A stretch of DNA of 64,000 bases from Entomortierella parvispora E1425 (lineage: Eukaryota; Fungi; Mortierellomycota): NCBI GenBank assembly GCA_020891255.1, contig BQFW01000006.1, forward strand, positions 2,170,001-2,234,000. The letters run 5' to 3'. Both the position numbers and the translations under genes were made by a program. The notes beneath the pieces were generated by a model, which saw nothing but the letters and a program-made list of their open reading frames with translations, searched no databases and was not told where the DNA came from. Positions 1 through 64,000 of this stretch are shown piece after piece (within the stretch, counting starts at the first letter, position 1; every line of letters starts with the position of its first letter).

Positions 1-241
1 CACGTGGTGATTTCCTTCACTCCTCTTTCACTCCCTTGGGTCCCCTGAACAAACGTCGATAGTCGACTGAGTGAATGAATGCTTTTTTATAATGTTGTTG
101 TTGATGATGATAATAACAATGGATGCATGTGGTGGGGTAATGGTAGTGGTGGTAGTGATAGCAGATGTAGTAGTAAACCGCTCGTTGGGCTGGCAGAATA
201 CAACATCCTCCAAAGTCGGTCTACACCTGGCTTCTTCCTCC

Positions 242-2515
242 TCAGTTGAACTTGACACTGCGAGCAAGACCAGTCTTGATACCAGTCTTCTCTCCTCCGT
301 ATGAGCCCTCCAGGCGAGTGAACACGCGCTTGACAGACTTGATCTTCTTCTTGGCCTGCTCGTACTTGTTTCTGTGCTTGACTCTGGGGTTGCGCTGCTC
401 CTTCTTGCGGTGAGGCGTAAGACCCTTGTTCTTGAGAATCTGCCACGAGATCGAACGCTTGTCGTTGGGATCCAGACTGGTATCTTCGAAGGATGTGCTA
501 AAAGAGTGAACATGAAAGGGTTAGCCATAGTGCTACATGTACAACCAGCATCCATTTCGACCGAGAAAAAAAAAAAAAAAAAAAGCTGCAACTGCTCCTC
601 GTACCTGTGCTCCAAATTCTCGTTCAAGGCCTTGCGGGCGGCCTTCTTGGCCTCCTTGGAACGGACAACCTCTTGGTAAAAGTCCTCACCGTCAGAGTCT
701 CCGCCACGTCCACCACGGCCCTCGTCACCACTAAACACATCATCATCAACACCGCGGGCATCAGCCTTATCCTTGGCAGACCACTCCAGATCATCCAGGT
801 CAGCATTCTCTGGGGCAGGAGCACTCTTGACGGCCTGTCTCTTCATCTGCTCCTGACGATCCTTGAATCTCTCACGGTAAGGGATATCTGTATCTCCTGA
901 TCCACGCAAGATCTTGGACCGCTTGTTGGCGCTCTGATCCAGCTTGGCGACATAGTCACGGAGTGATTTCTTCTTCTGCACCTTGTCCTCCAGGTCAACA
1001 TCCAAAAGCTCGTCCAGATCACCATAGTCACTTTCCAGTCTGGCGCGCTTCTTGTCTGATATTGACTTTCCGTTCTTCTTGGCCTTCTTGTGTGAAACAA
1101 ACTCGTCCTCTAATTCGACATTATACTCGAACTCCTTCTTGGAATCTGTCTTCTTCTTCTCGGCACCTTCCTTCTTACTCTTCTTAGCCTTGGCCGCCTT
1201 CTTGGCCTTGGCCTCCTCCTCCAACAAACGCTGCATCTCCTCCTCGTCAATCTCTTCTTCATCCTCCTCGTCCTCATCAGACTCGGCACCATTCTCCAGG
1301 ATATCCAAAAGATCCTCCATGCTCTCGCGGATGTTCTTCTTTTCTTCCAACTTTTCGAGCTTTCCAATGGACGTCTTCAACTCCAGCATGGCGTCGATGA
1401 CGGGGTGATCTCTAAGGTCGTTGGCGCTGGTATCTGGCGACGTCTTGAGGGTGATATAAAATGCAATGTTGGTCAAGTAGTTGATCAACGTTTGATACTT
1501 CAAACGCAAGAAAGGCATAGGTGCCATCGTCTCGGGAAGGGGCTTTGGCATAGCGCTGACCATCTCGAGGACCTCGGCCACAGCCTGGAGTTGCTCAGTC
1601 TTCTCCTTGAACTCTTCCACCAACTCGAGCAATTCGGGACTCTGGTTCTGCAACACCTTCAAGATCTCCTGCTTGGACAATTTGCTGATGCCAGCCTTGG
1701 CAATTTTCTCGACAACAACGCCACCGCTCTGGGCCTTCAACAAATCAATTCCCTGGAGTTCTCTGTCGAAACCCTCAACTAGGGCGCGGTCAGCATCCTT
1801 GTCACCGAGAGTGCCTCGTCCTGCAGCAGCGCCCCATGCAGTCTCTTCCTCTTCAGGGGCAAAATCTTCCTCGGACATTTCTGCAATACGCTTCTTTTGC
1901 AGTCTCAGAGCTTCCTCTTCCTCAGCCTTGGCAGTCTCCTCGTCCGACTCGATTTCGTCCGCATTATAGTAACTGCGCTTGCTCTTTCCCCAAGATGCCT
2001 CTATTAAACCGAAGAATACGACATGAGTTAATCCCTTCATATTAGGAAACAAAAGGTATCAACCTGATGAAGTCTGCAAAGTAACCTACTGTCGATATCT
2101 TCCTCCGAGTCTTCCTTAGCGCCACCGAAATCATCGTCCAAGTCTCCCAGGTCATCCTCAGACTCCTCCTCCTCATCATCTTCACCGTCATCGAGTCCGA
2201 AAACCTCCTCCTCGCTGCCTTCTGAATCGTCATTGTTGCGGTTAGCCATATCCATTTCGTGATCCAGGAGAACAGTGCCTCTGGCATCATGGACTAAGCG
2301 GATAGATGACGGTTTTACGAAACATTAGAAAACATTGTTGTTGAAACTATAGGTGCACAGTACGTGTTCCCAGAGGTATTTCTGGGCTTACATTCGTCTT
2401 CAGAGTCGTGCTCCATGTCGTCCCATGTGTTGACCGCCTTCATGCGGCTGCCACCACCGTCAAACTTCTTTTCGACGGCAGGGCGCTTCCTGCTTTGTCC
2501 TTTGCCCTTGGCCAT
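242..2515 (-). CDS. SAS10: Sas10/Utp3 SSU processome subunit (multi-exon)
   Basis: Exon 1 MAKGKGQSRKRP starts at 2515. The acidic middle region has Sas10/C1D-like LRLKYQTLINYLTNIAFYITLK. After intron 498-604 the last exon reads RSISWQILKNKGLTPHRKKEQRNPRVKHRNKYEQAKKK...GEKTGIKTGLARSVKFN*, the Sas10 C-terminal domain. Stop at 242-244. Confidence 0.93.
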
Positions 2516-2768
2516 AATGTTTTAATAAAGTTGTTGAGCACGCAAGACTCTTGTCGAATGCACAGATGGAAAGGGAGGGGGAGGAAATGAGCGATTGGAC
2601 AGGGGGGTAAATGCAGGTGATGGAGATGAAGGTGATCACTAATGGTTGCAGCCAGTCCTGTCGAATGCAGCTTTTGTGCTCAGGTTCATTTTTTTTTTTT
2701 TTTTGAGGCAGGACTGCTTATTGATTATGAAAAGCCACAATCGTCAACAATTTTGTTGATCACGTGAA

Positions 2769-5667
<2,899 letters not shown>

Positions 5668-6082
5668 ACGTTTGGGGAGGGGCAGAATCCTATTCATGGA
5701 CATCGCGCAGCGGTACAACTTTCGAGAGATTAGCCGCCTACTTGGGCGAAGCAAGTAGCTTGAGATCGACATGGTTGAGTCAGTCCCCTTTTTCACGTCG
5801 AACGCACAGGGCAGCCCTTCAAGACAGGTCATTTTTCAAACAATCAAGATAGGGCCGTGACTCAGTTGCGTGTGATGTGCGGCGAAATGATTTCTTGGTG
5901 GCACCAAAAAAAAAGCAGCGCCGGGACAATCATAAAAAGAAGAATAGCCGGGTGCTCCTTTCTTTCTTTTCGTCTTCATCATCAACACACAACCAGTTCC
6001 TTTTGAACAACCACCTCACACCCCCCCCCCCACACACACACACAAAGCCACAAAACCATAAAGCCAAACAGCAAAACCCATC

Positions 6083-6984
6083 ATGGTTGAGACAGCCTCA
6101 GCAGCCCCTGCCACGCAGCAGCAAAGTGACAACAAAGATCAATGGTCCTCTCAAAAGTACGACAAGCACGCCTCGTTCGTACCCGCCCTTGGTGCTCCTG
6201 TCCTTCGTCTCTTGGACCCCAAACCCCATGAACGCATCCTTGATCTTGGTGCTGGAGATGGAGTCTTGACCGTCGAGCTCCAGAAGCAATGTCAGTCAGT
6301 AGTAGCTGTTGACGCCAGCGCGGATATGATATCTGCCGCCCAACAGATTGGATGCAAGGATGCACGAGTCGTAGACGGACATGACTTGGTCGACGATCAA
6401 GAACTCGCCAGTGGACAATTCGATGCCGTTTTCTCGAATGCTGGTAAGGACCAACATTACATTTTATCACTCTTCCCCTCTTTGCGCCTGACGCCACAAA
6501 CCTAACTCAATCGGGCGCTTTGTAAATAGCCCTCCATTGGATGAAGAGAGACCCCCAGCGTGTGGTCGAGGGTGTCTACAAATGCCTCAAGCCTTCGGGT
6601 CGATTTGTGGCCGAATGTGGAGGTTACATGAATTGTAGCGAAGTCCGCACCGGTCTCCACGCGGCTCTCAAGAAACGTGGTCACAACCCCGAAGACTATG
6701 ATCCCTGGTTCTTCCCTGGCACCAAGACTTATACCCGTATGTTGGAGCAGCAGGGATTTAGGGTAGACTCCATCGAGTTGATCCCGAGATTGACGCCTTT
6801 GAACACAGATATCAAGGGATGGATCGAGACTTTTGGGTTCACGTTCATGAAGCCATTCGAGGGCGACGAGGAGACTCAACGAGAAATCCGAGAAGAAGTC
6901 CAGAACAACCTGAAGTTTTCGCAGGACGATGGCGTCTGGAGTATTATGTATGTTCGCCTGAGATTCAAGGCCACCAAGATCTAA
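6083..6984 (+). CDS. Class I SAM-dependent methyltransferase (Tam/trans-aconitate methyltransferase-like), one intron
   Basis: Motif I RILDLGAGDG, then VDASADMI, FDAVFSNA|ALHWMK and GRFVAECGG. Intron at about 6443-6529. Confidence 0.88.
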
Positions 6985-7947
6985 GGGTTGCCTGCCGAGG
7001 ATTGCAATTGGATACGATACACAGAAAACCACGAGCATACCAAACCTCATCTAGTTCCCAGCACAGCGACTCTATTCAACAGTATTCAGTTGGTAGGCAA
7101 CCATATAAGGATCTCAATAAACGCATGCGAAGGTTAGACCCGAGAAAGACATCCTTGGCCGCTTTACTTTTGCAACGCCAAACCTCCTACAAGTTGTATC
7201 TATTACCGGCATGGTCAATTGACACGTCCTCACCTCTATATCAATAACAAGGTGGCAAATGGGCCCCGCATTTTCCAATCCCCTTGATGATCATGTCGAT
7301 CACCTTCTGAATAATTGGTCATCCGAATGAGATAGACTATATTATTGATAGAAGACCATTCCTCCTCGTCGTCGTATATCCTAATGGTGCTCGGGTATGT
7401 ATAAATACGGCAAGTGTCGCTCAACATCCAGCTCTCCATCTTGGAATTAGTCACTGAGGTTGTTCTGTTGAGTTCATTTGCAAAATCGGGAAGTGTAATC
7501 AACTATTTTCTCCGGGATTCCTGGCAAGAAAGAAGCCAGGCCATTGCATCTCTTGTATATCTTTCGCGCCGCACCTAATCTTGTAGGATACTGCATGTTT
7601 TTCATCATAGATGACCCTGTCCTCCGTGGCATTAAATTGTGAAGCAAAGCAGTTTCCATTGCCCTCAATCGGTGGACAAAAAGTAGACAGTTCTAACTCT
7701 CAAAATCGGAGCGGGCTGTCGCTACAAAATCAAGTTAGAGACCACCCAAACCCTCCAGGAGCACCTTGGCCAAAGGTACTCATTCAGCAAATAAAAAATG
7801 TGACTGTTTGATCTGGAGGTAAACAAACCTTTTTCTTTTTTTTTTTGTTGTCTGCGTCTGGTCATTTCAGCGAGCGTCGAACATTCATTCGCATCGTTCG
7901 CATCAACCTTCAACTCAATCCCATCCTCCATCCCACACACATCAGAC

Positions 7948-9649
7948 ATGGACTCTCTCGAAGACGGACCCCAGGTCCAGGTCAAATTCATCACCCAGCA
8001 GCGCCAATTTGCCATTCCCGAGACTGCCATTCAGACCCCTGCTCGCCTCAGACGTTATGGTCTTTCACAAATTATCAACCTCGTCCTCCAGAATGAAGGC
8101 GGTGAGTGGACCAGGACCAGCGCCGAAAGAACGAAATGGGCTTTGATAAGACCCAAAGATCTCAGACCCTACTACCTTGTTACTAAAACGTAACCATCTC
8201 TCTCCTTTGACTAAAACAGAGAAGCAAAGACCTTTCGACTTTTTGATTGATGGCGAGTTCTTGAGGACTTCGTTGGCAGAGTACTTGGAGGAGAAGGGCA
8301 TGTCGACTGAGAACTTGTTGACGGTCGAGTATGTTGAATCTATGCTCCCCCCCACTCCTCTGTCCTCGTACGAGCACGATGATTGGGTCAGCGCTGTGAA
8401 GGCTCATCGTCAGGGAGGATTCTTGACTGGATCGTACGACAACCACGTTCGCCTCTGGAACAAGCAGGCGGAATGCACACAGGTCATGACCGGCCACAGC
8501 GGAGCTGTCAAGACTGTCCAGTGGCTCACATGTGATGGTAAAGGATCAACTTCCGTTCGTTCAACGCCTCTACTGGTCAACATTGGACTCAGTGGGAATC
8601 CGTTGGACTAACCTCCTTTTTTTTTTTTGTTCCCTTGGACCTATAGGCGACTCTGGCACTTTGTTGTCTGGAGCATTGGATAGATCTATCTTGGCTTGGG
8701 AGTACAACCAGTCGGACAACAGCCACTCTATTTTGTATGAGTGCAGAGGACACACTGGAGGAGTTGAAAGCATTGCCGTGAACGCAGCAGGCGACAGATT
8801 TGCCTCTGGATCTGCAGATGCTTCGATCAAGCTCTGGACGACAACTGTCCCCACTGTCAGCGACCATATTGAGGAAGTCACAGAGACTCGCAAGAAGCGG
8901 AAAACTGTCAAGGAGGACCGTATTCTCAAGGTAAGCACATTTCCCACCAACTTTTGCTGTTGCCCTCTTTAATTCTCCTGGTTGCTGATCCCGATGACCT
9001 TTTTTCAAAATTTATAGGCCCCTATTGCCAACTTCTCTGCCCACACTGGACCCGTTTCCGCCGTCGTCTTCAATCCCACATCCTCAGATACCCTTTACAG
9101 TGCTGGATGGGATCACTCTGTCCGTGTTTGGGATGTTGAGAACCACGTCAACCTTACCACCAAGGTACATTGAGTTACAAGGAACAGAGGGAGCACCAAC
9201 CCCGAAAGCACGTACTCGGAAGCACGTACTAACATCTATATCCCCCTTGTCTGATTTAGAACTGCGAAAAGGTCGTTCACTGCTTGGATTACTCTGCTCT
9301 TTCTGGACTCTTGGCCTCAGGCCATGCTGACCCTGTGATCCGTTTGTGGGATCCTCGTTCAGAAGACTCGTCTGTTGTGAAGCAGACTTTGAGCGGTCAT
9401 CAGAACTGGGTGTCGACTGTGTCCTGGTCTCCTACATCGTCATACATGCTTGCCAGCGGATCTTACGATGGATTGATCAAGGTTTGGGATATCCGTGCCA
9501 AGGGTGCTCTTTACACTTTGTCTCATGGAAAGGGATCCAAGAAGGTCTTCAGCATTGATTGGAGCGATGAGATTCTCTTGTCTGGAGGAGAAGATAACCA
9601 AATGAAGATCCACAAGATGCAGGACATGAGTGGACGGGACGAGGCATAG
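7948..9649 (+). CDS. YTM1: Ribosome biogenesis protein Ytm1/WDR12 (NLE/UBL domain plus WD40)
   Basis: QVQVKF...RRYGLSQIIN...PFDFLIDGEFLRTSL...ENLLTVEYVES...HDDWVS, followed by WD40 repeats (GHSGAV, GHTGGV, GHQNWV, SGSYDG). About 5 introns. Confidence 0.95.
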
Positions 9650-9990
9650 ATCCCCAATATTGAAAGATGATTTGAGAGTACCCTACAATTGCATTTTATA
9701 AACCCCCACATCTCAAAAAATACGGAATACGGCTAGTCTTCGAGTGAATATGTTGAGGAACTGTAAGCTATTTGTATGGAGTAATCATGACACCGAAATG
9801 TCAAAAGCTACGAGCAAGGAGTCGCACCTCTCCATAGCTGGTCAATGAGTCCAGCTCACTGAATGGTTGAGACGTTTGCAGGAGTCAGTCTTTCAATGCA
9901 AACACATTTGAGCTACTTGCTCGGACATGGTACGCAATACGGTCAGATTCAAGGCATCCACAGGTGAACGAGGAACAGCGCGATCAGGGA

Positions 9991-10895
9991 TCACCGAAGA
10001 ATAAGGAACGGCAGAAAGTTCTCGTGCTGAAACTCGATATCCTCTTCTCCTTGGATATCAACACTAAATATCAGAACATTGTACACCAGAGCAAGTCAGC
10101 CAGCTGCATCGTAGAGATGAACACGAAAACCAAGCCCATCGGTTGCCTTACGATTTTGCAGAGTACAGTCTCATTTGACGCATCTGCGTGTCCTTTCCTC
10201 CGAGATGGTTCGTAAGAATGGCGAACTGCAAAGCGAGAAGTGCTGGCGCATGGCCACTATTATTATCAATAAAAGTAAAAATCCAAAAAAAAAAAACACA
10301 AGCAACCCTGAATTAGATCATTTGAACTGCTTCCTGTTCTCCGTACGTCCTTCTGAAGAAATAACACGATTCTGAAAACACCGTCGTTTGCTGTACCTGC
10401 CAGGTGGATCCTCCAGACTGATGTGAGTCCATCCAGTGATTTGTGGCAAATCAACATATGTCAATTCTTGAACATCATACTCGGAAGGCCCCCCTCGGAC
10501 ACTGAGTCTGCATGCAGTATAACTCTCGTCCTGAGGGAAGTTCATGTAGACGGAAACTTTCAATACGCGCTTCCTCTTCGCAAACTTGACGTCAATGGTA
10601 TGTGGCTGTGGGCCACACGACCTGTAACAATGCAACCATAAATACTGTCAGTAGATGAACCTACGATTCCAAAAGGGCTCCGTAAAGAAGAATGGATGAT
10701 GTTCTTTCGCCATTACTGCCAGTAGGTTTCAAGGTCCCTATCGTTGATATTGTCGATTCCGTGGTTGGGGAGAGATGAGGATGCAGTCCATACGCCAGAG
10801 GTGCTGATTTCTCTCAGGTCCGCGCATTCCTCATCAGGGTGTCTGCCGGGCAGTGGCAATGCCACCGCGGGTTCTTCCAGCATTGAGTCGTCCAT
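9991..10895 (-). CDS. APC10: Anaphase-promoting complex subunit 10 (Doc1), multi-exon
   Basis: LREISTSGVWTASS...DLETYWQ|SCGPQPHTIDVKF...QDESYT...GWTHISL...ILTNHLGGKDTQMRQMRLYS: APC10/DOC domain. Start and last exon placed by eye. Confidence 0.88.
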
Positions 10896-11313
10896 AAGAT
10901 GCAAGTGGCGAACGTGGTGATGTGATGTTGCATGGACTCCAAAAAAGTACAAAAGTAGAAAAATTGGTGGCGCAACCTTGGGTGGCTTGGTCGACGAGAA
11001 TAAAACCTCGCTTCAAGTTGGCAAAGCTTCTTTTGAATCCTCTCAACTTTGGTATGTGATTCCGACCCTCGATCCATCCATCCGTATCTCGATCAGGACA
11101 GCCATCCATCCATCCATCTGCCCGACGTCAACACTTTGAGATTGCGGCACCCACTCACTGTTGCTTCTGGACATGGACATGGACTTGATAATGGACATTC
11201 GCACAGGATCACATCTGTATCAGGGATCAGAAAAAAAGGAAAAAAATTCTGACCATCGGACGACCTTCTCTTGCAATCCACTAGACCTTTAAATCCCTCG
11301 AACACTTATCATC

Positions 11314-12499
11314 ATGTCGAAGGCAGGCAAGAAGGAAGAATACTTCCAAAAGCTCAAGACCTACTTGTCTGAGTACAACTCCATCTTCATTGTCAACGTT
11401 GACAATGTCGGTTCCAACCAGATGCACGAGGTCCGTAAGGCTCTCCGTGGTGAGGCCAAGATCCTCATGGGTAAGAACACCATGGTCCGTCGCGCTATCC
11501 GCATCCTCCAGGCTGAGAACCCCGACTACGAGAAGCTCATGCCCTCCGTCCGCGGTAACATCGGTTTCGTTTTCACCAACGATGACTTGAAGACCATCCG
11601 TGACAAGGTTCTCACCAACCGTGTCAAGGCTCCCGCCAAGGCTGGTGCCCTCGCCCCCGTTGATGTGTTCATCCCCGCCGGTAACACCGGTATGGAGCCC
11701 GGTAAGACCTCTTTCTTCCAGGCTTTGGGTGTCCCCACCAAGATTGCCCGTGGTACCATTGAGATTATCAACGAGGTCCATTTGATCAAGGTCGGCATGC
11801 GCGTCGGTGCTTCCGAGGCTGCCCTCTTGAACATGTTGAACATCTCTCCCTTCACCTACGGTTTGAACGTCGTCCAGGTCTACGACCAGGGTACCGTTTT
11901 CCACCCCTCTGTCTTGGACATTGAGGAGGATACTCTTCTTTCCAACTTCGTTGCTGGTATCAAGAACATCGCCGCCATCTCCCTCCAGATCGGTTACCCC
12001 ACCGTTGCCTCGGTCCCCCACTCGATCATCAACTCCTACAAGAACTTGTTGGCCGTTTCCATCGCCACCGAGTACACTTTCCCCGGTGCCGAGAAGGTAA
12101 ATATTTGGAGTTTTACATGATTTTTTCATTACTTTTTTTTTCTGTATTTTTTTGTTCGGTTCGAGCCGTGTGATGAAAAACTTATTGTAGCCCGTCAAAC
12201 GGCTGTGACGAGATAATCAAACACTCTAATTTTTTCCTGATGGTTCCTGAATACTCTTTCATTGACAATCGTCGTTCATTGTCTGGACAATGTTGAGAAA
12301 ACCATGGAAACTAATCGCTCCTGTTCATTTTTGAACCGTTTCAATCAATCAGGTCAAGGCTTACCTCGCCGATCCCTCCGCTTTCGCTGTTGCCGCTGCC
12401 CCCGCTGCTGCTTCCGCCTCCTCTGCCGCCAAGGTCGAGGAGAAGGTTGAGGAGAAGGAGGAGTCCGATGACGATATGGGATTCGGTCTTTTCGATTAA
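11314..12499 (+). CDS. RPP0: 60S acidic ribosomal protein P0 (uL10), one coding intron 12097-12352
   Basis: [20 protein letters not shown]...[32 protein letters not shown], and C-terminal [14 protein letters not shown]. Strong codon bias. Probable 5'UTR intron at about 11052-11284. Confidence 0.98.
12163..12246 (+). ncRNA. Intronic box C/D snoRNA (predicted 18S rRNA 2'-O-methylation guide)
   Basis: Lies in the RPP0 intron. C box GTGATGA at 12170-12176, C'-like TGTGACGA, D box CTGA at 12237-12240, and a 6-bp terminal stem GAGCCG/TGGTTC. The sequence AAACACTCTAATTTTTTC directly before box D is complementary to the conserved 18S segment GAAAAAATTAGAGTGTTT. Confidence 0.85.
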
Positions 12500-13007
12500 A
12501 TTCTTCAATCGCCTGAGCATCGTTCATTAACTTGAACAGTGTACAATAATAAAAATGGATTTTCGAAGGAAGCACTGCAAGGTGTGATCCTTGGATCCTT
12601 TTGTTGGAACCGAAAATAATGAGCAGAATATGATAAGTTTGTATGAAGATGTGAAAGAAAAAAATTACAGTGCATGGACAACGCATCAATTGACGAAAGA
12701 TCTTATTTACCGACATCTACGTCTCGAAACTGCTCAACTCTGGATATTGTTTTCAAACTGTTGGGCATGACCCACAACAGCACGACCATGGCGCTCACAG
12801 GCTCTAAGTCAACCTCTCTGAAAAACAATGGTTCAATGATAAAAAAAATAGGGGGCGGGTCTCCATCTTGGAGCTTCGCTAGTAGCTATGGCAATGGGAC
12901 AAACAAACAGCATGTAGTACAATATTATGGCAATCGTGATGCAGAAATATGATTGATTGGTGTTTTGTTGTTTATTATACAAGGACGGGATGGTATTCTT
13001 GGATTCA

Positions 13008-14987
13008 TTAATGGACGACGACCAATTCATAGTCGTCTGCATCTGACCGTGCCAAGTCCAAGGCTGCATCGACGATCAGGTCCAATGGGTCCACAGACTT
13101 TTCGGGAGACTCGGCCGATGTGCCTTCATTTTCGAAAGATGCAGCAGCTGGGACTGAGTCCTCAGTGGGCTCAAGCATCTCGTGGTCTTCAGACTCGGAT
13201 TCGGACTCGGTAGCGGTTGCCAACTCGGGCGCTGCTTCTTCAGTCTCAACCTCAGCAGCAGTGGTGGTGGCAGTGGCTTCAGACTCGGAGACAGGAGCAG
13301 CAGGAGCATCTTGCACATTGTATGGCTCAACCTGATCATCCTCGTCAATGGGCTCGGCCTCAACAGTGTCCTTCTCGTTGTTACCGGTGGTGTCAGGAAG
13401 AGATTCGATGTCCGAAGGAGCCTCAAGCTCATCAACTTCAGACTCAACCTCGGCAGGCTCAGGGGTGGACTCGGGGGCAGACTCAGAGATAACAGCGGTA
13501 GGGGCAATGGCAGTCGTGGAAGTGTTGGCAGCGACAGCAAGAGCTGCGGCCTCAGACTCGGGGCCTGCATTCAACACTGCCTTCTTGCCACTCGTGGTCT
13601 CTCGGTTCTTGAACTCGTCAACGAGATCCAAAAGGCCTTGACTCTTCTTGATCAACTCCTTTCTGCGGGATCGGACAGAGAGATCACCCTCACTCATGAC
13701 AGAGTCAATGCGGACCATGGCTCGAGTCAAGCTCTCCTCAATCTGCAAGACTTGCTTGTTGGGCTGTGCGTCCGCAATGATGTTGTTCAGCTCGCGGGAC
13801 AAATCGTCGATCGTAGATTCAATGAGGTTCAATTCGGAGTGCTTCTCGTGGAGGGTCTTTTGCTGCTCGTTCTGACGTTGCTGGCGCTCGCGGAGTATGT
13901 CAGCGGCACGGAGCTCAGGAGACGAGTGAGTAGAGGATGGAGCGGAGGTAGACTTGGCATTGGTGTTGGCGTTGGTGTTGGTGTTGGAGGCAGAGGTGTT
14001 CTTGGAAGGGTCCTTGGAAGAGTTCTTGGGGGAGCACTTGGGGGCGTAGGCAGAGGAGGGGACTTCAATCTCAGCGCCGAGAGCTGCCTCGACCATGGCC
14101 TTGATGTCAGGAAAAGTCAAAAAGTAGTTGCCAATGACATCCTCATCGTCGCTCTCTGCGGCTGCGGCGGTCTTCTTGGCCTGCTCAGCCTTCTTGGCCT
14201 GCTCAGCCTCCTTTTGCTTCTGAAGCTCGATCTGCTTCTGCTTCTGCTCCTCTTCTTGCTGCTGCTGCTGGAGTTGACGACGTTTGAATGGATGCTCGCC
14301 CTGGGAGGACTGCTGGCGCTTGAGATGGTGCTGGGGGAAGAAGATGGCATTCAAAAGAGTGCTCAAAGCATCCTCCTCATCCTCCTCCTCTTCTTCGTCG
14401 CTGGTCTGAGCCTCCGCGGCCTTCTTGGCGGCAGCAGCCTCGAGTGCAAGTTGGTGCTGGCGCTGCTGCTCCTGTTGGATACGCTTGCGTTGGATTGCCT
14501 CAGCCTTGGCCTTGGCCTGTGCATTGGCCCTAGCCTGCTGGGCTGCCTGCTGTTCTTGAATGTGCTGCAAGAAAAAGTGCTCGAGAACGGCCTGCTTCTG
14601 CTGCTGCTCCTGCTGTTGCTTCTTGTAAAGATGGATGGCTCTCTGCTCGGCCTCATACTCGGCCTGAGCGCGAGCCTTGGCAAGACGGCGCTGCTGCTGC
14701 AAGGCCAATTCTTGATCGATCAACTGCTGCTGACGGCGCTCAAAGGCCAATTGCTGCTGACGCTGTTGTTCCTGCTGCTGTTGGCGGAGATACTGCTGGC
14801 GGGCTTGCTTCTGCTGGCGTTTGCGCTCGAGAGCAGCAAGGAGAAGTTGTTCCTCTTCGTCGATCGAGTCCTCACCCTCATCGTCTGAAATGGCAGCGGT
14901 GGTGAAGGTGGGGAAGGTATAGATCGGCTGGTGCTGGTGGTAGCGCTGGCGACGAGAGGCCGCGGGATGAGAAAAGAGCGAGTACAT
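13008..14987 (-). CDS. BAG-domain co-chaperone-like protein, Q-rich coiled coil and acidic tail (paralog 1), intronless
   Basis: BAG-like helix bundle LQIEESLTRAMVRIDSVMSEGDLSVRSRRKELIKKSQGLLDLVD. Likely start MYSLFSHP at 14987. TATAAAA at 15182-15188. Confidence 0.8.
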   Translation of the reverse strand: MYSLFSHPAASRRQRYHQHQPIYTFPTFTTAAISDDEGEDSIDEEEQLLLAALERKRQQKQARQQYLRQQQQEQQRQQQLAFERRQQQLIDQELALQQQRRLAKARAQAEYEAEQRAIHLYKKQQQEQQQKQAVLEHFFLQHIQEQQAAQQARANAQAKAKAEAIQRKRIQQEQQRQHQLALEAAAAKKAAEAQTSDEEEEEDEEDALSTLLNAIFFPQHHLKRQQSSQGEHPFKRRQLQQQQQEEEQKQKQIELQKQKEAEQAKKAEQAKKTAAAAESDDEDVIGNYFLTFPDIKAMVEAALGAEIEVPSSAYAPKCSPKNSSKDPSKNTSASNTNTNANTNAKSTSAPSSTHSSPELRAADILRERQQRQNEQQKTLHEKHSELNLIESTIDDLSRELNNIIADAQPNKQVLQIEESLTRAMVRIDSVMSEGDLSVRSRRKELIKKSQGLLDLVDEFKNRETTSGKKAVLNAGPESEAAALAVAANTSTTAIAPTAVISESAPESTPEPAEVESEVDELEAPSDIESLPDTTGNNEKDTVEAEPIDEDDQVEPYNVQDAPAAPVSESEATATTTAAEVETEEAAPELATATESESESEDHEMLEPTEDSVPAAASFENEGTSAESPEKSVDPLDLIVDAALDLARSDADDYELVVVH

Positions 14988-15334
14988 ATTGAATGCTGTT
15001 TGTATAGTGATGGGGATTGATACTGAGGGTGGATGAATGGATGGAAAAAGGGCGGTGAGGGAAGTGAAGGAAGTGAATGGAGAGACTGGCAGCTGTTGTT
15101 GTGGCCCTTGAATCAAAGGGAATGTAAGTGATGAAGTTCTTTTTTGTGATGAGAGTCCTTTCTAGGCAAGATGCCGGTTCCTTTTATATTAAAAGAAGGT
15201 TATGTGCCTGTGTGCGTCTCCCGTGTTTCGTCATGGATGCTGAGCAAGCAGACATACGCGCAAGGCCCACTTGCGCGTTCTCGAATCCCCCCGAAGGCTC
15301 TGACAAATTCGATTTGTTGTGTCAGCAGAATCCA

Positions 15335-15350
15335 ATTCTAGCACCTTCGA
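15335..15350 (-). promoter_or_regulatory. Heat-shock-element-like site upstream of BAG paralog 1
   Basis: The minus strand reads CGAAGGTGCTAGAATT (GAA units 10 nt apart), conserved with the paralog 2 promoter. Confidence 0.4.
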
Positions 15351-17482
15351 TTGTCTCCCAAATCGGGAAGAGTGGTGTGACAGGTCGTGTTTTGCCACCA
15401 ATCCACATCCCGCACTTTCGCCGCAGCCATGTTTTTTTTGCATGCACCAGCCCTCGTCCTCGCCCAACATCCTCTTTACTACCAACAGATACCTCTTTAG
15501 GATTCCTTTCGTCCACAAGCTCAAGAAATTTCTCCGGTAGTCAGTTTTGCTGCATCATCTTTGGTTCTTCGCCTTACCTGGCTACTGTTCGCCACTCAAA
15601 TGGCCTTCATTGTTGCCATGCCTGCTGCCTAACACGCAGAGTCCGGTCTGGCTGTTTCTACGGTCTTTATTTCATGATACACTTTCAGCGTTGTTCTCCG
15701 TTTATTCCTACCTCACCAGAAGCAGTCCATCCATCTTGATAGCTTTTACTGCGTACTCCACCTAGTGGATAGCAGCTACACGCGCCAGCAATTGCACCGA
15801 GTCATTGGTTGGTTTGATGGTCTGATGGTATTGAAATTCGCATGTGGAGACGAAAGACCCACATTTTCTCTCGACTGAAGAGGAGTATATTGTCGCCTGC
15901 TGCCACTACACGGGACACTATACCTTTTTTTCTTTCTTTTTTTTTTTCTTGGTCCCTGGCTATAGTCTTCATTCATCTATGGACGGGATCAATTGAAAGT
16001 GGGTTTATATTAAGAAACCAACCGAGCACAGGGCATTTGATTGTGGAAAGTGAAGGCATCGCTGCAGCAAGTAGGTTTGTCGTTGTATGATCAGGACAAA
16101 GTTCCCATCGACTCTCACAGTTCCACCCTCGAGACGGGAAGAACAGTTTTCACTGACGCGGTTGAAACAACTTTCAACTTCATCTGCACTGCATCGTCTT
16201 TGAAGCAGATCCGACAAGCCGAATTGTTTGTTGACGTGCTTTTTTTTTCCACCGAACAACAATTTGTTCCGAAAGAAGGACATTACGTGCAACATGAGTG
16301 GAGTTGCACACGCCTCGTACAAATACACCCACGGTCCCCTTTTTTTGCGGAAAAGCATGTGGGAATAGACTACGCAAGAGGCACCAACGGGTCCCCTGAT
16401 CAGTACAAGGAGATCGCGAACCCCATAGATGAGATCTTGTTTTCCACCTCTTGTTTATTTTCTGTTGGGGAAGAGGTAACGAGGATCTTCACCTCAAGGT
16501 AGAGCCAAGACGACTCGTCAGATTATTTGAGGGAGAAAGTTCGCTTAAGATAGAATGTGGACTACGTAATTGTGAATCGAAGGAGGTTGGCTGGCGGTGA
16601 GGGGTTCAAAAGAGCCCATCGATGATAAACTATCTGCTGGCGCCCAAAATGAAAACCAAGTTGACAGGAACGAATCGAAGAGCTAGAAGAGTGGAGAAAG
16701 CATTCAGAGAAAACTAATGAGTGTCTTAGGCGCCAGCGCGCCTATGGATGGATAGTTTCGTCTCCACACAATGGTGCCAGAACCCATGACCACAAGAACG
16801 CAAGAATGTAGGAGGACAAGATTGCAAGAAAGCAGCAAAAGAAGAATTGTTGCACCGCATCTCCTATGAGATTCAGGCCCACCCTCCCTTTGGCTTTCCC
16901 CAATTGATCTGTAGTTGACCTTGTCAAGGACATGTAACCCCTCTGCGTGGCGTGGCATGGCAGAGTACGTGTGGCATGTTGTGTCTCTGTGTTGCGTTGG
17001 TTTGCACATGCTCCTGATTTTTTTTTTTCGCCTTCTCCACTTCCCAATAACCATAAAAGGGCCAACATATTCAATTCCATTCAATCGGCTCGCTCCTTCC
17101 TCGCTGCATTTCGCCAGCCGAGAGTTTATTTCCTGCTGTCTGCCGTCTGCCGTCTGCAGTTGCCCGTTGCAAAAACTCCCCCTGTCCTTTCGCCCATCTC
17201 GTTGAGAGCAGCTGGGCGCAACAGCTCACAACTCACCTCGACCCTCTGTCCCCTTCCTCTCCTCTCGCTGGGTTGAGGACTTGAGGTGCAGACGACTCTT
17301 CCCCCTCTCTCTTCTTTTCTTTTCTCATCCTCACCCCACATTTATTATTTGTGCAGACCTTCGCTCCACACTCTGCTTCTCGCTCTTCTTTTCGTTCTCC
17401 CATTGCGCTCTCCATTATATCCAAGGACGGACAACACCAGGACAGACAATCTATCGCCCTTCATAATCAACAGGAATCAGCC

Positions 17483-20400
17483 ATGGCCACCCCTCCTGAC
17501 CATAACAACCTCAACATGAATAGTCCGACAAATCTTGGCAGCGGTGCCATGGATCTTACTCAAGAAAATCGCCAGAAACGACTCAAAGCCGGTACTGCCT
17601 GCACCAACTGTCGACGAAAGAAGCTGAGATGCACAGGCACACCCATGTGCCAACGCTGCACCACACATGGTCTCGATTGCGTCGTCGACGAGGCCTTGTT
17701 CCTGAAGACCAACAGCCCCCAGAGTCTTCAAGGAAAACCTGTTGCGCGCCCCTCGATCCACAGCAACCCCTCCTCTACATCAACACACCGCTCTTCAAAG
17801 AGCCATCACCACCATCACGGTCACAGCAGCAGCAGCCACAGTGGACAGGCCAACTACCACCATCACCAGCAGAACCGTCATAATCACAACAATAACAATG
17901 GACATCACGATCAAGGATCGGTGTCATCACCGTCTGTCTACTCGGACGACTGCATGGAGCCTGCAGACTTCGTGGACTCGCTGTCGGATCGAAGAATGTC
18001 TGCCAGCAGTGCTACAAGCCTGTCGAGTATGAGCCCCAGCCCTTCACCTGGATACTCTTACAACTACTTGGATCAAGGAAGCAGCAGTAACAGTCATCAC
18101 AGCAACCACAACAACAATGGCTCCTCTTCGTCTTCTTCCAAAGCACGGAAATCATCTCACCCCCGTCCTAGGAACGATGGGTCTGATTCCTACGGTCCCT
18201 CAGGTCCATCTTCCTCCTCGACATCATACCCAATGGGGTCGTCATCGAACCCACAGCAGTCGAGCAAGAAGAGATCGTCTAAGGATCAAGGCACGACAAA
18301 GCACAAACAAAAGAGACACAACTCTCGCGAGGACGACGACCCTCGCTCACCGTCCCCTCTTCCTGAAGAGTCCCACTACTCCAACAGCAACAGCAACAAC
18401 TCGACTGGAAGATCTACTTCAGCCTCGACCTCAACTGGCACGTCCACCGGAGGAGCAAACTCGTCCTCAGCCAAGGGCAAGGACAAGGAGGAAGACTACA
18501 AGTCTGTTGTGAGCACGATGAGTTTGGATGGTCATGGTCAACAGTGAGTCCTTCTTTCCTGCTTCATTGCTCTCATTAGCCTCTCCACCTGTGCACTCTC
18601 CACCGAGTGGTGGTGTGGTTATTCCCCTGCTGCAATATCATTCATCATTCAATCAACCTAAATTTCTAAACCTTGACCAAGATATTAACCACTCTCGATT
18701 TTTTATTTTTTCTTGCATGTAGTTTCCACGGAAGTAGCTCAGGCTTCTATGTTTGTCAACTCAGCTCGCGCTATCGTCAGGGTGTCTGTAAGTCTCTTTC
18801 CTGTGATTGCTCGATCACGCCTGACTGGCTCTTGTAAACGAGCTTGTTGGGGATACAATGAGCTCACAATGGACGTTATCTTTGTTCCTGTGGCATAGAC
18901 CCTCTCCCAATGGCCCATCTCAACGATAGCGATCTGTGGTCACATTCGCTGCAAATGACTAGTGAACGGGAACTTCCGACAAAGCCAGAGATGGACAATT
19001 TGCTGGGACTTTACTTTCGATACATGTACCCGTTTGCGCCCATGTTCATCCGCAGGACGTTTATGGAACACCACAATTCCTCCAGGCCCGACCTTTCGCA
19101 GATTCTTATCTTGAATGCCATCTTCTGCAACGCTTGCTGGTACTCGGATGATCCTGTGGTACGACAAGACTCGACAAAGTTCTTCAACAGGGCAAAGATT
19201 ATCTTGGACGAAACGTACCATGTCTCGCGAGTCAGCACTGTCCAGGCCTTGTTGCTCATGTCCCATCACCAGTACGCAGTCGGAAACTACTCCGGAGGAT
19301 GGCTTTACACCGGAATGGCTACCCGAATTGCCCACGTAAGCTGAGATTTAACTGTTGTCACTTTAGGCACTTCTCTACTTGATCATACTCACTCATTCCT
19401 TGCACGTCTTACAGGATATTGGTTTGCATCGCCAGGACGTGCACCAGGTGAATGATCCTGAGGAAGCCGAAGTCAGGAAGCGAGTTTGGTGGGCGGTATA
19501 CATTGCGGATCGTCTTGGAGGTGGTATTTTGGGCCGCCCCCTCAATTTGCGGGACAAGGAGTACAATGTGCAGATGCCCTCGGACGACTGGATTGCAGAG
19601 CTTGGTGGGGATGATGAAGTCCAGTACCCATATGAACCGGAGCGTATCATCTCCTGCCGACTGCTGTGGGCCGTGAAACTGTTCATGCAGATGGGCAATG
19701 TCCTCAACACGATGCACTGTATTGAGGCCGAAATCAACGGAGCCTTCCTAGCGGATATCTCAAGGACACAACTGCCTCAGCTCCACAACAGTCTGACTTC
19801 TTGGTTCCTGTCCCTTCCCAACGAGCTCATGTATACACCTTACACAATGTCTCCCAACTCTAACCACCCCCCGTCTCCGCCCACGGCGCTCATGCACATG
19901 TTCTACTATACATGCCTGACCATGTTGCATCGACCATACCTCCGACCCGTCAATTCTGCGGCGATCGATGCCAACTTCTTGGTCTCTTCTCGCAACATTT
20001 GTACAGCAGCGGCGACGAATGTCTGCCACATTGCAGATTCGCTGATGCTCCATGGACAGCTCCGGGATACTTGCTATTACGGTATGGCCTGTCTTCTCGC
20101 TGCAGGCACTGTGCATGTCCATAACGCCATCACGCCCACCCCCAGTAACCGAGAGACGACTCGGGCAGGACTGTCCAAGACGGTTAAGGCCGCGCACGAA
20201 TTGGTGAAGACCTTCCCTGTGGCCGAGTCCCTGGTTGCGGTGGCTTTAGACGTGTTCGCGAGCCAGACGAGTTCGGTTCCTACGGAAATGGCGGCGTCGT
20301 TCATTGATATTTCGACCTTTGTGGCCCCGTTTATTGATCTGACCCAGTTGCAATCGACCTCGATCGGAAACATTTACGAGGCCGCGCGGTTAGCCAAGTT

Positions 20401-20954
20401 GGCGAAGGATGGTCCCGGGCCAGCACCTTCGATTCAGTTGCGCCACCCTTATGGAAACTTCTCGATGCCACTTCCAGAGTCGACGAGTAAGGATGCTAAA
20501 TCAAGCAATCTGAGTTCAATGTGGCAGAGCCATATCTCGACGGCAGTGGCAATGGCCGCGATCGCTTTCGGAGGGTCGGACCCACAGCAGGAGCAACAGT
20601 TCTTTGCAAATCCCCTAGAGTTGCCAGAGGCCTTGAGGTTAGCGCCAATTGACTCGATGATGTTTGGAGGCCTTGATGGGGCCAATGGTGGGCTGGCTGG
20701 ATTTGGAACGGACCCCACGATGCAGTTTGGGACCCCAATGTCGAACGTAACAACCACTGCCACCACTTCGACTGCCACGGCCTCAGCAGTCCCTGTGACG
20801 AACAGCGGTGGGTTCCAGATGACCCAGAGCACAGATTCCCATCTGCTGCAATACCAGAACATGCAGCAGCAACAACCTCCTATGCAACCTCAACATACCT
20901 ACCAGCAGCAGCCACAGCAGCAGCAGCAACAGATGCAACAACAACAAGTTCAGC

Positions 20955-20994
<40 letters not shown>

Positions 20995-21655
20995 GATGCA
21001 GCAACAGCAACAGCAACAGCAACAAATTCAGCAACCACAGCAAGACTACCAGCCACAACAGCAGTTGCAGCAACAACAGCAACAACAGCAACAGCAAGGT
21101 CAACAATTGCCAGCGCAACCGCAGCTGAACCAGCAGCAGATCAACCAGGTGGCCGTTGGGATGATTCAAAACTCTCAGTTTGGGAGCACGCCTACCTCCA
21201 ACCCTTTCAGCACCTCACAGGCACTGAGCTTCATGCAAGCAGCATTGGCTTCGTCCCTACATGTCGCTGATAATAGCAAGACTACTTCCCAGCCTATGCA
21301 GTCCTCATCCCTTCAGACTCAGCAACAGCAGCAACAGCAGCAACAGCAGCCCTCTCAGCAGTCTGAGAGTGTCAAGATGGAAGACGACACCGCGGATCCT
21401 CCCTCTCCACCTGCCATCTCGTCTGATGACATGGATATGGAATCTGCATCTTTGACCAGTGATACCCCAAGTCCTGCCTCGATGAATGGTCCACGACAGG
21501 ATGTGCAAATTCAGGTTGATCAAAATAGCCACGGCGCCAACTCGGCAGCTGGGTTCATGTCTGGGATGATGCCCATGTCGATGACGGCGGAAGAGAAACA
21601 TGTAGTTCAAAAGGTTAACACACTTCTCTTCGGAAACCAGGGCATGGAATGTTGA
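17483..21655 (+). CDS. Zn(II)2Cys6 transcription factor with fungal-specific TF (middle homology) domain and polyQ tail
   Basis: ACTNCRRKKLRCTGTPMCQRCTTHGLDC, then LYFRYMYPFAPMF, VQALLLMS and IGLHR...EVRKRVWWAVYIADR. Three introns (about 18510-18723, 18787-18898, 19337-19414). Confidence 0.93.
20863..21140 (+). repeat. CAA/CAG trinucleotide repeat encoding polyglutamine
   Basis: Long interrupted (CAA)n/(CAG)n runs inside the Zn2Cys6 gene. Confidence 0.95.
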
Positions 21656-21810
21656 TGAATAAATCCAGTCTTACGGTCCATTTTCCTTTGAAAAAAAACG
21701 TTGAATTTGTTGATTCAAGCACAGATGACTGCCCCGAGGTGAAGATGATTCGCAATTGAGATGACATATCCAGTGCAAGAGTATAAGGTAGAAGTCAATG
21801 ACCAGTTTAT

Positions 21811-22695
21811 TTATGAGTCCTCTTGGGACTGAACGGAAGACACGCTCAAGAGCTGCGCCGAGTACTTAAGGTCGACCTGGGCCACCATCTCCTGGATCGC
21901 CTTCTCAGACAACATCAAGCCGCCCTTTTGACCTCCCGTCGTCCAAAGGACCAATTTCTTGTCTTTAAAGAACACGCTCACGCCCGCCAACCCTGGCCGG
22001 TTCTTGAAATGTTGTCGCAATCGGTTCGCGCAAGCCTCACAAGCCATACCCTCGACATGAATCTCGTACTTGATAAGTGCCTTTGGTTCGAAAGACACAT
22101 CAACGGGAGCCGACGACAATGGACCCAATTGGGCGCCAGAATCACCACCATCTCCACATTTAGGTTCAGCAGCACCTGGCTGTGCTTTGGTTACCCCACA
22201 GAACTCTAGAGTGTCTGCCATCTTGATGGTTGTCGCCTTATTGATACCGGCGAGTTGCTTCGTGACCGTGGACCAAATGTAGAACGGGCCAATGGAAAGA
22301 TTGTTATTCAGTTGGATCAAGGGGCTCAAGGACGACGATTGGTTGTAGACGGACACCATCTCGGGTGTCGCTGTGAGGAACAAAGTAATGGCAAGCGTAA
22401 GTACGGTCCTGGCCGAGAACCGATACTTGAAAAGAGTGTAGAGCATCAAGAGGCCAGAGATGGAGAGAAAGAGGGGACGGAATTGGGTCAGGACTGAGAA
22501 TCCAGCACAGCCGATCGAGAATAGGTTGAGGAAAAGTTGCACTACACAACAGGAAGACGAGAGGAGACCGAGGACCAATGCAGAGAGATAGGAAGATCTT
22601 GGAGAGGATGTTGGAGACGTGGAGTGCTTTTTTGCTAGGCGGATAGCCTTCTTCTCGGAAGGATCGACCCTTTTACGGTCTTTGAGGCTGGTCAT
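21811..22695 (-). CDS. MerT/MerF-like membrane metal transporter domain fused to a C-terminal HMA (MerP-like) domain, intronless
   Basis: Three hydrophobic segments: LVLGLLSSSCCVVQLFLN (vicinal CC in TM1), GCAGFSVLTQFRPLFLSIS and TVLTLAITLFL. C-terminal YEIHVEGMACEACANRL has the GMxCxxC motif. Likely start AAAAAATG at 22695. Confidence 0.8.
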   Translation of the reverse strand: MTSLKDRKRVDPSEKKAIRLAKKHSTSPTSSPRSSYLSALVLGLLSSSCCVVQLFLNLFSIGCAGFSVLTQFRPLFLSISGLLMLYTLFKYRFSARTVLTLAITLFLTATPEMVSVYNQSSSLSPLIQLNNNLSIGPFYIWSTVTKQLAGINKATTIKMADTLEFCGVTKAQPGAAEPKCGDGGDSGAQLGPLSSAPVDVSFEPKALIKYEIHVEGMACEACANRLRQHFKNRPGLAGVSVFFKDKKLVLWTTGGQKGGLMLSEKAIQEMVAQVDLKYSAQLLSVSSVQSQEDS

Positions 22696-22985
22696 TTTTT
22701 TGAGGCGGTGGTGTGGGACGAAGTACAAACGAGAAGAACTATTTATGGGAACGAGGATGAAGAGGAAAGAAGGTGGAGAAACGAGGGAATTCCAGAATGG
22801 AGACGTGGAAGAAGGGGGAAAGAGGACGCGAGGGATTTCAAGAATGGAAATGAAAGCGAAGGCGAAGAAGACAAGAAATGGGGGCGCATGCATGCATTCA
22901 TGCAGTCACATTCTTGAGTTTGCATGTTTCTTTTTTTTTTTGCATCTTTCCTTGTTTCATTGCATCAACGTATTCAGGAAAAACC

Positions 22986-24014
22986 ATGGCTTCGGCAACA
23001 TCCCTTAATGCCGCCACGACGCCTGTCAGTAGCACAACTAGCACCAACAGTCATAACCACAGCAACACGGCATCCGCATTCACGTCCCCTGGCTCGTCTT
23101 CCGCGCCTCGATCTGCAGGACCAAATGGACCCGCAACAACAGCAATAGGCGCCAGCGGCGAACCATCGGCAGGAACATCAAGTCCAATTGCAGAAGCCAA
23201 TGCTGCGGAATTAGCTGCTGCTGCTGCTACAGCAACCGAGGAAACGAGGCAAGATCTGGAATTAAAACTCAAGGAATTGATTGAATGCCTTCTCGAGCTG
23301 AGCATCACCGTCTACGACTTCCAACCCGAAAGCAACTCGCTCGTGCACCAGAAGATGTAAATGATGCTTTTTTAGGATTGCAAAGGGATAGCTCTGGCCT
23401 GGACCGACTTTGGACTATGAAAGTCAAAAAGGACATCCTCACTGACGAAAAACACTTTCTCTTGAAATTGCTGCTCCACTAGTCAAGAGCTCATTGCACA
23501 GATATCCGAGATTGACGGCTTCAAGGACAAGCTGGAGATGATGGTGCCGATGGAGGTTCTTGGGTAAAGACTGGGCTGTCTCCTGAGTTGAAATACTTCA
23601 CAATGGTTTTGGGATCTATGAGATATCCTAACATTGTCAACCTACACTTGCTCACCTCCTTCATAGATTCATTGAAGATGGACGGAACCCAGATCATTTT
23701 ACAAAGAGCTTTATTGAGAGTGTTGCAGGAGAGAACCAGTTCACCAACGGAAAGATCACGGCCATGAAGGTAAAACTAGGATCAGTCTCCCCTTTCTTTT
23801 CATAACACGTACGTTTCGAACGCGGTACTGACATAGGCTTCCGTCCAATACATAGACTTTCGAGGATGCTTTGACACAGAACTTGGGCAATATATTCCCA
23901 GAGGAACTAAGGGGTTATCAGAGTCTTGTACAGGAAGCAACAACGACATCATCAGGGGCGCTCACGGAAACAGCAGCTGCTATGGACACCAGCACAGTCT
24001 CTCCTCAATCCTAG
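22986..24014 (+). CDS. MED10: Mediator subunit Med10/Nut2 (4 exons)
   Basis: LKELIECLLELSITVYDFQPES...VPMEVL|FIEDGRNPDHFTKSFIE...NQFTNGK matches the Med10 signature P.EVL.YIDxGRNPD.YT. Confidence 0.92.
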
Positions 24015-24259
24015 AGATAACACGCCACTAGAACAATTGAAGGCGGACTATTTCCTAGAAAGAACAAAAACCAGCGTTGGCTCATCATCTCCTCACTCCA
24101 CTGTAAATGGGACTAATTGGAGGGCTAAGCGGTTGTACATTACAAGAAAACTCAATAAAAGCAGCAGGGCCTACGAGGATCGAAGGCAATGCAAAGCAAG
24201 TCTAATAATCAGTTGCTATTTATTTTTAAAAAGACATGGAATTGCAGCTGGATAGAGCT

Positions 24260-26221
24260 CTACCGACTGCGTCTTGCGCGTTTCTTCGGTCGAGGACTTT
24301 GGTATTGAGCGTCGAGGGCGCGCTTTATGACTGTTGACTCGGAAGAAGGATGCCTCCGCCCTCTATTCTGGAATGGCTCCATCATCAATGGATTTTCGCT
24401 CGCGGTTTGGATCCAGCCAATCAGATGGATCAAGGACTGGGCGATCCAGATCCAGCGCTCTACACCCAGGTATAAGATCCTACGTGGGATGGGAACCGAT
24501 GGCACAGAAGCATCTTCGGCATGTGTACTCGTGGTCTCGCCTTGATTCTGTCCCTCAAGCTCCATTTTACTCAGACGTGCTCTTGAGGACAGGAAGCGAT
24601 GGATCCTGGCCAAAATCCATTGACCATGTTCAATCCAGGCCTTTGCATCGTGAATCCTCTCAGACCCCCTCGGAGAGTATTGGTCTGTTGGAACCAAGAA
24701 GAGGAGCACAAGCTCTACGACCATGTACTCCCGCTTGAACTGGACACGAGATTGGAATTCTTGCGGGTTGGGCAAGGTGATCAGGTCCAGACAATAATGG
24801 ATCAGAGTAATGTACAGCCTGTGCGGAGGTAGGACAAGGCCCGAGGTCGGGGGATCTATCAAAGCATCGTCGCTGTACTCAGGAAGGTTGATCTCGTTGA
24901 AAGGGTGGTAACAGAGATCCTGGGCCGCGTTTAGTTGATAGTACTGGAGTAGCAAACTAGGGTCGCTAATTGGGCACGAGGATGCCAAAGCAAAAGATTG
25001 GAGGTATTCGAGAAAGCTGGTATTTGGCTCCCAGAGATACCGATCTGACAATTCGTGCTCTACCATCGCCAGATTTTCAGTGGCCTCAAGTCCAAAAGGA
25101 TCGCTCGGATCTTGAGCGGGGCTCATCACTGCTCGCGGTGTCTCAGTACTGTGAACGTAGTCTCGAGGAAGGAGGCCTATCGTGACCTTAAATAGATCCG
25201 CTAGATTCTCAAATGTGGAAATAAAACGGATCCTTCGACACAAGGGGCACGCGACATTGCCTGCGCGATTCAAACTCTGCTCGCATTTCCAACAGGTTCT
25301 GTGACCACAGTTAACATTGACCTTCATGATGGTCGTTGATCCACTCTGGAAGCAGATCGGACAATCTCCTTTTTCCACCAACGAGGTCGAGCCGGCGCCA
25401 TATAATGTTGTTAAGCTGTTCAAGAGGGAGAGATTACGACCGTGCTCGAGTGCCTTGGGCTCAACTGTATTCTTGAACCAGTCTTGAATGCTCTGGATCG
25501 AGGTGTTTTGCAAGAAATCAGACACACGACGGTACGCGTTGCTGCTGCTTCTGTTGTTGTGGTGGTCTGTAGCCAGAAACATGGATCGACTGCGACCGCG
25601 GAATGGAAGGCGTGGATGTATGATATGCTGTTGGAACGCAAATGAAAGGGGGCCGGAATTCGATGTCAATGGGTCGTCGGGAACGACCTCCATCTCGGGC
25701 GAGGGTTCATCTGACCTGACAAGTTCTGGCAGTGGTGGAAACAAAGGCGAAGAACAGCAGCTCGTCCACTCCATCATGTCATCGTCGGCCTCTGGATCAT
25801 CACTCTCAACTGAACGGTAACCCTCTTCCTGGCCTGGGATTGGAGATGCTGGGACCGAGGCCATCCACAATGAAGAATAGAGATTCCCAGATGAGTTGGC
25901 TGTGGGATCGTAGCACCTTGGTGTTTCGCCGTCTACGCGCACTTGAACGAGATCGTGGTGGCTGTGATCCGCCAAAGCTTGACCTTGGACGCCATGACCT
26001 CGGACTGGATTCTCGAAAGTGGGTTGCAAAGTGGTCGTCAAAAGCAGAGAGGATTTGGGCGACGAATCCATAAAGATTGAGGGCTGGTAGCCAAAGCTCG
26101 TGAACATGGGGGGTGAAGTAAACTTGTGCATGATACGTGAGCCTTTGAAAACAGGAAAGGGCACAAAAGAAAGAGGAGAAGATGAAGGTGAGGGAAGAGA
26201 AGAAAAGTAAATGAAGGACAA
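24260..26221 (-). CDS. RING-finger (C3HC4) protein, otherwise uncharacterised; true start probably about 26100-26130
   Basis: CPICF...NCGHRTCWKC...ACPLCRR. Intronless ORF of 653 codons with a basic C-terminus RPKKRARRSR. Confidence 0.75.
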   Translation of the reverse strand: MSFIYFSSLPSPSSSPLSFVPFPVFKGSRIMHKFTSPPMFTSFGYQPSIFMDSSPKSSLLLTTTLQPTFENPVRGHGVQGQALADHSHHDLVQVRVDGETPRCYDPTANSSGNLYSSLWMASVPASPIPGQEEGYRSVESDDPEADDDMMEWTSCCSSPLFPPLPELVRSDEPSPEMEVVPDDPLTSNSGPLSFAFQQHIIHPRLPFRGRSRSMFLATDHHNNRSSSNAYRRVSDFLQNTSIQSIQDWFKNTVEPKALEHGRNLSLLNSLTTLYGAGSTSLVEKGDCPICFQSGSTTIMKVNVNCGHRTCWKCEQSLNRAGNVACPLCRRIRFISTFENLADLFKVTIGLLPRDYVHSTETPRAVMSPAQDPSDPFGLEATENLAMVEHELSDRYLWEPNTSFLEYLQSFALASSCPISDPSLLLQYYQLNAAQDLCYHPFNEINLPEYSDDALIDPPTSGLVLPPHRLYITLIHYCLDLITLPNPQEFQSRVQFKREYMVVELVLLFLVPTDQYSPRGSERIHDAKAWIEHGQWILARIHRFLSSRARLSKMELEGQNQGETTSTHAEDASVPSVPIPRRILYLGVERWIWIAQSLIHLIGWIQTASENPLMMEPFQNRGRRHPSSESTVIKRALDAQYQSPRPKKRARRSR

Positions 26222-26806
26222 CAGAGGGACCTGGATGCAACACCGGAAGCTTTATGCCTGAAAGTTGATGCCAATTGACACCTCATCAAAGCCACCAAGG
26301 GACAATTGACACTTTCCCAAGTGAAATTTGGCTTTTTTTTTTTTTTTTTTTTTTTTTGGTCAATTGGACGCGACTCGACGCGACCACTCGTAATTGGCAC
26401 GTATCAGAGCGCTTGCCTTTGCAGGTTGACCAATCTCCTTCTCTAGGGGCTCAGACTTTCTTTGGATTTTCAGACTCTTGGACATGGGACTATAGAGGGG
26501 ACATGGACCAGAGCTTCGATTGAATCTTAAAATTGGATCAGGGCACCTATGTGCAAGAGTAGACCGCCAGCTCTACACGATTTGACACTGGGCTGGAGCT
26601 GTGGATAGAGCAGAAGAAATCAACACCAGGATCTTCCTTTTAGTCGTGCACTCTCCGATAAGATGTTGTTCTGCCAAACAGGAAATCCGGAAAATTATAT
26701 TGCTTTTGATGGTTTTATTAGCAAGACCAGCCTCGTTGAGTCCAAGGTTGGGGTAGATGTATTTAGAAGCGGAGAATAATGTACAAAAAGGTCGTCTTTT
26801 TTTCGC

Positions 26807-27488
26807 TTAAGCACCACCGCTAAGAAAAAGAAAAAAAAGAGTTCAGTCAGTCCTTTGACCAATAAAGGATAGGCGGCAGCCTCAATTGTGCGACAACTTA
26901 CACGAGGATGTTGTTAATGGGGATGTGGATCAGCTTGACAACAAAGCCAATGACGCCCATGACCAAGAAGCCCATAGAGACGGCCTGAGTGATCTGCATG
27001 AACTCTATAGTATGGAAAGCAATTGACGATTAATATGGGCAGGATAGTCGAACTAAGGCACTGAGATGACCGAGTCATATGTTCGCTAGAGTCATATAGC
27101 CATTAGTTTCTTGTCCGATCCGCCCTGTCCTCCAGGTGTGTCAACTCTTCCGTTCGCGTCATCTGATGTACTTCATAGGTCGCAGTGAATGAGAATAACG
27201 TCCATCCTAGGAGACCAGAGAGTTGACTTTCTCAAAGAAGTTCCTGTCTGCTTGACAACTCTAGTCGCTTGGTGATACTGTAGCATCTTCAATAGCAGCC
27301 TTCGGGCGGACCCTCTCTATATCTCTCTCTCAGTCCTGCAGCTTGCTCAAAGGGCAGGTGATCTCTTGACAACAGTGATGGTCTATACCTTTGCGATCGG
27401 GCTTTGTGCAGCGGTTGATGAATGCGACACCGTCCTTGATGAACTGCTTAGGGCCTTCGATGGCGGTCTGGGCGAATTCGTTGTCCAT
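26807..27488 (-). CDS. SSS1: Sec61 gamma subunit (3 exons)
   Basis: [21 protein letters not shown]|[35 protein letters not shown]|GGA*. Introns at 27005-27388 and about 26820-26901. Confidence 0.97.
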
Positions 27489-27890
27489 GGTGAGTATGAG
27501 GGGAGATGTGGAGAGGGAGTGAAGAGGAGAAGAGGAGGAGATGAAAAAGAAAAAGGATGGTGGGAGAGCCAAAGGAGTGGGAAAAGAAGGCACAAGAACG
27601 CAACGAACAAACGAGCGAGAGCACACACACATTTCGCGGGTCGACCAATCAGCGCGAGCCATATGCGTTCGCCCGAAGGGAGCGAGAAGCATCAGCACAG
27701 CACATACATTCCAAAAATCTTCTTCTCGTGACTACCACTGACAACAGCACCAAGCCACCACAAAGTGCCTCTCGCTGGCTGTGTCCCGCACACACGGATG
27801 CTGTGAATGCATGCATGCAGGGAACTTTTTTTTTTCTTTCATTCTTCTCTTCACCCCAATCCCCTTCGTCGCCCAGAGAATCATTTCGCC

Positions 27891-28524
27891 ATGTCTTTCT
27901 TTATGAACCAAGCCTCCAACCAGACGGTCAACATGCAGAACATGGCCATGGCCGAGCAGGAGCTCGAGATGGTCTCGGACTTGTTCAACCGGTACGGAAA
28001 TGCGCCCTCTTTCACTTGTCATTACATGGAATCGGCCGAGAATAACATAAGGAAGCGATCGTTTGATACAGTCCTTGTGCTACTGAGTCGCAATATCCTT
28101 GTTTGACACAAAAACTATCTATGTTTAACTGTGATATCCACCAATGCTGACAATCGTATTTCCTCTTTTATTATTCGCTTCAACACCACGCGCCTCCTTG
28201 GACCTTGATCGACAACTCTTATACCATGGATCTCCTTTGAACTGGATTGGTCACAATGTTGTCAATTGGACTCTCACTCTTCGATCTGGATCTGGATCAT
28301 CACCTTGGACCTTCCCACAACCATCATATTTGGATGACAAAACTACAACAAACAGCATTGTCTCGTCCTGCCACCAGAAGTGCATTCCCAAGACTTACAT
28401 CGAGGGTGACTTGAACAAGGGAGAGGCCGTCTGCATCGATCGTTGCGTCTCAAAGTTCTTTGAGGTCAACAAGACTATTGGAACCAAGCTCCAGCAGATG
28501 TCTGGCGCTGGTCTCCCCATGTAA
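27891..28524 (+). CDS. TIM10: Mitochondrial small Tim chaperone Tim10 (2 exons; intron 27992-28355)
   Basis: AEQELEMVSDLFNR|IVSSCHQKC...GDLNKGEAVCIDRCVSKFFE: twin CX3C motif. Confidence 0.95.
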
Positions 28525-28874
28525 AATATTTTTTTTTGTTCCCACCTCCCCCTTTTCGCCCGACTCGACCTCCAGTCCCCACTCCAAAATTTGCAAGCTT
28601 ACTCTAGACGGATGAGATACGGGAAGACGCTCGGACGATAACAACAGCAACAACTCCTCAAGGATATATCTTGAAAGATACTCTTCAAGTATTTCTTGAG
28701 ATTTCAAGCATGGACATGTGTAAATAAATCCTGCAGCTTTTAATACGAAAAATGAAGTCAAGAGAAGATGTCGGGATAGATCCCTTTGCATGAAAGCTAC
28801 AACCCAAAATGCACTTGTCTCCAGGGATCCAGAAGAGATCGAGCGTGTCAGTGGCGCTTCTGAAAATGGAAATA

Positions 28875-29762
28875 TTACTCTTCTTTTCCAAGACCAGCAG
28901 CCACCGTCCGCCATCCATAACCAACACACTCGCGTGGCATCCCTCTCAGATCAAGGGTTCTGATCGCGACTTCTTCGCATCCGATACGCTTGTAAAAGGC
29001 TCTTGCCTGTGTGTTCCCTACCAAAGTCCAAATGATGACTGATCCACGCATCTTGAAACGATCATACCCTTCCTGTAAAGCTCCCACCACCAATTTCCGA
29101 CCAATGCCTCCACCTTGGACACCCAGTTTGACATAAAGTGTATCAATCTCACAATCGAATTCATCTTGCGACCATCCTGGATAGAATCGGTGGTTGTATG
29201 CACGTTCCCAATTCGGGACCATGACTTGGGACATACCGATGACCTCGGGCTCTCCACCCGCAACAGCACTCGATCGCTCTGCTACGACATAGGCCATTTT
29301 GCGATCGTCGACGGCAGCTGTCATGAACACAGAGAACAGAAGAGTGTTATTAGGATATTGTTGACTCTCTCTCTCCTTCGTTTATATTCCAATTAACGAA
29401 CAATTCAGGATCAAGACGACAACAGAGGGGGAAAACCTACGGGTCAGGTTCTTGACATGAAAGCGAATCATCTCATCCGTATCGAGATTATCCAGGTAGT
29501 CCTGGGGGACAAGCCCAGCGTAGTGATGCCTGTAATTGGAGAACTGCATCTCAGTCATCAGAGGGGCATCTTCCACACGGCCATGGCGAAAGATCACTTC
29601 CTGGATGGGGGTATCCGGCAAGGCACTAGAGGTCGAAGCCGTGGACGGAGTCGGGGAGGAGACGGAACGGATAGACGGCAGAGAGGGGATGTGGACCAAT
29701 TGAGGTCTTGAATCCGGGGATTTGATGCTTGAGATAGGCTCAGTACAGGAGGACGAGACCAT
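28875..29762 (-). CDS. GNAT-family N-acetyltransferase, one intron
   Basis: IFRHGRVEDAPLM...YAGLVPQDYLDNL; CEIDTLYVKLGVQGGGIGRKLV (motif A, Q-x-x-G-x-G); WTLVGNTQARAFYKRIG (motif B). Confidence 0.88.
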
Positions 29763-30420
29763 GGTGCTAAAAAGAAAAAATGGGAGTGGTGTGACAGAAA
29801 GCGGAGCTAAAGAGCGGAGAAAAATGAAAAGCTCGCGCGTGCAGGGAAGAAGAAATAGGTGATGGAGGAATCGAGATGGAAGGAACGAGAAGAAAAAGAT
29901 GTTGCATGAACATGCGCCGTCGCACACCCATCAGGTTCGTTGCAGTCAGCTATGTGAGCAAATTGAGGGAGGTGACTCAACCTCAAGGTTGAAATGCAAA
30001 AAAAGCCAGTCAGTCCTCGGTTGACTGGCCACTGGCCACTGTGGGGCGGTATTCTCCTTAACATAAAGAATGGGAGGACTGTCCCCTCGTTGCGCAGTCG
30101 ACGCCCTGCGACTGCGTCGTCCGTGTCTCCTAGAACTGGGAGGGCCCTTTTGCCCAACGATGGGAACCATTGGGCACTTTTTCCGAGCTCTCTCGCTTCA
30201 GGGAGTTTGGCTCTTGTAGCTGGTTATTGATGTTGGGTGGTGGGACCAAAAGATAGCGACATCAACCTCCAATCCTCATGCCTTTATTCTATAAAGGTGG
30301 AGGCAAAAGAACCCCTGCCAATGGCATTCGTGAGAATTCATTCAAGGCACGAGGTGCGATGACACCATTCCTCCGATCTGATACATCCTGTTTGTGCACC
30401 TTCCCGATTAGGGCGACAAT

Positions 30421-30445
30421 CGAAGGTGCTAGAAATTTCCGGACA
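30421..30445 (+). promoter_or_regulatory. Heat shock element (5 alternating nGAAn/nTTCn units, 2 imperfect) upstream of BAG paralog 2
   Basis: cGAAg gTGCt aGAAa tTTCc gGACa. TATAAAA follows at 30571-30577. BAG proteins are Hsp70 co-chaperones. Confidence 0.5.
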
Positions 30446-30772
30446 AGACTCGGATGCTCTTACAAATTCGAGATAGATATAGAACGCGCCTCCAAAGTTT
30501 CGTCATTGCTGAGCAAGCAAACATACGCGCAAGTGGCCTTGGCGCACACAGGCACAGAACTATCCTTTAATATAAAAGGAACCGGCATCTTGCCCTAGAA
30601 GGACTCTCATCACAAAAAAGAACTTCATCACTTACATTCATTCCCTTTGATTCAAGGGCAACAACAACTGCCAGTCTCTCCATTCACTTCCCTCACTTCC
30701 CTCAACGCCCTTTCTCCATCCATTCATCCACCCTCAGTATCAATCCCCATCACTACACAAACAGCATTCAAT

Positions 30773-32788
30773 ATGTACTCGCTCTTTTCTCATCCCGCGG
30801 CCTCTCGTCGCCAGCACTACCACCAGCACCAGCCGGTCTATACCTTCCCCACCTTCACCACCGCTGCCATTTCAGACGATGAGGGCGAGGACTCGATCGA
30901 CGAAGAGGAACAACTTCTCCTTGCTGCTCTCGAGCGCAAACGCCAGCAGAAGCAAGCCCGCCAGCAGTATCTCCGCCAACAGCAGCAGGAACAACAGCGC
31001 CAGCAGCAATTGGCCTTTGAGCGTCGTCAGCGGCAGGAACAACAGCGTCAGCAGCGGTTGGCCTTTGAGCGTCGTCAGCAGCAGTTGATCGATCAAGAAT
31101 TGGCCTTGCAGCAGCAGCGCCGTCTTGCCAAGGCTCGCGCTCAGGCCGAGTATGAGGCCGAGCAGAGAGCCATCCATCTTTACAAGAAGCAACAGCAGGA
31201 GCAGCAGCAGAAGCAGGCCGTTCTCGAGCACTTTTTCTTGCAGCACATTCAAGAACAGCAGGCTAGGGCCAACGCACAGGCCAAGGCCAAGGCTGAGACA
31301 ATCCAACGCAAGCGTATCCAACAGGAGCAGCAGCGCCAGCACCAACTTGCACTCGAGGCTGCTGCCGCCAAGAAGGCCGCGGAGGCTCAGACCAGCGACG
31401 AAGAAGAGGAGGAGGATGAGGAGGATGCTTTGAGCACTCTTTTGAATGCCATCTTCTTCCCCCAGCACCATCTCAAGCGCCAGCAGTCCTCCCAGGGCGA
31501 GCATCCATGCAAGCGTCGTCAACTCCAGCAGCAGCAGCAAGAAGAGGAGCAGAAGCAGAAGCAGGTCGAGCTTCAGAAGCAAAAGGAGGCTGAGCAGGCC
31601 AAGAAGGCTGAGCAGGCCAAGAAGACCGCCGCAGCCGCAGAGAGCGACGATGAGGATGTCATTGGCAACTACTTTTTGACTTTTCCTGACATCAAGGCCA
31701 TGGTCGAGGCAGCTCTCGGCGCTGAGATTGAAGTCCCCTCCTCTGCCTACGCCCCCAAGTGCTCCCCCAAGAACTCTTCCAAGGACCCTTCCAAGAACAC
31801 CTCTGCCTCCAACACCAACACCAACGCCAACACCAATGCCAAGTCTACCTCCGCTCCATCCTCTACTCACTCGTCTCCTGAGCTCCGTGCCGCTGACATA
31901 CTCCGCGAGCGCCAGCAACGTCAGAACGAGCAGCAAAAGACCCTCCACGAGAAGCACTCCGAATTGAACCTCATTGAATCTACGATCGACGATTTGTCCC
32001 GCGAGCTGAACAACATCATTGCGGGCGCACAGCCCAACAAGCAAGTCTTGCAGACTGAGGAGAACTTGACTCGTGCCATGGTCCGCATCGACTCTGTCAT
32101 GAGTGAGGGTGATCTCTCTGTCCGATCCCGCAGAAAGGAGTTGATCAAGAAGAGTCAAGGCCTTTTGGATCTTGTTGACGAGTTCAGGAACCGAGAGGCC
32201 ACGAGTGGCAAGAAGGCAGTGTTGAATGCAGGCCCCGAATCTGAGGCCGCAGCTCTTGCTGTCGCTGCCAACACTTCCACGACTGCCATTGCCCCTACCG
32301 CTGTTATCTCTGAGTCTGCCCCCGAGTCCACCCCTGAGCCTGCCGAGGTTGAGTCTGAAGTTGATGAGCTTGAGGCTCCTTCGAACATCGAATCTCTTCC
32401 TGACACCACTGGTAATAACGAGAAGGACACTGTTGAGGCCGAGCCCATTGATGAGGATGATCAGGTTGAGCCTTACAATGTGCTAGATGTTCCTGTTGCT
32501 CCTGCCTCCGAGTCTGAAGCCACTGCCACCACCATTGCTGCTGAGGCTGAGACTGAAGAAGCAGCACCCGAGTTGGCAACCGCTACCGAGTCCGAATCCG
32601 AGTTTGAAGACCACGAGATGCTTGAGCCCACTGAGGACTCAGCCCCAGCTGCTGCATCTCCCGAAAATGAAGGCACATCGGCCGAGTCTCCCGAAAAGTC
32701 TGTGGACCCATTGGACCTGATCGCCGATGCCGCTCTGAATTTGGCACGATCAGACGCAGACGACTACGAGTTGATTCTTGTACACTAA
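30773..32788 (+). CDS. BAG-domain co-chaperone-like protein (paralog 2), intronless
   Basis: Same architecture as 13008-14987; start MYSLFSHP at 30773. Confidence 0.8.
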   Translation: MYSLFSHPAASRRQHYHQHQPVYTFPTFTTAAISDDEGEDSIDEEEQLLLAALERKRQQKQARQQYLRQQQQEQQRQQQLAFERRQRQEQQRQQRLAFERRQQQLIDQELALQQQRRLAKARAQAEYEAEQRAIHLYKKQQQEQQQKQAVLEHFFLQHIQEQQARANAQAKAKAETIQRKRIQQEQQRQHQLALEAAAAKKAAEAQTSDEEEEEDEEDALSTLLNAIFFPQHHLKRQQSSQGEHPCKRRQLQQQQQEEEQKQKQVELQKQKEAEQAKKAEQAKKTAAAAESDDEDVIGNYFLTFPDIKAMVEAALGAEIEVPSSAYAPKCSPKNSSKDPSKNTSASNTNTNANTNAKSTSAPSSTHSSPELRAADILRERQQRQNEQQKTLHEKHSELNLIESTIDDLSRELNNIIAGAQPNKQVLQTEENLTRAMVRIDSVMSEGDLSVRSRRKELIKKSQGLLDLVDEFRNREATSGKKAVLNAGPESEAAALAVAANTSTTAIAPTAVISESAPESTPEPAEVESEVDELEAPSNIESLPDTTGNNEKDTVEAEPIDEDDQVEPYNVLDVPVAPASESEATATTIAAEAETEEAAPELATATESESEFEDHEMLEPTEDSAPAAASPENEGTSAESPEKSVDPLDLIADAALNLARSDADDYELILVH

Positions 32789-33757
32789 TGAACTCAATGA
32801 ACATATAATAAACCTCTGTATAATATGAATATAAAGCCAAAGTTGGAAACTTGAACGTGCAACCATGATGATAACGAAGTTAGCGTTCGATATGAGCAGA
32901 AAGATCGACCGTTTGCGCAAATACCATTTTTTTTTCCTTTTTTTTTTCAGGACACAAATCTCTTCAATGTGCCGTGATCGAAACTTCGCAATATTCGCTG
33001 GGAGAGAGCTTTGAAGGTGTTCGCCTGCTTGCGGTGGTTACAACAGGAAAGGAGGGTATGTCCCGCAGCAAAATAATGGGCCTGAGAAAGACCCCCCCCC
33101 CCCCGTGGTTGATCTTCGAGGAGTTGCACGAACGCGTCTGAGTTTGGGCGAAGACCAAATTCCGGTGTGGACATCAATTGAGCATGAATAGGAAACTTTG
33201 CGAGTTATGACGACTTGGATGTTGGGATGAGTTCATGATGTATACGCTGCACTTTTTTTACAGGACTCAGCTTCCTGATGAGGCTCGACCAATCTTGGAC
33301 ACCTCAGATTTCCTCCATCGTGTTTTGATGCAGCCTGGAGGTTGCCATTCGACCTTTATTGATGAACCATCACCAGCTCTGACTCCAGCCCACGGGTCCC
33401 TATCATTAGTCGACATCATGTCCACGCTTCGGAACAGAGCTAGATCCGACGAGGTTCATAACAGCCGCTTCACCTGGTCAACCTTGTCCTTGTCCAACTG
33501 CTCCAAGTTCGGTGAGCAGGGTCACCATTTTTTTTTTTTTTTTTTTTTTATCTTGACGCGCTGTTTTTGACGCGAAGTGGGACTCTCAGCCCCTCGCCTT
33601 GCGCGGTCATTGCTCTTGCTCAAGTCCAAACCCCCATCTTTCTCCCTTCCCCTTCCTTCCCATCTTGGTTTTATAATGTATGTTCATTGGTCACTGGCGC
33701 ACTAGATTGACCACCATGTCCAATGTTATCAAAACGCTGGTGATATTTTCATGTCTG

Positions 33758-34176
33758 TTCAACGTCCGTGTTGGAGTGCATTCTTTTTGATGCTCCCGAT
33801 GGGTTATTTCCACGATGCGGTTTCTCTCTGATGGATTCCAGCACTTCACAGGTTCCTCGTCTTTGGTACAGTCAGTGCTCGCTTTGCAGAAAAATTTCTG
33901 CGAAAGCGAGCACTGACTGTGTAGGGCACTGGGAGGCATGGTTCGGTGACAGTACAGTACAGGACAATCCAACACCTGTGTGTAACGTCTGTTGGATAGT
34001 GTACGAATCACTCTGCCTTGCTCTCCTGGCCATTGCTCAGTCATCCTGAATGCATGCTTTAAAGACCAGAGTGATGTGTCCTTTCAACGTCGGTGCTGGA
34101 GTGCGTTCTTTTTCAACCTCCCGATGGGATAACGCCGCGTTGCGGTTCATCTCTGACGGATTCCGGCGCTGTGCAG
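33758..34176. repeat. Pair of diverged 94-bp direct repeats (33758-33851 and 34083-34176)
   Basis: Ungapped manual alignment gives 74/94 identical positions; the starts are 325 bp apart. Confidence 0.85.
33868..33920. repeat. Near-perfect 53-bp palindrome (25-bp stem, one bulge, minimal loop)
   Basis: ACAGTCAGTGCTCGCTTTGCAGAAA-AA-TTTCTGC(G)AAAGCGAGCACTGACTGT, paired base by base. Confidence 0.95.
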
Positions 34177-34500
34177 AAGCCCGTTTTGCTAGAGTTTCCG
34201 TGCAGTATGTTCGTTGAAGGTACCTGGTAATCTGACATTATGTCGAGCAGGTCCTTGTTGGATGTTTAAGACCCCTCCGGCTGCAGTTTTCCTTTTTTTC
34301 TTTTGTTTTGAAGACCATGCTGTCTCAGCACTTTGCCAGAAACCAACGGAGTCGATTTGATACCTTTTTCCGCAGTATTTGGCCTCAAGGGCGAAAGGCA
34401 TTGCGCTTTCCACATCACATCAAATATCGCCAGTTGGTCAATCTTCACAAAGATGTCGTGCTTGAATAGATTTTTTTAATGTTCTATGGGGCAAAAATGT

Positions 34501-37500
34501 CTAGGGGTTCATGCTGGCCATTTTCTTGGCGTGTTGGTTGCGACGATTATGGTTGGCCTTGGATGACTTTTGTCGCTCGTTCTTGGCTTTATCACTTGCG
34601 GTTGGGTTCGCCTGCTTTTGTGGTTGAGGCTTTCCTGTTTGTTGGTTTGTGGATCCGTCTTTTCCTTGTCCCTGACCAGGTCCTTGGTTCTTTGCTGGAC
34701 CTGATCCCTGTTGCTTGGGCGCTCCACCTGGTGCAGACTTCTGCTTTGGTTGCTGACGTTGTTGCTGCTGTTGTTGCGGCTGCTGTGGTGATTGCTGTGG
34801 CTTGGCAGTCTTTTCCACGAACGGCATCCTTCCACCGCGGCGTTTATCTACAGGCTCTGCCTCTGTCAACTCGTTCTGCCTTCCATTAAACTCGTACTTC
34901 TGCGCAATCAATTCTTTTCGGGGCTATAAGAGATGTCAAAAGTCGTGAAGAAGGGACACAGTTAGAACTAATGTCCAGCAAATATTTTCTACAGATTCTC
35001 AAAACTTGCATCAGTCTTCTCCCCTTGCTCTGTTTCTCCCAAACACTTACATTGCGTCCAAACATGATAGCCCAGCCTTCCAATTGTTCGTCACTCATCT
35101 TGGTGAGCTGTCGAAGTTGCTGTCTCTGCTTGGATTTACGGGCCGCTGAGCTCCTGTTAAAGACATCCTTCTGGCCAGTGTAGGTGCTGATCAAGACTTC
35201 TTCGTGCTCAATGGATGGATCGATTTGCTATTGAGATTTCAAAAAAAAAAAAAAAAAAAAAAAGGCCTGAGAGTAAGTAAAAGCATTCAAAAAAACACAA
35301 ACTATGGATCTGAATGCCCAGAGACAATCCAAAACCGGTTGCAGGAGGTTATTATCATTTGACTTTACCATTTGAGCTCGACCGACAGTGGTGCTGGTTG
35401 CAGAGTCGTCTGCTTTAGCATCAATATCATCCACGAGCTTGAAGTCGGCACCAGTGTTGTTCAAACCCATGGAATCGTAGGTGTCGTCGTATTCGTCATC
35501 GTACATGTTATCCAAGGCCTGGAGGATGGCGCTCTTGTGTTCTGTCACAAACGACTTGTCATCCAGCACAACATCGGCATCTTGGAATCTAGAAGTTGAC
35601 AGCCAATAATAAAATCATCAAGGGTCAGAATAAATCACCCCAGCGACTATCCCATGTGGAGCCATTTTCATCAACGATCCATACCCTCTCTTTCCACGCG
35701 ACATCTTGGATTTGTCCACTACGTTTCCTGAAAACACGTCAAACTCGTCTCCATCAAAAATATTTCTGCGTGTTGCAAGCACATCCTGATCCTCTGCTTG
35801 TGAGATATCGGACGACTTGACAACAGCCATGGAAGTAGGTGCTGACTCCACACGGCGAGGGGGAGATCTAGTTTTACACGAAAGAGAGAAAGATGAGACT
35901 CGAGCAGAAGAGACCCAAACATGCAGTGAATCCATCTCAACTGGGTCATACCTAGCCTTGGTTCGTTCCATGATGGCCAGTTCAGTTGGCAAATCTTCTT
36001 CCAGCAACTTCATTGTCACGGTCTCTGGATCATCATTAAAGGCAAGAAGGCACGCCTCCAAGAAACCATCGCCCATGTCGGGAAAAATATCCTGAAGCTG
36101 CGAAATAAGGATAGTGCGCTTGACATAGTCCTCCTCCTGGTCGGCAGACATGGGTGCGACAATAACCTGTGGAGCGTTGGGATCCAAAGAAATGGTCGAG
36201 TTGGAACGGCCGCTTTCTTGTCCATAGAAACCGCCTGAAAGACTACGCGCCATCTTTTCGGATTGTCGTTGAACATGGTCATGAATAAATCCACGGGTGG
36301 AGGGATTAAAGTCGCGCAAGTCGTGAAGCATCACTACCCAATGACTGATTCGGTCATTTTCGCCCTGGAATGCTCCTTCGATCATCTTGGTAAGTCTCTC
36401 AGACATATCAAGCTGGATCTCGAGGTCCATGACCATAGGCGCGTCATACATTGGCCGCATATGATCCAGCAATGGTGCCTGCTCATACAGACTGACAATC
36501 ACTTCACAGAGCGTATCCGTCAGGGATGCCTGTGCTGCTTCCCGCTCCTCGCTAGATTTCAATCCTGACTCCTTGTCTGTCATGTATTGCTTGTAGATTC
36601 CTCCCAAGACGTTGGCAATAATGGATAGCATCCTCAGTCGCAGAAATTCCAGCACGGGTTGAGATCGGATATCTGCTCCAAGTTCCTCGCTCTCGATCAA
36701 GAGCTTTGTCAGCACTGGTAAAGTGTAGTTGTAGCAACCAAATAAGCACTCGAGGAATTCCTCGTGCTCATGCAGCTCGATCGCCAAAACTGGACTAGAC
36801 GCCGAGATTGCATCTATAGCGAATGATATGTCCATAAGAGCACTAGCATACAGCATAGCTTCTGTTGCCTTTTCATGATCCATCTTTGGAGAAGAAGGTT
36901 CTGGCGATGGGGATGGCGACTCTGCTGCTCCTTTGCCTTTGCCTTTGCCTTTGCCGGCGCCGTTCCCACTTCCTCCATGTTCAAACTTCTTTTGGACCTT
37001 GCGAATGATCTGGACGACAGTGTTGGTCGAAGATCGAAAGTCGGTGACGAGTCCTGGAGTGTGTTGGAGGATGGTGCCAACGATCTTGGAGACAGTGTCC
37101 GGATCAGAGGTATAGTAAATGTTGGCTAGATCCATGAGCACTGAGGTGGAGATAAGTCCGCGATCCATCAATGCCGATCCTGGGTCGGGGGTCTCTTGAT
37201 CTGGATAGTGATCTTCACAAGCGGTCATGGCATCGGATCCTGACATTGTCTCGGACAGGCGATGGTAAAGAATAAAGACTCTGCGGACAATCTCCTGCAG
37301 CTCCATGATCCAGAGATCGTCCTTGTTGCCGCGGAAGGAGGCATAGTCGCCAAGGAACGCATTGAGGAAACGGACAAGAGTGGGACTTTGCAAGAGCTCA
37401 GACCAGAAGAGACGGGTATTCAGCTTGAGCACCTTGCTGAGACTCTCGTTCCAGTCGTCCACTGCGACAGAGAAGTCGATTGGCGAGAGTGAAGGATCAG

Positions 37501-37534
37501 CACGCGGGGTGATGTAGGGCAAAAAATCGAGCAT
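34501..37534 (-). CDS. CUE3: CUE-domain protein Cue3/ASCC2 (ribosome quality control trigger / ASC-1 complex subunit 2)
   Basis: CUE domain ISQLQDIFPDMGDGFLEACLLAFNDDPETVTMKLLE, then RRNIFDGDEFDVF, YDDEYDDTYD and C-terminal KANHNRRNQHAKKM. Multi-exon. Confidence 0.9.
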
Positions 37535-37697
37535 GGTCGGCAGCGATAAAGCAGATGATGGGGGAAGGACAGATGAATGAATGATTGAATGCAAAAGGGG
37601 GAGAAAGAAGTGAAGAGGAAAAAAAAGAAAAAAAAAAAAAAGAAAGAAAGAAGAATCGCGCTTCCTTTTTGCTCTGTCCTGCAGCTGTGCGGTGTCT

Positions 37698-37722
37698 TGA
37701 CCTGACCTGACCTGACCTGACC
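37698..37722. repeat. (TGACC)5 pentanucleotide microsatellite in the CUE3/TAF13 divergent promoter
   Basis: Five perfect TGACC units are directly visible. Confidence 0.9.
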
Positions 37723-38027
37723 TGAGCTGTGATGGGGTGTCCTATGCCGGAGTGAAGAGACAATGACGACGAGAAGAACAACAAGAACAAGAGAACTGCG
37801 GCAATGGAGCAAAAAAAGAATGCAAAGAGCACCCGTCTCCTTCAGCCTGCACGTCCCAGCTGGACTTTTCGCACGACTCAAAACCCGTAGCCGCAAGGTT
37901 CCAACTGTCGAAGTCACAACTGACGGGCGGTGGCTTGGCTTGGAAGGCACACCCATGCACGCATGGCCTGTCATTCTCCCTCTCTTTCTCTTCTTGATTG
38001 ACATCTCAATTCAGATTCCTCGTCGAC

Positions 38028-38693
38028 ATGGGAGATACGCCAGGACCAGCATCTGCCTCAACTAGCCAGCAGCAACCACAGGACCTGTCGGCTGCAAAGA
38101 AGCCCCCTGTCCTCTTGGGAAGACCCCCAGGTTCCACCAACGAGCCTCGCAACAAACGCAGGAAATACGCCTTCGCGAAAGAATGTACGTCTATTCTGGA
38201 TCATATGGGTTGCCAGCAATACCCTTTTCTCTCTCCTCCAGGCCATTCGTTTATTCACCTCTCTCTCTCTCTCTCTTTTATCCTGGACGCAAATAGTGAA
38301 GCAGCTCATGTACGGATTTGGTGATGTACCGAACCCCTCGAACGATGCAGTCAATGTCTTGGAAGACATGCTGATTGAGTACCTCACGGACACTGTAAGT
38401 CCTTTTTGAGCCTCAACTTCAACTTGTTTCTTTCTTCTCAAAGAGTGGAATCCTAACGGGCGTTTCCTCTTTATCAACCTTCTATATAGTGCACCCAGGC
38501 AGCAGCAGTAGCAGAGAAGCGCGGAAAAGTCAATGTGGAGGATTTTCGATTTGTCCTCAGGAAGGATGCAAAGAAACGATCGCGTGTGGATGAGCTGCTG
38601 TACATGAACGAAGACATTCGGCGTGCCAAGAAGATTGCTGACATCCCTGAACTCGACAACACCAAAGGAGGCGCCAAGGACGCCCCCATTTGA
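38028..38693 (+). CDS. TAF13: TFIID subunit Taf13 (3 exons)
   Basis: FAKE|LKQLMYGFGDVPNP...LEDMLIEYLTDT|C...RGKVNVEDFRFVLRKDAKKRSRVDELLYMNEDIRRAKK: histone-fold TFIID-18kDa family. Confidence 0.93.
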
Positions 38694-38804
38694 ACAATCC
38701 CAGTGCAGATCCCACTCTCTGTGCCTGACACGCTTTTGTACCATAGTGAACTTGTAAAAAATGTACTTTAATTATCTAAACATCAAGGGTAGTGCTTGCT
38801 GGAT

Positions 38805-39896
38805 TCACCGCCTATTGTTAAAGACCCAGCGAGCATTCACAACAGAGATGAGGACCACAGAGTTGTGAGTCACCTCAGCAGGCAAACTGCGATAAGCGGA
38901 TTGCACTGTTCGCGCCACTTTTCCGTTGGGAACCCAGACGTGCAGAATCTGCTTGAAGAATCGCTCATCGATGACATTTCGACTCGACGCCAGAATACCA
39001 GTCAACTTCTTCCACAGGAGCTTGCGACAAGCTGCCTTCCGGTAGGCTCCCGCTCCCTTGTACGCAAAGGCTCGAGTAACAGACACGCCGACACTCATCC
39101 GGGGAGACACGTTGGGAAGGGTCACTGTAAAGTCGGTAATGGGCTGCTCAGCAAACAGGTATCTAATCTCCATCTCGGTTCTTGCAAGGCGCGCGCCTAG
39201 ACACCGTCCTAGCACCTCGCAAGATAGCACTTCAGAAAGCAGGGAACTGCCGCCGGCGTTGGGCGTATGGAGCATCCGTAGAGAGTCCATTGACCAATCC
39301 ATATCATCAAACCCTAGTCCGCGGGCAACGCTCGTGTTCATGACAATACTAGTTGGTCGGGATCGAGTCAACAAACTCGCCACAAGTTCCGATATGGCAA
39401 AAGGGGACATATAGAACATGATGTCTGTCGACTTGTTACAGGCCATGGGGACGCGGGTGAAATCCATGTCCATGTTGACGTCATGGAGAGCCGTCTTGGT
39501 ACGCGGTACTATTGATCGAGACAAACTTTCCCTAGCAAAGTGCACTCCACAGTCCGTACGAGTGGCCTCCAGTGGGAGACTGCTTGGGATGCTTCTCAGC
39601 ACAGTCGGAACAGGAAGGAAGACTGACGTCGTAACCAACGTCGGAGCGCGCTGGAAGATACTGTTGGCCCAAGTGGAGCAAGGAACCACAATTGCAAAGA
39701 ATAGGCAACTTGTGGTGTCGCTGTCTGTTGTAGCAAATACGGCCCTCCTCTTCCGAGGAATCAGTCGTGGCGCTAGAGGAGCTAGAGGTGACCGTAGACG
39801 ACACGACGGCGACGGCTTTGCAAGTAAATGCCCGGAGCTCTGCCTGATAAAACAACGAGAGCATGGACATTGAAAAAACGTCTGAATTGGAGGCAA
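38805..39896 (-). CDS. AAC4-like protein, predicted restriction-endonuclease-like (PD-(D/E)xK) fold; 5' structure uncertain
   Basis: PNAGGSSLLSEVLSCEVL...LARTEMEIRY...PITDF...VGVSVTRAF...LWKKLTGILASSRNV...KQILHVW. The ORF-track start is TTG; the first in-frame ATG is at 39473. Confidence 0.7.
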   Translation of the reverse strand: MPPIQTFFQCPCSRCFIRQSSGHLLAKPSPSCRLRSPLAPLAPRLIPRKRRAVFATTDSDTTSCLFFAIVVPCSTWANSIFQRAPTLVTTSVFLPVPTVLRSIPSSLPLEATRTDCGVHFARESLSRSIVPRTKTALHDVNMDMDFTRVPMACNKSTDIMFYMSPFAISELVASLLTRSRPTSIVMNTSVARGLGFDDMDWSMDSLRMLHTPNAGGSSLLSEVLSCEVLGRCLGARLARTEMEIRYLFAEQPITDFTVTLPNVSPRMSVGVSVTRAFAYKGAGAYRKAACRKLLWKKLTGILASSRNVIDERFFKQILHVWVPNGKVARTVQSAYRSLPAEVTHNSVVLISVVNARWVFNNRR

Positions 39897-40793
39897 ACAG
39901 TGTTGCGGGGAAGTTCGAGACCACGTCGCTGACGGTCCTCGAGCTGGGAACTACATGTACTGAAGTTACTTTAGACATTTTTTTTAAAGTGGGTGCGTGT
40001 TGTGGGGGTGGTTTGGGTATGATTGCTTTTGAGTTCCAGAGTGGCAATGCCAGCGATATTTATATCATGGCTAATGCGACCCAGCCCCCGCAACGCCCAC
40101 CTTTGGTCACAGTGCTGCGGCAAGGGGCAGCAGCAGCAGGGCCCTGCTGGTAAGACTCCGTCACCGCATATGAAATTCCAAGAAAGTGTGGAGGCGCGAC
40201 ATGGTCCGTAGTGACTCAGAACGTCCTTCCCTTCGCACAAGCGAGCATCTTGACGTTATGGACGCGTCTGGGGTGCATTGATTAAAAGTTCTTTAGCGCA
40301 AGGTGATTTATCTTGAGCGTAAAAGGGCTCCTTGTGGGACCCGTCTAGAGATGGACGTTAGCTCGAGTTTGCGTGGCAGTGCATCGCGGATGAGAGGGGA
40401 GATGGTAGCAGATGGACGATGGATAAGGAGATGATTGAACGGATAGCTGGATCAATGGGGATGAACATTGGGTGACATTCCAGGCACATTGTCCTGTCAT
40501 CATCTCTCAGGAACATGAATGGTCGCGCCGCCGTCAGTGCCACGAGAGAATGATGGGCGAGAGCAAGGTGCGCTTTGCTGCTCTCCCCATTCCAATCCAT
40601 TTCCCCTTCACTTTGCCTCGGTCGCTTCCTCGCCCTTGTCTTTTTTTATTCTTCCCCTTCTGTCCTCTCTCGCGCCGCTCCATCCGTTCTCATCCTCCAT
40701 CCTCCCCCTTCCAGTCATCCTGACAATTTATATTTCTAATTCTCACAGTCTTCACCATTCATTCTTCATCTCCCCATCCCCTGATTGTGTACC

Positions 40794-42680
40794 ATGAATA
40801 TCTTTGGCAGGAAAAAGAAACAGGAGGAACCAGCACCTACCCAGCCCGTGGCAGCCTCGGCCCCGACCACAAACCAGGCAGCTCGAGACCGCAACAATGC
40901 TAACCGGGGCTCTAGTGTGAACAACATCACCATCCCGCCGCGCACCAACTCCACCGGTGCCACACCAAATGCTGCCTCAGGTCCCGTGAATCAGCATGGA
41001 CCCAGCACGCCCAACGCCGCAAATACGGGCAACAGCCCGAGGAACAACAACAACTTGGAGCTGCAGCTCCAGCAGCAGCTTGTTCAGCAGCAGCAGCAGC
41101 AGCAGTTTTATCTCCAGCAGCAACAGGCCCAGCAACTTCAATTCCAACAGCAACAGCAGCAGCAGCAGCAGCAGCATGCTGACACTGCCTCACTGAACTC
41201 AGCCATGCTTCCCCAGCAACAAGCGCAACAGTCGACACAAACATCGGGAACATACAATGGTGACCAGCTCGTGTCCCAGCCGATTCAATACCCCTCGTAC
41301 CATGAGCAACAGACACAAGGAGGCAGTGCTGGCGTCAATGAACCTCCGCATGAAGGAGGCTATGCTGGAGGAGCGATGCAGGAGGACCAGCAATCATTGC
41401 CTCAGGATAGTAACGGTCACCCGGATGGATATTACGGCCAGCAACCTAGCTTTGAAAATGGTAGCGGTACTCTCAACAGTGGACCTCTTGTCCTCCCTGG
41501 CGATACCGCTAACAGCAACAGCTCCAATGGCGGCTCCAATGCCGCTAACGGCCTTCCTAATGACTTTGATGACATCAACAACAACAACAACGCAGGCGCT
41601 AGCAGTGGCGAGCCCAGTCAAGGCTCGGGCGAACTTGTGCTCTCGACTGATGTCCGCAAATTGCAAGAGGAAGTTCTGAGCTGGCAAAAGTCTCAGGAAG
41701 TATCGCAGGCCAAGGTCGGTCAATTGCGACAGACCCTGACCCAAAAGTCTCAAGAGAACCGGGAGCTGCATCAATCCTTGACACAGGTGACGCAGGATCG
41801 ATTGATGCTTCAGGAACTTGTGCACAAGCGCGAGAAGGAGATGGACGACCTGCGGTCAAAATACCTTAGCGACGTCCGCCAGATTCGCGCCACAGATGAC
41901 GATCACTCGACGATCGAGCAGCGTATCCGTATGCTTCAGGCGGCCATCTTGCAATTTACAAAGTCCTCTGCTGGCGACAGGGCTGCAAACTTGAATCAGG
42001 ATGAGGCTCAGCAGCTGGTGAAGAAGAAGTACAAGTTTGGCAACACGCAACCCTATATCCTGAACATGTTCTTGGAAAAGTTCATCATGGACTCGCTTCT
42101 CGAGGACGTCTTTCATGGACCTTTCTACGTTGGCTTCAGTCTTGCACCGGAATACAGCGCAATGTACAAGTGGATGATCGAGAACAGCTTTACGGATCAG
42201 GCTGTGCGATTCCGTCAGCAAGTCTGTTTCATGTCTGCAAAGTCACCCGTGGCCCAGGCACACGCACAGGAGGAGGCAGTTAGGATCGCAAAGATATTTG
42301 AAGTCAAGCTGGAAAAACTGTACAACAACTGGACAGGATATCAGAAGGTAACGAAACGAGCGGATGAACATCGATAAATTCAATTGCACCCAGTCATTTT
42401 TATGAGAATGATGTTCACAATCTTCTTTTTTATTGTGGCTCTTCTATGATCGTAGATCTTGGATTTGGTCACCAAAGCCATCGAGCTGAGCTTGACGATG
42501 CGTAGTCAAAACGCAGAGATTCAGGCTGTAGTGATTCCTGGCGATACAGATTTTGATCCGGAACGGATGGTGCCAGCGCACAAGAGCAAAGACGGAGGAA
42601 AGGTCAAGGTGTGCGTCATGCCCTGCTTTGTGGATACGAACGGCGTGGTGGTGGGCAAAGCAAAGGTCTTCTGCGGATAG
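40794..42680 (+). CDS. Uncharacterised Q/N-rich coiled-coil protein with a GrpE-like beta-sheet C-terminal domain, one intron
   Basis: MNIFGRKKK, polyQ, coiled coil, IRATDDDHSTIEQRI; last exon GDTDFDPERM...VKVCVMPCFVD...VGKAKVFCG*. Confidence 0.6.
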
Positions 42681-43474
42681 GTTGCATGCCTGAACACAGC
42701 GGTTCAATAATAAACTTACTAGTCGGTCCTGGTGTCTTGCTCTGTTACTCTCTTTTGTTCCTCTTCTCCCGCTCCTTCTTTCTCGGCTCTGTTCTCTTTG
42801 AGCGCAAGCAAGGCGCAATGGACCCCCCAGCAACGGTGGATGGAGGCACGTGTTGGCTTTTGTGTAGATGGATCAAGTCAAACTTCCATTAATGAATAAT
42901 TTCAAATATGAAGGTTAATCGACATTTTATCACGTGGTGAAAGCAGTCCAAACTTTATACAAGGCAGCGCGGTCCATGGCATTTCGCTTTTGTTTCGACG
43001 CGAAACAAATGCCACATCTACTTTCATATCTTCTCCTCCCTCTCTCTCGCTTTCACTCCTGCGCTTTCCTTTCACTTTCTTGCTCTCTCTTTGATCTGCC
43101 CATCAATCCTCAGACCACGACATCTGTCAGTTCCTTCCCCTACTCATCGCAAAGACACCAGTTCCTCCCATCCAAAAAGCACCACGAACACAGTCCACAG
43201 CAACCAACCTTTTAGTGGTCTTTGTTTATTCGAAACGTTCACCATCCATTGTCACCACAGCGCCGCCTTTGTTCGCAAAGCACGAATTGCAGCAGACTCA
43301 ACAAGGTTGTTTTATCCACAGGCAGCCGACTCCATTACGGCTGCGTTTGAAGTCAAAAGTTTAAGAGGCTAAAGACCCATCAAGAGTGGGGTAAGCCCAA
43401 TTGCCCTTCGAGATACAGTAGCATCCAGCCAGGAATCTAACCTTGCTAGCACCCCTCTTGTAGATATCTCCACC

Positions 43475-43942
43475 ATGGGTATCGCCGGATTGTGGCCCTT
43501 GATCAAGACCGCGGGGATTCATGTGGATCCAAAAACCATAACCATCAACAACCTGCACTACGACGTGATGGCTTGCCACTACAATGATTTTATCAATGCC
43601 ACAGTTGATAAAAAAAGCCTGCGTTATACGTCCGACTCGTCCCAGCCAGGCGGGGGCCCTGGGACAGGGCTATCGTCCTCTTCCGCACAACAGCCTGTTG
43701 TCTCCTCATCAACGGTCGCAACCGTTCCGGCTCATCAAAATATCAGAGATTTGGCGAAGAAGATCTTTGACGACACCTGGGCCCTATTTCCACTATGCCA
43801 GTCCATATCGTTCCACCTGGATGGTGCGGACGGCTACACCAAGGAACAAGAGCACGCTCGTCGAGCCAAGACGCGGCAACAAGCACGTCACCGTGCCAGG
43901 GTTTGGAATCAAGAGAAACCGAAACGTCATCAGGGACTTTGA
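43475..43942 (+). pseudogene. Truncated XPG/FEN1-like (PIN-fold) nuclease N-region, out of frame with the downstream H3TH/Fanzor frame
   Basis: This frame ends at 43942. The H3TH-like motif starts at about 43875 in another frame. No I-region EAD/DxD motif lies between them and there is no canonical intron. Confidence 0.65.
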
Positions 43943-46900
43943 CCCTGCGGTCGTCCAGGCACGGAAAGAGAGGGAGGCAGAAGAGCGGAGAAGGAAGGCT
44001 GCCCTGAAAAAGTCAACATCCAAGGGAAAGTCTTCAAGGAAAAGGACCAGAGACGCCTCTCCTACTGAACTGCCGGCAGATACAAGCACGATGGTTTCCT
44101 CTTCCCCCTCCGTCATCTCGGTGGCTGTTATCTCCCGAAAGCGAGAGGCATCCCGAAAGCGAAAGGCCTCCCCAGTGGATGAGCGTTGGCGGACAATGAC
44201 TCCACGTCAATATCTGAGCCGTTACTGTGAGGCGGTGACAGAGAGTCTAAAGGACGAGCGTCGCGTTCTGCCAAGTCGATACGAGCGATCCCTTCTGGCT
44301 TTTGCTTTTCTCTGCACATCCCTGGCTGGGAAGAAGGACGACAAGGTTTTATTGAAAGCTGGAAGGAACATACGTCAATATGAGCCACGCACCATCGAAG
44401 AAGGGGACGAAGAACAAGAAGAGATTGGTCCAGATCAGTTGGGACCTCCTGTAGAGATCGATGAGCCAAAGCTGTTCCAGGATCTCTATAACCGATATGT
44501 CCAGGAGATGGGCAGAAGCAGAGCCCTTCCTGCAAACCCAGTGTCGGTCTCGACGTAAGTGCTTTGGTAGTTTGAAAAATGTGTATAAGAGTGCTAAGTT
44601 GACAATATTACTCATCCAATGTGCTCAATGTCAATTTCTATAGTCTTAAGACATATAACTGCAGTTATCGCAATCATGGGCGCAGTCGTTGGCGTAACCC
44701 CTACGAACACATCTTTCCTCGCGTTGATTCCAATGGCAATGCCTCCTTTCTTGCTGGTCTCGAAGTCGCAGACATTGGGAACTGCAAAGAAAGGCCTCAT
44801 GGACCACACCAAAAACAAGGTGGTCGCAAGGGTCAAGGTATGGTCAAAAAAAACATGGCCAAACGTCGCAAACGCAAGACCAAGGCTGATGCTGGAACGG
44901 GCCGGGTGAAGATCTACCAGCAAAAGGCAGAGATTGACCCTACAAAGCCCACCAAGGAGTCTAATGTCACTGCAGAAACAACAAAGCGCCGTCAAATGGT
45001 CAAGGATTTTGTCACCATTACCATCACGGCCGGATCCCTGCTTGGTAACATCCAGCAGTGTCTATCTGGTGCCGAGGCGATTGCAGTCAACAAACGCATT
45101 CAAGATTGCGTGGCCACAAAACTCAGACTGGAAAACGATCTGTACGACATCTATGCTGTCTGCATTGACAAGTTCCGCCAGAGAACTACAGCGGCTGCTG
45201 TTCTATCCTCTCTTGTTGGTCCATCTCTTGCTGGTCCGTCCTCCGTTGGTCCATCTCTTGCTGGTCCGTCCTCCGTTGGTCCATCTCTTGCTGGTCCGTC
45301 CTCCGTTGGTCCATCTCTTGCTGGTCCGTCCTCCGTTGGTCCATCTCTTGCTGGTCCGTCCTCCGCTGGCCTGGCCTCCACTCCCCTGTCAGCGTTGCAG
45401 GGCACCGACGGTCTCCCAGATGACTTTTTCGAACAGATTGTCGGCCCTCGCGCCAATACAATTGCATTTGGCCTGATACCCTTTCTCTTCAACGGCACCA
45501 GAACTCAGGGTGCAAAGAGTCCTGAGGCTGCCACTGTTGCCTCAATGTTTGCTATATACAAAGAGTCTCTACCTATACCTTTTTCGAGCTATAAGGAGAG
45601 AGGCTGGCAGACGTTTGACACGAATGCAGGGCAGTCTTCGGCTGTACAAGTCGTCAAGAATATCAAACACCATTATCGGACAGCAAAAGTAGGTATTTTG
45701 ACGATCATAATCTATGAACAAAGCACAGATGAACTAACATTGTGTACTGTCTATCAAATTAGATCAACCATGAGGTCTGGCCAAAGTCCACCAAGAACGA
45801 CTACATTGCGTGGTTTTTTCAGCACAATAAGGGTCAATTTGCTGACTATGTTCAAGGCAAAATTGCGTCCCAGTTCACACGGGTTGATAGTGCCGACCTT
45901 TTTCGGTTTCTGGCTGCAAAACAGCCTGCACCAAGTAGCGCAGAAGACCCTATTCTGAAACAGCTTCTTCTTCGCATTTTTGGTGCAGACAAGCCAAACC
46001 AAAATCAACGGATGCGGTATGTCACGAAACACAAAGGATGGCTTTTTTCCCAGATTCTTTACAAGATCGATCCACCGGGGACCACCCGATTTCGAAGGTA
46101 CCATCGTAAAGCCCGGCTGCAGGATGATGAGGACGACCCCAACCCACTGGTGCTAGGTCAAAGTCTCCAGACGAACGGGCGTGTCCTCAATATTCAAGTA
46201 TCCGATACGAGACGACCCAAGCCCAAAAAGAAGAAAAAATCGGAGGATCCGGACAGCCAAGATCCAGCTGACGACAAAGACGATGAGGACGATGATGAAG
46301 ACGACGATGAAGACGACGGTGGCGACGGTGACGACGATTTTTTCGACTACAATGAGGACGATGACCCCAACGAGATGCAGCCACTGAAAGACGACGACGA
46401 CGAGGATCATGAGGAAGCCATCCCAGCCGATGCAGATAAACAGACAACCCAGACTGGAGTCGCATCCCAGCCCACATCCAAGCCAAAGAACCCAGGTCCT
46501 GTCACGTTCAACAATGGCTCCACGTACACTTTTGGCAAAGGGTCTGCCACATTGCCCAATGCCAGCGCGTTTGACTTTGGCGATATTACCACGGGAGAGG
46601 TCACTGTCATTGGCATCGATCCTGGCGAAGTATTCTCGATGACAGCCACGCGCCTGAGACTCAATGCCGAGAAATCAGGGACAACAAACGACCGTGCGTC
46701 CAAGCGCATTCGACGGTCATTTCTTTACCATCCGGTCCGACTGTTCCAAGAGGCTGTCAGGGTGAAAAAGGTCAAAGAGCATATCCATCTGCTCGAGACA
46801 AATATCCCGCCCTTCAAGCCTCTATCCATTTTAGAGCGGATGCGTTACCTGCATTCACCGGCCCAGCAGGTTCTGGGGAGGTTACTAGGACCGAATACAC

Positions 46901-47619
46901 CAGTGTCAAACCTTCAAGGCACAGTGAAGGACGTGCTGTTTGACTTTTACCACTCCCCTTGGATGCTAAAGAGAAAGTGGGACATGAGGAAGGCGCAACA
47001 GAGGGCCATTGATCTTGCGATGGACCAAATCTTCAAGCTCGCGGGAGTCCTCTCGGGCAGGAAGGCCGATGGTAGTGCTGGAACAACGGTGGTGTTTGCT
47101 CTTGGTCTTGGCTCATTCAACTCTCGGACGGGCCTGCCATCTAAACATGGGCCATTGGAGCGGCGATTCACTCGAAGGGTAAGTAATAATACCGCAAGGA
47201 AAATAACAACAAAAAAAAAAAAAAAAAAAAAAAAAAAATCGTATGGTTCCCTGTTGACATCATCAATTAACATTTTTTCCCCTTTGTTCTGATACATGAT
47301 ACAGGCCAGGCGGCTAGGATACATTGTCGTTGGCGTGGATGAGTACTACACCAGTGCAAAGTGTCTCCGCCAAAACTGCGATGCGTTCTTGCAGTATGGA
47401 GAGCGACGATCCAAGTATTGCACGGCATGCAAGCAGTACTTTGATCGCGATGTGGTGGGATCGGAGAATATTGCGTATATCTGTATGCAATTCATTCTGG
47501 GACAAGAGAGACCGCCAAAGTTCTGCCCAATTCCGGAACCGTTCCACCTTACTGTCACGAATGTTAAGGACGCCGTCGTTGAGCTGGGTACAATGACCAT
47601 CAAAAGCCTCCTTGGCTGA
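43584..47619 (+). CDS. Fanzor1-like RNA-guided DNA endonuclease; spliced frame 43584-44554, 44644-45688, 45763-47178, 47305-47619 is open (about 1248 aa)
   Basis: Splice phases were checked by hand (2, 0, 0) and keep the frame open. RuvC-I D at 46618-46620, RuvC-II E at 47341-47343, RuvC-III D at 47449-47451. Zinc finger CLRQNC...CTAC. Confidence 0.8.
45215..45364 (+). repeat. Five perfect 30-bp tandem repeats encoding (VGPSLAGPSS)5
   Basis: GTTGGTCCATCTCTTGCTGGTCCGTCCTCC x5, head to tail, no spacers. Confidence 0.98.
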
Positions 47620-48722
47620 CTCCTTTATTGTACCGAGGAACAAGAACCATACCGAGAACCATACCAAGAACCATATAAGCCATTCGGAAAATGGCTAACC
47701 GATGTAAGTGTTTACAAGTGTTTTTGTCTGCCCCTCCCTCATACACAGCAATGCCCGTTAATAGATTCCTGACCCCCAAACCCTTTCTTTCTCCTGCCTA
47801 ACCTAACCTACCTCCTTGCCGCATGGGCTGATCAGTTACAACAAGTAAGTTGCAGATGTCCTTTTTTTTTTGGGCATTAGTTGTCAACCTTCTTATAATG
47901 AACTAACGTATTCTCACGATTTTATTCATTTACACGGGTTTAGCTGTATTATGGCTGCCTTCCCTTTTCAACGTGGCATGAATCGCTCAGCCACTCAAAT
48001 ATCTTGAACCTCCCGGTGCAGAGCGGAACATTGTGGAGTGACAGCAATCCAGCTGCAGTGAATTGTGGCAGGCGCACGTTACAGAGGTGCACTGGCGTAT
48101 ATCAAGTGGATACGAAAGGGATGGGTTGAGAGAGGGAACAAGAGACAGAGAGGCGACAATGAGGATGATCCGGCTCGGGATCAGCATCAAGATCAGGATC
48201 ATAACCGATAGGATAGGAGCCAAGCTGCAAGGACAGCCACCCAAAAGCGCCAGAGGTCCAGACCCGCTTGAAATCTTCCTTTCTCTTTCCAGCAGCGGGA
48301 CCAAAGTCTTCCGCCCCGTCCAAGCTCAATCCTTTCCTTCTCCTCCAGCTCAATAGCCTACACCCCCTCTTTTCTTGTGCCATCATTTGTTCTTCATCCA
48401 CAATCTCCATTCAGATTCAATCCTTTTCCGCGCTCGGTCCATTCATTCCTCCATTCTACACTAGGCAGAAAGTACGTGTCTAATAGAACAGTCCTTGAGA
48501 GTGAATAATGGCCAACCATCGTCGCACGTTCTTGTCGGAGACAGAACAAAATAAGGATTTCATGATTGGACAGAAAGCAGACGGTGCTCTCTTGCCTCAT
48601 TTAGAAGATTGAGTGTTGGACCATTGTTCCCGCGAAGGAAACTGCCCGCTTGGCCTTTGGTCTGGACCCTCACTTGAGTCAGCTTTTCCCATAAGAAGGA
48701 GGACAATGTCGACAATCAAAAA

Positions 48723-51700
48723 GTGCTTTCGGTACCCCTGCCCTGCATGCAACCATGGCCAATTGCTCACCCGCTGATTCTTCCACGCTATGTAGACATG
48801 TTGAAAGACGACGCTATTCAATGCAGGAACAAGTCTCAGGGCACCGTTGTTCCCAACACGGGGCTGATTCAAGGGGATTCCATAGTTCAAGTCCCCTACT
48901 CCGCAACGTCAAACTCAGAGAAGCAAAGCCAGTTGGATGATGTGTCTCAGCAAGAAGAGCGATCGATCCATGTCTCTGCACCTCCATGTGCCGCTATCAA
49001 GAAGGAGGTGAGTTGTATTTGTGCAAAAAACGCCAGGGGGTCGAACTTGATCGGCGAACCAACGAATCTTTTTTTTGTCCTTCAGCAACAGCCATGGCTC
49101 TGGCTTCAATCCCAGCGATCAGAGACGGCGACGGCCACAACCTGTGCCACGCCAGGAATAGACCTCACTGGAGTCAATGACCCGACAAATAGCGATCAAA
49201 ACGCACCTGCTGGGGGCGATCCTTGCGACCAAGTTCAGTCCCAGCCTCGCTGGGATCATGCTTCGTCTGTGTTCCCGTCCACTGTGGACTCTGCCTGTGG
49301 TAATGGCAAATGCAATGAACAAGGCTCTCACTCTGCGCCCTGCCCACGTTTTGCATCTGAAAATCCACTGTTCCACCTGATGGGAACAAACGAGTCTAGA
49401 GGCGAACCGTTGGCGGTGGTGCAACGGGATGAGAACAAGAGGAAGATGGGGATCGCCTTGATCTTATCGTCCGCGGCGGCTCCGCTCGCTGACTCTTGGC
49501 AGGCCGAGCCTTGCGTGTCTTCACAGTCGAGTGTGTCTTCCATCTCTTTCTCTTCTTCCCCCTCCTCTCCGTATTCTTATTCCTTCAGCTCTCCCACCTC
49601 AAGACGGTCCTCCTTTCCTTCTCCTTCTCCTTATACCCGAGATCATCCCGCTGTCGTGCCCACATTCTCACTCTTCCCTGCCCTTCCCACCTGCAGCTCT
49701 CCCACCTCTGCTTCACCTTCGATCCCTCCAGCTGAGCTTCCACCGTCTCGACTTCGTCAGCGATCGGCCCCTGACCTCAGGCTTTCACTCCACTCCAACC
49801 ACACACTTTCTCGATCACCCTCCCTCTCCTCCTTCCTCTTCTCGCCCGGCGCCTCGACCCAGGATCTGTCTTCGCCCGCAACCACAAGCACGACCTTTAC
49901 TTGCGCGTATTCTCAACCGTTTTTATCTGTCCCTAGTCCTATTACCAGCAGCGGCCACAGCAACGGAATCGACTCTGGCCTCTCTAGTCCCAACTCTTTA
50001 TCCCTATTACAGGAACTTGACGTCGCCTTTACGAATCAACTGACTGTGGATATGACCAGACAGCGTTCGCACTCTGCCTCATCCATCGGTGGCCTTGCGA
50101 AATCACCTTCCTCCCTCCTGACCTCGCTCTCAGCTTCGGTTGCTCTTCATGATTCCCACCAACCAAAGTCATTACAGGATATACTTCTTTTGGCTCAATC
50201 GCATTATATATCCCACCGGTACATCCCGGCCCTGGCTCTTTACAAAGTAGCGGCAGAACAACACAACTCAATACCGGCCTGTGGATCACTTTTTGCTCTA
50301 TATACCTCCACAGTGACCGCGCCCGGTCTGGTCAAGAGCGATACAAAGGCGACTTTGGTTCTGATGCACGCTCTTCGAATCTGGATGGCGAGACGTTGGT
50401 CTTCCTCTTCTTCCTCCCACTGGACACATCTGGAGGGCGCCAGTCGATCCAAGGCCAGGGACGATGAAGATGAACTGGAAGAGTATTTCGCTCATTCTCG
50501 CCCAATACGGCCCTTGGGACATTCAGGAACCGCTGGCAAATCAATACCCATTCGATCGAGGACCTCTATAGGAAATAGCTCAAGGGGAAGAACAGCCTTG
50601 GACGAATGGACAAACAAGTCTATTGCGGAATCGATGATGAGTGAATATCGGACTCCGCGGGTTCTTCAAGATAGACCTGACCCACCTGCAGGACAAGAAT
50701 CTCCGAATATGGGCTTGATCCCCGCATCCAATACCCCAGCGGAGAACCTCTGCAGTGATAGCGGAGAAGAAAGCCAAGACGAGAGTGAGGCTGAAAGCGA
50801 TGCAGACGAGGACGACGACGACGACGAAGAGGAGGAAGAGGGGGTGGTGGAGGAGCAGTACGAGGGACAGGCGCAAGAGGAGGAACAAAGACGAATTGGA
50901 CAGGCCACTGAGGAAATCGAGGATATTGTTCACAAACTGTGTCGAATGATCCAGAAGGGTGTCCTTGGACTCCAAGAGACTGTATTGGTCGAGGCTGTTA
51001 GTTTGCTTCGACGGATGGACAAGGGTCTGAAGAAGGAAGCTGATATCTGGAAGAAGACTGTCTCCCAGTCCCGCTCGCTCTTCAGTTCCCCCAGTGCCGA
51101 CTTTGGCAGCGGTGAGGGTCTCCTTTTGACCCGCGCCTTTGATCTGTCATTTTTGGACCTGGATGCGGATACTGAACGATCGACTCCATCAGGCCTATCG
51201 GACATTACGAACGCCGCCATTGCCAACTTGTCTGGAACAGAACGCGACCTGGATTGGACTTGGTGTCGTGCCATTCGTATCCGACTCATGTTTACATTGG
51301 GATGGGTTCACCAGCAAAAGGGCGAGTATCACTATGGCGCCCAGGCCTACGGTGTCTGCAGTGAGATCGAGTCTACTGGCAAGAGGGGTCTGGATATGTT
51401 GCAACAACAAGCTTCAGCCCAAAGACGTAGTTGTCAAACAATGGAAGAGCACAAGTCTGCTCACCAAGGTCACGCTTCCGAGGCCCAATCGAATGCTCAG
51501 CCTTCGGTCAGCAAGACATTGCCTGTGACTGTAAAGGCCACCGTAGACACCCCTACAAGAAGAAGGAACCGCAAGCTGAACATCTCCAGTCCTTCGTCTC
51601 TTTCCAGCTCAGAGTCTGGGAACGAACGTCGATCCAATCGAGGTACAAGCAACACGTTTTCAAGTTTATCAGAAGTTGTCTGGGGCTCTGCATTATTCAA

Positions 51701-52217
51701 AAGCAGTGCTTCCTCAAGCCGTGCTAGCACAGCTTCGACAGCTCCGTCCATGATCTCGGCAGATCAATCAACACCTTCCAACCAAGGTCGCTCCGGAGCG
51801 CCTCGGCTCCATCGTAGTATGAGCGCCTCCGACACCCACCTCGAGGCCCAAGCCTCTAAAGAACACAAGTCCCAAGATATCAGCGGCAAAGAACCAAAAC
51901 ATCTGCCAACACCTCAGCGACAGGGACCATCGCGACAAGTGTCTGCCCTGACTTTGACTATGGTCGGCCATCAATCGCAATTGGTTCAGTGCAGCCATTG
52001 TGGTAATAAGCGAGTTCAGATGCCGCTCTGCGTATGCAAGAAGGCTCGGTACTGCAACCTGGAGTGTCGTCAAGCGGATATGGAGCGTCATTGCCTGACT
52101 GGTTGCCATGCCTCTCACTCGACTGCGATACATCAGTCGATGGCAACTCGATCGAACGAGAACAGCAATAACAGTGAGAACGCGCCCTCGATGCAAGTTG
52201 CATGCACTGACGCGTAA
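48723..52217 (+). CDS. Large S-rich protein with SEL1/TPR-like helices and a C-terminal zf-MYND; start uncertain, probable in-frame intron 49008-49085
   Basis: CSHCGNKRVQMPLCVCKKARYCNLECRQADMERHCLTGCH (MYND); ALYKVAAEQHNSIPACGSL and MFTLGWVHQQKGEYHYGAQAY (repeat-like helices). Confidence 0.7.
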   Translation: MLSVPLPCMQPWPIAHPLILPRYVDMLKDDAIQCRNKSQGTVVPNTGLIQGDSIVQVPYSATSNSEKQSQLDDVSQQEERSIHVSAPPCAAIKKEVSCICAKNARGSNLIGEPTNLFFVLQQQPWLWLQSQRSETATATTCATPGIDLTGVNDPTNSDQNAPAGGDPCDQVQSQPRWDHASSVFPSTVDSACGNGKCNEQGSHSAPCPRFASENPLFHLMGTNESRGEPLAVVQRDENKRKMGIALILSSAAAPLADSWQAEPCVSSQSSVSSISFSSSPSSPYSYSFSSPTSRRSSFPSPSPYTRDHPAVVPTFSLFPALPTCSSPTSASPSIPPAELPPSRLRQRSAPDLRLSLHSNHTLSRSPSLSSFLFSPGASTQDLSSPATTSTTFTCAYSQPFLSVPSPITSSGHSNGIDSGLSSPNSLSLLQELDVAFTNQLTVDMTRQRSHSASSIGGLAKSPSSLLTSLSASVALHDSHQPKSLQDILLLAQSHYISHRYIPALALYKVAAEQHNSIPACGSLFALYTSTVTAPGLVKSDTKATLVLMHALRIWMARRWSSSSSSHWTHLEGASRSKARDDEDELEEYFAHSRPIRPLGHSGTAGKSIPIRSRTSIGNSSRGRTALDEWTNKSIAESMMSEYRTPRVLQDRPDPPAGQESPNMGLIPASNTPAENLCSDSGEESQDESEAESDADEDDDDDEEEEEGVVEEQYEGQAQEEEQRRIGQATEEIEDIVHKLCRMIQKGVLGLQETVLVEAVSLLRRMDKGLKKEADIWKKTVSQSRSLFSSPSADFGSGEGLLLTRAFDLSFLDLDADTERSTPSGLSDITNAAIANLSGTERDLDWTWCRAIRIRLMFTLGWVHQQKGEYHYGAQAYGVCSEIESTGKRGLDMLQQQASAQRRSCQTMEEHKSAHQGHASEAQSNAQPSVSKTLPVTVKATVDTPTRRRNRKLNISSPSSLSSSESGNERRSNRGTSNTFSSLSEVVWGSALFKSSASSSRASTASTAPSMISADQSTPSNQGRSGAPRLHRSMSASDTHLEAQASKEHKSQDISGKEPKHLPTPQRQGPSRQVSALTLTMVGHQSQLVQCSHCGNKRVQMPLCVCKKARYCNLECRQADMERHCLTGCHASHSTAIHQSMATRSNENSNNSENAPSMQVACTDA

Positions 52218-53308
52218 TTTTTGACATGAAACAACCACAACGGGCAAGCTGGCAAAAGCAATGACTGCAAGATGAACATCCAATGTATATAGCTACAAAA
52301 AAAAAACCACCATAATAGTAGTAATAATAATACACTTCATATGATCTATAGCTCTATATAGTGCGAAGGATGGTTGGGTGTAGGTAGTAACTTCCACAGA
52401 TAAGCAGGAATAATGAAGGGAACTGTGAACCGCTCAAAAAAAAAAAGTATTGCAGAAATAGACCATGCTGCTATTAATAGAGACCACCGAACCGTTGGTA
52501 GGAAGAGAAGGGGACCATGAGTGCACGATTGGCTCGTGGAGAGTGGTAGGAAATGGAGCCATGCCATGAACGCTCTGTGCTGCGAGCTCGCAATGGAGTG
52601 TTGCTCTCGTAATTTTGTTCCGCTCTGTTCATGTACATGTAAGTACCGTCCCCGACAGCGGAGAGACCCTCTTTTTTTTTGTTTGCAAAAGACCCCTGGG
52701 ATGGATGACATGAGAACTGGCCTGTTACCTCTTGAGGCAGGTGGAGTCAGAAAGAGACAGGGAACAAGGAAGGAGAGATTGTCAGCGACAGCGAAAGAGG
52801 GAGGAGGGCTCCTCGACCAAAAACAAAAAAAAAGTTCAATTTCATTATCCGTTGGATTTTATTTGTCCGTTTGTCCCTCCAGGCCCGTCCAGTCCAGCCT
52901 GGTCCAGTCCAGGAACGGGCTTCATCCCAATTGCATCATCATCTTTCATCCTTGCTCTCTCTCCTTCATCCCTTCTCTCCTTCTCTCATCATCCTCATCC
53001 GCTTCATCTTCGCGCCCATTCATCTGCATCGTCCTTCTCGCACCACCTCATCTTCATCGCCCTCTTGCCTTCAACTTTTGACAGCGGACAAAAGATATTC
53101 AGGAAACTCAAAATCCTCCTTCAAAGCGACCTAACGACCCCCTCCTCCTCCACAGCATCACAGAATCGAGCCCAACCACAGTCTGCATACGCACCCACAT
53201 CTCCATCATAACGCACAGCGACGAGAGTATCACCCCTTCTCTTGATCGATTTCATCCTCCCGTCCTCTACCTTACCCACGAACGAAAAGAAATAAACCCG
53301 CCTAGAAA

Positions 53309-56300
53309 ATGTCAGGAAGACCGAGCGGGGTCGGCCAGCGACCAGGAGGACCCGGTGTCCGACGAGGCGCGACGTTGAGCCGTGGCAAGACCTTGTCGCG
53401 ACCGGACCGATTCCAAACGCCCGAGACCATGTTCAAGAAGCGAAAGGCAGACGAGCCGGCCTCGTGCTGGGTGATCTGCTCCCGCATCACCACCTGCTGG
53501 GCCTTGCCACCGTTCATGGCCATGTGTGGAATGCACGATAAACAAGTCCAGCAGGCCTGGCGCGAAAAGTTTACTCTGTGTTTCATCATTTTTATGATTG
53601 GAGGCATGGTCGCTTTCCTCACTATCGGTTTCTCGTTCTTGCTCTGTCCAACGTCCCAGCGCGGAGGTGCTGCCACCTTTTTAACGGTTGGAGACCAAGC
53701 CGCAGGTAAGACCAATGAACTTGAACAAAAACAACGTGCGGAGAAAAGTCTGGAGGGGGGAAAGGAGAAAGAAAAGCCGGTGGGCCCAAATGTTAGACTG
53801 GAAGCACTTGGGCCAATCAGGACAACGATGCACAAGGACCCGCACTGAAGACAGTCAAGGAATATTAAAGAAGGGCTGACGGGAGGACTGTGGGTCGCAA
53901 ACAGCGACCAAACCATCTGAGCCTTGAGCAGGTCGGGAATGCAAATCAAATTTGAAAAACAAACTCTCGGCTACAAAGAGGCCGAGCGGCAGGCTGACAG
54001 TCAGACAACCATGCAGCCAGACAGATAAAACGAGGAGTATGGGCTTTTGCGATGAAGATATCAGGACGAAGGAGTGTCTGCCAGCGCACGACCGAGTAGG
54101 GGAGGTGGAAATGCTAGCGGGAACGCGAAAGACAAGCATCTGCACTCTGCACTGATTCATTAATTATGATGTTCCCTCTTTTATCATAGGCGGAGGTCAA
54201 TTTGCCATCGACGGATTCGTCTACAACTTCTTGAATGCCAAATACCCTCCAGGATTCAGTGCTGTTGGACTGACTGCTGGTCAAGATATCAGCAATTTGT
54301 TTGAACACAGCTATGCACCCAGTTGCAACAACATCAACAGTGTCGCAGCAACCTTCAGCAATTGTATGGCGAATGGCACCAACTGCGAGGTCAAGGCCAT
54401 CCCAACGGACGAATATTTGTTGGGCTACAACATCACACGCACAGCCTTGAGAGCTGGTTACGATTGGAACATGATGGAACTCCAGGCTCAGGCAAACTTC
54501 ATGGTCATTGACGGAAATGTTCTGAACCTCAACGAGTACTTCAAGGTCTATCCCAACCCAGTCCCCAATGACGAGATTGATGCAGTCTTCAGATTTGTGC
54601 TCAGCATGCCTATGCCCGAGGGAGGACGTGACGCCACCAAAATGTTTTTCCGTCGAGACTCTCTCAAGGTGGCCGCCACCTGTGTGGTTGAAAAGTTCAG
54701 AGCTGGATTTATTGACAAGGCCACACCCGGTTGTTTTGCCGCGGATCTGTTTATGTACGTGTCCTTGACCGTGGTCCTGGGAATTGTCCTTTCTCGTTTC
54801 GTGATGGCCATCATCTTTGACTGGTTCTTGTCTGCCAAGCTCGCCAAGCCGCCTGTGAAGCCCAAGGTTCACACCATGTCATCAGCTGCGTCCTCAGGAT
54901 CGACAATCGTTGGCTCTCCAGCACCCAACAAAGCAACACTTGCCCGTACCCCTACTGGATCCAGCACCATTGTTGGAGGCAACCCCCTCGAATTGCATAC
55001 CATCCTCCTGGTGACGTGTTACTCTGAGGGTGAATCTTCTCTGAGGACGACAATTGAGTCGTTGGCTGCTACAGAGTATCCCGATAACAAAAAGTTGCTC
55101 TTCATTATTTGCGACGGCATCATCACTGGATCTGGAAACGATCGCTCCACGCCCGATATCTGCTCTAGTCTAATGGAACTGGATCCCGCTTTTGACTCTG
55201 AACCCACCCCACAGTCTTACGTAGCTGTTGCAGCAGGATCCAAACAGCACAACCGCGCCAAGGTCTATGCTGGATATTTCCGCTGGAAGAACCGCCGTGT
55301 GCCCACAGTTTTGATTGTAAAGTGCGGTAATGAAGAAGAGCACGACAAACCCAAGGCCGGTAACCGAGGCAAGCGCGACTCCCAGCTGATCCTCATGAAC
55401 TTCTTCTCGAGAGTGACGTACAACGACAGAATGACGCCCCTGGATTATGAACTCTTCCGAAAGATTCAGCATCTGATGCAAGTGACTCCGGACAAGTTTG
55501 AGATTGTTCTCATGGTGGATGCAGATACAAAGGTCTATCCAAGCTCTGTGCGGTTATTGATGAACTGCCTTAACAACGATCCACTCATTATGGGACTCTG
55601 TGGCGAGACCAAGATCGCCAACAAGCGCCAATCCTGGGTAACTGCCATTCAAGTCTTCGAGTACTACATTTCTCATCATCTTGGCAAGGGTTTCGAGTCT
55701 GTTATTGGAGGTGTGACCTGTCTTCCTGGATGCTTCTGTATGTACCGACTCAAGGCTCGCAGAGGCGATGATTGGATTCCGATTATCACCAAGCCTGAAA
55801 TCGTCCAGGAATACTCGCAGAACGTTGTCGAAACTCTTCACCAAAAGAATCTTTTGCTTCTGGGAGAGGATCGTTTCTTGACGACGCTCATGCTTCGCAA
55901 CTTTCCCAACCGCAAAATGATGTTCATGCCGCAAGCCATCTGCAAGACTGTCGTTCCTGACGAGTTCAACGTGTTGCTGTCACAGAGGCGTCGCTGGATC
56001 AATTCGACTGTTCATAACCTGCTGGAGTTGGTGTTGGTCCGCAACTTGTGCGGTACCTTCTGCTTCTCGATGCAATTTGTCATTTTTATGGAGTTGATCG
56101 GAACTGTCGTCTTGCCTGTTGCCATGATCCTGACCGTTGTTTTGATCGTGCGACTGGCGACATCTACCATTACAACGCTCACCCAGGCCATTCCGTTAAT
56201 CCTTCTCGTTTTTGTGCTGACCATGCCCGCCATCCTCATCTTGCTGACAACTCGCAAGCTGATCTATATTGCCTGGATGTTCATTTACCTGGGAGCGCTC

Positions 56301-56921
56301 CCTGTCTGGAATTTCGTCTTGCCTATATACGCCTACTGGCATTTCGATGACTTTTCCTGGGGAGAAACTCGTAAGGTGGCTGGTGAAGCCAAGGGCGAGG
56401 CTCACGGCAACGCCGATGGTCAATTCGACTCCGGAAGTGTTCCTCTCAAGCGCTGGGACGACTATGAGAAGGCTCGTGTTCGTCAAGTGAAGCGAATTGA
56501 ACGTGCGGAACGCCAACGTGGTCAAGGGTCACCCTATGCACGGAGTCAGGGAGCACCCAGCGTCTACACGGATGACAACGAGTCTGACATGTTCTCGGAT
56601 CTCGGCCCACAACAGTACCACCACGATTACCACGGTCGTCAAGTCATGAGCCCCCCGCTGGCAGGGAACCAGGCTCGACCCATGATGATGGGAGGACAAC
56701 CCTCTCCTCGTTTTGGACCGCCTTCACCCAACATGCACGCGCCTCCTATGTCTCCTCATTCTCCAGGCGGCGGCGGCGGCTATCCCTTTCCTGGAGGACC
56801 CCCCTCTCCTCTCCATGGTCCTCCCGGCTCACCAATGATGCCCCCTCCAATCAGCCCTGGCGGCATGCGGAGGCATCGCGGCGATGCACCAGGTTCGCCC
56901 ACCTCCCCCCGCCAAATGTAA
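53309..56921 (+). CDS. CHS3: Chitin synthase class IV (Chs3-like, division 2), intron 53706-54189
   Basis: AWREKFTLC, cytochrome-b5-like region, LVTCYSEG, NRGKRDSQ, MVDADT, CLPGCFCMYR, LGEDRFLTT, SQRRRWINST and WHFDDFSWGETR. No myosin motor domain. Confidence 0.93.
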
Positions 56922-57085
56922 AAATCACGAAAAAGCACTGTTACCCCATTTTCCCCTCTCTCATTTCGCAAAATAAACATTTTATTCCCATGAACATAAC
57001 AGATTGCAGATTGTCTTCTATAGAAAAAAAAATTAAGAGTGCAGTATCAGCATGGACTTTCTGATGGCGGGACAATGGAACCGTC

Positions 57086-58177
57086 TCAATGGCTAGGCAC
57101 GCGAGCTTGACGGCCACCAAGACGAGGACCAGAATCTCTCCGTGAGTCCTGAGATTTAGCAGGCGTCGTATTTGAAACTGGATCTGGACTGTTGTTCAAA
57201 GCGTGTTGGGCACTTGTTCCTGGAATGGTCTGACCCGCCTGTGTCGAACCCGTCGCTTCCGGTGGCCCATGCCGTGTTAGAAGCGGGATTGGGGGTGGCT
57301 CCTGGTTCAGCGTGTAAACTGAAGGCACAGAGGGGACAGGCGGAGGCGGGTAGTAGCCGACGGATTCTGCCAAGAGGGTTGAAAGTCGCTTCAGACCTCT
57401 CCCATTGAATATACTCCCCATTGGGCTCAAGGGAGATATATTGGGTAGCTTGCCTGTGCCTCCTTCCAGACTGGTGACTAGAGTCAAAGCAGGCGAAGAA
57501 GCAGCAGCACCATTGCTAGAAGGTCCCGATGGCGGCCGTGAAAGTTCATCCGTGGTGCGATAGAGCGCTTCTACCGACGGCACCTGGCGTTGATAATCAA
57601 GCGGCGACCTGTTGTTGCTGTTTCCCGCTCTCCACCATGGTGTTTCAAGAGAGGGTCGTTGATGCAAACTGTGTTGCTCGTGGTAATCCCCGTGGATCTC
57701 CTCTCGACTCGGGCTAACTCCCATCTCTGTGAAATCCAGAGGCTTGTGGATGCTTTTGGACAATGTCAGCGTGGTTCTTTTCTCGCGTTGTTGGCGGCTC
57801 AAGCGTTCCATGGCCTCTTGGTCTCGGAGACCATGCAACTCGCGTTGTCTTGCCCGCCGCCTACGGAACAGCCATCCACCACAGCACATCAGGACTAGGA
57901 CTACCCCTCCAACGGCAATCCCGATAATGGCACCCAGTCCGAGACTTGTACTATTACTACTACTACTATTGCCGGGGCTAATGGGTAATGGTAAGCCGCT
58001 AGGGCTCGAAATAGTAGCGGAAGAAGAGATACCGGGAGATGGGGGCATAGAAGAAGGGATCGGATGGATAGACGTCGCTGGGGTCTGAGGTTTGCTATCC
58101 TTAGTGGTTGTTTTAGAGCTCGGAGGGGGGAGAGTAGCCATTGGGGGGAGAATTACGGGCAAGATAGTGGTTTCCAT
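57086..58177 (-). CDS. Single-pass membrane protein, S/P/T-rich N-terminus (Mid2/Wsc-like topology)
   Basis: TM segment LGAIIGIAVGGVVLVLMCCGGWLF followed by RRRRAR; disordered cytosolic tail with PPPPVP motifs. Confidence 0.7.
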   Translation of the reverse strand: METTILPVILPPMATLPPPSSKTTTKDSKPQTPATSIHPIPSSMPPSPGISSSATISSPSGLPLPISPGNSSSSNSTSLGLGAIIGIAVGGVVLVLMCCGGWLFRRRRARQRELHGLRDQEAMERLSRQQREKRTTLTLSKSIHKPLDFTEMGVSPSREEIHGDYHEQHSLHQRPSLETPWWRAGNSNNRSPLDYQRQVPSVEALYRTTDELSRPPSGPSSNGAAASSPALTLVTSLEGGTGKLPNISPLSPMGSIFNGRGLKRLSTLLAESVGYYPPPPVPSVPSVYTLNQEPPPIPLLTRHGPPEATGSTQAGQTIPGTSAQHALNNSPDPVSNTTPAKSQDSRRDSGPRLGGRQARVPSH

Positions 58178-58703
58178 TGCAGAGGTATAGAGGTAGAAAA
58201 AGGAGCCAGCTCGCTTGTTCTTGAAAGGTTATAACGAAAGGATGAGTAATAGATGGCCGCAAGGTAGTGAGAAAAGGAGAGAAGAACGAGAATGTCTCTT
58301 TGTTGTTCAGGTCTGGTGAAGAACGGTTATAGTTTTACCGCATGGAAAGGGAAGGGGGCAGCTGAAAAGGTAAGCAAAGGTCAGCAACCATGCTCCCTGT
58401 GTCTGACTTTATAGACTTCTTGTAGTCCGGGTTTGTTCAGTCAATGGAACTATACGATCTTGAACTACTTCAATATCAATACTTCATGAAGCGTATATGT
58501 GCCATTAGCTGAAATATTTGTAATAGATGATGCCAATCCATAGGTCAATCAGGCTATTTTGGTCCATATAAAATTCTTTTCATCAATGAGGCAAAAGAAG
58601 CAAGCCGGTGCGCGGAGCGAAGTCGATGGGGAAAAGGATAGCGCATGGGCCAAGAGACGCGACGATCAAAAAAAAAAAAAAAATGGCAAGGAGCCAAAAG
58701 ATA

Positions 58704-58786
58704 TGGTAGAAGTGGGATTTGAACCCACGCCTCTCTCGAGACCGCAACTTGAGTGCGGCGCCTTAGACCAACTCGGCCATCCTACC
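58704..58786 (-). tRNA. tRNA-Leu(CAA): tRNA-Leu (anticodon CAA), intronless
   Basis: GGTAGGATGGCCGAGTTGGTCTAAGGCGCCGCACT-CAA-GTTGCGGTCTCGAGAGAGGCGTGGGTTCAAATCCCACTTCTACCA: acceptor stem, D arm, long variable arm, T arm, and a TTTT terminator downstream. Confidence 0.97.
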
Positions 58787-59247
58787 TTTCAGGTGAGGAC
58801 CTTGAATCTTATGTCGTCTTTGAATCCATTTCTCGATCCGTTATTTCCATGCAAATTTTTCACTATTTCCACGCAAAATAAAAAACACATACTATATTTC
58901 CAGGCAAGGTTCGTTATTTCCAACAACAATTTCGTCGTTCGCGTGGGACAAGTGGTGGGTGCGTCCGAAAAGGAGCCATGGCGGGGGAAGGAATGTCAGT
59001 GGATCAGGACAGCAAGGGGAGAATTCTGGAAGCATTGAGGCACTGAAGCATTAAGGCGATGGGGCGATGGGCGGTCATTCGAATGCGTTTGCATGTTTGC
59101 ATGCATCTGTGCCACAATGATAAAAAGTGTCGACAGTGCGCCTTTTTTTTGTTCTCTTGTGTTTTGCATGCATTCCTTCCTCCATTGAGCCCATACCCTC
59201 ACTCCTCCTCCATTTCTCCGCTTCCCTCGTCATTGCTGCACTCTTCC

Positions 59248-60828
59248 ATGGAGCATTTCAACGTCGCCACCTCCTCTGCCACTAGCGCACGGTTGCAGCC
59301 GTTACCGCAGCAACAACAGCAGCAGTCGCACCACTATCACCCTTACCGGCATCCAGCCAGTCTTCATCCGCCTTCGTCACTGGCACAGGCGCACGCTCAA
59401 GGCCAGGCACAGGTCCTGACGCAGGCTCATACACAGGCGCAAGGCCACCATCAGCACATCAACCCACTGCTCCAGCATCGACAGCCCCAGCAGACACAAC
59501 TAGTCCACCCTCACGCGTCCCTTCAGGCTCCTCCTTTCCCAGCGCCGACCGCAGCTTTCTCTGGATTCAGAGCGGCGTTGGAACAACGCCGACCGAGTCT
59601 CTCGTCCCTTCCCCCTTCGACCGGACAGACGATATCAGCGCCTAACCATCAGTCCATCGTGGCCACAGGAGCGATGCCAGTACGCCAGGCTTTACATTCT
59701 TACATCTCTACTTTATATGACAAGCCTCCGAGGTCGAGAGAGGAGGCTCAACAGGCACTGGAAGAGATGTTTCGACTTCGGGCAGAAAAAGTGCGCCAGT
59801 CAATTGAGCAGGGCACGTTAGCCACAACCGAGGCTCTTCAACATAAAGTCATTCGGCGGCGGAAGAGTGTTGTTCTTCAAGAAGGCAAACAAGGTAAGTC
59901 AGTCCTCGCATACCACTGAACATAGTTTGATTGATCCGTCGGCACAAAGTACAGGAAAGCTGACTTCGCAAGTTCTTGTTGTGCTTTGACAATAGGACAA
60001 TCAGAAAAGAAGACTGCGCCCGCACAGGAGAGCGGATCCTCTCGCACTGAAGGACAGCAAGCAGAGAGCTCCAGCTCGACTGCTGCAGACACTGTTGCAG
60101 ACAATCTGTTGCCATCTTTGTCATGGGGTCTCTCGGATGATGACCTCATGGCAAGTCTCAGCAGCTTCACTGCCAAACTTGGGGATTCGCTGTTGGCAGA
60201 ACAACGACAGCTTCAGGACTTTGATGTTCAGGACCACAACTCCAACCACACGCACAACCACAGCCAGAACCAGAGCGTCAATCGGAATTATCCCAATCTG
60301 CCTTCAGAGCAGATTGGTGGCGTCTCTGTGACCATGATGGGTCTCTCCACACCTGCACTTGCACCTCCAATGCCGATCTTTTCGCCACCTTCACTCGCGC
60401 AGTCGCCCACAACTTCAACAGAATCACTTTCACCTTCACCTTGGATGCCGTGGTTGCATGATAACGATCCACTGTTGCAGCGAATTGCCAACTCCGAAAC
60501 CATACAACCTGCCTTGTTGCCAACGTCAACTTCTACCTACAGCCAGGGACTCCTTATCCAGAACGATGGGTTAAGTATGCCAACAAAGCAGTTTGGTGCC
60601 CCAGATGGAAATCCATACATGCAGTACCTGCAGACGGTCCAACCATTGCAGCAGGGGGCTCAGCCCGCAACGCTAACGGGATATGCACAACCGACGATGG
60701 CCGCCTCGAATCATCAGACAACCTTTGTAGATCCCCAATGGCAAGCGACAATGATGGCAATGATGATGGGCCAGGGCCCTGTCCTGGAGCCAAGGCACGG
60801 TGGGCATGCACATGCCCAGCGCCATTGA
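59248..60828 (+). CDS. Uncharacterised Q/H/P-rich protein (2 exons), possible transcriptional regulator
   Basis: Low-complexity exon 1 with a helical basic segment EEAQQALEEMFRLRAEKVRQSIEQG...VIRRRK. Intron at about 59894-59995 joins the ORF 59986-60828 frame. Confidence 0.6.
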
Positions 60829-61217
60829 GGTGCTAGGTGCAGATATGAGGAGTCTAGACGATGAAAGGGCGGAGGGCTGGGAGATGCTGGTCCGAGTCCT
60901 CTCTCCCAAATTGGGGCCTACAGGGCCACAGCAGATGAAAATAAAAAAGATGGAGGGCTCTCGGGCGTGAGTGACCTGCTGCCTGTCTGCTTGTTTGCCT
61001 GTTCCATTCCTCTTCACCTCATCCACTCTCCATTCCTTTGCATGCATTGTCGTTTTCATCGCCATCCTCTATTTATCAGTAGCTCTTCGTTCCTGCCATC
61101 ATCGTCCTTGCCATCTCTATCGTCCGCCACACTTCCATACAACCTCATACAGAACAGGAGCCACACCCTCTGGCAATAGATTCCTTTGCGCCGGAACTAC
61201 TAGCTTGTCATTTCTCC

Positions 61218-63698
61218 ATGGAGAGCATTACTCAATGGGATCCCAACAGGGTGCATCAGTGGATGGCCTCTATTGGCTTCCCCAACTATGAAAAGCAAAT
61301 CAAGGGTAAAGCTCTAGCGACTTCTTTGCGCGCTTAGGCTGAGGACAAAAACCGCTGCAGTGACCTTTGTCCTGATGACCATTGGACTCATTTCCACCAT
61401 TTTTGTTCATGTTGCTACAGACAATGCTATCTCGGGCGATCTTCTCGTCCACCTGGACCATGCCGCTCTCAAAGACCTGTCAGTCTGGGAAGTCGGGAAG
61501 CGACTCTTTATTCTCAAGGCAATTTATCAACTGAAGGTCTCCTATGGAATCTCCCTTGAAGCTGGCGACTATGTCCCTCCAAGTAAGCCCCATGAATTGA
61601 GCAGCGGGTGCATGGTCCTTGCTGTCCTGACTAATTAGATTAACATGATTCAAACTGAATGAACAACCTAGGTGTGGCTTTCGAGAATGAATACAACTAC
61701 CAAGCAGCAGCCAGTCTGAAGTCTGTGGAGCAAGCTGTGCATGAGAAAGGTGAGGAGTGGGGGGCAGCTCTGGTAGCACTGTTTTCCAAAAAATGAATTC
61801 AATGTGGTCAACTGTTTTAACAAGGGGTTTCCCGCGTCTTTTAGATAACACAATCCAACATCTGGTACGAGAAGTCGAGCGGATGTCCAAAGATCTCACC
61901 AAGCTCAAGGATGAACTCTGGGTCATGCAGAAGGATCAAAAGGTAGGCAGCTGGAACACCGACAGAGCAGGACAAAGCTATGCTTGGTGAACATGGTGTA
62001 CTGACCTTTTTTTTCCCTCCTGCAGCCGTTACCGGAGCCAAGTTCAGGACATGGAAAAACTTTTGCTATCAGCGGCCCGTCGCTGTCCATCACTCAATCT
62101 TCGCACGCTCCCCACACCACATTGGCACCTCTCCAGTCTCCTATTCATGCCTCTCATATTCTCTCTTCGACCCGTTCGCCCGGTTACAACACAGACTCGG
62201 GATTCCACTCCATACCCAGCTCACCTCATTCGCCAGCAGATACCCGAGGACGAGGCACCCATGCAGAAGCACACGAAGTAATGGACATGGCCAGCAGATG
62301 TGGAAAGCTGCTTGTCGTTTCAGCCCTATGCTAACACTCTTTCGTGCAAATGTGATAGGATGGAAAGGCAAACGGATCACCAGGAATTGATGGTGCAGGC
62401 GCTATCAAGGTCTATGGTCAAAAACCTTCGACGAACCGTGACCCCGTGGATGCATTTAGAAGCTTCAGGATCTCTCAGGACGACCCTTGCTACAAGGTTC
62501 TTCCCGCGGCTTTGAAAAAATACAAAATCAACGACGACTGGCGGCAGTATGCACTCTTTATCTGTTACGGGAACACCGGTAAGGACTCCATCCAAAACTG
62601 CTGTCTCATGCTTTTCAATTGAGCTACACAATATCTTGGGACTAAGGACCGATTACTTTTGCCCTTAATTTAGAACGCATTCTTACGTACAACGAAAAGC
62701 CACTCCTGCTCATGAAGCAGCTCAAAGAAGCGAACGAGTCTCCAGTTTTCATGCTAAAGCATATCAGGCAGATGAAGTCGCCGGCTGTGAATGCTCCTTC
62801 TCCACCAAACTCACACCCTCCACGCAAGAGTTCAGACCTTTTGAATAAGGAGCTACCCTTGCCCCCAGAGATGATGGCTGCAGCGACTGGTCCTACAGCG
62901 GCGGCCTTGATGGCGAGCAATGGACAGTCCCATGGACCCATGGGCTCGAATGGACAGGCGTCACCTCACACTGGATCTTCACTTGCCCGCTCTGGCACTT
63001 CAGCATCTATGCGATCCTCAAGTAAGCCCTCGAGTAGTGGTAGGAGCTATGATTGACTTGTATTTTTTGAGTCAACCCACAATGTGTTTTAATGATGCTG
63101 ATGTTTTGATTGAATTTTGTTAGGTGCGACTCCAGGCTCCCCTTCAAACCTTGCGACAGTCTCTTCCGTCTCAGCGTCATCACCAGCTGGCCCAGGATCA
63201 AAGACTGAGCTGAAAACAGAGGGATATCTTCAAGAGCCTGTTGAGGCCTCTGGAACAGCAGTTGCAATGTACGCATGGGAAGCAAAGAGGGATGACGAGT
63301 TAAATGTTAAAGTGGGTGACGTATTCAAGATCCGGAGCAAGGGCCACGGATGGTGGGTAGTGCAACGTGAGAACGAAGTAGGCTGGATCCCAGCCAGCAT
63401 TCTGTCTGAGAGTAATTCTGAGGATGGATACTTCACAGCCGATGGTATCGCCATCTTTGATTTTGAAAAGACGGGACCCAATGAGCTCAGTATCAAGACT
63501 GGCGATCAATTGGTAAGTTTGGATAGAGGACTTCACTTTGTTTTGAAACGACTCTAGTCGACCATGACCAGCCATCTAACACACCCTCTGGCACTTTCTC
63601 AATAGAAAATCTTCCGACGCCACCAACATTGGCTGCTGGCAACGAGCGGTGAGAACCGTGGATGGGTTCCCAGTTGGTTCGTGAGTCTGACAGAGTGA
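61218..63698 (+). CDS. STE50: Ste50/Ubc2-like MAPK adaptor: SAM - coiled coil - RA - two SH3 domains (many introns; last exon may instead end at 63807)
   Basis: SAM WDPNRVHQWMASIGF...LVHLDHAALKDL; RA FRISQDDPCYKVLPAALKKYKINDDWRQYALFICYG...EKPL; SH3 AMYAWEAKRDDELNV...GWW...GWIPASIL and second SH3 IFDFEKTGPNELSI...GWVPSWF. Confidence 0.9.
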
Positions 63699-64000
63699 TC
63701 TAGATTTTTTACGACCTTCATGTATTTATTATTAATAAACGCCTGATGATAACGACGATCTTGCCAACATGGCGGTGTTGCACATTCAGATATGGTTGCA
63801 CAGATAGCGCGTTACCGGCGGAGCTAGCCTGTCTGGGGTAGACGGGGAGCGAAAATCATATTGTGGGTGAGATCATGGTGACACCCGCTAGTCGCGTATT
63901 TGACGGAAATGCGGAAACGCGGCTGGGTCAGTCACCTCACAATGATGCGGACCAGAGAATAAAAGTGATGGATAAGGTGCGTTGAATGAAGAACCGTTTT

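What the first reader, a model, noticed from the sequence alone, without database searches (positions are those of the whole stretch)
21811..22695. Fungal MerT-like transporter fused to an HMA domain (MerTP-like architecture)
The N-terminal half resembles bacterial MerT/MerF: vicinal Cys-Cys in TM1 (SSSCC) and a later (F/Y)RP motif before TM2. The C-terminal half is a GMxCxxC metal-binding domain like MerP/CopZ. This bacterial heavy-metal uptake architecture is not a standard fungal transporter family, and the gene is intronless among intron-rich neighbours. It is a candidate for a horizontally acquired or patchily retained Hg/Cu/Cd handling system; no merA partner is present in the window.
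Basis: partly seen in the sequence, partly recalled or inferred. Interest (0 to 1): 0.7.

Follow-up and report, generated by a model that had tools for sequence, protein, structure and literature searches.

The report
Eukaryotic MerT-like membrane protein with metal-binding domain
This Mortierella-family fungus carries a real, conserved gene whose protein joins a membrane domain distantly related to the bacterial mercury transporter MerT to a classic metal-binding domain; it was not recently borrowed from bacteria but belongs to a large family, for which I found no published study, spread across early fungi, green algae and many protists.

Summary
A 294-codon intronless gene lies on the minus strand at 21811-22695. 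It has the vicinal Cys-Cys in helix 1, an FRP loop motif, three predicted membrane helices, a disordered linker and a C-terminal HMA domain (GMACEAC).

Profile comparison shows real but distant homology to bacterial MerT. hhalign gives 93-94% probability over helix 1, the loop and helix 2, against 0.1-0.3% for the MerC and MerE controls. All curated MerT and MerTP score cut-offs are missed.

The gene is under purifying selection (dN/dS 0.19 overall, 0.07-0.09 in the two domains). Its composition matches its neighbours, and microsynteny is shared with the two closest relatives.

Recent horizontal transfer is not supported. Mortierellomycota form one strongly supported clade, and fungal monophyly is not rejected. 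The family counts 835 clusters at 50% identity. Named members come from chytrids, Mucoromycota, Glomeromycota, green algae including Chlamydomonas, a liverwort, haptophytes, Chromera, an amoebozoan and a heterolobosean.

Every member examined has a third cysteine (CC-x12-CAGF). The aligned members have no cysteine in the helix 2-3 loop, where MerT has its cytoplasmic pair. The motif was not found in 185,579 prokaryotic genomes.

The function is untested. The most likely reading is a cysteine relay for a soft metal, probably Cu(I). I found no paper describing the family.

The parts
21811..22695 (-). Complete intronless coding sequence, 294 codons plus stop, of the MerT-like/HMA protein
   Evidence: ORF and translation. 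dN/dS is 0.19 against the closest relative L005 and 0.17 against Gryganskiella L006.
22591..22695 (-). Basic N-terminal tail (residues 1-35), predicted to be cytosolic
   Evidence: Rich in Lys and Arg, read directly from the sequence. The 20 residues before helix 1 and the helix 2-3 loop carry the positive charge, and the 20 residues after helix 3 carry none. The AlphaFold model shows no regular structure here.
22498..22590 (-). Membrane helix 1 (residues 36-66) with invariant S47, C49, C50, Q53, L54, L56, N57, C63, A64 and G65. The Cys-Cys codons are at 22546-22551 and the third Cys (C63) at 22507-22509.
   Evidence: Alignments A1-A4. The CC-x12-CAGF spacing is constant in the single-unit proteins carrying both motifs. 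The model has a helix at 32-65. hhalign places C49/C50 on MerT C24/C25.
22474..22482 (-). Loop motif F72-R73-P74 (family consensus PYRP), shared with MerT
   Evidence: hhalign aligns it with the EPYRP of Tn21 MerT and the AYRP of a bacterial MerT-HMA fusion. R73 is conserved in 93% of alignment A2.
22423..22473 (-). Membrane helix 2 (residues 75-91)
   Evidence: Model helix 69-90, hydropathy, and inclusion in the hhalign match to MerT.
22345..22413 (-). Membrane helix 3 (residues 95-117) with conserved P111 and E112, followed by invariant N118. It is preceded by the basic loop KYRFSAR, which has no cysteine.
   Evidence: Model helix 95-123 and conservation. This part does not align with MerT, and the aligned members have no cysteine in the helix 2-3 loop where MerT has its cytoplasmic pair.
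22081..22344 (-). Variable disordered linker (residues 118-205). It has two N-x-S sequons (N118, N132) and two cysteines (C166, C180) shared only with the closest relatives.
   Evidence: pLDDT is below 50 for 131-191. dN/dS is 0.46 here. The length varies widely across the family.
21832..22080 (-). HMA (heavy-metal-associated) domain, residues 206-288, with the GMACEAC metal site at 22030-22050
   Evidence: Pfam HMA at E 1.6e-4. The model has a beta-alpha-beta-beta-alpha-beta fold with pLDDT mostly above 90. Foldseek matches the plant HMA7, CCS, CopA and MerP domains, with target TM-scores up to 0.87. dN/dS is 0.09.
22696..22893 (-). 5' leader and promoter that is open in frame but not coding. 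A conserved element CATTCTnGAAnTC occurs twice, at 22787-22799 and 22834-22846.
   Evidence: The frame is not preserved against the closest relative. Both copies of the motif are conserved in L005 and L006. They are the only two matches in the 64-kb window, against 0.15 expected by chance.

Best explanation
The locus encodes a functional membrane protein of about 294 aa, inherited vertically within Mortierellomycota. It belongs to a large eukaryotic family built like bacterial MerTP. The parts are a basic N-terminal tail, three membrane helices whose first two are homologous to MerT, a flexible linker and an HMA domain with a CxxC metal site. Shown: the homology, the architecture, purifying selection on both domains, the eukaryote-wide distribution, and the family-specific third cysteine. 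Inferred: the N-terminus is cytosolic, so the HMA domain faces the outside or the lumen of an organelle, as MerP faces the periplasm. In that reading the HMA CxxC captures a thiophilic metal ion. It then hands the ion by ligand exchange to C63 at the outer end of helix 1 and on to C49/C50 deeper in the same helix. Cytosolic thiols or a chaperone take it from there. No mercuric reductase is linked and the family is old and widespread, so the physiological substrate is more likely Cu(I) than Hg(II), although Hg(II) and Cd(II) would probably also be carried.
For: Homology to MerT. hhalign of the 28-sequence membrane-domain profile gives 93.8% probability (E 1.7e-7) against Tn21 MerT. It gives 93.4% (E 2.5e-7) against a bacterial zf_CopZ-MerT-HMA protein that sits beside a MerR gene. 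In both, the Cys-Cys and the YRP loop are in register. The controls MerC and MerE score 0.3% and 0.1%. Pfam MerT is hit by 13 of 15 members and NCBIfam MerTP_fusion by 15 of 15. The nearest ESM Atlas clusters, by features and by structure, are bacterial MerT families. HMA fold. Selection: dN/dS is 0.07 in the membrane domain, 0.09 in HMA and 0.46 in the linker. Architecture: among the 130 newly returned proteins of the best 150 library hits, T-H is seen in 74 and T-H-T-H in 26. Topology of this protein: positive charges lie in the N-terminal tail and the helix 2-3 loop, with none after helix 3. C-terminal [DE]L endings, which resemble ER-retrieval signals, occur in 14 of 177 members against 1.6 expected, which fits a lumenal C-terminus in those lineages. 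Vertical descent.
Against: No experiment bears on metal, direction or location, and no RNA run could be listed for this gene. All curated MerT and MerTP thresholds are missed (12.3 against 32.9 bits; 31.1 against 180 bits). Helix 3 does not align with MerT. The aligned family members have no cysteine in the helix 2-3 loop, where MerT has its cytoplasmic pair. Across the whole family the charge bias is nearly balanced, so the topology is not secure outside Mortierellaceae. The clustering of conserved polar residues on one face of helix 1 is not significant: 8.5% of random sets reach it. The membrane part of the model has only moderate confidence, with 10-residue block means of pLDDT 52-84. This fungal protein has no ER-retrieval-like ending.
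Confidence: 0.6

Rival explanations
1. This fungus or its recent ancestors acquired a bacterial merTP gene by horizontal transfer and use it for mercury handling.
For: The architecture is that of bacterial MerTP, and the best NCBIfam hit is MerTP_fusion. The gene is intronless.
Against: GC (0.518) and GC3 (0.62) match the neighbours. The gene order RING, Med10, this gene, Zn2Cys6 factor is conserved in two related genera. All Mortierellomycota form one clade at 99/98 support, next to Glomeromycota. Monophyly of all fungal copies is not rejected, p-AU 0.31. The family motif was not found in 185,579 prokaryotic species genomes. The true bacterial fusions examined lack the third Cys and keep the cytoplasmic cysteines. 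No mer gene is in the window.
Confidence: 0.04
2. The protein is not a transporter but a membrane-anchored metallochaperone, a metal sensor, or a thiol-disulfide relay. In the last case the helix-1 cysteines would pass reducing equivalents to keep the tethered CxxC domain reduced.
For: The membrane domain is tiny, at three helices. The cytoplasmic exit cysteines of MerT have no counterpart in the aligned members. MerT-like domains are also found fused to TusA sulfur-relay domains in bacteria. An HMA CxxC in an oxidising lumen would need reduction.
Against: The closest characterised relatives, MerT and MerF, are transporters (established knowledge). The conserved polar and cysteine positions run the length of helix 1, which suits passage across the membrane rather than mere anchoring. 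T-H-T-H tandem forms look like fused transporter subunits.
Confidence: 0.2
3. The same protein works in the opposite direction. It takes Cu(I) from the cytosol, passes it through the helix-1 cysteines and loads the lumenal HMA domain, which then supplies secretory or organellar copper enzymes.
For: ER-retrieval-like C-termini in algal and protist members suggest an endomembrane location. Some protist members have long N-terminal extensions that may be targeting peptides. A passive cysteine relay has no built-in direction.
Against: By homology, the MerP to MerT relay runs from outside to the cytosol. P-type ATPases already perform lumenal copper loading in eukaryotes (established knowledge). 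Nothing in the data gives a direction.
Confidence: 0.12
4. It is a dedicated Hg(II) uptake protein that feeds an unlinked mercuric reductase elsewhere in the genome.
For: Homology to MerT and the MerP-like Tyr-containing HMA domain.
Against: No merA lies in the 64-kb window. The words 'mercuric' and 'merA' occur in none of this scan's notes on the genome, which is weak evidence. The family is conserved under strong selection in many lineages from unpolluted habitats, which fits a nutrient metal better than a toxin.
Confidence: 0.04

Closest known systems
Bacterial MerT (Tn21/Tn501 mercuric ion transporter; Pfam PF02411, NCBIfam PRK13751)
   Same: Three membrane helices. A vicinal Cys-Cys in helix 1 preceded by Ser or Thr. 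A (P)YRP motif in the first loop. Helix 1, the loop and helix 2 align at 93.8% hhalign probability.
   Different: Scores fall far below the curated cut-offs. The cytoplasmic Cys pair of MerT between helices 2 and 3 has no counterpart in the aligned members. A third cysteine, invariant in the members examined (CAGF), and the QLxLN motif are present in helix 1. Helix 3 is not alignable. There is no mer operon or MerR context. The named carriers are all eukaryotes.
Bacterial MerTP and MerT-HMA fusions (NCBIfam NF033556 MerTP_fusion; zf_CopZ-MerT-HMA proteins such as P0303; NF045683 MerT/CopZ selenoprotein)
   Same: The same domain order: a MerT-type membrane domain followed by an HMA domain after helix 3. 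The short eukaryotic forms (172-185 aa) have about the same length as MerTP (186 aa).
   Different: The bacterial fusions keep the MerT-type helix 1 (no third Cys) and the cytoplasmic cysteines, and P0303 sits beside a MerR regulator. The window protein reaches 31 bits against a cut-off of 180.
MerF, MerC and MerE (other small mercury transporters)
   Same: Small membrane proteins that use cysteine pairs to move Hg(II).
   Different: No detectable relationship to MerC or MerE (0.3% and 0.1%). The membrane-domain profile matched no solved-structure sequence even at E up to 10; I recall that MerF has a solved structure, but did not check that here.
Soluble HMA metallochaperones and ATPase metal-binding domains (Atx1/CopZ, CCS domain 1, HMA7/ATP7 domains, MerP)
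   Same: The ferredoxin-like fold and the GMxCxxC site.
   Different: Here the domain is tethered to a MerT-like membrane domain and is predicted to lie on the non-cytosolic side. To my knowledge the characterised eukaryotic HMA domains are cytosolic.

Membership tests
MerT (PF02411 / PRK13751) | Score at or above the curated family cut-off | tested here: not met
   Pfam gives 12.3 bits against 32.9, and NCBIfam 17.4 bits against 150. The best family member reaches E 2.3e-5.
MerT (PF02411 / PRK13751) | Vicinal Cys pair in helix 1 and the PYRP-type first loop, alignable with MerT | tested here: met
   hhalign gives 93.8% (E 1.7e-7) with CC and YRP in register and 93.4% against a second bacterial MerT domain.
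MerT (PF02411 / PRK13751) | Second Cys pair on the cytoplasmic loop between helices 2 and 3 (C76/C82 in Tn21 MerT) | tested here: not met
   The loop is KYRFSAR, without cysteine. No aligned family member has a cysteine in this loop.
MerT (PF02411 / PRK13751) | Mer operon context (merR, merP, merA) | tested here: not met
   tblastn with the R100 MerR, T, P, C, A, D and E proteins finds nothing in the window beyond the HMA domain itself at E 0.21. The neighbours are Med10, a RING-finger gene and a Zn2Cys6 factor.
MerT (PF02411 / PRK13751) | Hg(II) transport activity | not testable with these tools
   This needs uptake or sensitivity assays.
MerTP fusion (NF033556) | MerT-type membrane domain followed by a MerP-like HMA domain in one polypeptide | tested here: met
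   Domain order. It is conserved across the family: T-H in 74 and T-H-T-H in 26 of the 130 new proteins analysed.
MerTP fusion (NF033556) | Equivalog-level score of at least 180 bits | tested here: not met
   31.1 bits.
HMA domain (PF00403) | Beta-alpha-beta-beta-alpha-beta fold with a GMxCxxC loop | tested here: met
   The model has strands and helices in that order, with pLDDT mostly above 90. Foldseek matches HMA7, CCS, CopA and MerP with target TM-scores of 0.63-0.87. The motif is GMACEAC.
HMA domain (PF00403) | Pfam gathering score | tested here: inconclusive
   The window protein scores 22.4 bits against 24.8, just below. All 15 aligned members match at E up to 1, the best at 1.8e-12.
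Eukaryotic CC-x12-CAGF / HMA family (unnamed; defined here) | LLSSSCC-x2-QLxLN-x5-CAGF in helix 1, a (P)YRP loop, (S/T)PE in helix 3, then an HMA domain | tested here: met
   The window protein has all of them, with Q for P in the loop. It scores E 1.5e-29 against the family profile.

The most novel reading that the evidence does not exclude
The CC-x12-CAGF/HMA proteins are an undescribed, ATP-independent cysteine-relay pathway for Cu(I) or another soft metal. It would be ancient in eukaryotes and would work alongside CTR channels and P-type ATPases. It would have been kept in chytrids, Mucoromycota, Mortierellomycota, Glomeromycota, green algae and many protists, and may have been lost in Dikarya, animals and vascular plants (none named among the hits). 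The tandem T-H-T-H forms would be antiparallel fused dimers with a metal-binding domain on each side of the membrane.
Probability: 0.3. Interest if true: 0.8.

Novelty: new variant of a known kind. Interest (0 to 1): 0.6.

Why it matters
Mer-type cysteine-relay transporters are treated as a bacterial speciality tied to mercury-resistance operons. This work shows a distinct, strongly conserved eukaryotic branch with hundreds of sequence clusters. It occurs in experimentally tractable organisms such as Chlamydomonas reinhardtii (CHLRE_03g207650v5) and Mortierella alpina. It also occurs in ecologically important ones: arbuscular mycorrhizal fungi, the amphibian chytrids and haptophytes. If the family moves copper or other soft metals, it adds a new class to eukaryotic metal homeostasis and to models of metal uptake and tolerance in soil fungi and algae. 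It would also place an HMA domain outside the cytosol, which to my knowledge would be a first for eukaryotes. For the window itself the practical result is a corrected annotation: a 294-aa protein on the minus strand, not a recent bacterial import.

Tried and rejected
1. Recent horizontal transfer is rejected on composition, synteny, phylogeny and the lack of prokaryotic carriers of the motif.
2. The longer 360-aa ORF, which is also the JGI model of the closest relative (P0002), is rejected. The 198-nt extension aligns only with frame-breaking indels.
3. The sequence search of solved structures with the membrane-domain profile gave no hit even at E 10.
4. tblastn of a family membrane domain against 72,556 plasmids gave no match at E 10.
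5. RNA evidence was not obtainable: no run could be listed.
6. Seven literature searches (MerT with HMA and fungi, MerT-like, MerTP, PF02411, the Chlamydomonas gene identifier and others) found no description of the family. The only trace was a table entry of a weak MerT Pfam hit in a Chloroidium genome paper, PMC5509433.
7. The helical-face clustering of conserved polar residues in helix 1 is suggestive but not significant: 846 of 10,000 random sets reach it.
8. The family-wide positive-inside rule gives nearly balanced charges, so it does not settle topology beyond Mortierellaceae.
9. Crude hydropathy could not count the helices of the tandem proteins reliably.
10. 'CopZ' labels on JGI hits might have meant bacteria. 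The one such hit whose contig was inspected carries SH3 and C2H2 genes and is eukaryotic.

Full report
**What is there.** The feature is a single uninterrupted ORF on the minus strand, 21811-22695, encoding 294 aa. The ORF stays open upstream to 22893 (360 aa), and the JGI model of the closest relative (P0002) uses the equivalent upstream ATG. The two 198-nt extensions align only with indels that are not multiples of three, so the extension is leader sequence and the start at 22695 stands.

**Anatomy.** An AlphaFold2 model was built on a 47-sequence alignment.
- It gives three long helices (32-65, 69-90, 95-123) and a disordered linker (131-191, pLDDT below 50).
- It gives a confident beta-alpha-beta-beta-alpha-beta domain (206-288, pLDDT mostly above 90).
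- Foldseek places that domain with plant HMA7, CCS domain 1, CopA and ZntA N-terminal domains and MerP, with target TM-scores up to 0.87.
- Hydropathy agrees with three membrane segments.
- In this protein the Lys and Arg residues lie in the N-terminal tail and in the helix 2-3 loop (KYRFSAR), with none in the 20 residues after helix 3. This predicts a cytosolic N-terminus and an extracytosolic HMA domain, the same arrangement as MerT plus periplasmic MerP.

**Relation to Mer transporters.**
- The single protein gives only weak family hits: Pfam MerT E 0.17, NCBIfam MerTP_fusion E 1.6e-7 and MerT E 3.5e-3. All are far below the curated cut-offs.
- The signal is consistent across relatives. Of 15 diverse members, 13 hit Pfam MerT (best 2.3e-5) and all 15 hit MerTP_fusion (best 2.9e-13).
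- A profile of 28 membrane domains was compared with the MerT of plasmid R100 (Tn21), taken from the annotated record. hhalign gives 93.8% probability and E 1.7e-7 over 50 columns. The Cys-Cys falls on MerT's Cys pair and the PYRP loop on MerT's EPYRP.
- A second bacterial protein gives 93.4%. It is a zf_CopZ-MerT-HMA fusion that sits beside a MerR gene.
- MerC and MerE, used as controls, give 0.3% and 0.1%.
- The ESM Atlas returns bacterial MerT clusters as nearest neighbours by language-model features and by structure. Its scores are below 0.9, so this is a lead only.
- Homology therefore covers helix 1, the loop and helix 2. Helix 3 does not align. The aligned members have no cysteine in the helix 2-3 loop, where MerT has its cytoplasmic pair.

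**A distinct eukaryotic family.**
- The word-index search found 72 relatives.
- The exhaustive profile search found 835 clusters at 50% identity with E up to 1e-3, and 504 with E up to 1e-10.
- The single-unit proteins that carry both motifs share a constant CC-x12-CAGF spacing, with invariant Q53, L56 and N57, and conserved P111/E112 and N118 around helix 3.
- The third cysteine aligns with Gly in both bacterial MerT domains.
- The domain order is conserved. Among the 130 newly returned proteins of the best 150 hits, 74 are T-H and 26 are tandem T-H-T-H.
- Named sources are all eukaryotic:
  - Mortierellaceae genera (14 were placed in the tree).
  - Glomeromycota: Funneliformis, Glomus, Dentiscutata.
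  - Mucoromycota: Umbelopsis, Spinellus, Phycomyces, Pilobolus, Bifiguratus, Jimgerdemannia.
  - Chytrids: Rhizophlyctis, Entophlyctis, Batrachochytrium, Polyrhizophydium, Zopfochytrium.
  - Green algae: Coccomyxa, Chlamydomonas reinhardtii CHLRE_03g207650v5, Volvox, Astrephomene, Scenedesmus, Symbiochloris, Elliptochloris.
  - A liverwort (Calypogeia), haptophytes (Chrysochromulina, Prymnesium), Chromera, an amoebozoan (Gocevia) and a heterolobosean.
- No Dikarya, animal or vascular-plant protein was named. Only part of the hits carry names, so absence there is not shown.
- A JGI hit labelled 'copper chaperone CopZ' lies on a 918-kb contig with SH3 and C2H2 genes, so it is eukaryotic.
- A scan of one genome for each of 185,579 bacterial and archaeal species for the NxFSxGCAGF motif found no relative.
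- Several members come from transcriptomes (TRINITY, MMETSP), so the family is transcribed in other organisms.

**Real gene, inherited vertically.**
- Against the closest relative (78% identical), dN/dS is 0.19 overall, 0.07 in the membrane domain, 0.09 in HMA and 0.46 in the linker.
- GC (0.518) and GC3 (0.62) match the window (0.502) and the neighbouring transcription factor (GC3 0.60).
- The gene order RING-finger, Med10, this gene, Zn2Cys6/Fungal_trans factor is the same in the window, in the metagenomic relative L005 and in Gryganskiella L006. It differs in Lobosporangium.
- In a maximum-likelihood tree of 46 units, all Mortierellomycota form one clade (99/98). The window is sister to Gryganskiella (99/95). 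Glomeromycota are the next branch and Mucoromycota group together.
- AU tests do not reject monophyly of all fungal copies (p 0.31) or of Mortierello-, Glomero- and Mucoromycota together (p 0.44).
- The gene is intronless in every fungal locus inspected, so lack of introns is a family trait of a short gene, not a mark of transfer.
- No mer gene is in the window.

**How it most likely works (inferred).** By homology with the MerP to MerT relay, the tethered HMA domain would capture a thiophilic ion on the non-cytosolic side. It would pass the ion by ligand exchange to C63 at the outer end of helix 1, next to conserved R73, E112 and N118. The ion would then move to C49/C50 deeper in the helix, along a face carrying S46, Q53, N57 and S60, and on to cytosolic thiols. 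That facial clustering is suggestive only. The family is old, widespread and strongly conserved, and no mercuric reductase is linked. Cu(I) is therefore a more likely physiological substrate than Hg(II), and specificity is open. In green-lineage and some protist members the C-terminus ends in [DE]L in 14 of 177 cases against 1.6 expected. This resembles ER-retrieval signals and fits a lumenal C-terminus, but the window protein has no such ending. The main rivals are a chaperone, sensor or redox-relay role without transport, and transport in the opposite direction.

**Novelty.** I found no paper describing this family. One algal genome paper merely lists a weak MerT Pfam hit in a table (PMC5509433). 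A red-algal paper states that no merT accompanies the horizontally acquired merA of Cyanidiophyceae (PMC9812998). Databases call these proteins 'HMA domain-containing' or 'hypothetical'. I class it as a new variant of a known kind: a eukaryotic branch of the MerT-type membrane domain with its own cysteine pattern, fused to HMA.

**Limits.** No expression data were available for this gene. Topology, metal, direction and cellular location are inferred. Only the best 150 of 835 library hits could be inspected. The paper library is incomplete.

Noticed in passing
Related proteins P0073, P0076 (Chromera velia), P0057, P0064, P0084 and others; not in the window: Many protist members are tandem T-H-T-H proteins of 400-630 aa. 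They have an extra strongly hydrophobic N-terminal segment and a 6-residue insert between CC and CAGF in the second unit. If each unit has three helices, the two units would be antiparallel and the two HMA domains would face opposite sides of the membrane, like a fused dual-topology dimer. The helix count could not be settled with crude hydropathy.
   Followed up: partly
C-termini of family members, e.g. P0049 (Coccomyxa), P0046 (Calypogeia), P0052, P0055, P0092, P0095: C-terminal [DE]L endings (-ESEL, -KVEL, -QEEL, -IDEL, -DREL) occur in 14 of 177 members against 1.6 expected. They resemble K/HDEL-type ER-retrieval signals and suggest a lumenal C-terminus and an endomembrane location in those lineages. 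The window protein ends in -QEDS.
   Followed up: partly
window 22787-22799 and 22834-22846 (minus strand), in the 291-bp divergent promoter shared with the Med10-like gene: Two copies of CATTCTnGAAnTC, which contains the heat-shock-element-like core TTCnnGAA. Both are conserved in the orthologous promoters of L005 and L006, and they are the only two matches in the window (0.15 expected). This is a candidate stress-responsive or metal-responsive cis-element.
   Followed up: partly
Gene tree: The liverwort Calypogeia copy, on a 34-Mb scaffold, groups with Glomeromycota plus Mortierellomycota rather than with green algae. The volvocine algal copies nest beside chytrids, while Coccomyxa lies elsewhere. 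This could be weak resolution of a 166-column alignment, old paralogy, or transfers between eukaryotes.
   Followed up: no
window 22156-22200 (residues 166-180 of the protein), minus strand: The linker carries two extra cysteines (F-C-G-V and K-C-G-D-G-G). They are shared with the two closest relatives (P0002, P0003) but not with the rest of the family. They could be extra metal ligands or a disulfide specific to this subclade.
   Followed up: no
window 17351-21655 (+), 22986-23357 (+), 24260-26221 (-): The neighbours are a glutamine-rich Zn2Cys6/Fungal_trans transcription factor split over several ORFs, the first exon of a Med10-like gene (identified only by synteny with Gryganskiella), and a RING-finger protein. 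This four-gene order is conserved in L005 and L006.
   Followed up: partly
Database models P0029, P0221, P0226, P0275: Some public gene models fuse this family's protein to a neighbouring gene: an MMtag-domain protein in Mortierella sp. AD010, and phosphoribosylglycinamide formyltransferase in Batrachochytrium salamandrivorans. These are probably annotation merges, not real fusions.
   Followed up: no
ESM Atlas neighbours: Bacterial clusters exist in which a MerT-like membrane domain is fused to a TusA sulfurtransferase domain (Campylobacterota). This hints that MerT-type domains serve thiol-based relays beyond mercury.
   Followed up: no

Follow-up and report, generated by a model that had tools for sequence, protein, structure and literature searches.

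A damaged copy of an apparently undescribed Mortierellaceae mobile element whose single gene joins an XPG/FEN1/EXO1-like domain to a Fanzor

To our knowledge, Fanzors are the only known RNA-guided DNA nucleases of eukaryotes. Genome editing makes use of engineered Cas9/Cas12-exonuclease fusions, in which a 5'-3' exonuclease attached to the programmable nuclease changes the repair outcome. As a rule, Fanzor1 genes travel as cargo within other transposons (PMC3627910). Elements that carry only a Fanzor and lack a transposase are also on record, together with the cut-and-copy idea, in Spu-1 of Spizellomyces punctatus, whose nuclease SpuFz1 has the active site E541/D383/D606 (PMC10432273). A relocated RuvC-II glutamate is typical of Fanzors (PMC10530073), and Fanzor/TnpB proteins follow the motif D-X(125,275)-[TS][TS]-X-X-[C4 zinc finger]-X(5,50)-RD (Bao and Jurka 2013, PMC3627910).

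Our window, the whole 64,000-nt stretch of Entomortierella parvispora DNA that was analysed, contains at 42877-47949 (+) a damaged copy of an apparently undescribed mobile element whose family is so far confined to Mortierellaceae. The sole gene of this element is predicted to be spliced and to encode, in one polypeptide, a predicted 5' nuclease of the XPG/FEN1/EXO1 family, a linker and a predicted RuvC nuclease of Fanzor1 type. The window copy belongs to subfamily A of the E. parvispora elements. We place a probability of roughly 0.6 on the joint reading that the locus is a defective element copy and that intact copies would act by the guided-cut and 5'-end-processing mechanism proposed below.

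Like SpuFz1, the gene is fungal and intron-containing and its product has a predicted RuvC fold, a glutamate relocated beside the zinc finger, a C4 finger and a TNB domain; like Spu-1, the element is a single gene without its own transposase (PMC10432273). SpuFz1 is ~640 aa and has no extra nuclease, whereas here the Fanzor module follows ~800 aa made up of the XPG/EXO1-like domain and the linker, and the inverted repeats of Spu-1 have no counterpart in the XPG-Fanzor elements. With TnpB of IS200/IS605 the element shares the RuvC superfamily, the absence of a target-site duplication (TSD) and a proposed role in cutting empty sites to trigger homology-directed re-copying. IS605, however, moves via a separate HUH TnpA, while the XPG-Fanzor element has neither TnpA nor demonstrated subterminal hairpins, resides in a eukaryotic host, is spliced and carries a fused second nuclease. 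It also differs from the DNA transposons with terminal inverted repeats (TIRs) that carry Fanzor1 (Tc1/mariner, hAT, MuDR and others) in having no TIRs and no TSD of fixed length. Intact members share their predicted fold and acidic positions with the Rad2/XPG family (EXO1, FEN1, XPG, GEN1 and compact FEN1-like proteins of viruses, for example poxvirus G5), but their N-domain is very divergent (13-18% identity, below Pfam thresholds) and is fused to a predicted RNA-guided nuclease; its core is deleted in the window copy.

The + strand gene, at 43475-47619, contains three canonical GT-AG introns with coherent phases. The element and its parts are as follows.

42877..47949 (+), whole element, an insertion of ~5.07 kb between host genes, delimited by paralogue homology and contig breaks (left end +/- a few nt)
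42877..43474 (+), 5' non-coding region within the repeat unit, presumed promoter/5' UTR, no ORF assigned
43475..43898 (+), exon 1, first part, probable XPG-N remnant of the 5' nuclease (MGIAGLW..HYDV..HLDGADGYTKEQEHARRAK), aligning with the N-domains of intact relatives
43898..43899 (+), deletion junction and frameshift; XPG-I core gone (helical arch and the E-x-D, D-S-D and N-D-Y acidic residues)
43899..44554 (+), exon 1, remainder, in a shifted frame; by translation, the end of an H3TH-like motif (GFGIKRNRNVIRDF), a K/R-rich stretch and conserved linker
44555..44643 (+), intron 1, 89 nt, donor GTAAGT, acceptor TATAG, frame restored across it
44644..45688 (+), exon 2, linker that includes the basic run KRRKRKTK; a 15-nt unit is repeated in tandem at 45185-45399
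45689..45762 (+), intron 2, 74 nt, donor GTAGGT, branch point CTAAC, acceptor TTAG
45763..47178 (+), exon 3, N-terminal Fanzor module with LQTNG strand, acidic insert, RuvC-I GIDPGE, FYHSPW helix and LGLGSF
46165-46179 (+), Fanzor motif LQTNG
46612-46629 (+), Fanzor motif GIDPGE (RuvC-I)
46945-46962 (+), Fanzor motif FYHSPW
47101-47118 (+), Fanzor motif LGLGSF
47179..47304 (+), intron 3, 126 nt with an A28 run, donor GTAAGT, acceptor ACAG, enclosing an in-frame stop at 47290-47292
47305..47619 (+), exon 4, putative relocated RuvC-II glutamate, C4 zinc finger/TNB, RuvC-III and stop codon
47338-47355 (+), Fanzor motif DEYYTS (RuvC-II)
47362-47430 (+), Fanzor motif C4 zinc finger
47443-47472 (+), Fanzor motif DRDVVGSENI (RuvC-III)
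47620..47949 (+), 3' non-coding tail, 330 nt, finishing at the constant terminus ...GGGTTTAGCTGTA(T) of the element; the expected place of a Fanzor omegaRNA

Four spliceosomal introns and an intact enzyme of ~1250-1290 aa had been read from this locus in the first-pass annotation. Only three introns are present, and the supposed first one is instead a deletion with frameshift at 43898/43899. The segment missing there measures 539 nt against paralogue L002 and 531 nt against paralogue L007 (blastn), and its intact counterpart is present in an ORF at L002:2667-4010. Loose ends at this junction in runs X1 and X3 read AAGTTGAACTTGATACC... and ...AACGACTATACGTCCAACTTTCCC, and contigs of other copies, from the same and another strain, run into the missing XPG-I sequence exactly at 43898/43899. 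The I region (E-x-D, D-x-D and the last Asp before H3TH) is not present in the window copy and is kept in paralogues and intact relatives as CSTEADTCIA, TRDSDLIMY and KNDYTSNFPGFGIK. An intron was considered for the frame switch between MGIAGLW and VPGFGIK near 43880; no usable GT..AG pair exists there, and the paralogues prove the deletion. An ORF opened at the first ATG stops after 155 aa. The 1248-aa ORF requires the ATG at 43584 as its start, and its first ~100 aa are out of frame relative to the XPG-N part. No splice joints were found in run X6, a run of unspecified kind. Since the catalytic core of the flap nuclease has been lost by deletion and frameshift, the window copy is unable to make the full fusion protein, and the locus is therefore a defective element copy; at most, a Fanzor protein without the XPG part could be produced. 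All three of the subfamily A copies examined are damaged.

The C-terminal half, in which all the motifs previously named as those of a catalytically intact Fanzor were located in exons 3-4, is best described as a predicted RuvC/zinc-finger nuclease of Fanzor1 type with intact catalytic motifs. The motif of Bao and Jurka is recognizable in full, the D of GIDPGE lying 201 residues before YYTS, followed by AK-C-x4-C...C-x2-C and KQYFD-RD, and exon 4 matched Pfam Cas12f1-like_TNB (PF07282; E=1e-8, score 35.6 bits, cut-off 26.3). The canonical RuvC-II position reads LGLGSF, without a glutamate, and the E of DEYYTS aligned in a profile alignment with 'DEYKTS' of SpuFz1, which identifies it as the putative relocated RuvC-II glutamate. 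SpuFz1 was the best PDB match of the C-terminal profile (E=7e-4). A structural model of P0001, a protein 96% identical to window exons 3-4, was predicted with pLDDT >85 across most of residues 310-590; its best Foldseek match was SpuFz (E=7e-9), and among the matches listed 50/50 were Fanzor, Cas12, TnpB or close relatives. The TM to SpuFz is only ~0.3 because one third of the model is disordered.

At the N-terminus, the window copy carries MGIAGLW, HYDV and HLDG...K..E..RR and matched Pfam XPG_N at E=0.023, below the cut-off; judged from the window sequence by itself, the XPG assignment is weak. Pfam placed an XPG domain above threshold in no family member, intact ones included; it was detected only by a family profile and by fold search. 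Against PDB sequences, the family profile matched XPG (8e-8), Rad2 (6e-7), EXO1 (1.4e-6), FEN1 (8e-6) and GEN1 (8e-5). The AF2 model of residues 1-275 of the intact member P0110 (pLDDT 74, pTM 0.72) shows a FEN-type PIN-like fold with a helical arch, and Foldseek matched it best to human EXO1 (E=1.4e-7, TM 0.62), with further matches to FEN1 (6.7e-7), XPG (1.2e-5) and GEN1 (3.7e-5); the best AFDB match was a 1083-aa protein (TM 0.70). Alignment of the relatives showed conserved acidic residues at D(HYDV), D(HxDG), E-x-D, D-S-D and N-D-Y, and intact members have all seven conserved acidic positions, a K/R-bearing helical arch and an H3TH-like motif. Language-model features of the N-domain were nearest to compact XPG_N/XPG_I clusters. 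Together, profile and model point to the N-terminal domain of intact members as a predicted 5' nuclease of the XPG/FEN1/EXO1 family.

The proposed XPG/FEN1-Fanzor fusion is not supported for the window copy, the core of which is deleted, and is supported at the level of the family, where intact relatives with a complete nuclease domain are present in Mortierellaceae. One of these is EMPS_08562 (P0110; 1413 aa, E. parvispora), in which a continuous 543-aa first exon connects a complete XPG-like domain to the linker and the three introns lie at positions equivalent to those of the window copy; EMPS_06259 is a second intact copy in E. parvispora. Subfamily B has an intron at the position equivalent to window intron 1 and another located identically to intron 3. 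The linker between the nuclease halves is ~550-600 aa; no Pfam family matched it in exon 2, and a search with P0110 residues 420-830 gave no informative match. A phmmer search returned 99 relatives, every identified one from Mortierellaceae, and a word-based search that took the Fanzor part of P0110 as its query, dominated by low-complexity words, returned four proteins and none additional. The architecture occurs in at least seven Mortierellaceae species, and single annotated proteins with both halves or parts of both were found in E. parvispora, Gryganskiella, Linnemannia gamsii, Benniella, Mortierella alpina, M. antarctica and others. Values of dN/dS between copies were 0.26 and 0.34 with the XPG-N and linker parts included, 0.17-0.42 for the exon 1 remainder at 43899..44554 (97.6% identical to L002) and 0.05-0.33 for exon 4, indicating purifying selection on the whole long ORF, XPG part included. 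These comparisons argue that the XPG-Fanzor fusion is real and conserved across Mortierellaceae. The architecture had been put forward as not previously described, and our literature search likewise found no paper on an XPG/FEN1/EXO1-Fanzor fusion. In public annotation the gene is often divided (EMPS_08451 covers the Fanzor half alone), and Pfam misses the XPG-like domain; this is probably why the fusion has been overlooked.

Homology starts at 42876 against L007 and at 42907 against L002 and ends at 47949/47950 against both; in run X1 the single-copy contigs break off at 42907 and continue from 47921, and in run X3 one single-copy contig connects 42875 with 47974 across 61 nt, which is an empty site. 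Relative to single-copy sequence, depth over the element was ~4-9x in X1 and ~25-30x in X3, and the family was absent from run X8. Copies sit in unrelated flanks, and two of them (L005 and L006) are 99.87% identical. Damage to copies takes the form of deletion, frameshifts and a retrotransposon insertion. The element family thus inserts at new sites, and another strain lacks the window copy at this position. The 5' region at 42877..43474 is 93.6-94.6% identical to L002 and L007 with many indels, and its leftmost ~30 nt differ in L002. The ends read GTCAAAC...GCTGTA(T), with variable flanking bases. In comparisons of 3-4 copies per subfamily, the 3' end was constant and finished in GTA in all three subfamilies, and the 5' ends were variable or truncated. 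A constant 3' end could thus be defined; the flanks of 8 copies gave no regular TSD, and no TIRs were present in the element. The one flank repeat seen was of 15 nt, at L011. Subfamily B carries an 8-nt palindrome, TACATGTA, at both ends. As claimed earlier, no transposase lies nearby: none of the ORFs >=180 aa scanned between ~35.6 and 58.2 kb has a transposase domain, no TnpA (HUH or serine recombinase) occurs in the single-gene element or its neighbours, and the element has no Rep/Hel gene and no 5'-TC...CTRR-3' ends of Helitron type. No conserved motif that could serve as a TAM candidate was present immediately left of the element.

The 3' tail was 96.5-96.9% identical between copies, as against an exon pS of 5-18%. 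Folding of the window tail gave no thermodynamic signal (z=-0.54 and -0.19; z-scores of the tails overall were -0.54, -0.19, +1.94 and -2.39), and tails in 2/3 subfamilies were no more stable than shuffles. The tail had no match in Rfam, and tails of different subfamilies gave no DNA-level alignment.

For intact copies, we propose that an omegaRNA from the 3' tail would guide the Fanzor module to cut DNA, that the tethered EXO1/FEN1-like domain would then act on the broken 5' ends, resecting them or removing flaps, and that this processing may channel repair into homology-directed copying of the element, in a cycle that would resemble the cut-and-copy process by which TnpB retains IS605. That intact members are natural two-nuclease RNA-guided enzymes of a transposase-free, self-copying element ('cut, resect and copy-in') is a tentative suggestion. 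We know of no description of such transposase-free propagation for eukaryotic DNA elements. Variable 5' ends match simple allelic homing poorly. That a fusion with a predicted end-processing nuclease is conserved and selected in an element that moved recently and lacks any transposase suggests a route from guided break to copying, and intact genes such as EMPS_08562 are a concrete system open to testing. If the proposal is true, the two-nuclease members would have a man-made analogue in engineered Cas-exonuclease editors, whereas the XPG-Fanzor fusion is natural, conserved and transposon-borne. The fusion would be of use in practice as well: exonucleases are tethered artificially to Cas enzymes to bias repair, and evolution apparently made and kept such a fusion in this family.

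Other explanations differ mainly in what moves the element. It might be a non-autonomous passenger that depends on a transposase gene located elsewhere in the genome and acting in trans, its XPG-Fanzor protein only aiding retention or serving another role; this would suit the cargo habit of Fanzor1 genes (PMC3627910), the transposase-free state of Spu-1 (PMC10432273) and the fact that a transposase lies in or near none of the copies. However, both the TIRs and the consistent TSD expected from a DDE transposase are missing, as are Helitron-like ends, and the long ORF is under purifying selection in its XPG part too, and we consider a passenger unlikely. Less probable again is a new self-sufficient copy-in chemistry, in which an RNA-guided break would be followed by priming at the constant 3' (GTA) end while the FEN-like domain trims displaced flaps. 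Such priming would account for 5'-truncated, mosaic copies without TIRs or TSDs, and it is in keeping with the constant 3' and variable 5' ends and with an element that encodes no other enzyme; yet the end comparison covers only 3-4 copies per subfamily, later deletions or recombination could equally give the 5' differences, the element has no polymerase or recombinase gene, and such a chemistry is not known to have a precedent.

Two further readings deny that the locus is an element of this kind, and both are much less probable. A domesticated host gene, a programmable nuclease serving fungal repair or defence, had been offered as an alternative and would be compatible with splicing, basic NLS-like stretches and dN/dS between copies <1; it is contradicted by multiple copies with sharp repeat boundaries, by their decay, by a site polymorphic between strains with the whole family absent from strain X8, and by a single syntenic orthologue across Mortierellaceae not being seen, and we regard it as very improbable. 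The idea of a chance juxtaposition or gene-model artefact, in which an ordinary Fanzor would have an XPG-like pseudogene in front of it by accident, draws on the split public annotation and is close to refuted, the same order being repeated in at least seven species and in three divergent subfamilies with continuous frames and conserved intron positions, and both parts being contained in the repeat unit of every copy compared.

The annotation of L002 carries a related irregularity. Its 741-aa model implies an 80-nt 'intron', which we rejected because it would excise the conserved ACHYxD block; in all likelihood this 'intron' compensates for a 1-nt difference in the A-run at 43610-43616.

The gene at window 43475-47619 (+) is a chain of ORFs joined by three short canonical introns, the removal of each of which restores the frame of the next ORF; an in-frame stop at 47290-47292 lies inside intron 3. 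The full set of Fanzor motifs named in the first-pass annotation was located between 46165 and 47472, and the last exon matched the Cas12f1-like TNB domain above the Pfam cut-off (E=1e-8).

Introns and Fanzor motifs of the window gene
44555-44643, + strand: intron 1, GTAAGT...TATAG
45689-45762, + strand: intron 2, GTAGGT, CTAAC branch point, TTAG
46165-46179, + strand: Fanzor motif LQTNG
46612-46629, + strand: Fanzor motif GIDPGE
46945-46962, + strand: Fanzor motif FYHSPW
47101-47118, + strand: Fanzor motif LGLGSF
47179-47304, + strand: intron 3, GTAAGT...ACAG
47338-47355, + strand: Fanzor motif DEYYTS
47362-47430, + strand: Fanzor motif C-x4-C...C-x2-C
47443-47472, + strand: Fanzor motif DRDVVGSENI

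Exon 2 contains a 15-nt tandem repeat (45185-45399, ~10 units, encoding GPSLA/GPSSV) whose length varies from copy to copy, and intron 3 an A28 homopolymer (within 47196-47248) at which contigs and reads break.

A fourth intron had been proposed from the sequence, but no splice signals accompany the change of frame between MGIAGLW and VPGFGIK. Two paralogous loci from the same E. parvispora assembly (GCA_020891255.1), L002 and L007, share 95-98% identity with the window over most of the gene and carry 539 and 531 extra nt, respectively, between window positions 43898 and 43899. In L002 this stretch forms one ORF with the rest of the nuclease, including the helical arch, CSTEADTCIA, TRDSDLIMYS and KNDYTSNFPGFGIK. 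Contigs of other copies, from sequencing runs of the window's own strain (X1) and of a second strain (X3), diverge at 43898/43899 and carry exactly the sequence missing from the window. The fourth intron was therefore rejected as a 531-539 nt deletion, because of which the window copy has lost its flap-nuclease catalytic core and its reading frame is shifted. No XPG I region was found in this copy because that region is deleted, and its N-terminus scored only weakly against XPG_N, below the Pfam cut-off (E=0.023). In place of the ~1250-1290 aa enzyme envisaged, the first ATG opens an ORF of 155 aa; reaching 1248 aa requires a start at the ATG at 43584, and the first ~100 aa are then out of frame.

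The remaining two subfamily A copies, L002 and L007, are also damaged. A ~5-kb insertion with a Ty3-type integrase, a retrotransposon fragment located at the spot of the exon 2 tandem repeat, interrupts L002. An A7 run at window 43610-43616 is 1 nt longer than its counterparts in both paralogues, leaving the window in frame and L002 and L007 shifted. Either a genuine indel or a homopolymer assembly error in the public sequence could account for this difference, and the 80-nt "intron" of the annotated 741-aa L002 model seems to hide it. L007 has a further frameshift.

Fusion of the two domains was nonetheless recovered beyond the window, and by sequence comparison it is real at the family level, a chance juxtaposition being very unlikely. 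An exhaustive phmmer search with window exon 3 found 99 relatives, and all those with a source name were from Mortierellaceae. Several are long proteins with an XPG-like domain at the start and a Fanzor module at the end.

Relatives of the window gene
EMPS_08562 (P0110), E. parvispora: 1413 aa, both halves intact
EMPS_06270, E. parvispora: 1363 aa
EMPS_06259, E. parvispora: 1231 aa
P0111, Gryganskiella cystojenkinii: 1244 aa
Five near-identical proteins, Linnemannia gamsii: ~1100-1500 aa
P0017 and P0108, Benniella sp.: 1008-1085 aa
P0010 and P0082, Mortierella alpina: partial
P0013, M. antarctica: partial

The P0110 locus supplies a version with a complete nuclease domain: its exon 1 is a continuous 543-aa ORF joining that domain to the linker, and its three introns are at positions equivalent to those of the window. 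In the model of EMPS_10881 (P0112, 1074 aa), a third subfamily A copy, one gene covers everything from the tail of the XPG-I region through the Fanzor C-terminus. Comparisons between subfamily A copies gave dN/dS of 0.26 and 0.34, and values below 1, from small counts, were obtained in the XPG-N part, the post-deletion linker and both Fanzor exons. This pattern suggests that the whole protein was under selection in the lineages giving rise to the copies.

A profile of eight N-terminal domains run against solved structures matched XPG (8e-8), Rad2 (6e-7), EXO1 (1.4e-6), FEN1 (8e-6) and GEN1 (8e-5), and no other family at E<0.1. The AlphaFold2 model of P0110 residues 1-275 (pLDDT 74, pTM 0.72) had human EXO1 as its top Foldseek match (E=1.4e-7, TM 0.62), followed by FEN1, XPG, Rad2 and GEN1; in the AlphaFold DB an uncharacterised protein of 1083 aa ranked first (TM 0.70, 28% identity), ahead of XPG-I, EXO1 and FEN1 entries. 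Metal-binding acidic residues of the Rad2/XPG family are kept in every aligned member covering them, and language-model features pointed towards compact XPG_N/XPG_I clusters, taken as a lead only. By profile and predicted fold, the N-terminal domain of intact copies belongs to the Rad2/XPG superfamily; the window copy keeps what aligns as a remnant of its XPG-N part.

The ~550-600 aa linker, the unassigned middle of the original reading, had no Pfam or Atlas match. For the C-terminal half, a 34-sequence profile had SpuFz1 as its best PDB match (E=7e-4), with the window-type "DEY.TS" facing SpuFz1 "DEYKTS". The Fanzor half EMPS_08451 (P0001), 96% identical to window exons 3-4, gave a model with pLDDT >85 across most of residues 310-590. 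SpuFz was its top Foldseek match (7e-9), followed by Cas12j, PpFz, ApmFz2, Cas12m, Cas12f and TnpB, with TM-scores of about 0.3 because one third of the chain is disordered. The window product satisfies the Bao and Jurka motif (PMC3627910). Fanzors carry their glutamate at a relocated position (PMC10530073), where the family's own glutamate aligns; the SpuFz1 active site is E541/D383/D606 (PMC10432273). By all features tested, in sequence and model, the C-terminal half is of Fanzor1 type.

The fusion appears undescribed: a full-text search of open-access literature yielded no paper combining Fanzor and XPG. TnpB and XPG occurred together in two papers, of which the one listed is a Cas12a R-loop cleavage study naming each term once, and Fanzor with FEN1, flap endonuclease, PIN domain or exonuclease retrieved editing reviews only. 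Neither Mortierella nor a nuclease fusion of any kind appears in the four main Fanzor surveys.

The element containing the window gene is mobile. Subfamily A homology extends from about 42877 to 47949. In X1 the flanks are at single-copy depth (74-83) with zero differences, unique contigs stop at 42907 and resume at 47921, and depth within the element is 290-770, about 4-9 x single copy. X3 shares the species label of X1, and its flanks have diverged by about 5%; there, a contig of single-copy depth connects 42875 to 47974 with 61 nt between, and this strain therefore lacks the element at the window site, with related copies elsewhere at about 25-30 x single-copy depth. In run X8 the element family was absent and part of the left flank present. 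Copies occur between unrelated host genes, and two subfamily B copies, L005 and L006, are 99.87% identical, about 32 kb apart and inverted.

Within a subfamily the element's 3' end does not vary, and it is GTA-final in all three (A, ...GCTGTA(T); B, ...ACATGTA; C, from Linnemannia, ...CTCAGTA), but 5' ends vary, and the copies showed neither terminal inverted repeats nor a regular target-site duplication. In L002 the leftmost stretch is substituted, its first ~30 nt differing from other subfamily A copies. The subfamily B elements (EMPS_08562 type) span ~6.7 kb (L004:2271-8975, L006:2180-9007, L005:3041-9009); L005 lacks the leftmost ~780 nt common to L004 and L006 and starts at a (TCC)n microsatellite. 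Linnemannia copies are mosaic. The palindrome TACATGTA occurs at both termini of subfamily B. In L011, a L. gamsii copy, a 15-nt direct repeat, CAGTAGCAGTATCGT, occurs at both junctions (~2000-2029, 11 nt outside the apparent left end, and 8637-8650, across the right junction); none of the other copies showed such a repeat.

From established knowledge of both families, we infer that the Fanzor module would cut DNA guided by RNA from the 330-nt 3' tail (47620-47949), conserved between copies, with the guide portion read from the element's flank. At the break, the tethered EXO1/FEN1-type domain would act on the 5' strands, resecting them or removing flaps, and would favour homology-directed copying of the element. 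Such copying would resemble the way TnpB helps IS605 to be retained, and a model of this kind has been discussed for Fanzors before (PMC10432273). The tail folded no better than shuffled controls, 3' tails gave no structural signal, and left flanks shared no conserved motif. Within the window's 3' tail lie a T10-loop hairpin (47855-47880) and two stretches resembling introns (GTAAGT...CACAG and GTAAGT...CTAAC...).

Simple homing accounts for neither new-site insertion nor 5' heterogeneity. A copy-in process primed at the element's 3' end may operate; the 3' end is the constant one. Alternatively, a transposase acting in trans may move the element: as first noted, none was seen nearby, where the scanned ORFs of at least 180 aa over about 35.6-58.2 kb had as sole Pfam matches a CUE-domain protein and a chitin synthase. 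The data show the architecture, its conservation and selection, the element's mobility, the transposase absence and the window-copy defect; the guided cut and the end processing are proposed in addition to these.

Some contigs from X1, over 43177-47904, jump over 43212-47904, and some from X1 and X3 jump over 47534-47876, with 26-29 nt of support on the shorter side; these may be internally deleted derivatives. Run X6 (1.1 Gb, kind not given) yielded many 75-150 nt contigs 85-95% alike to window 43400-47970, with no splice joints seen, at depths of 2700-18700, suggesting that this sample holds many copies of a related family or expresses it strongly.
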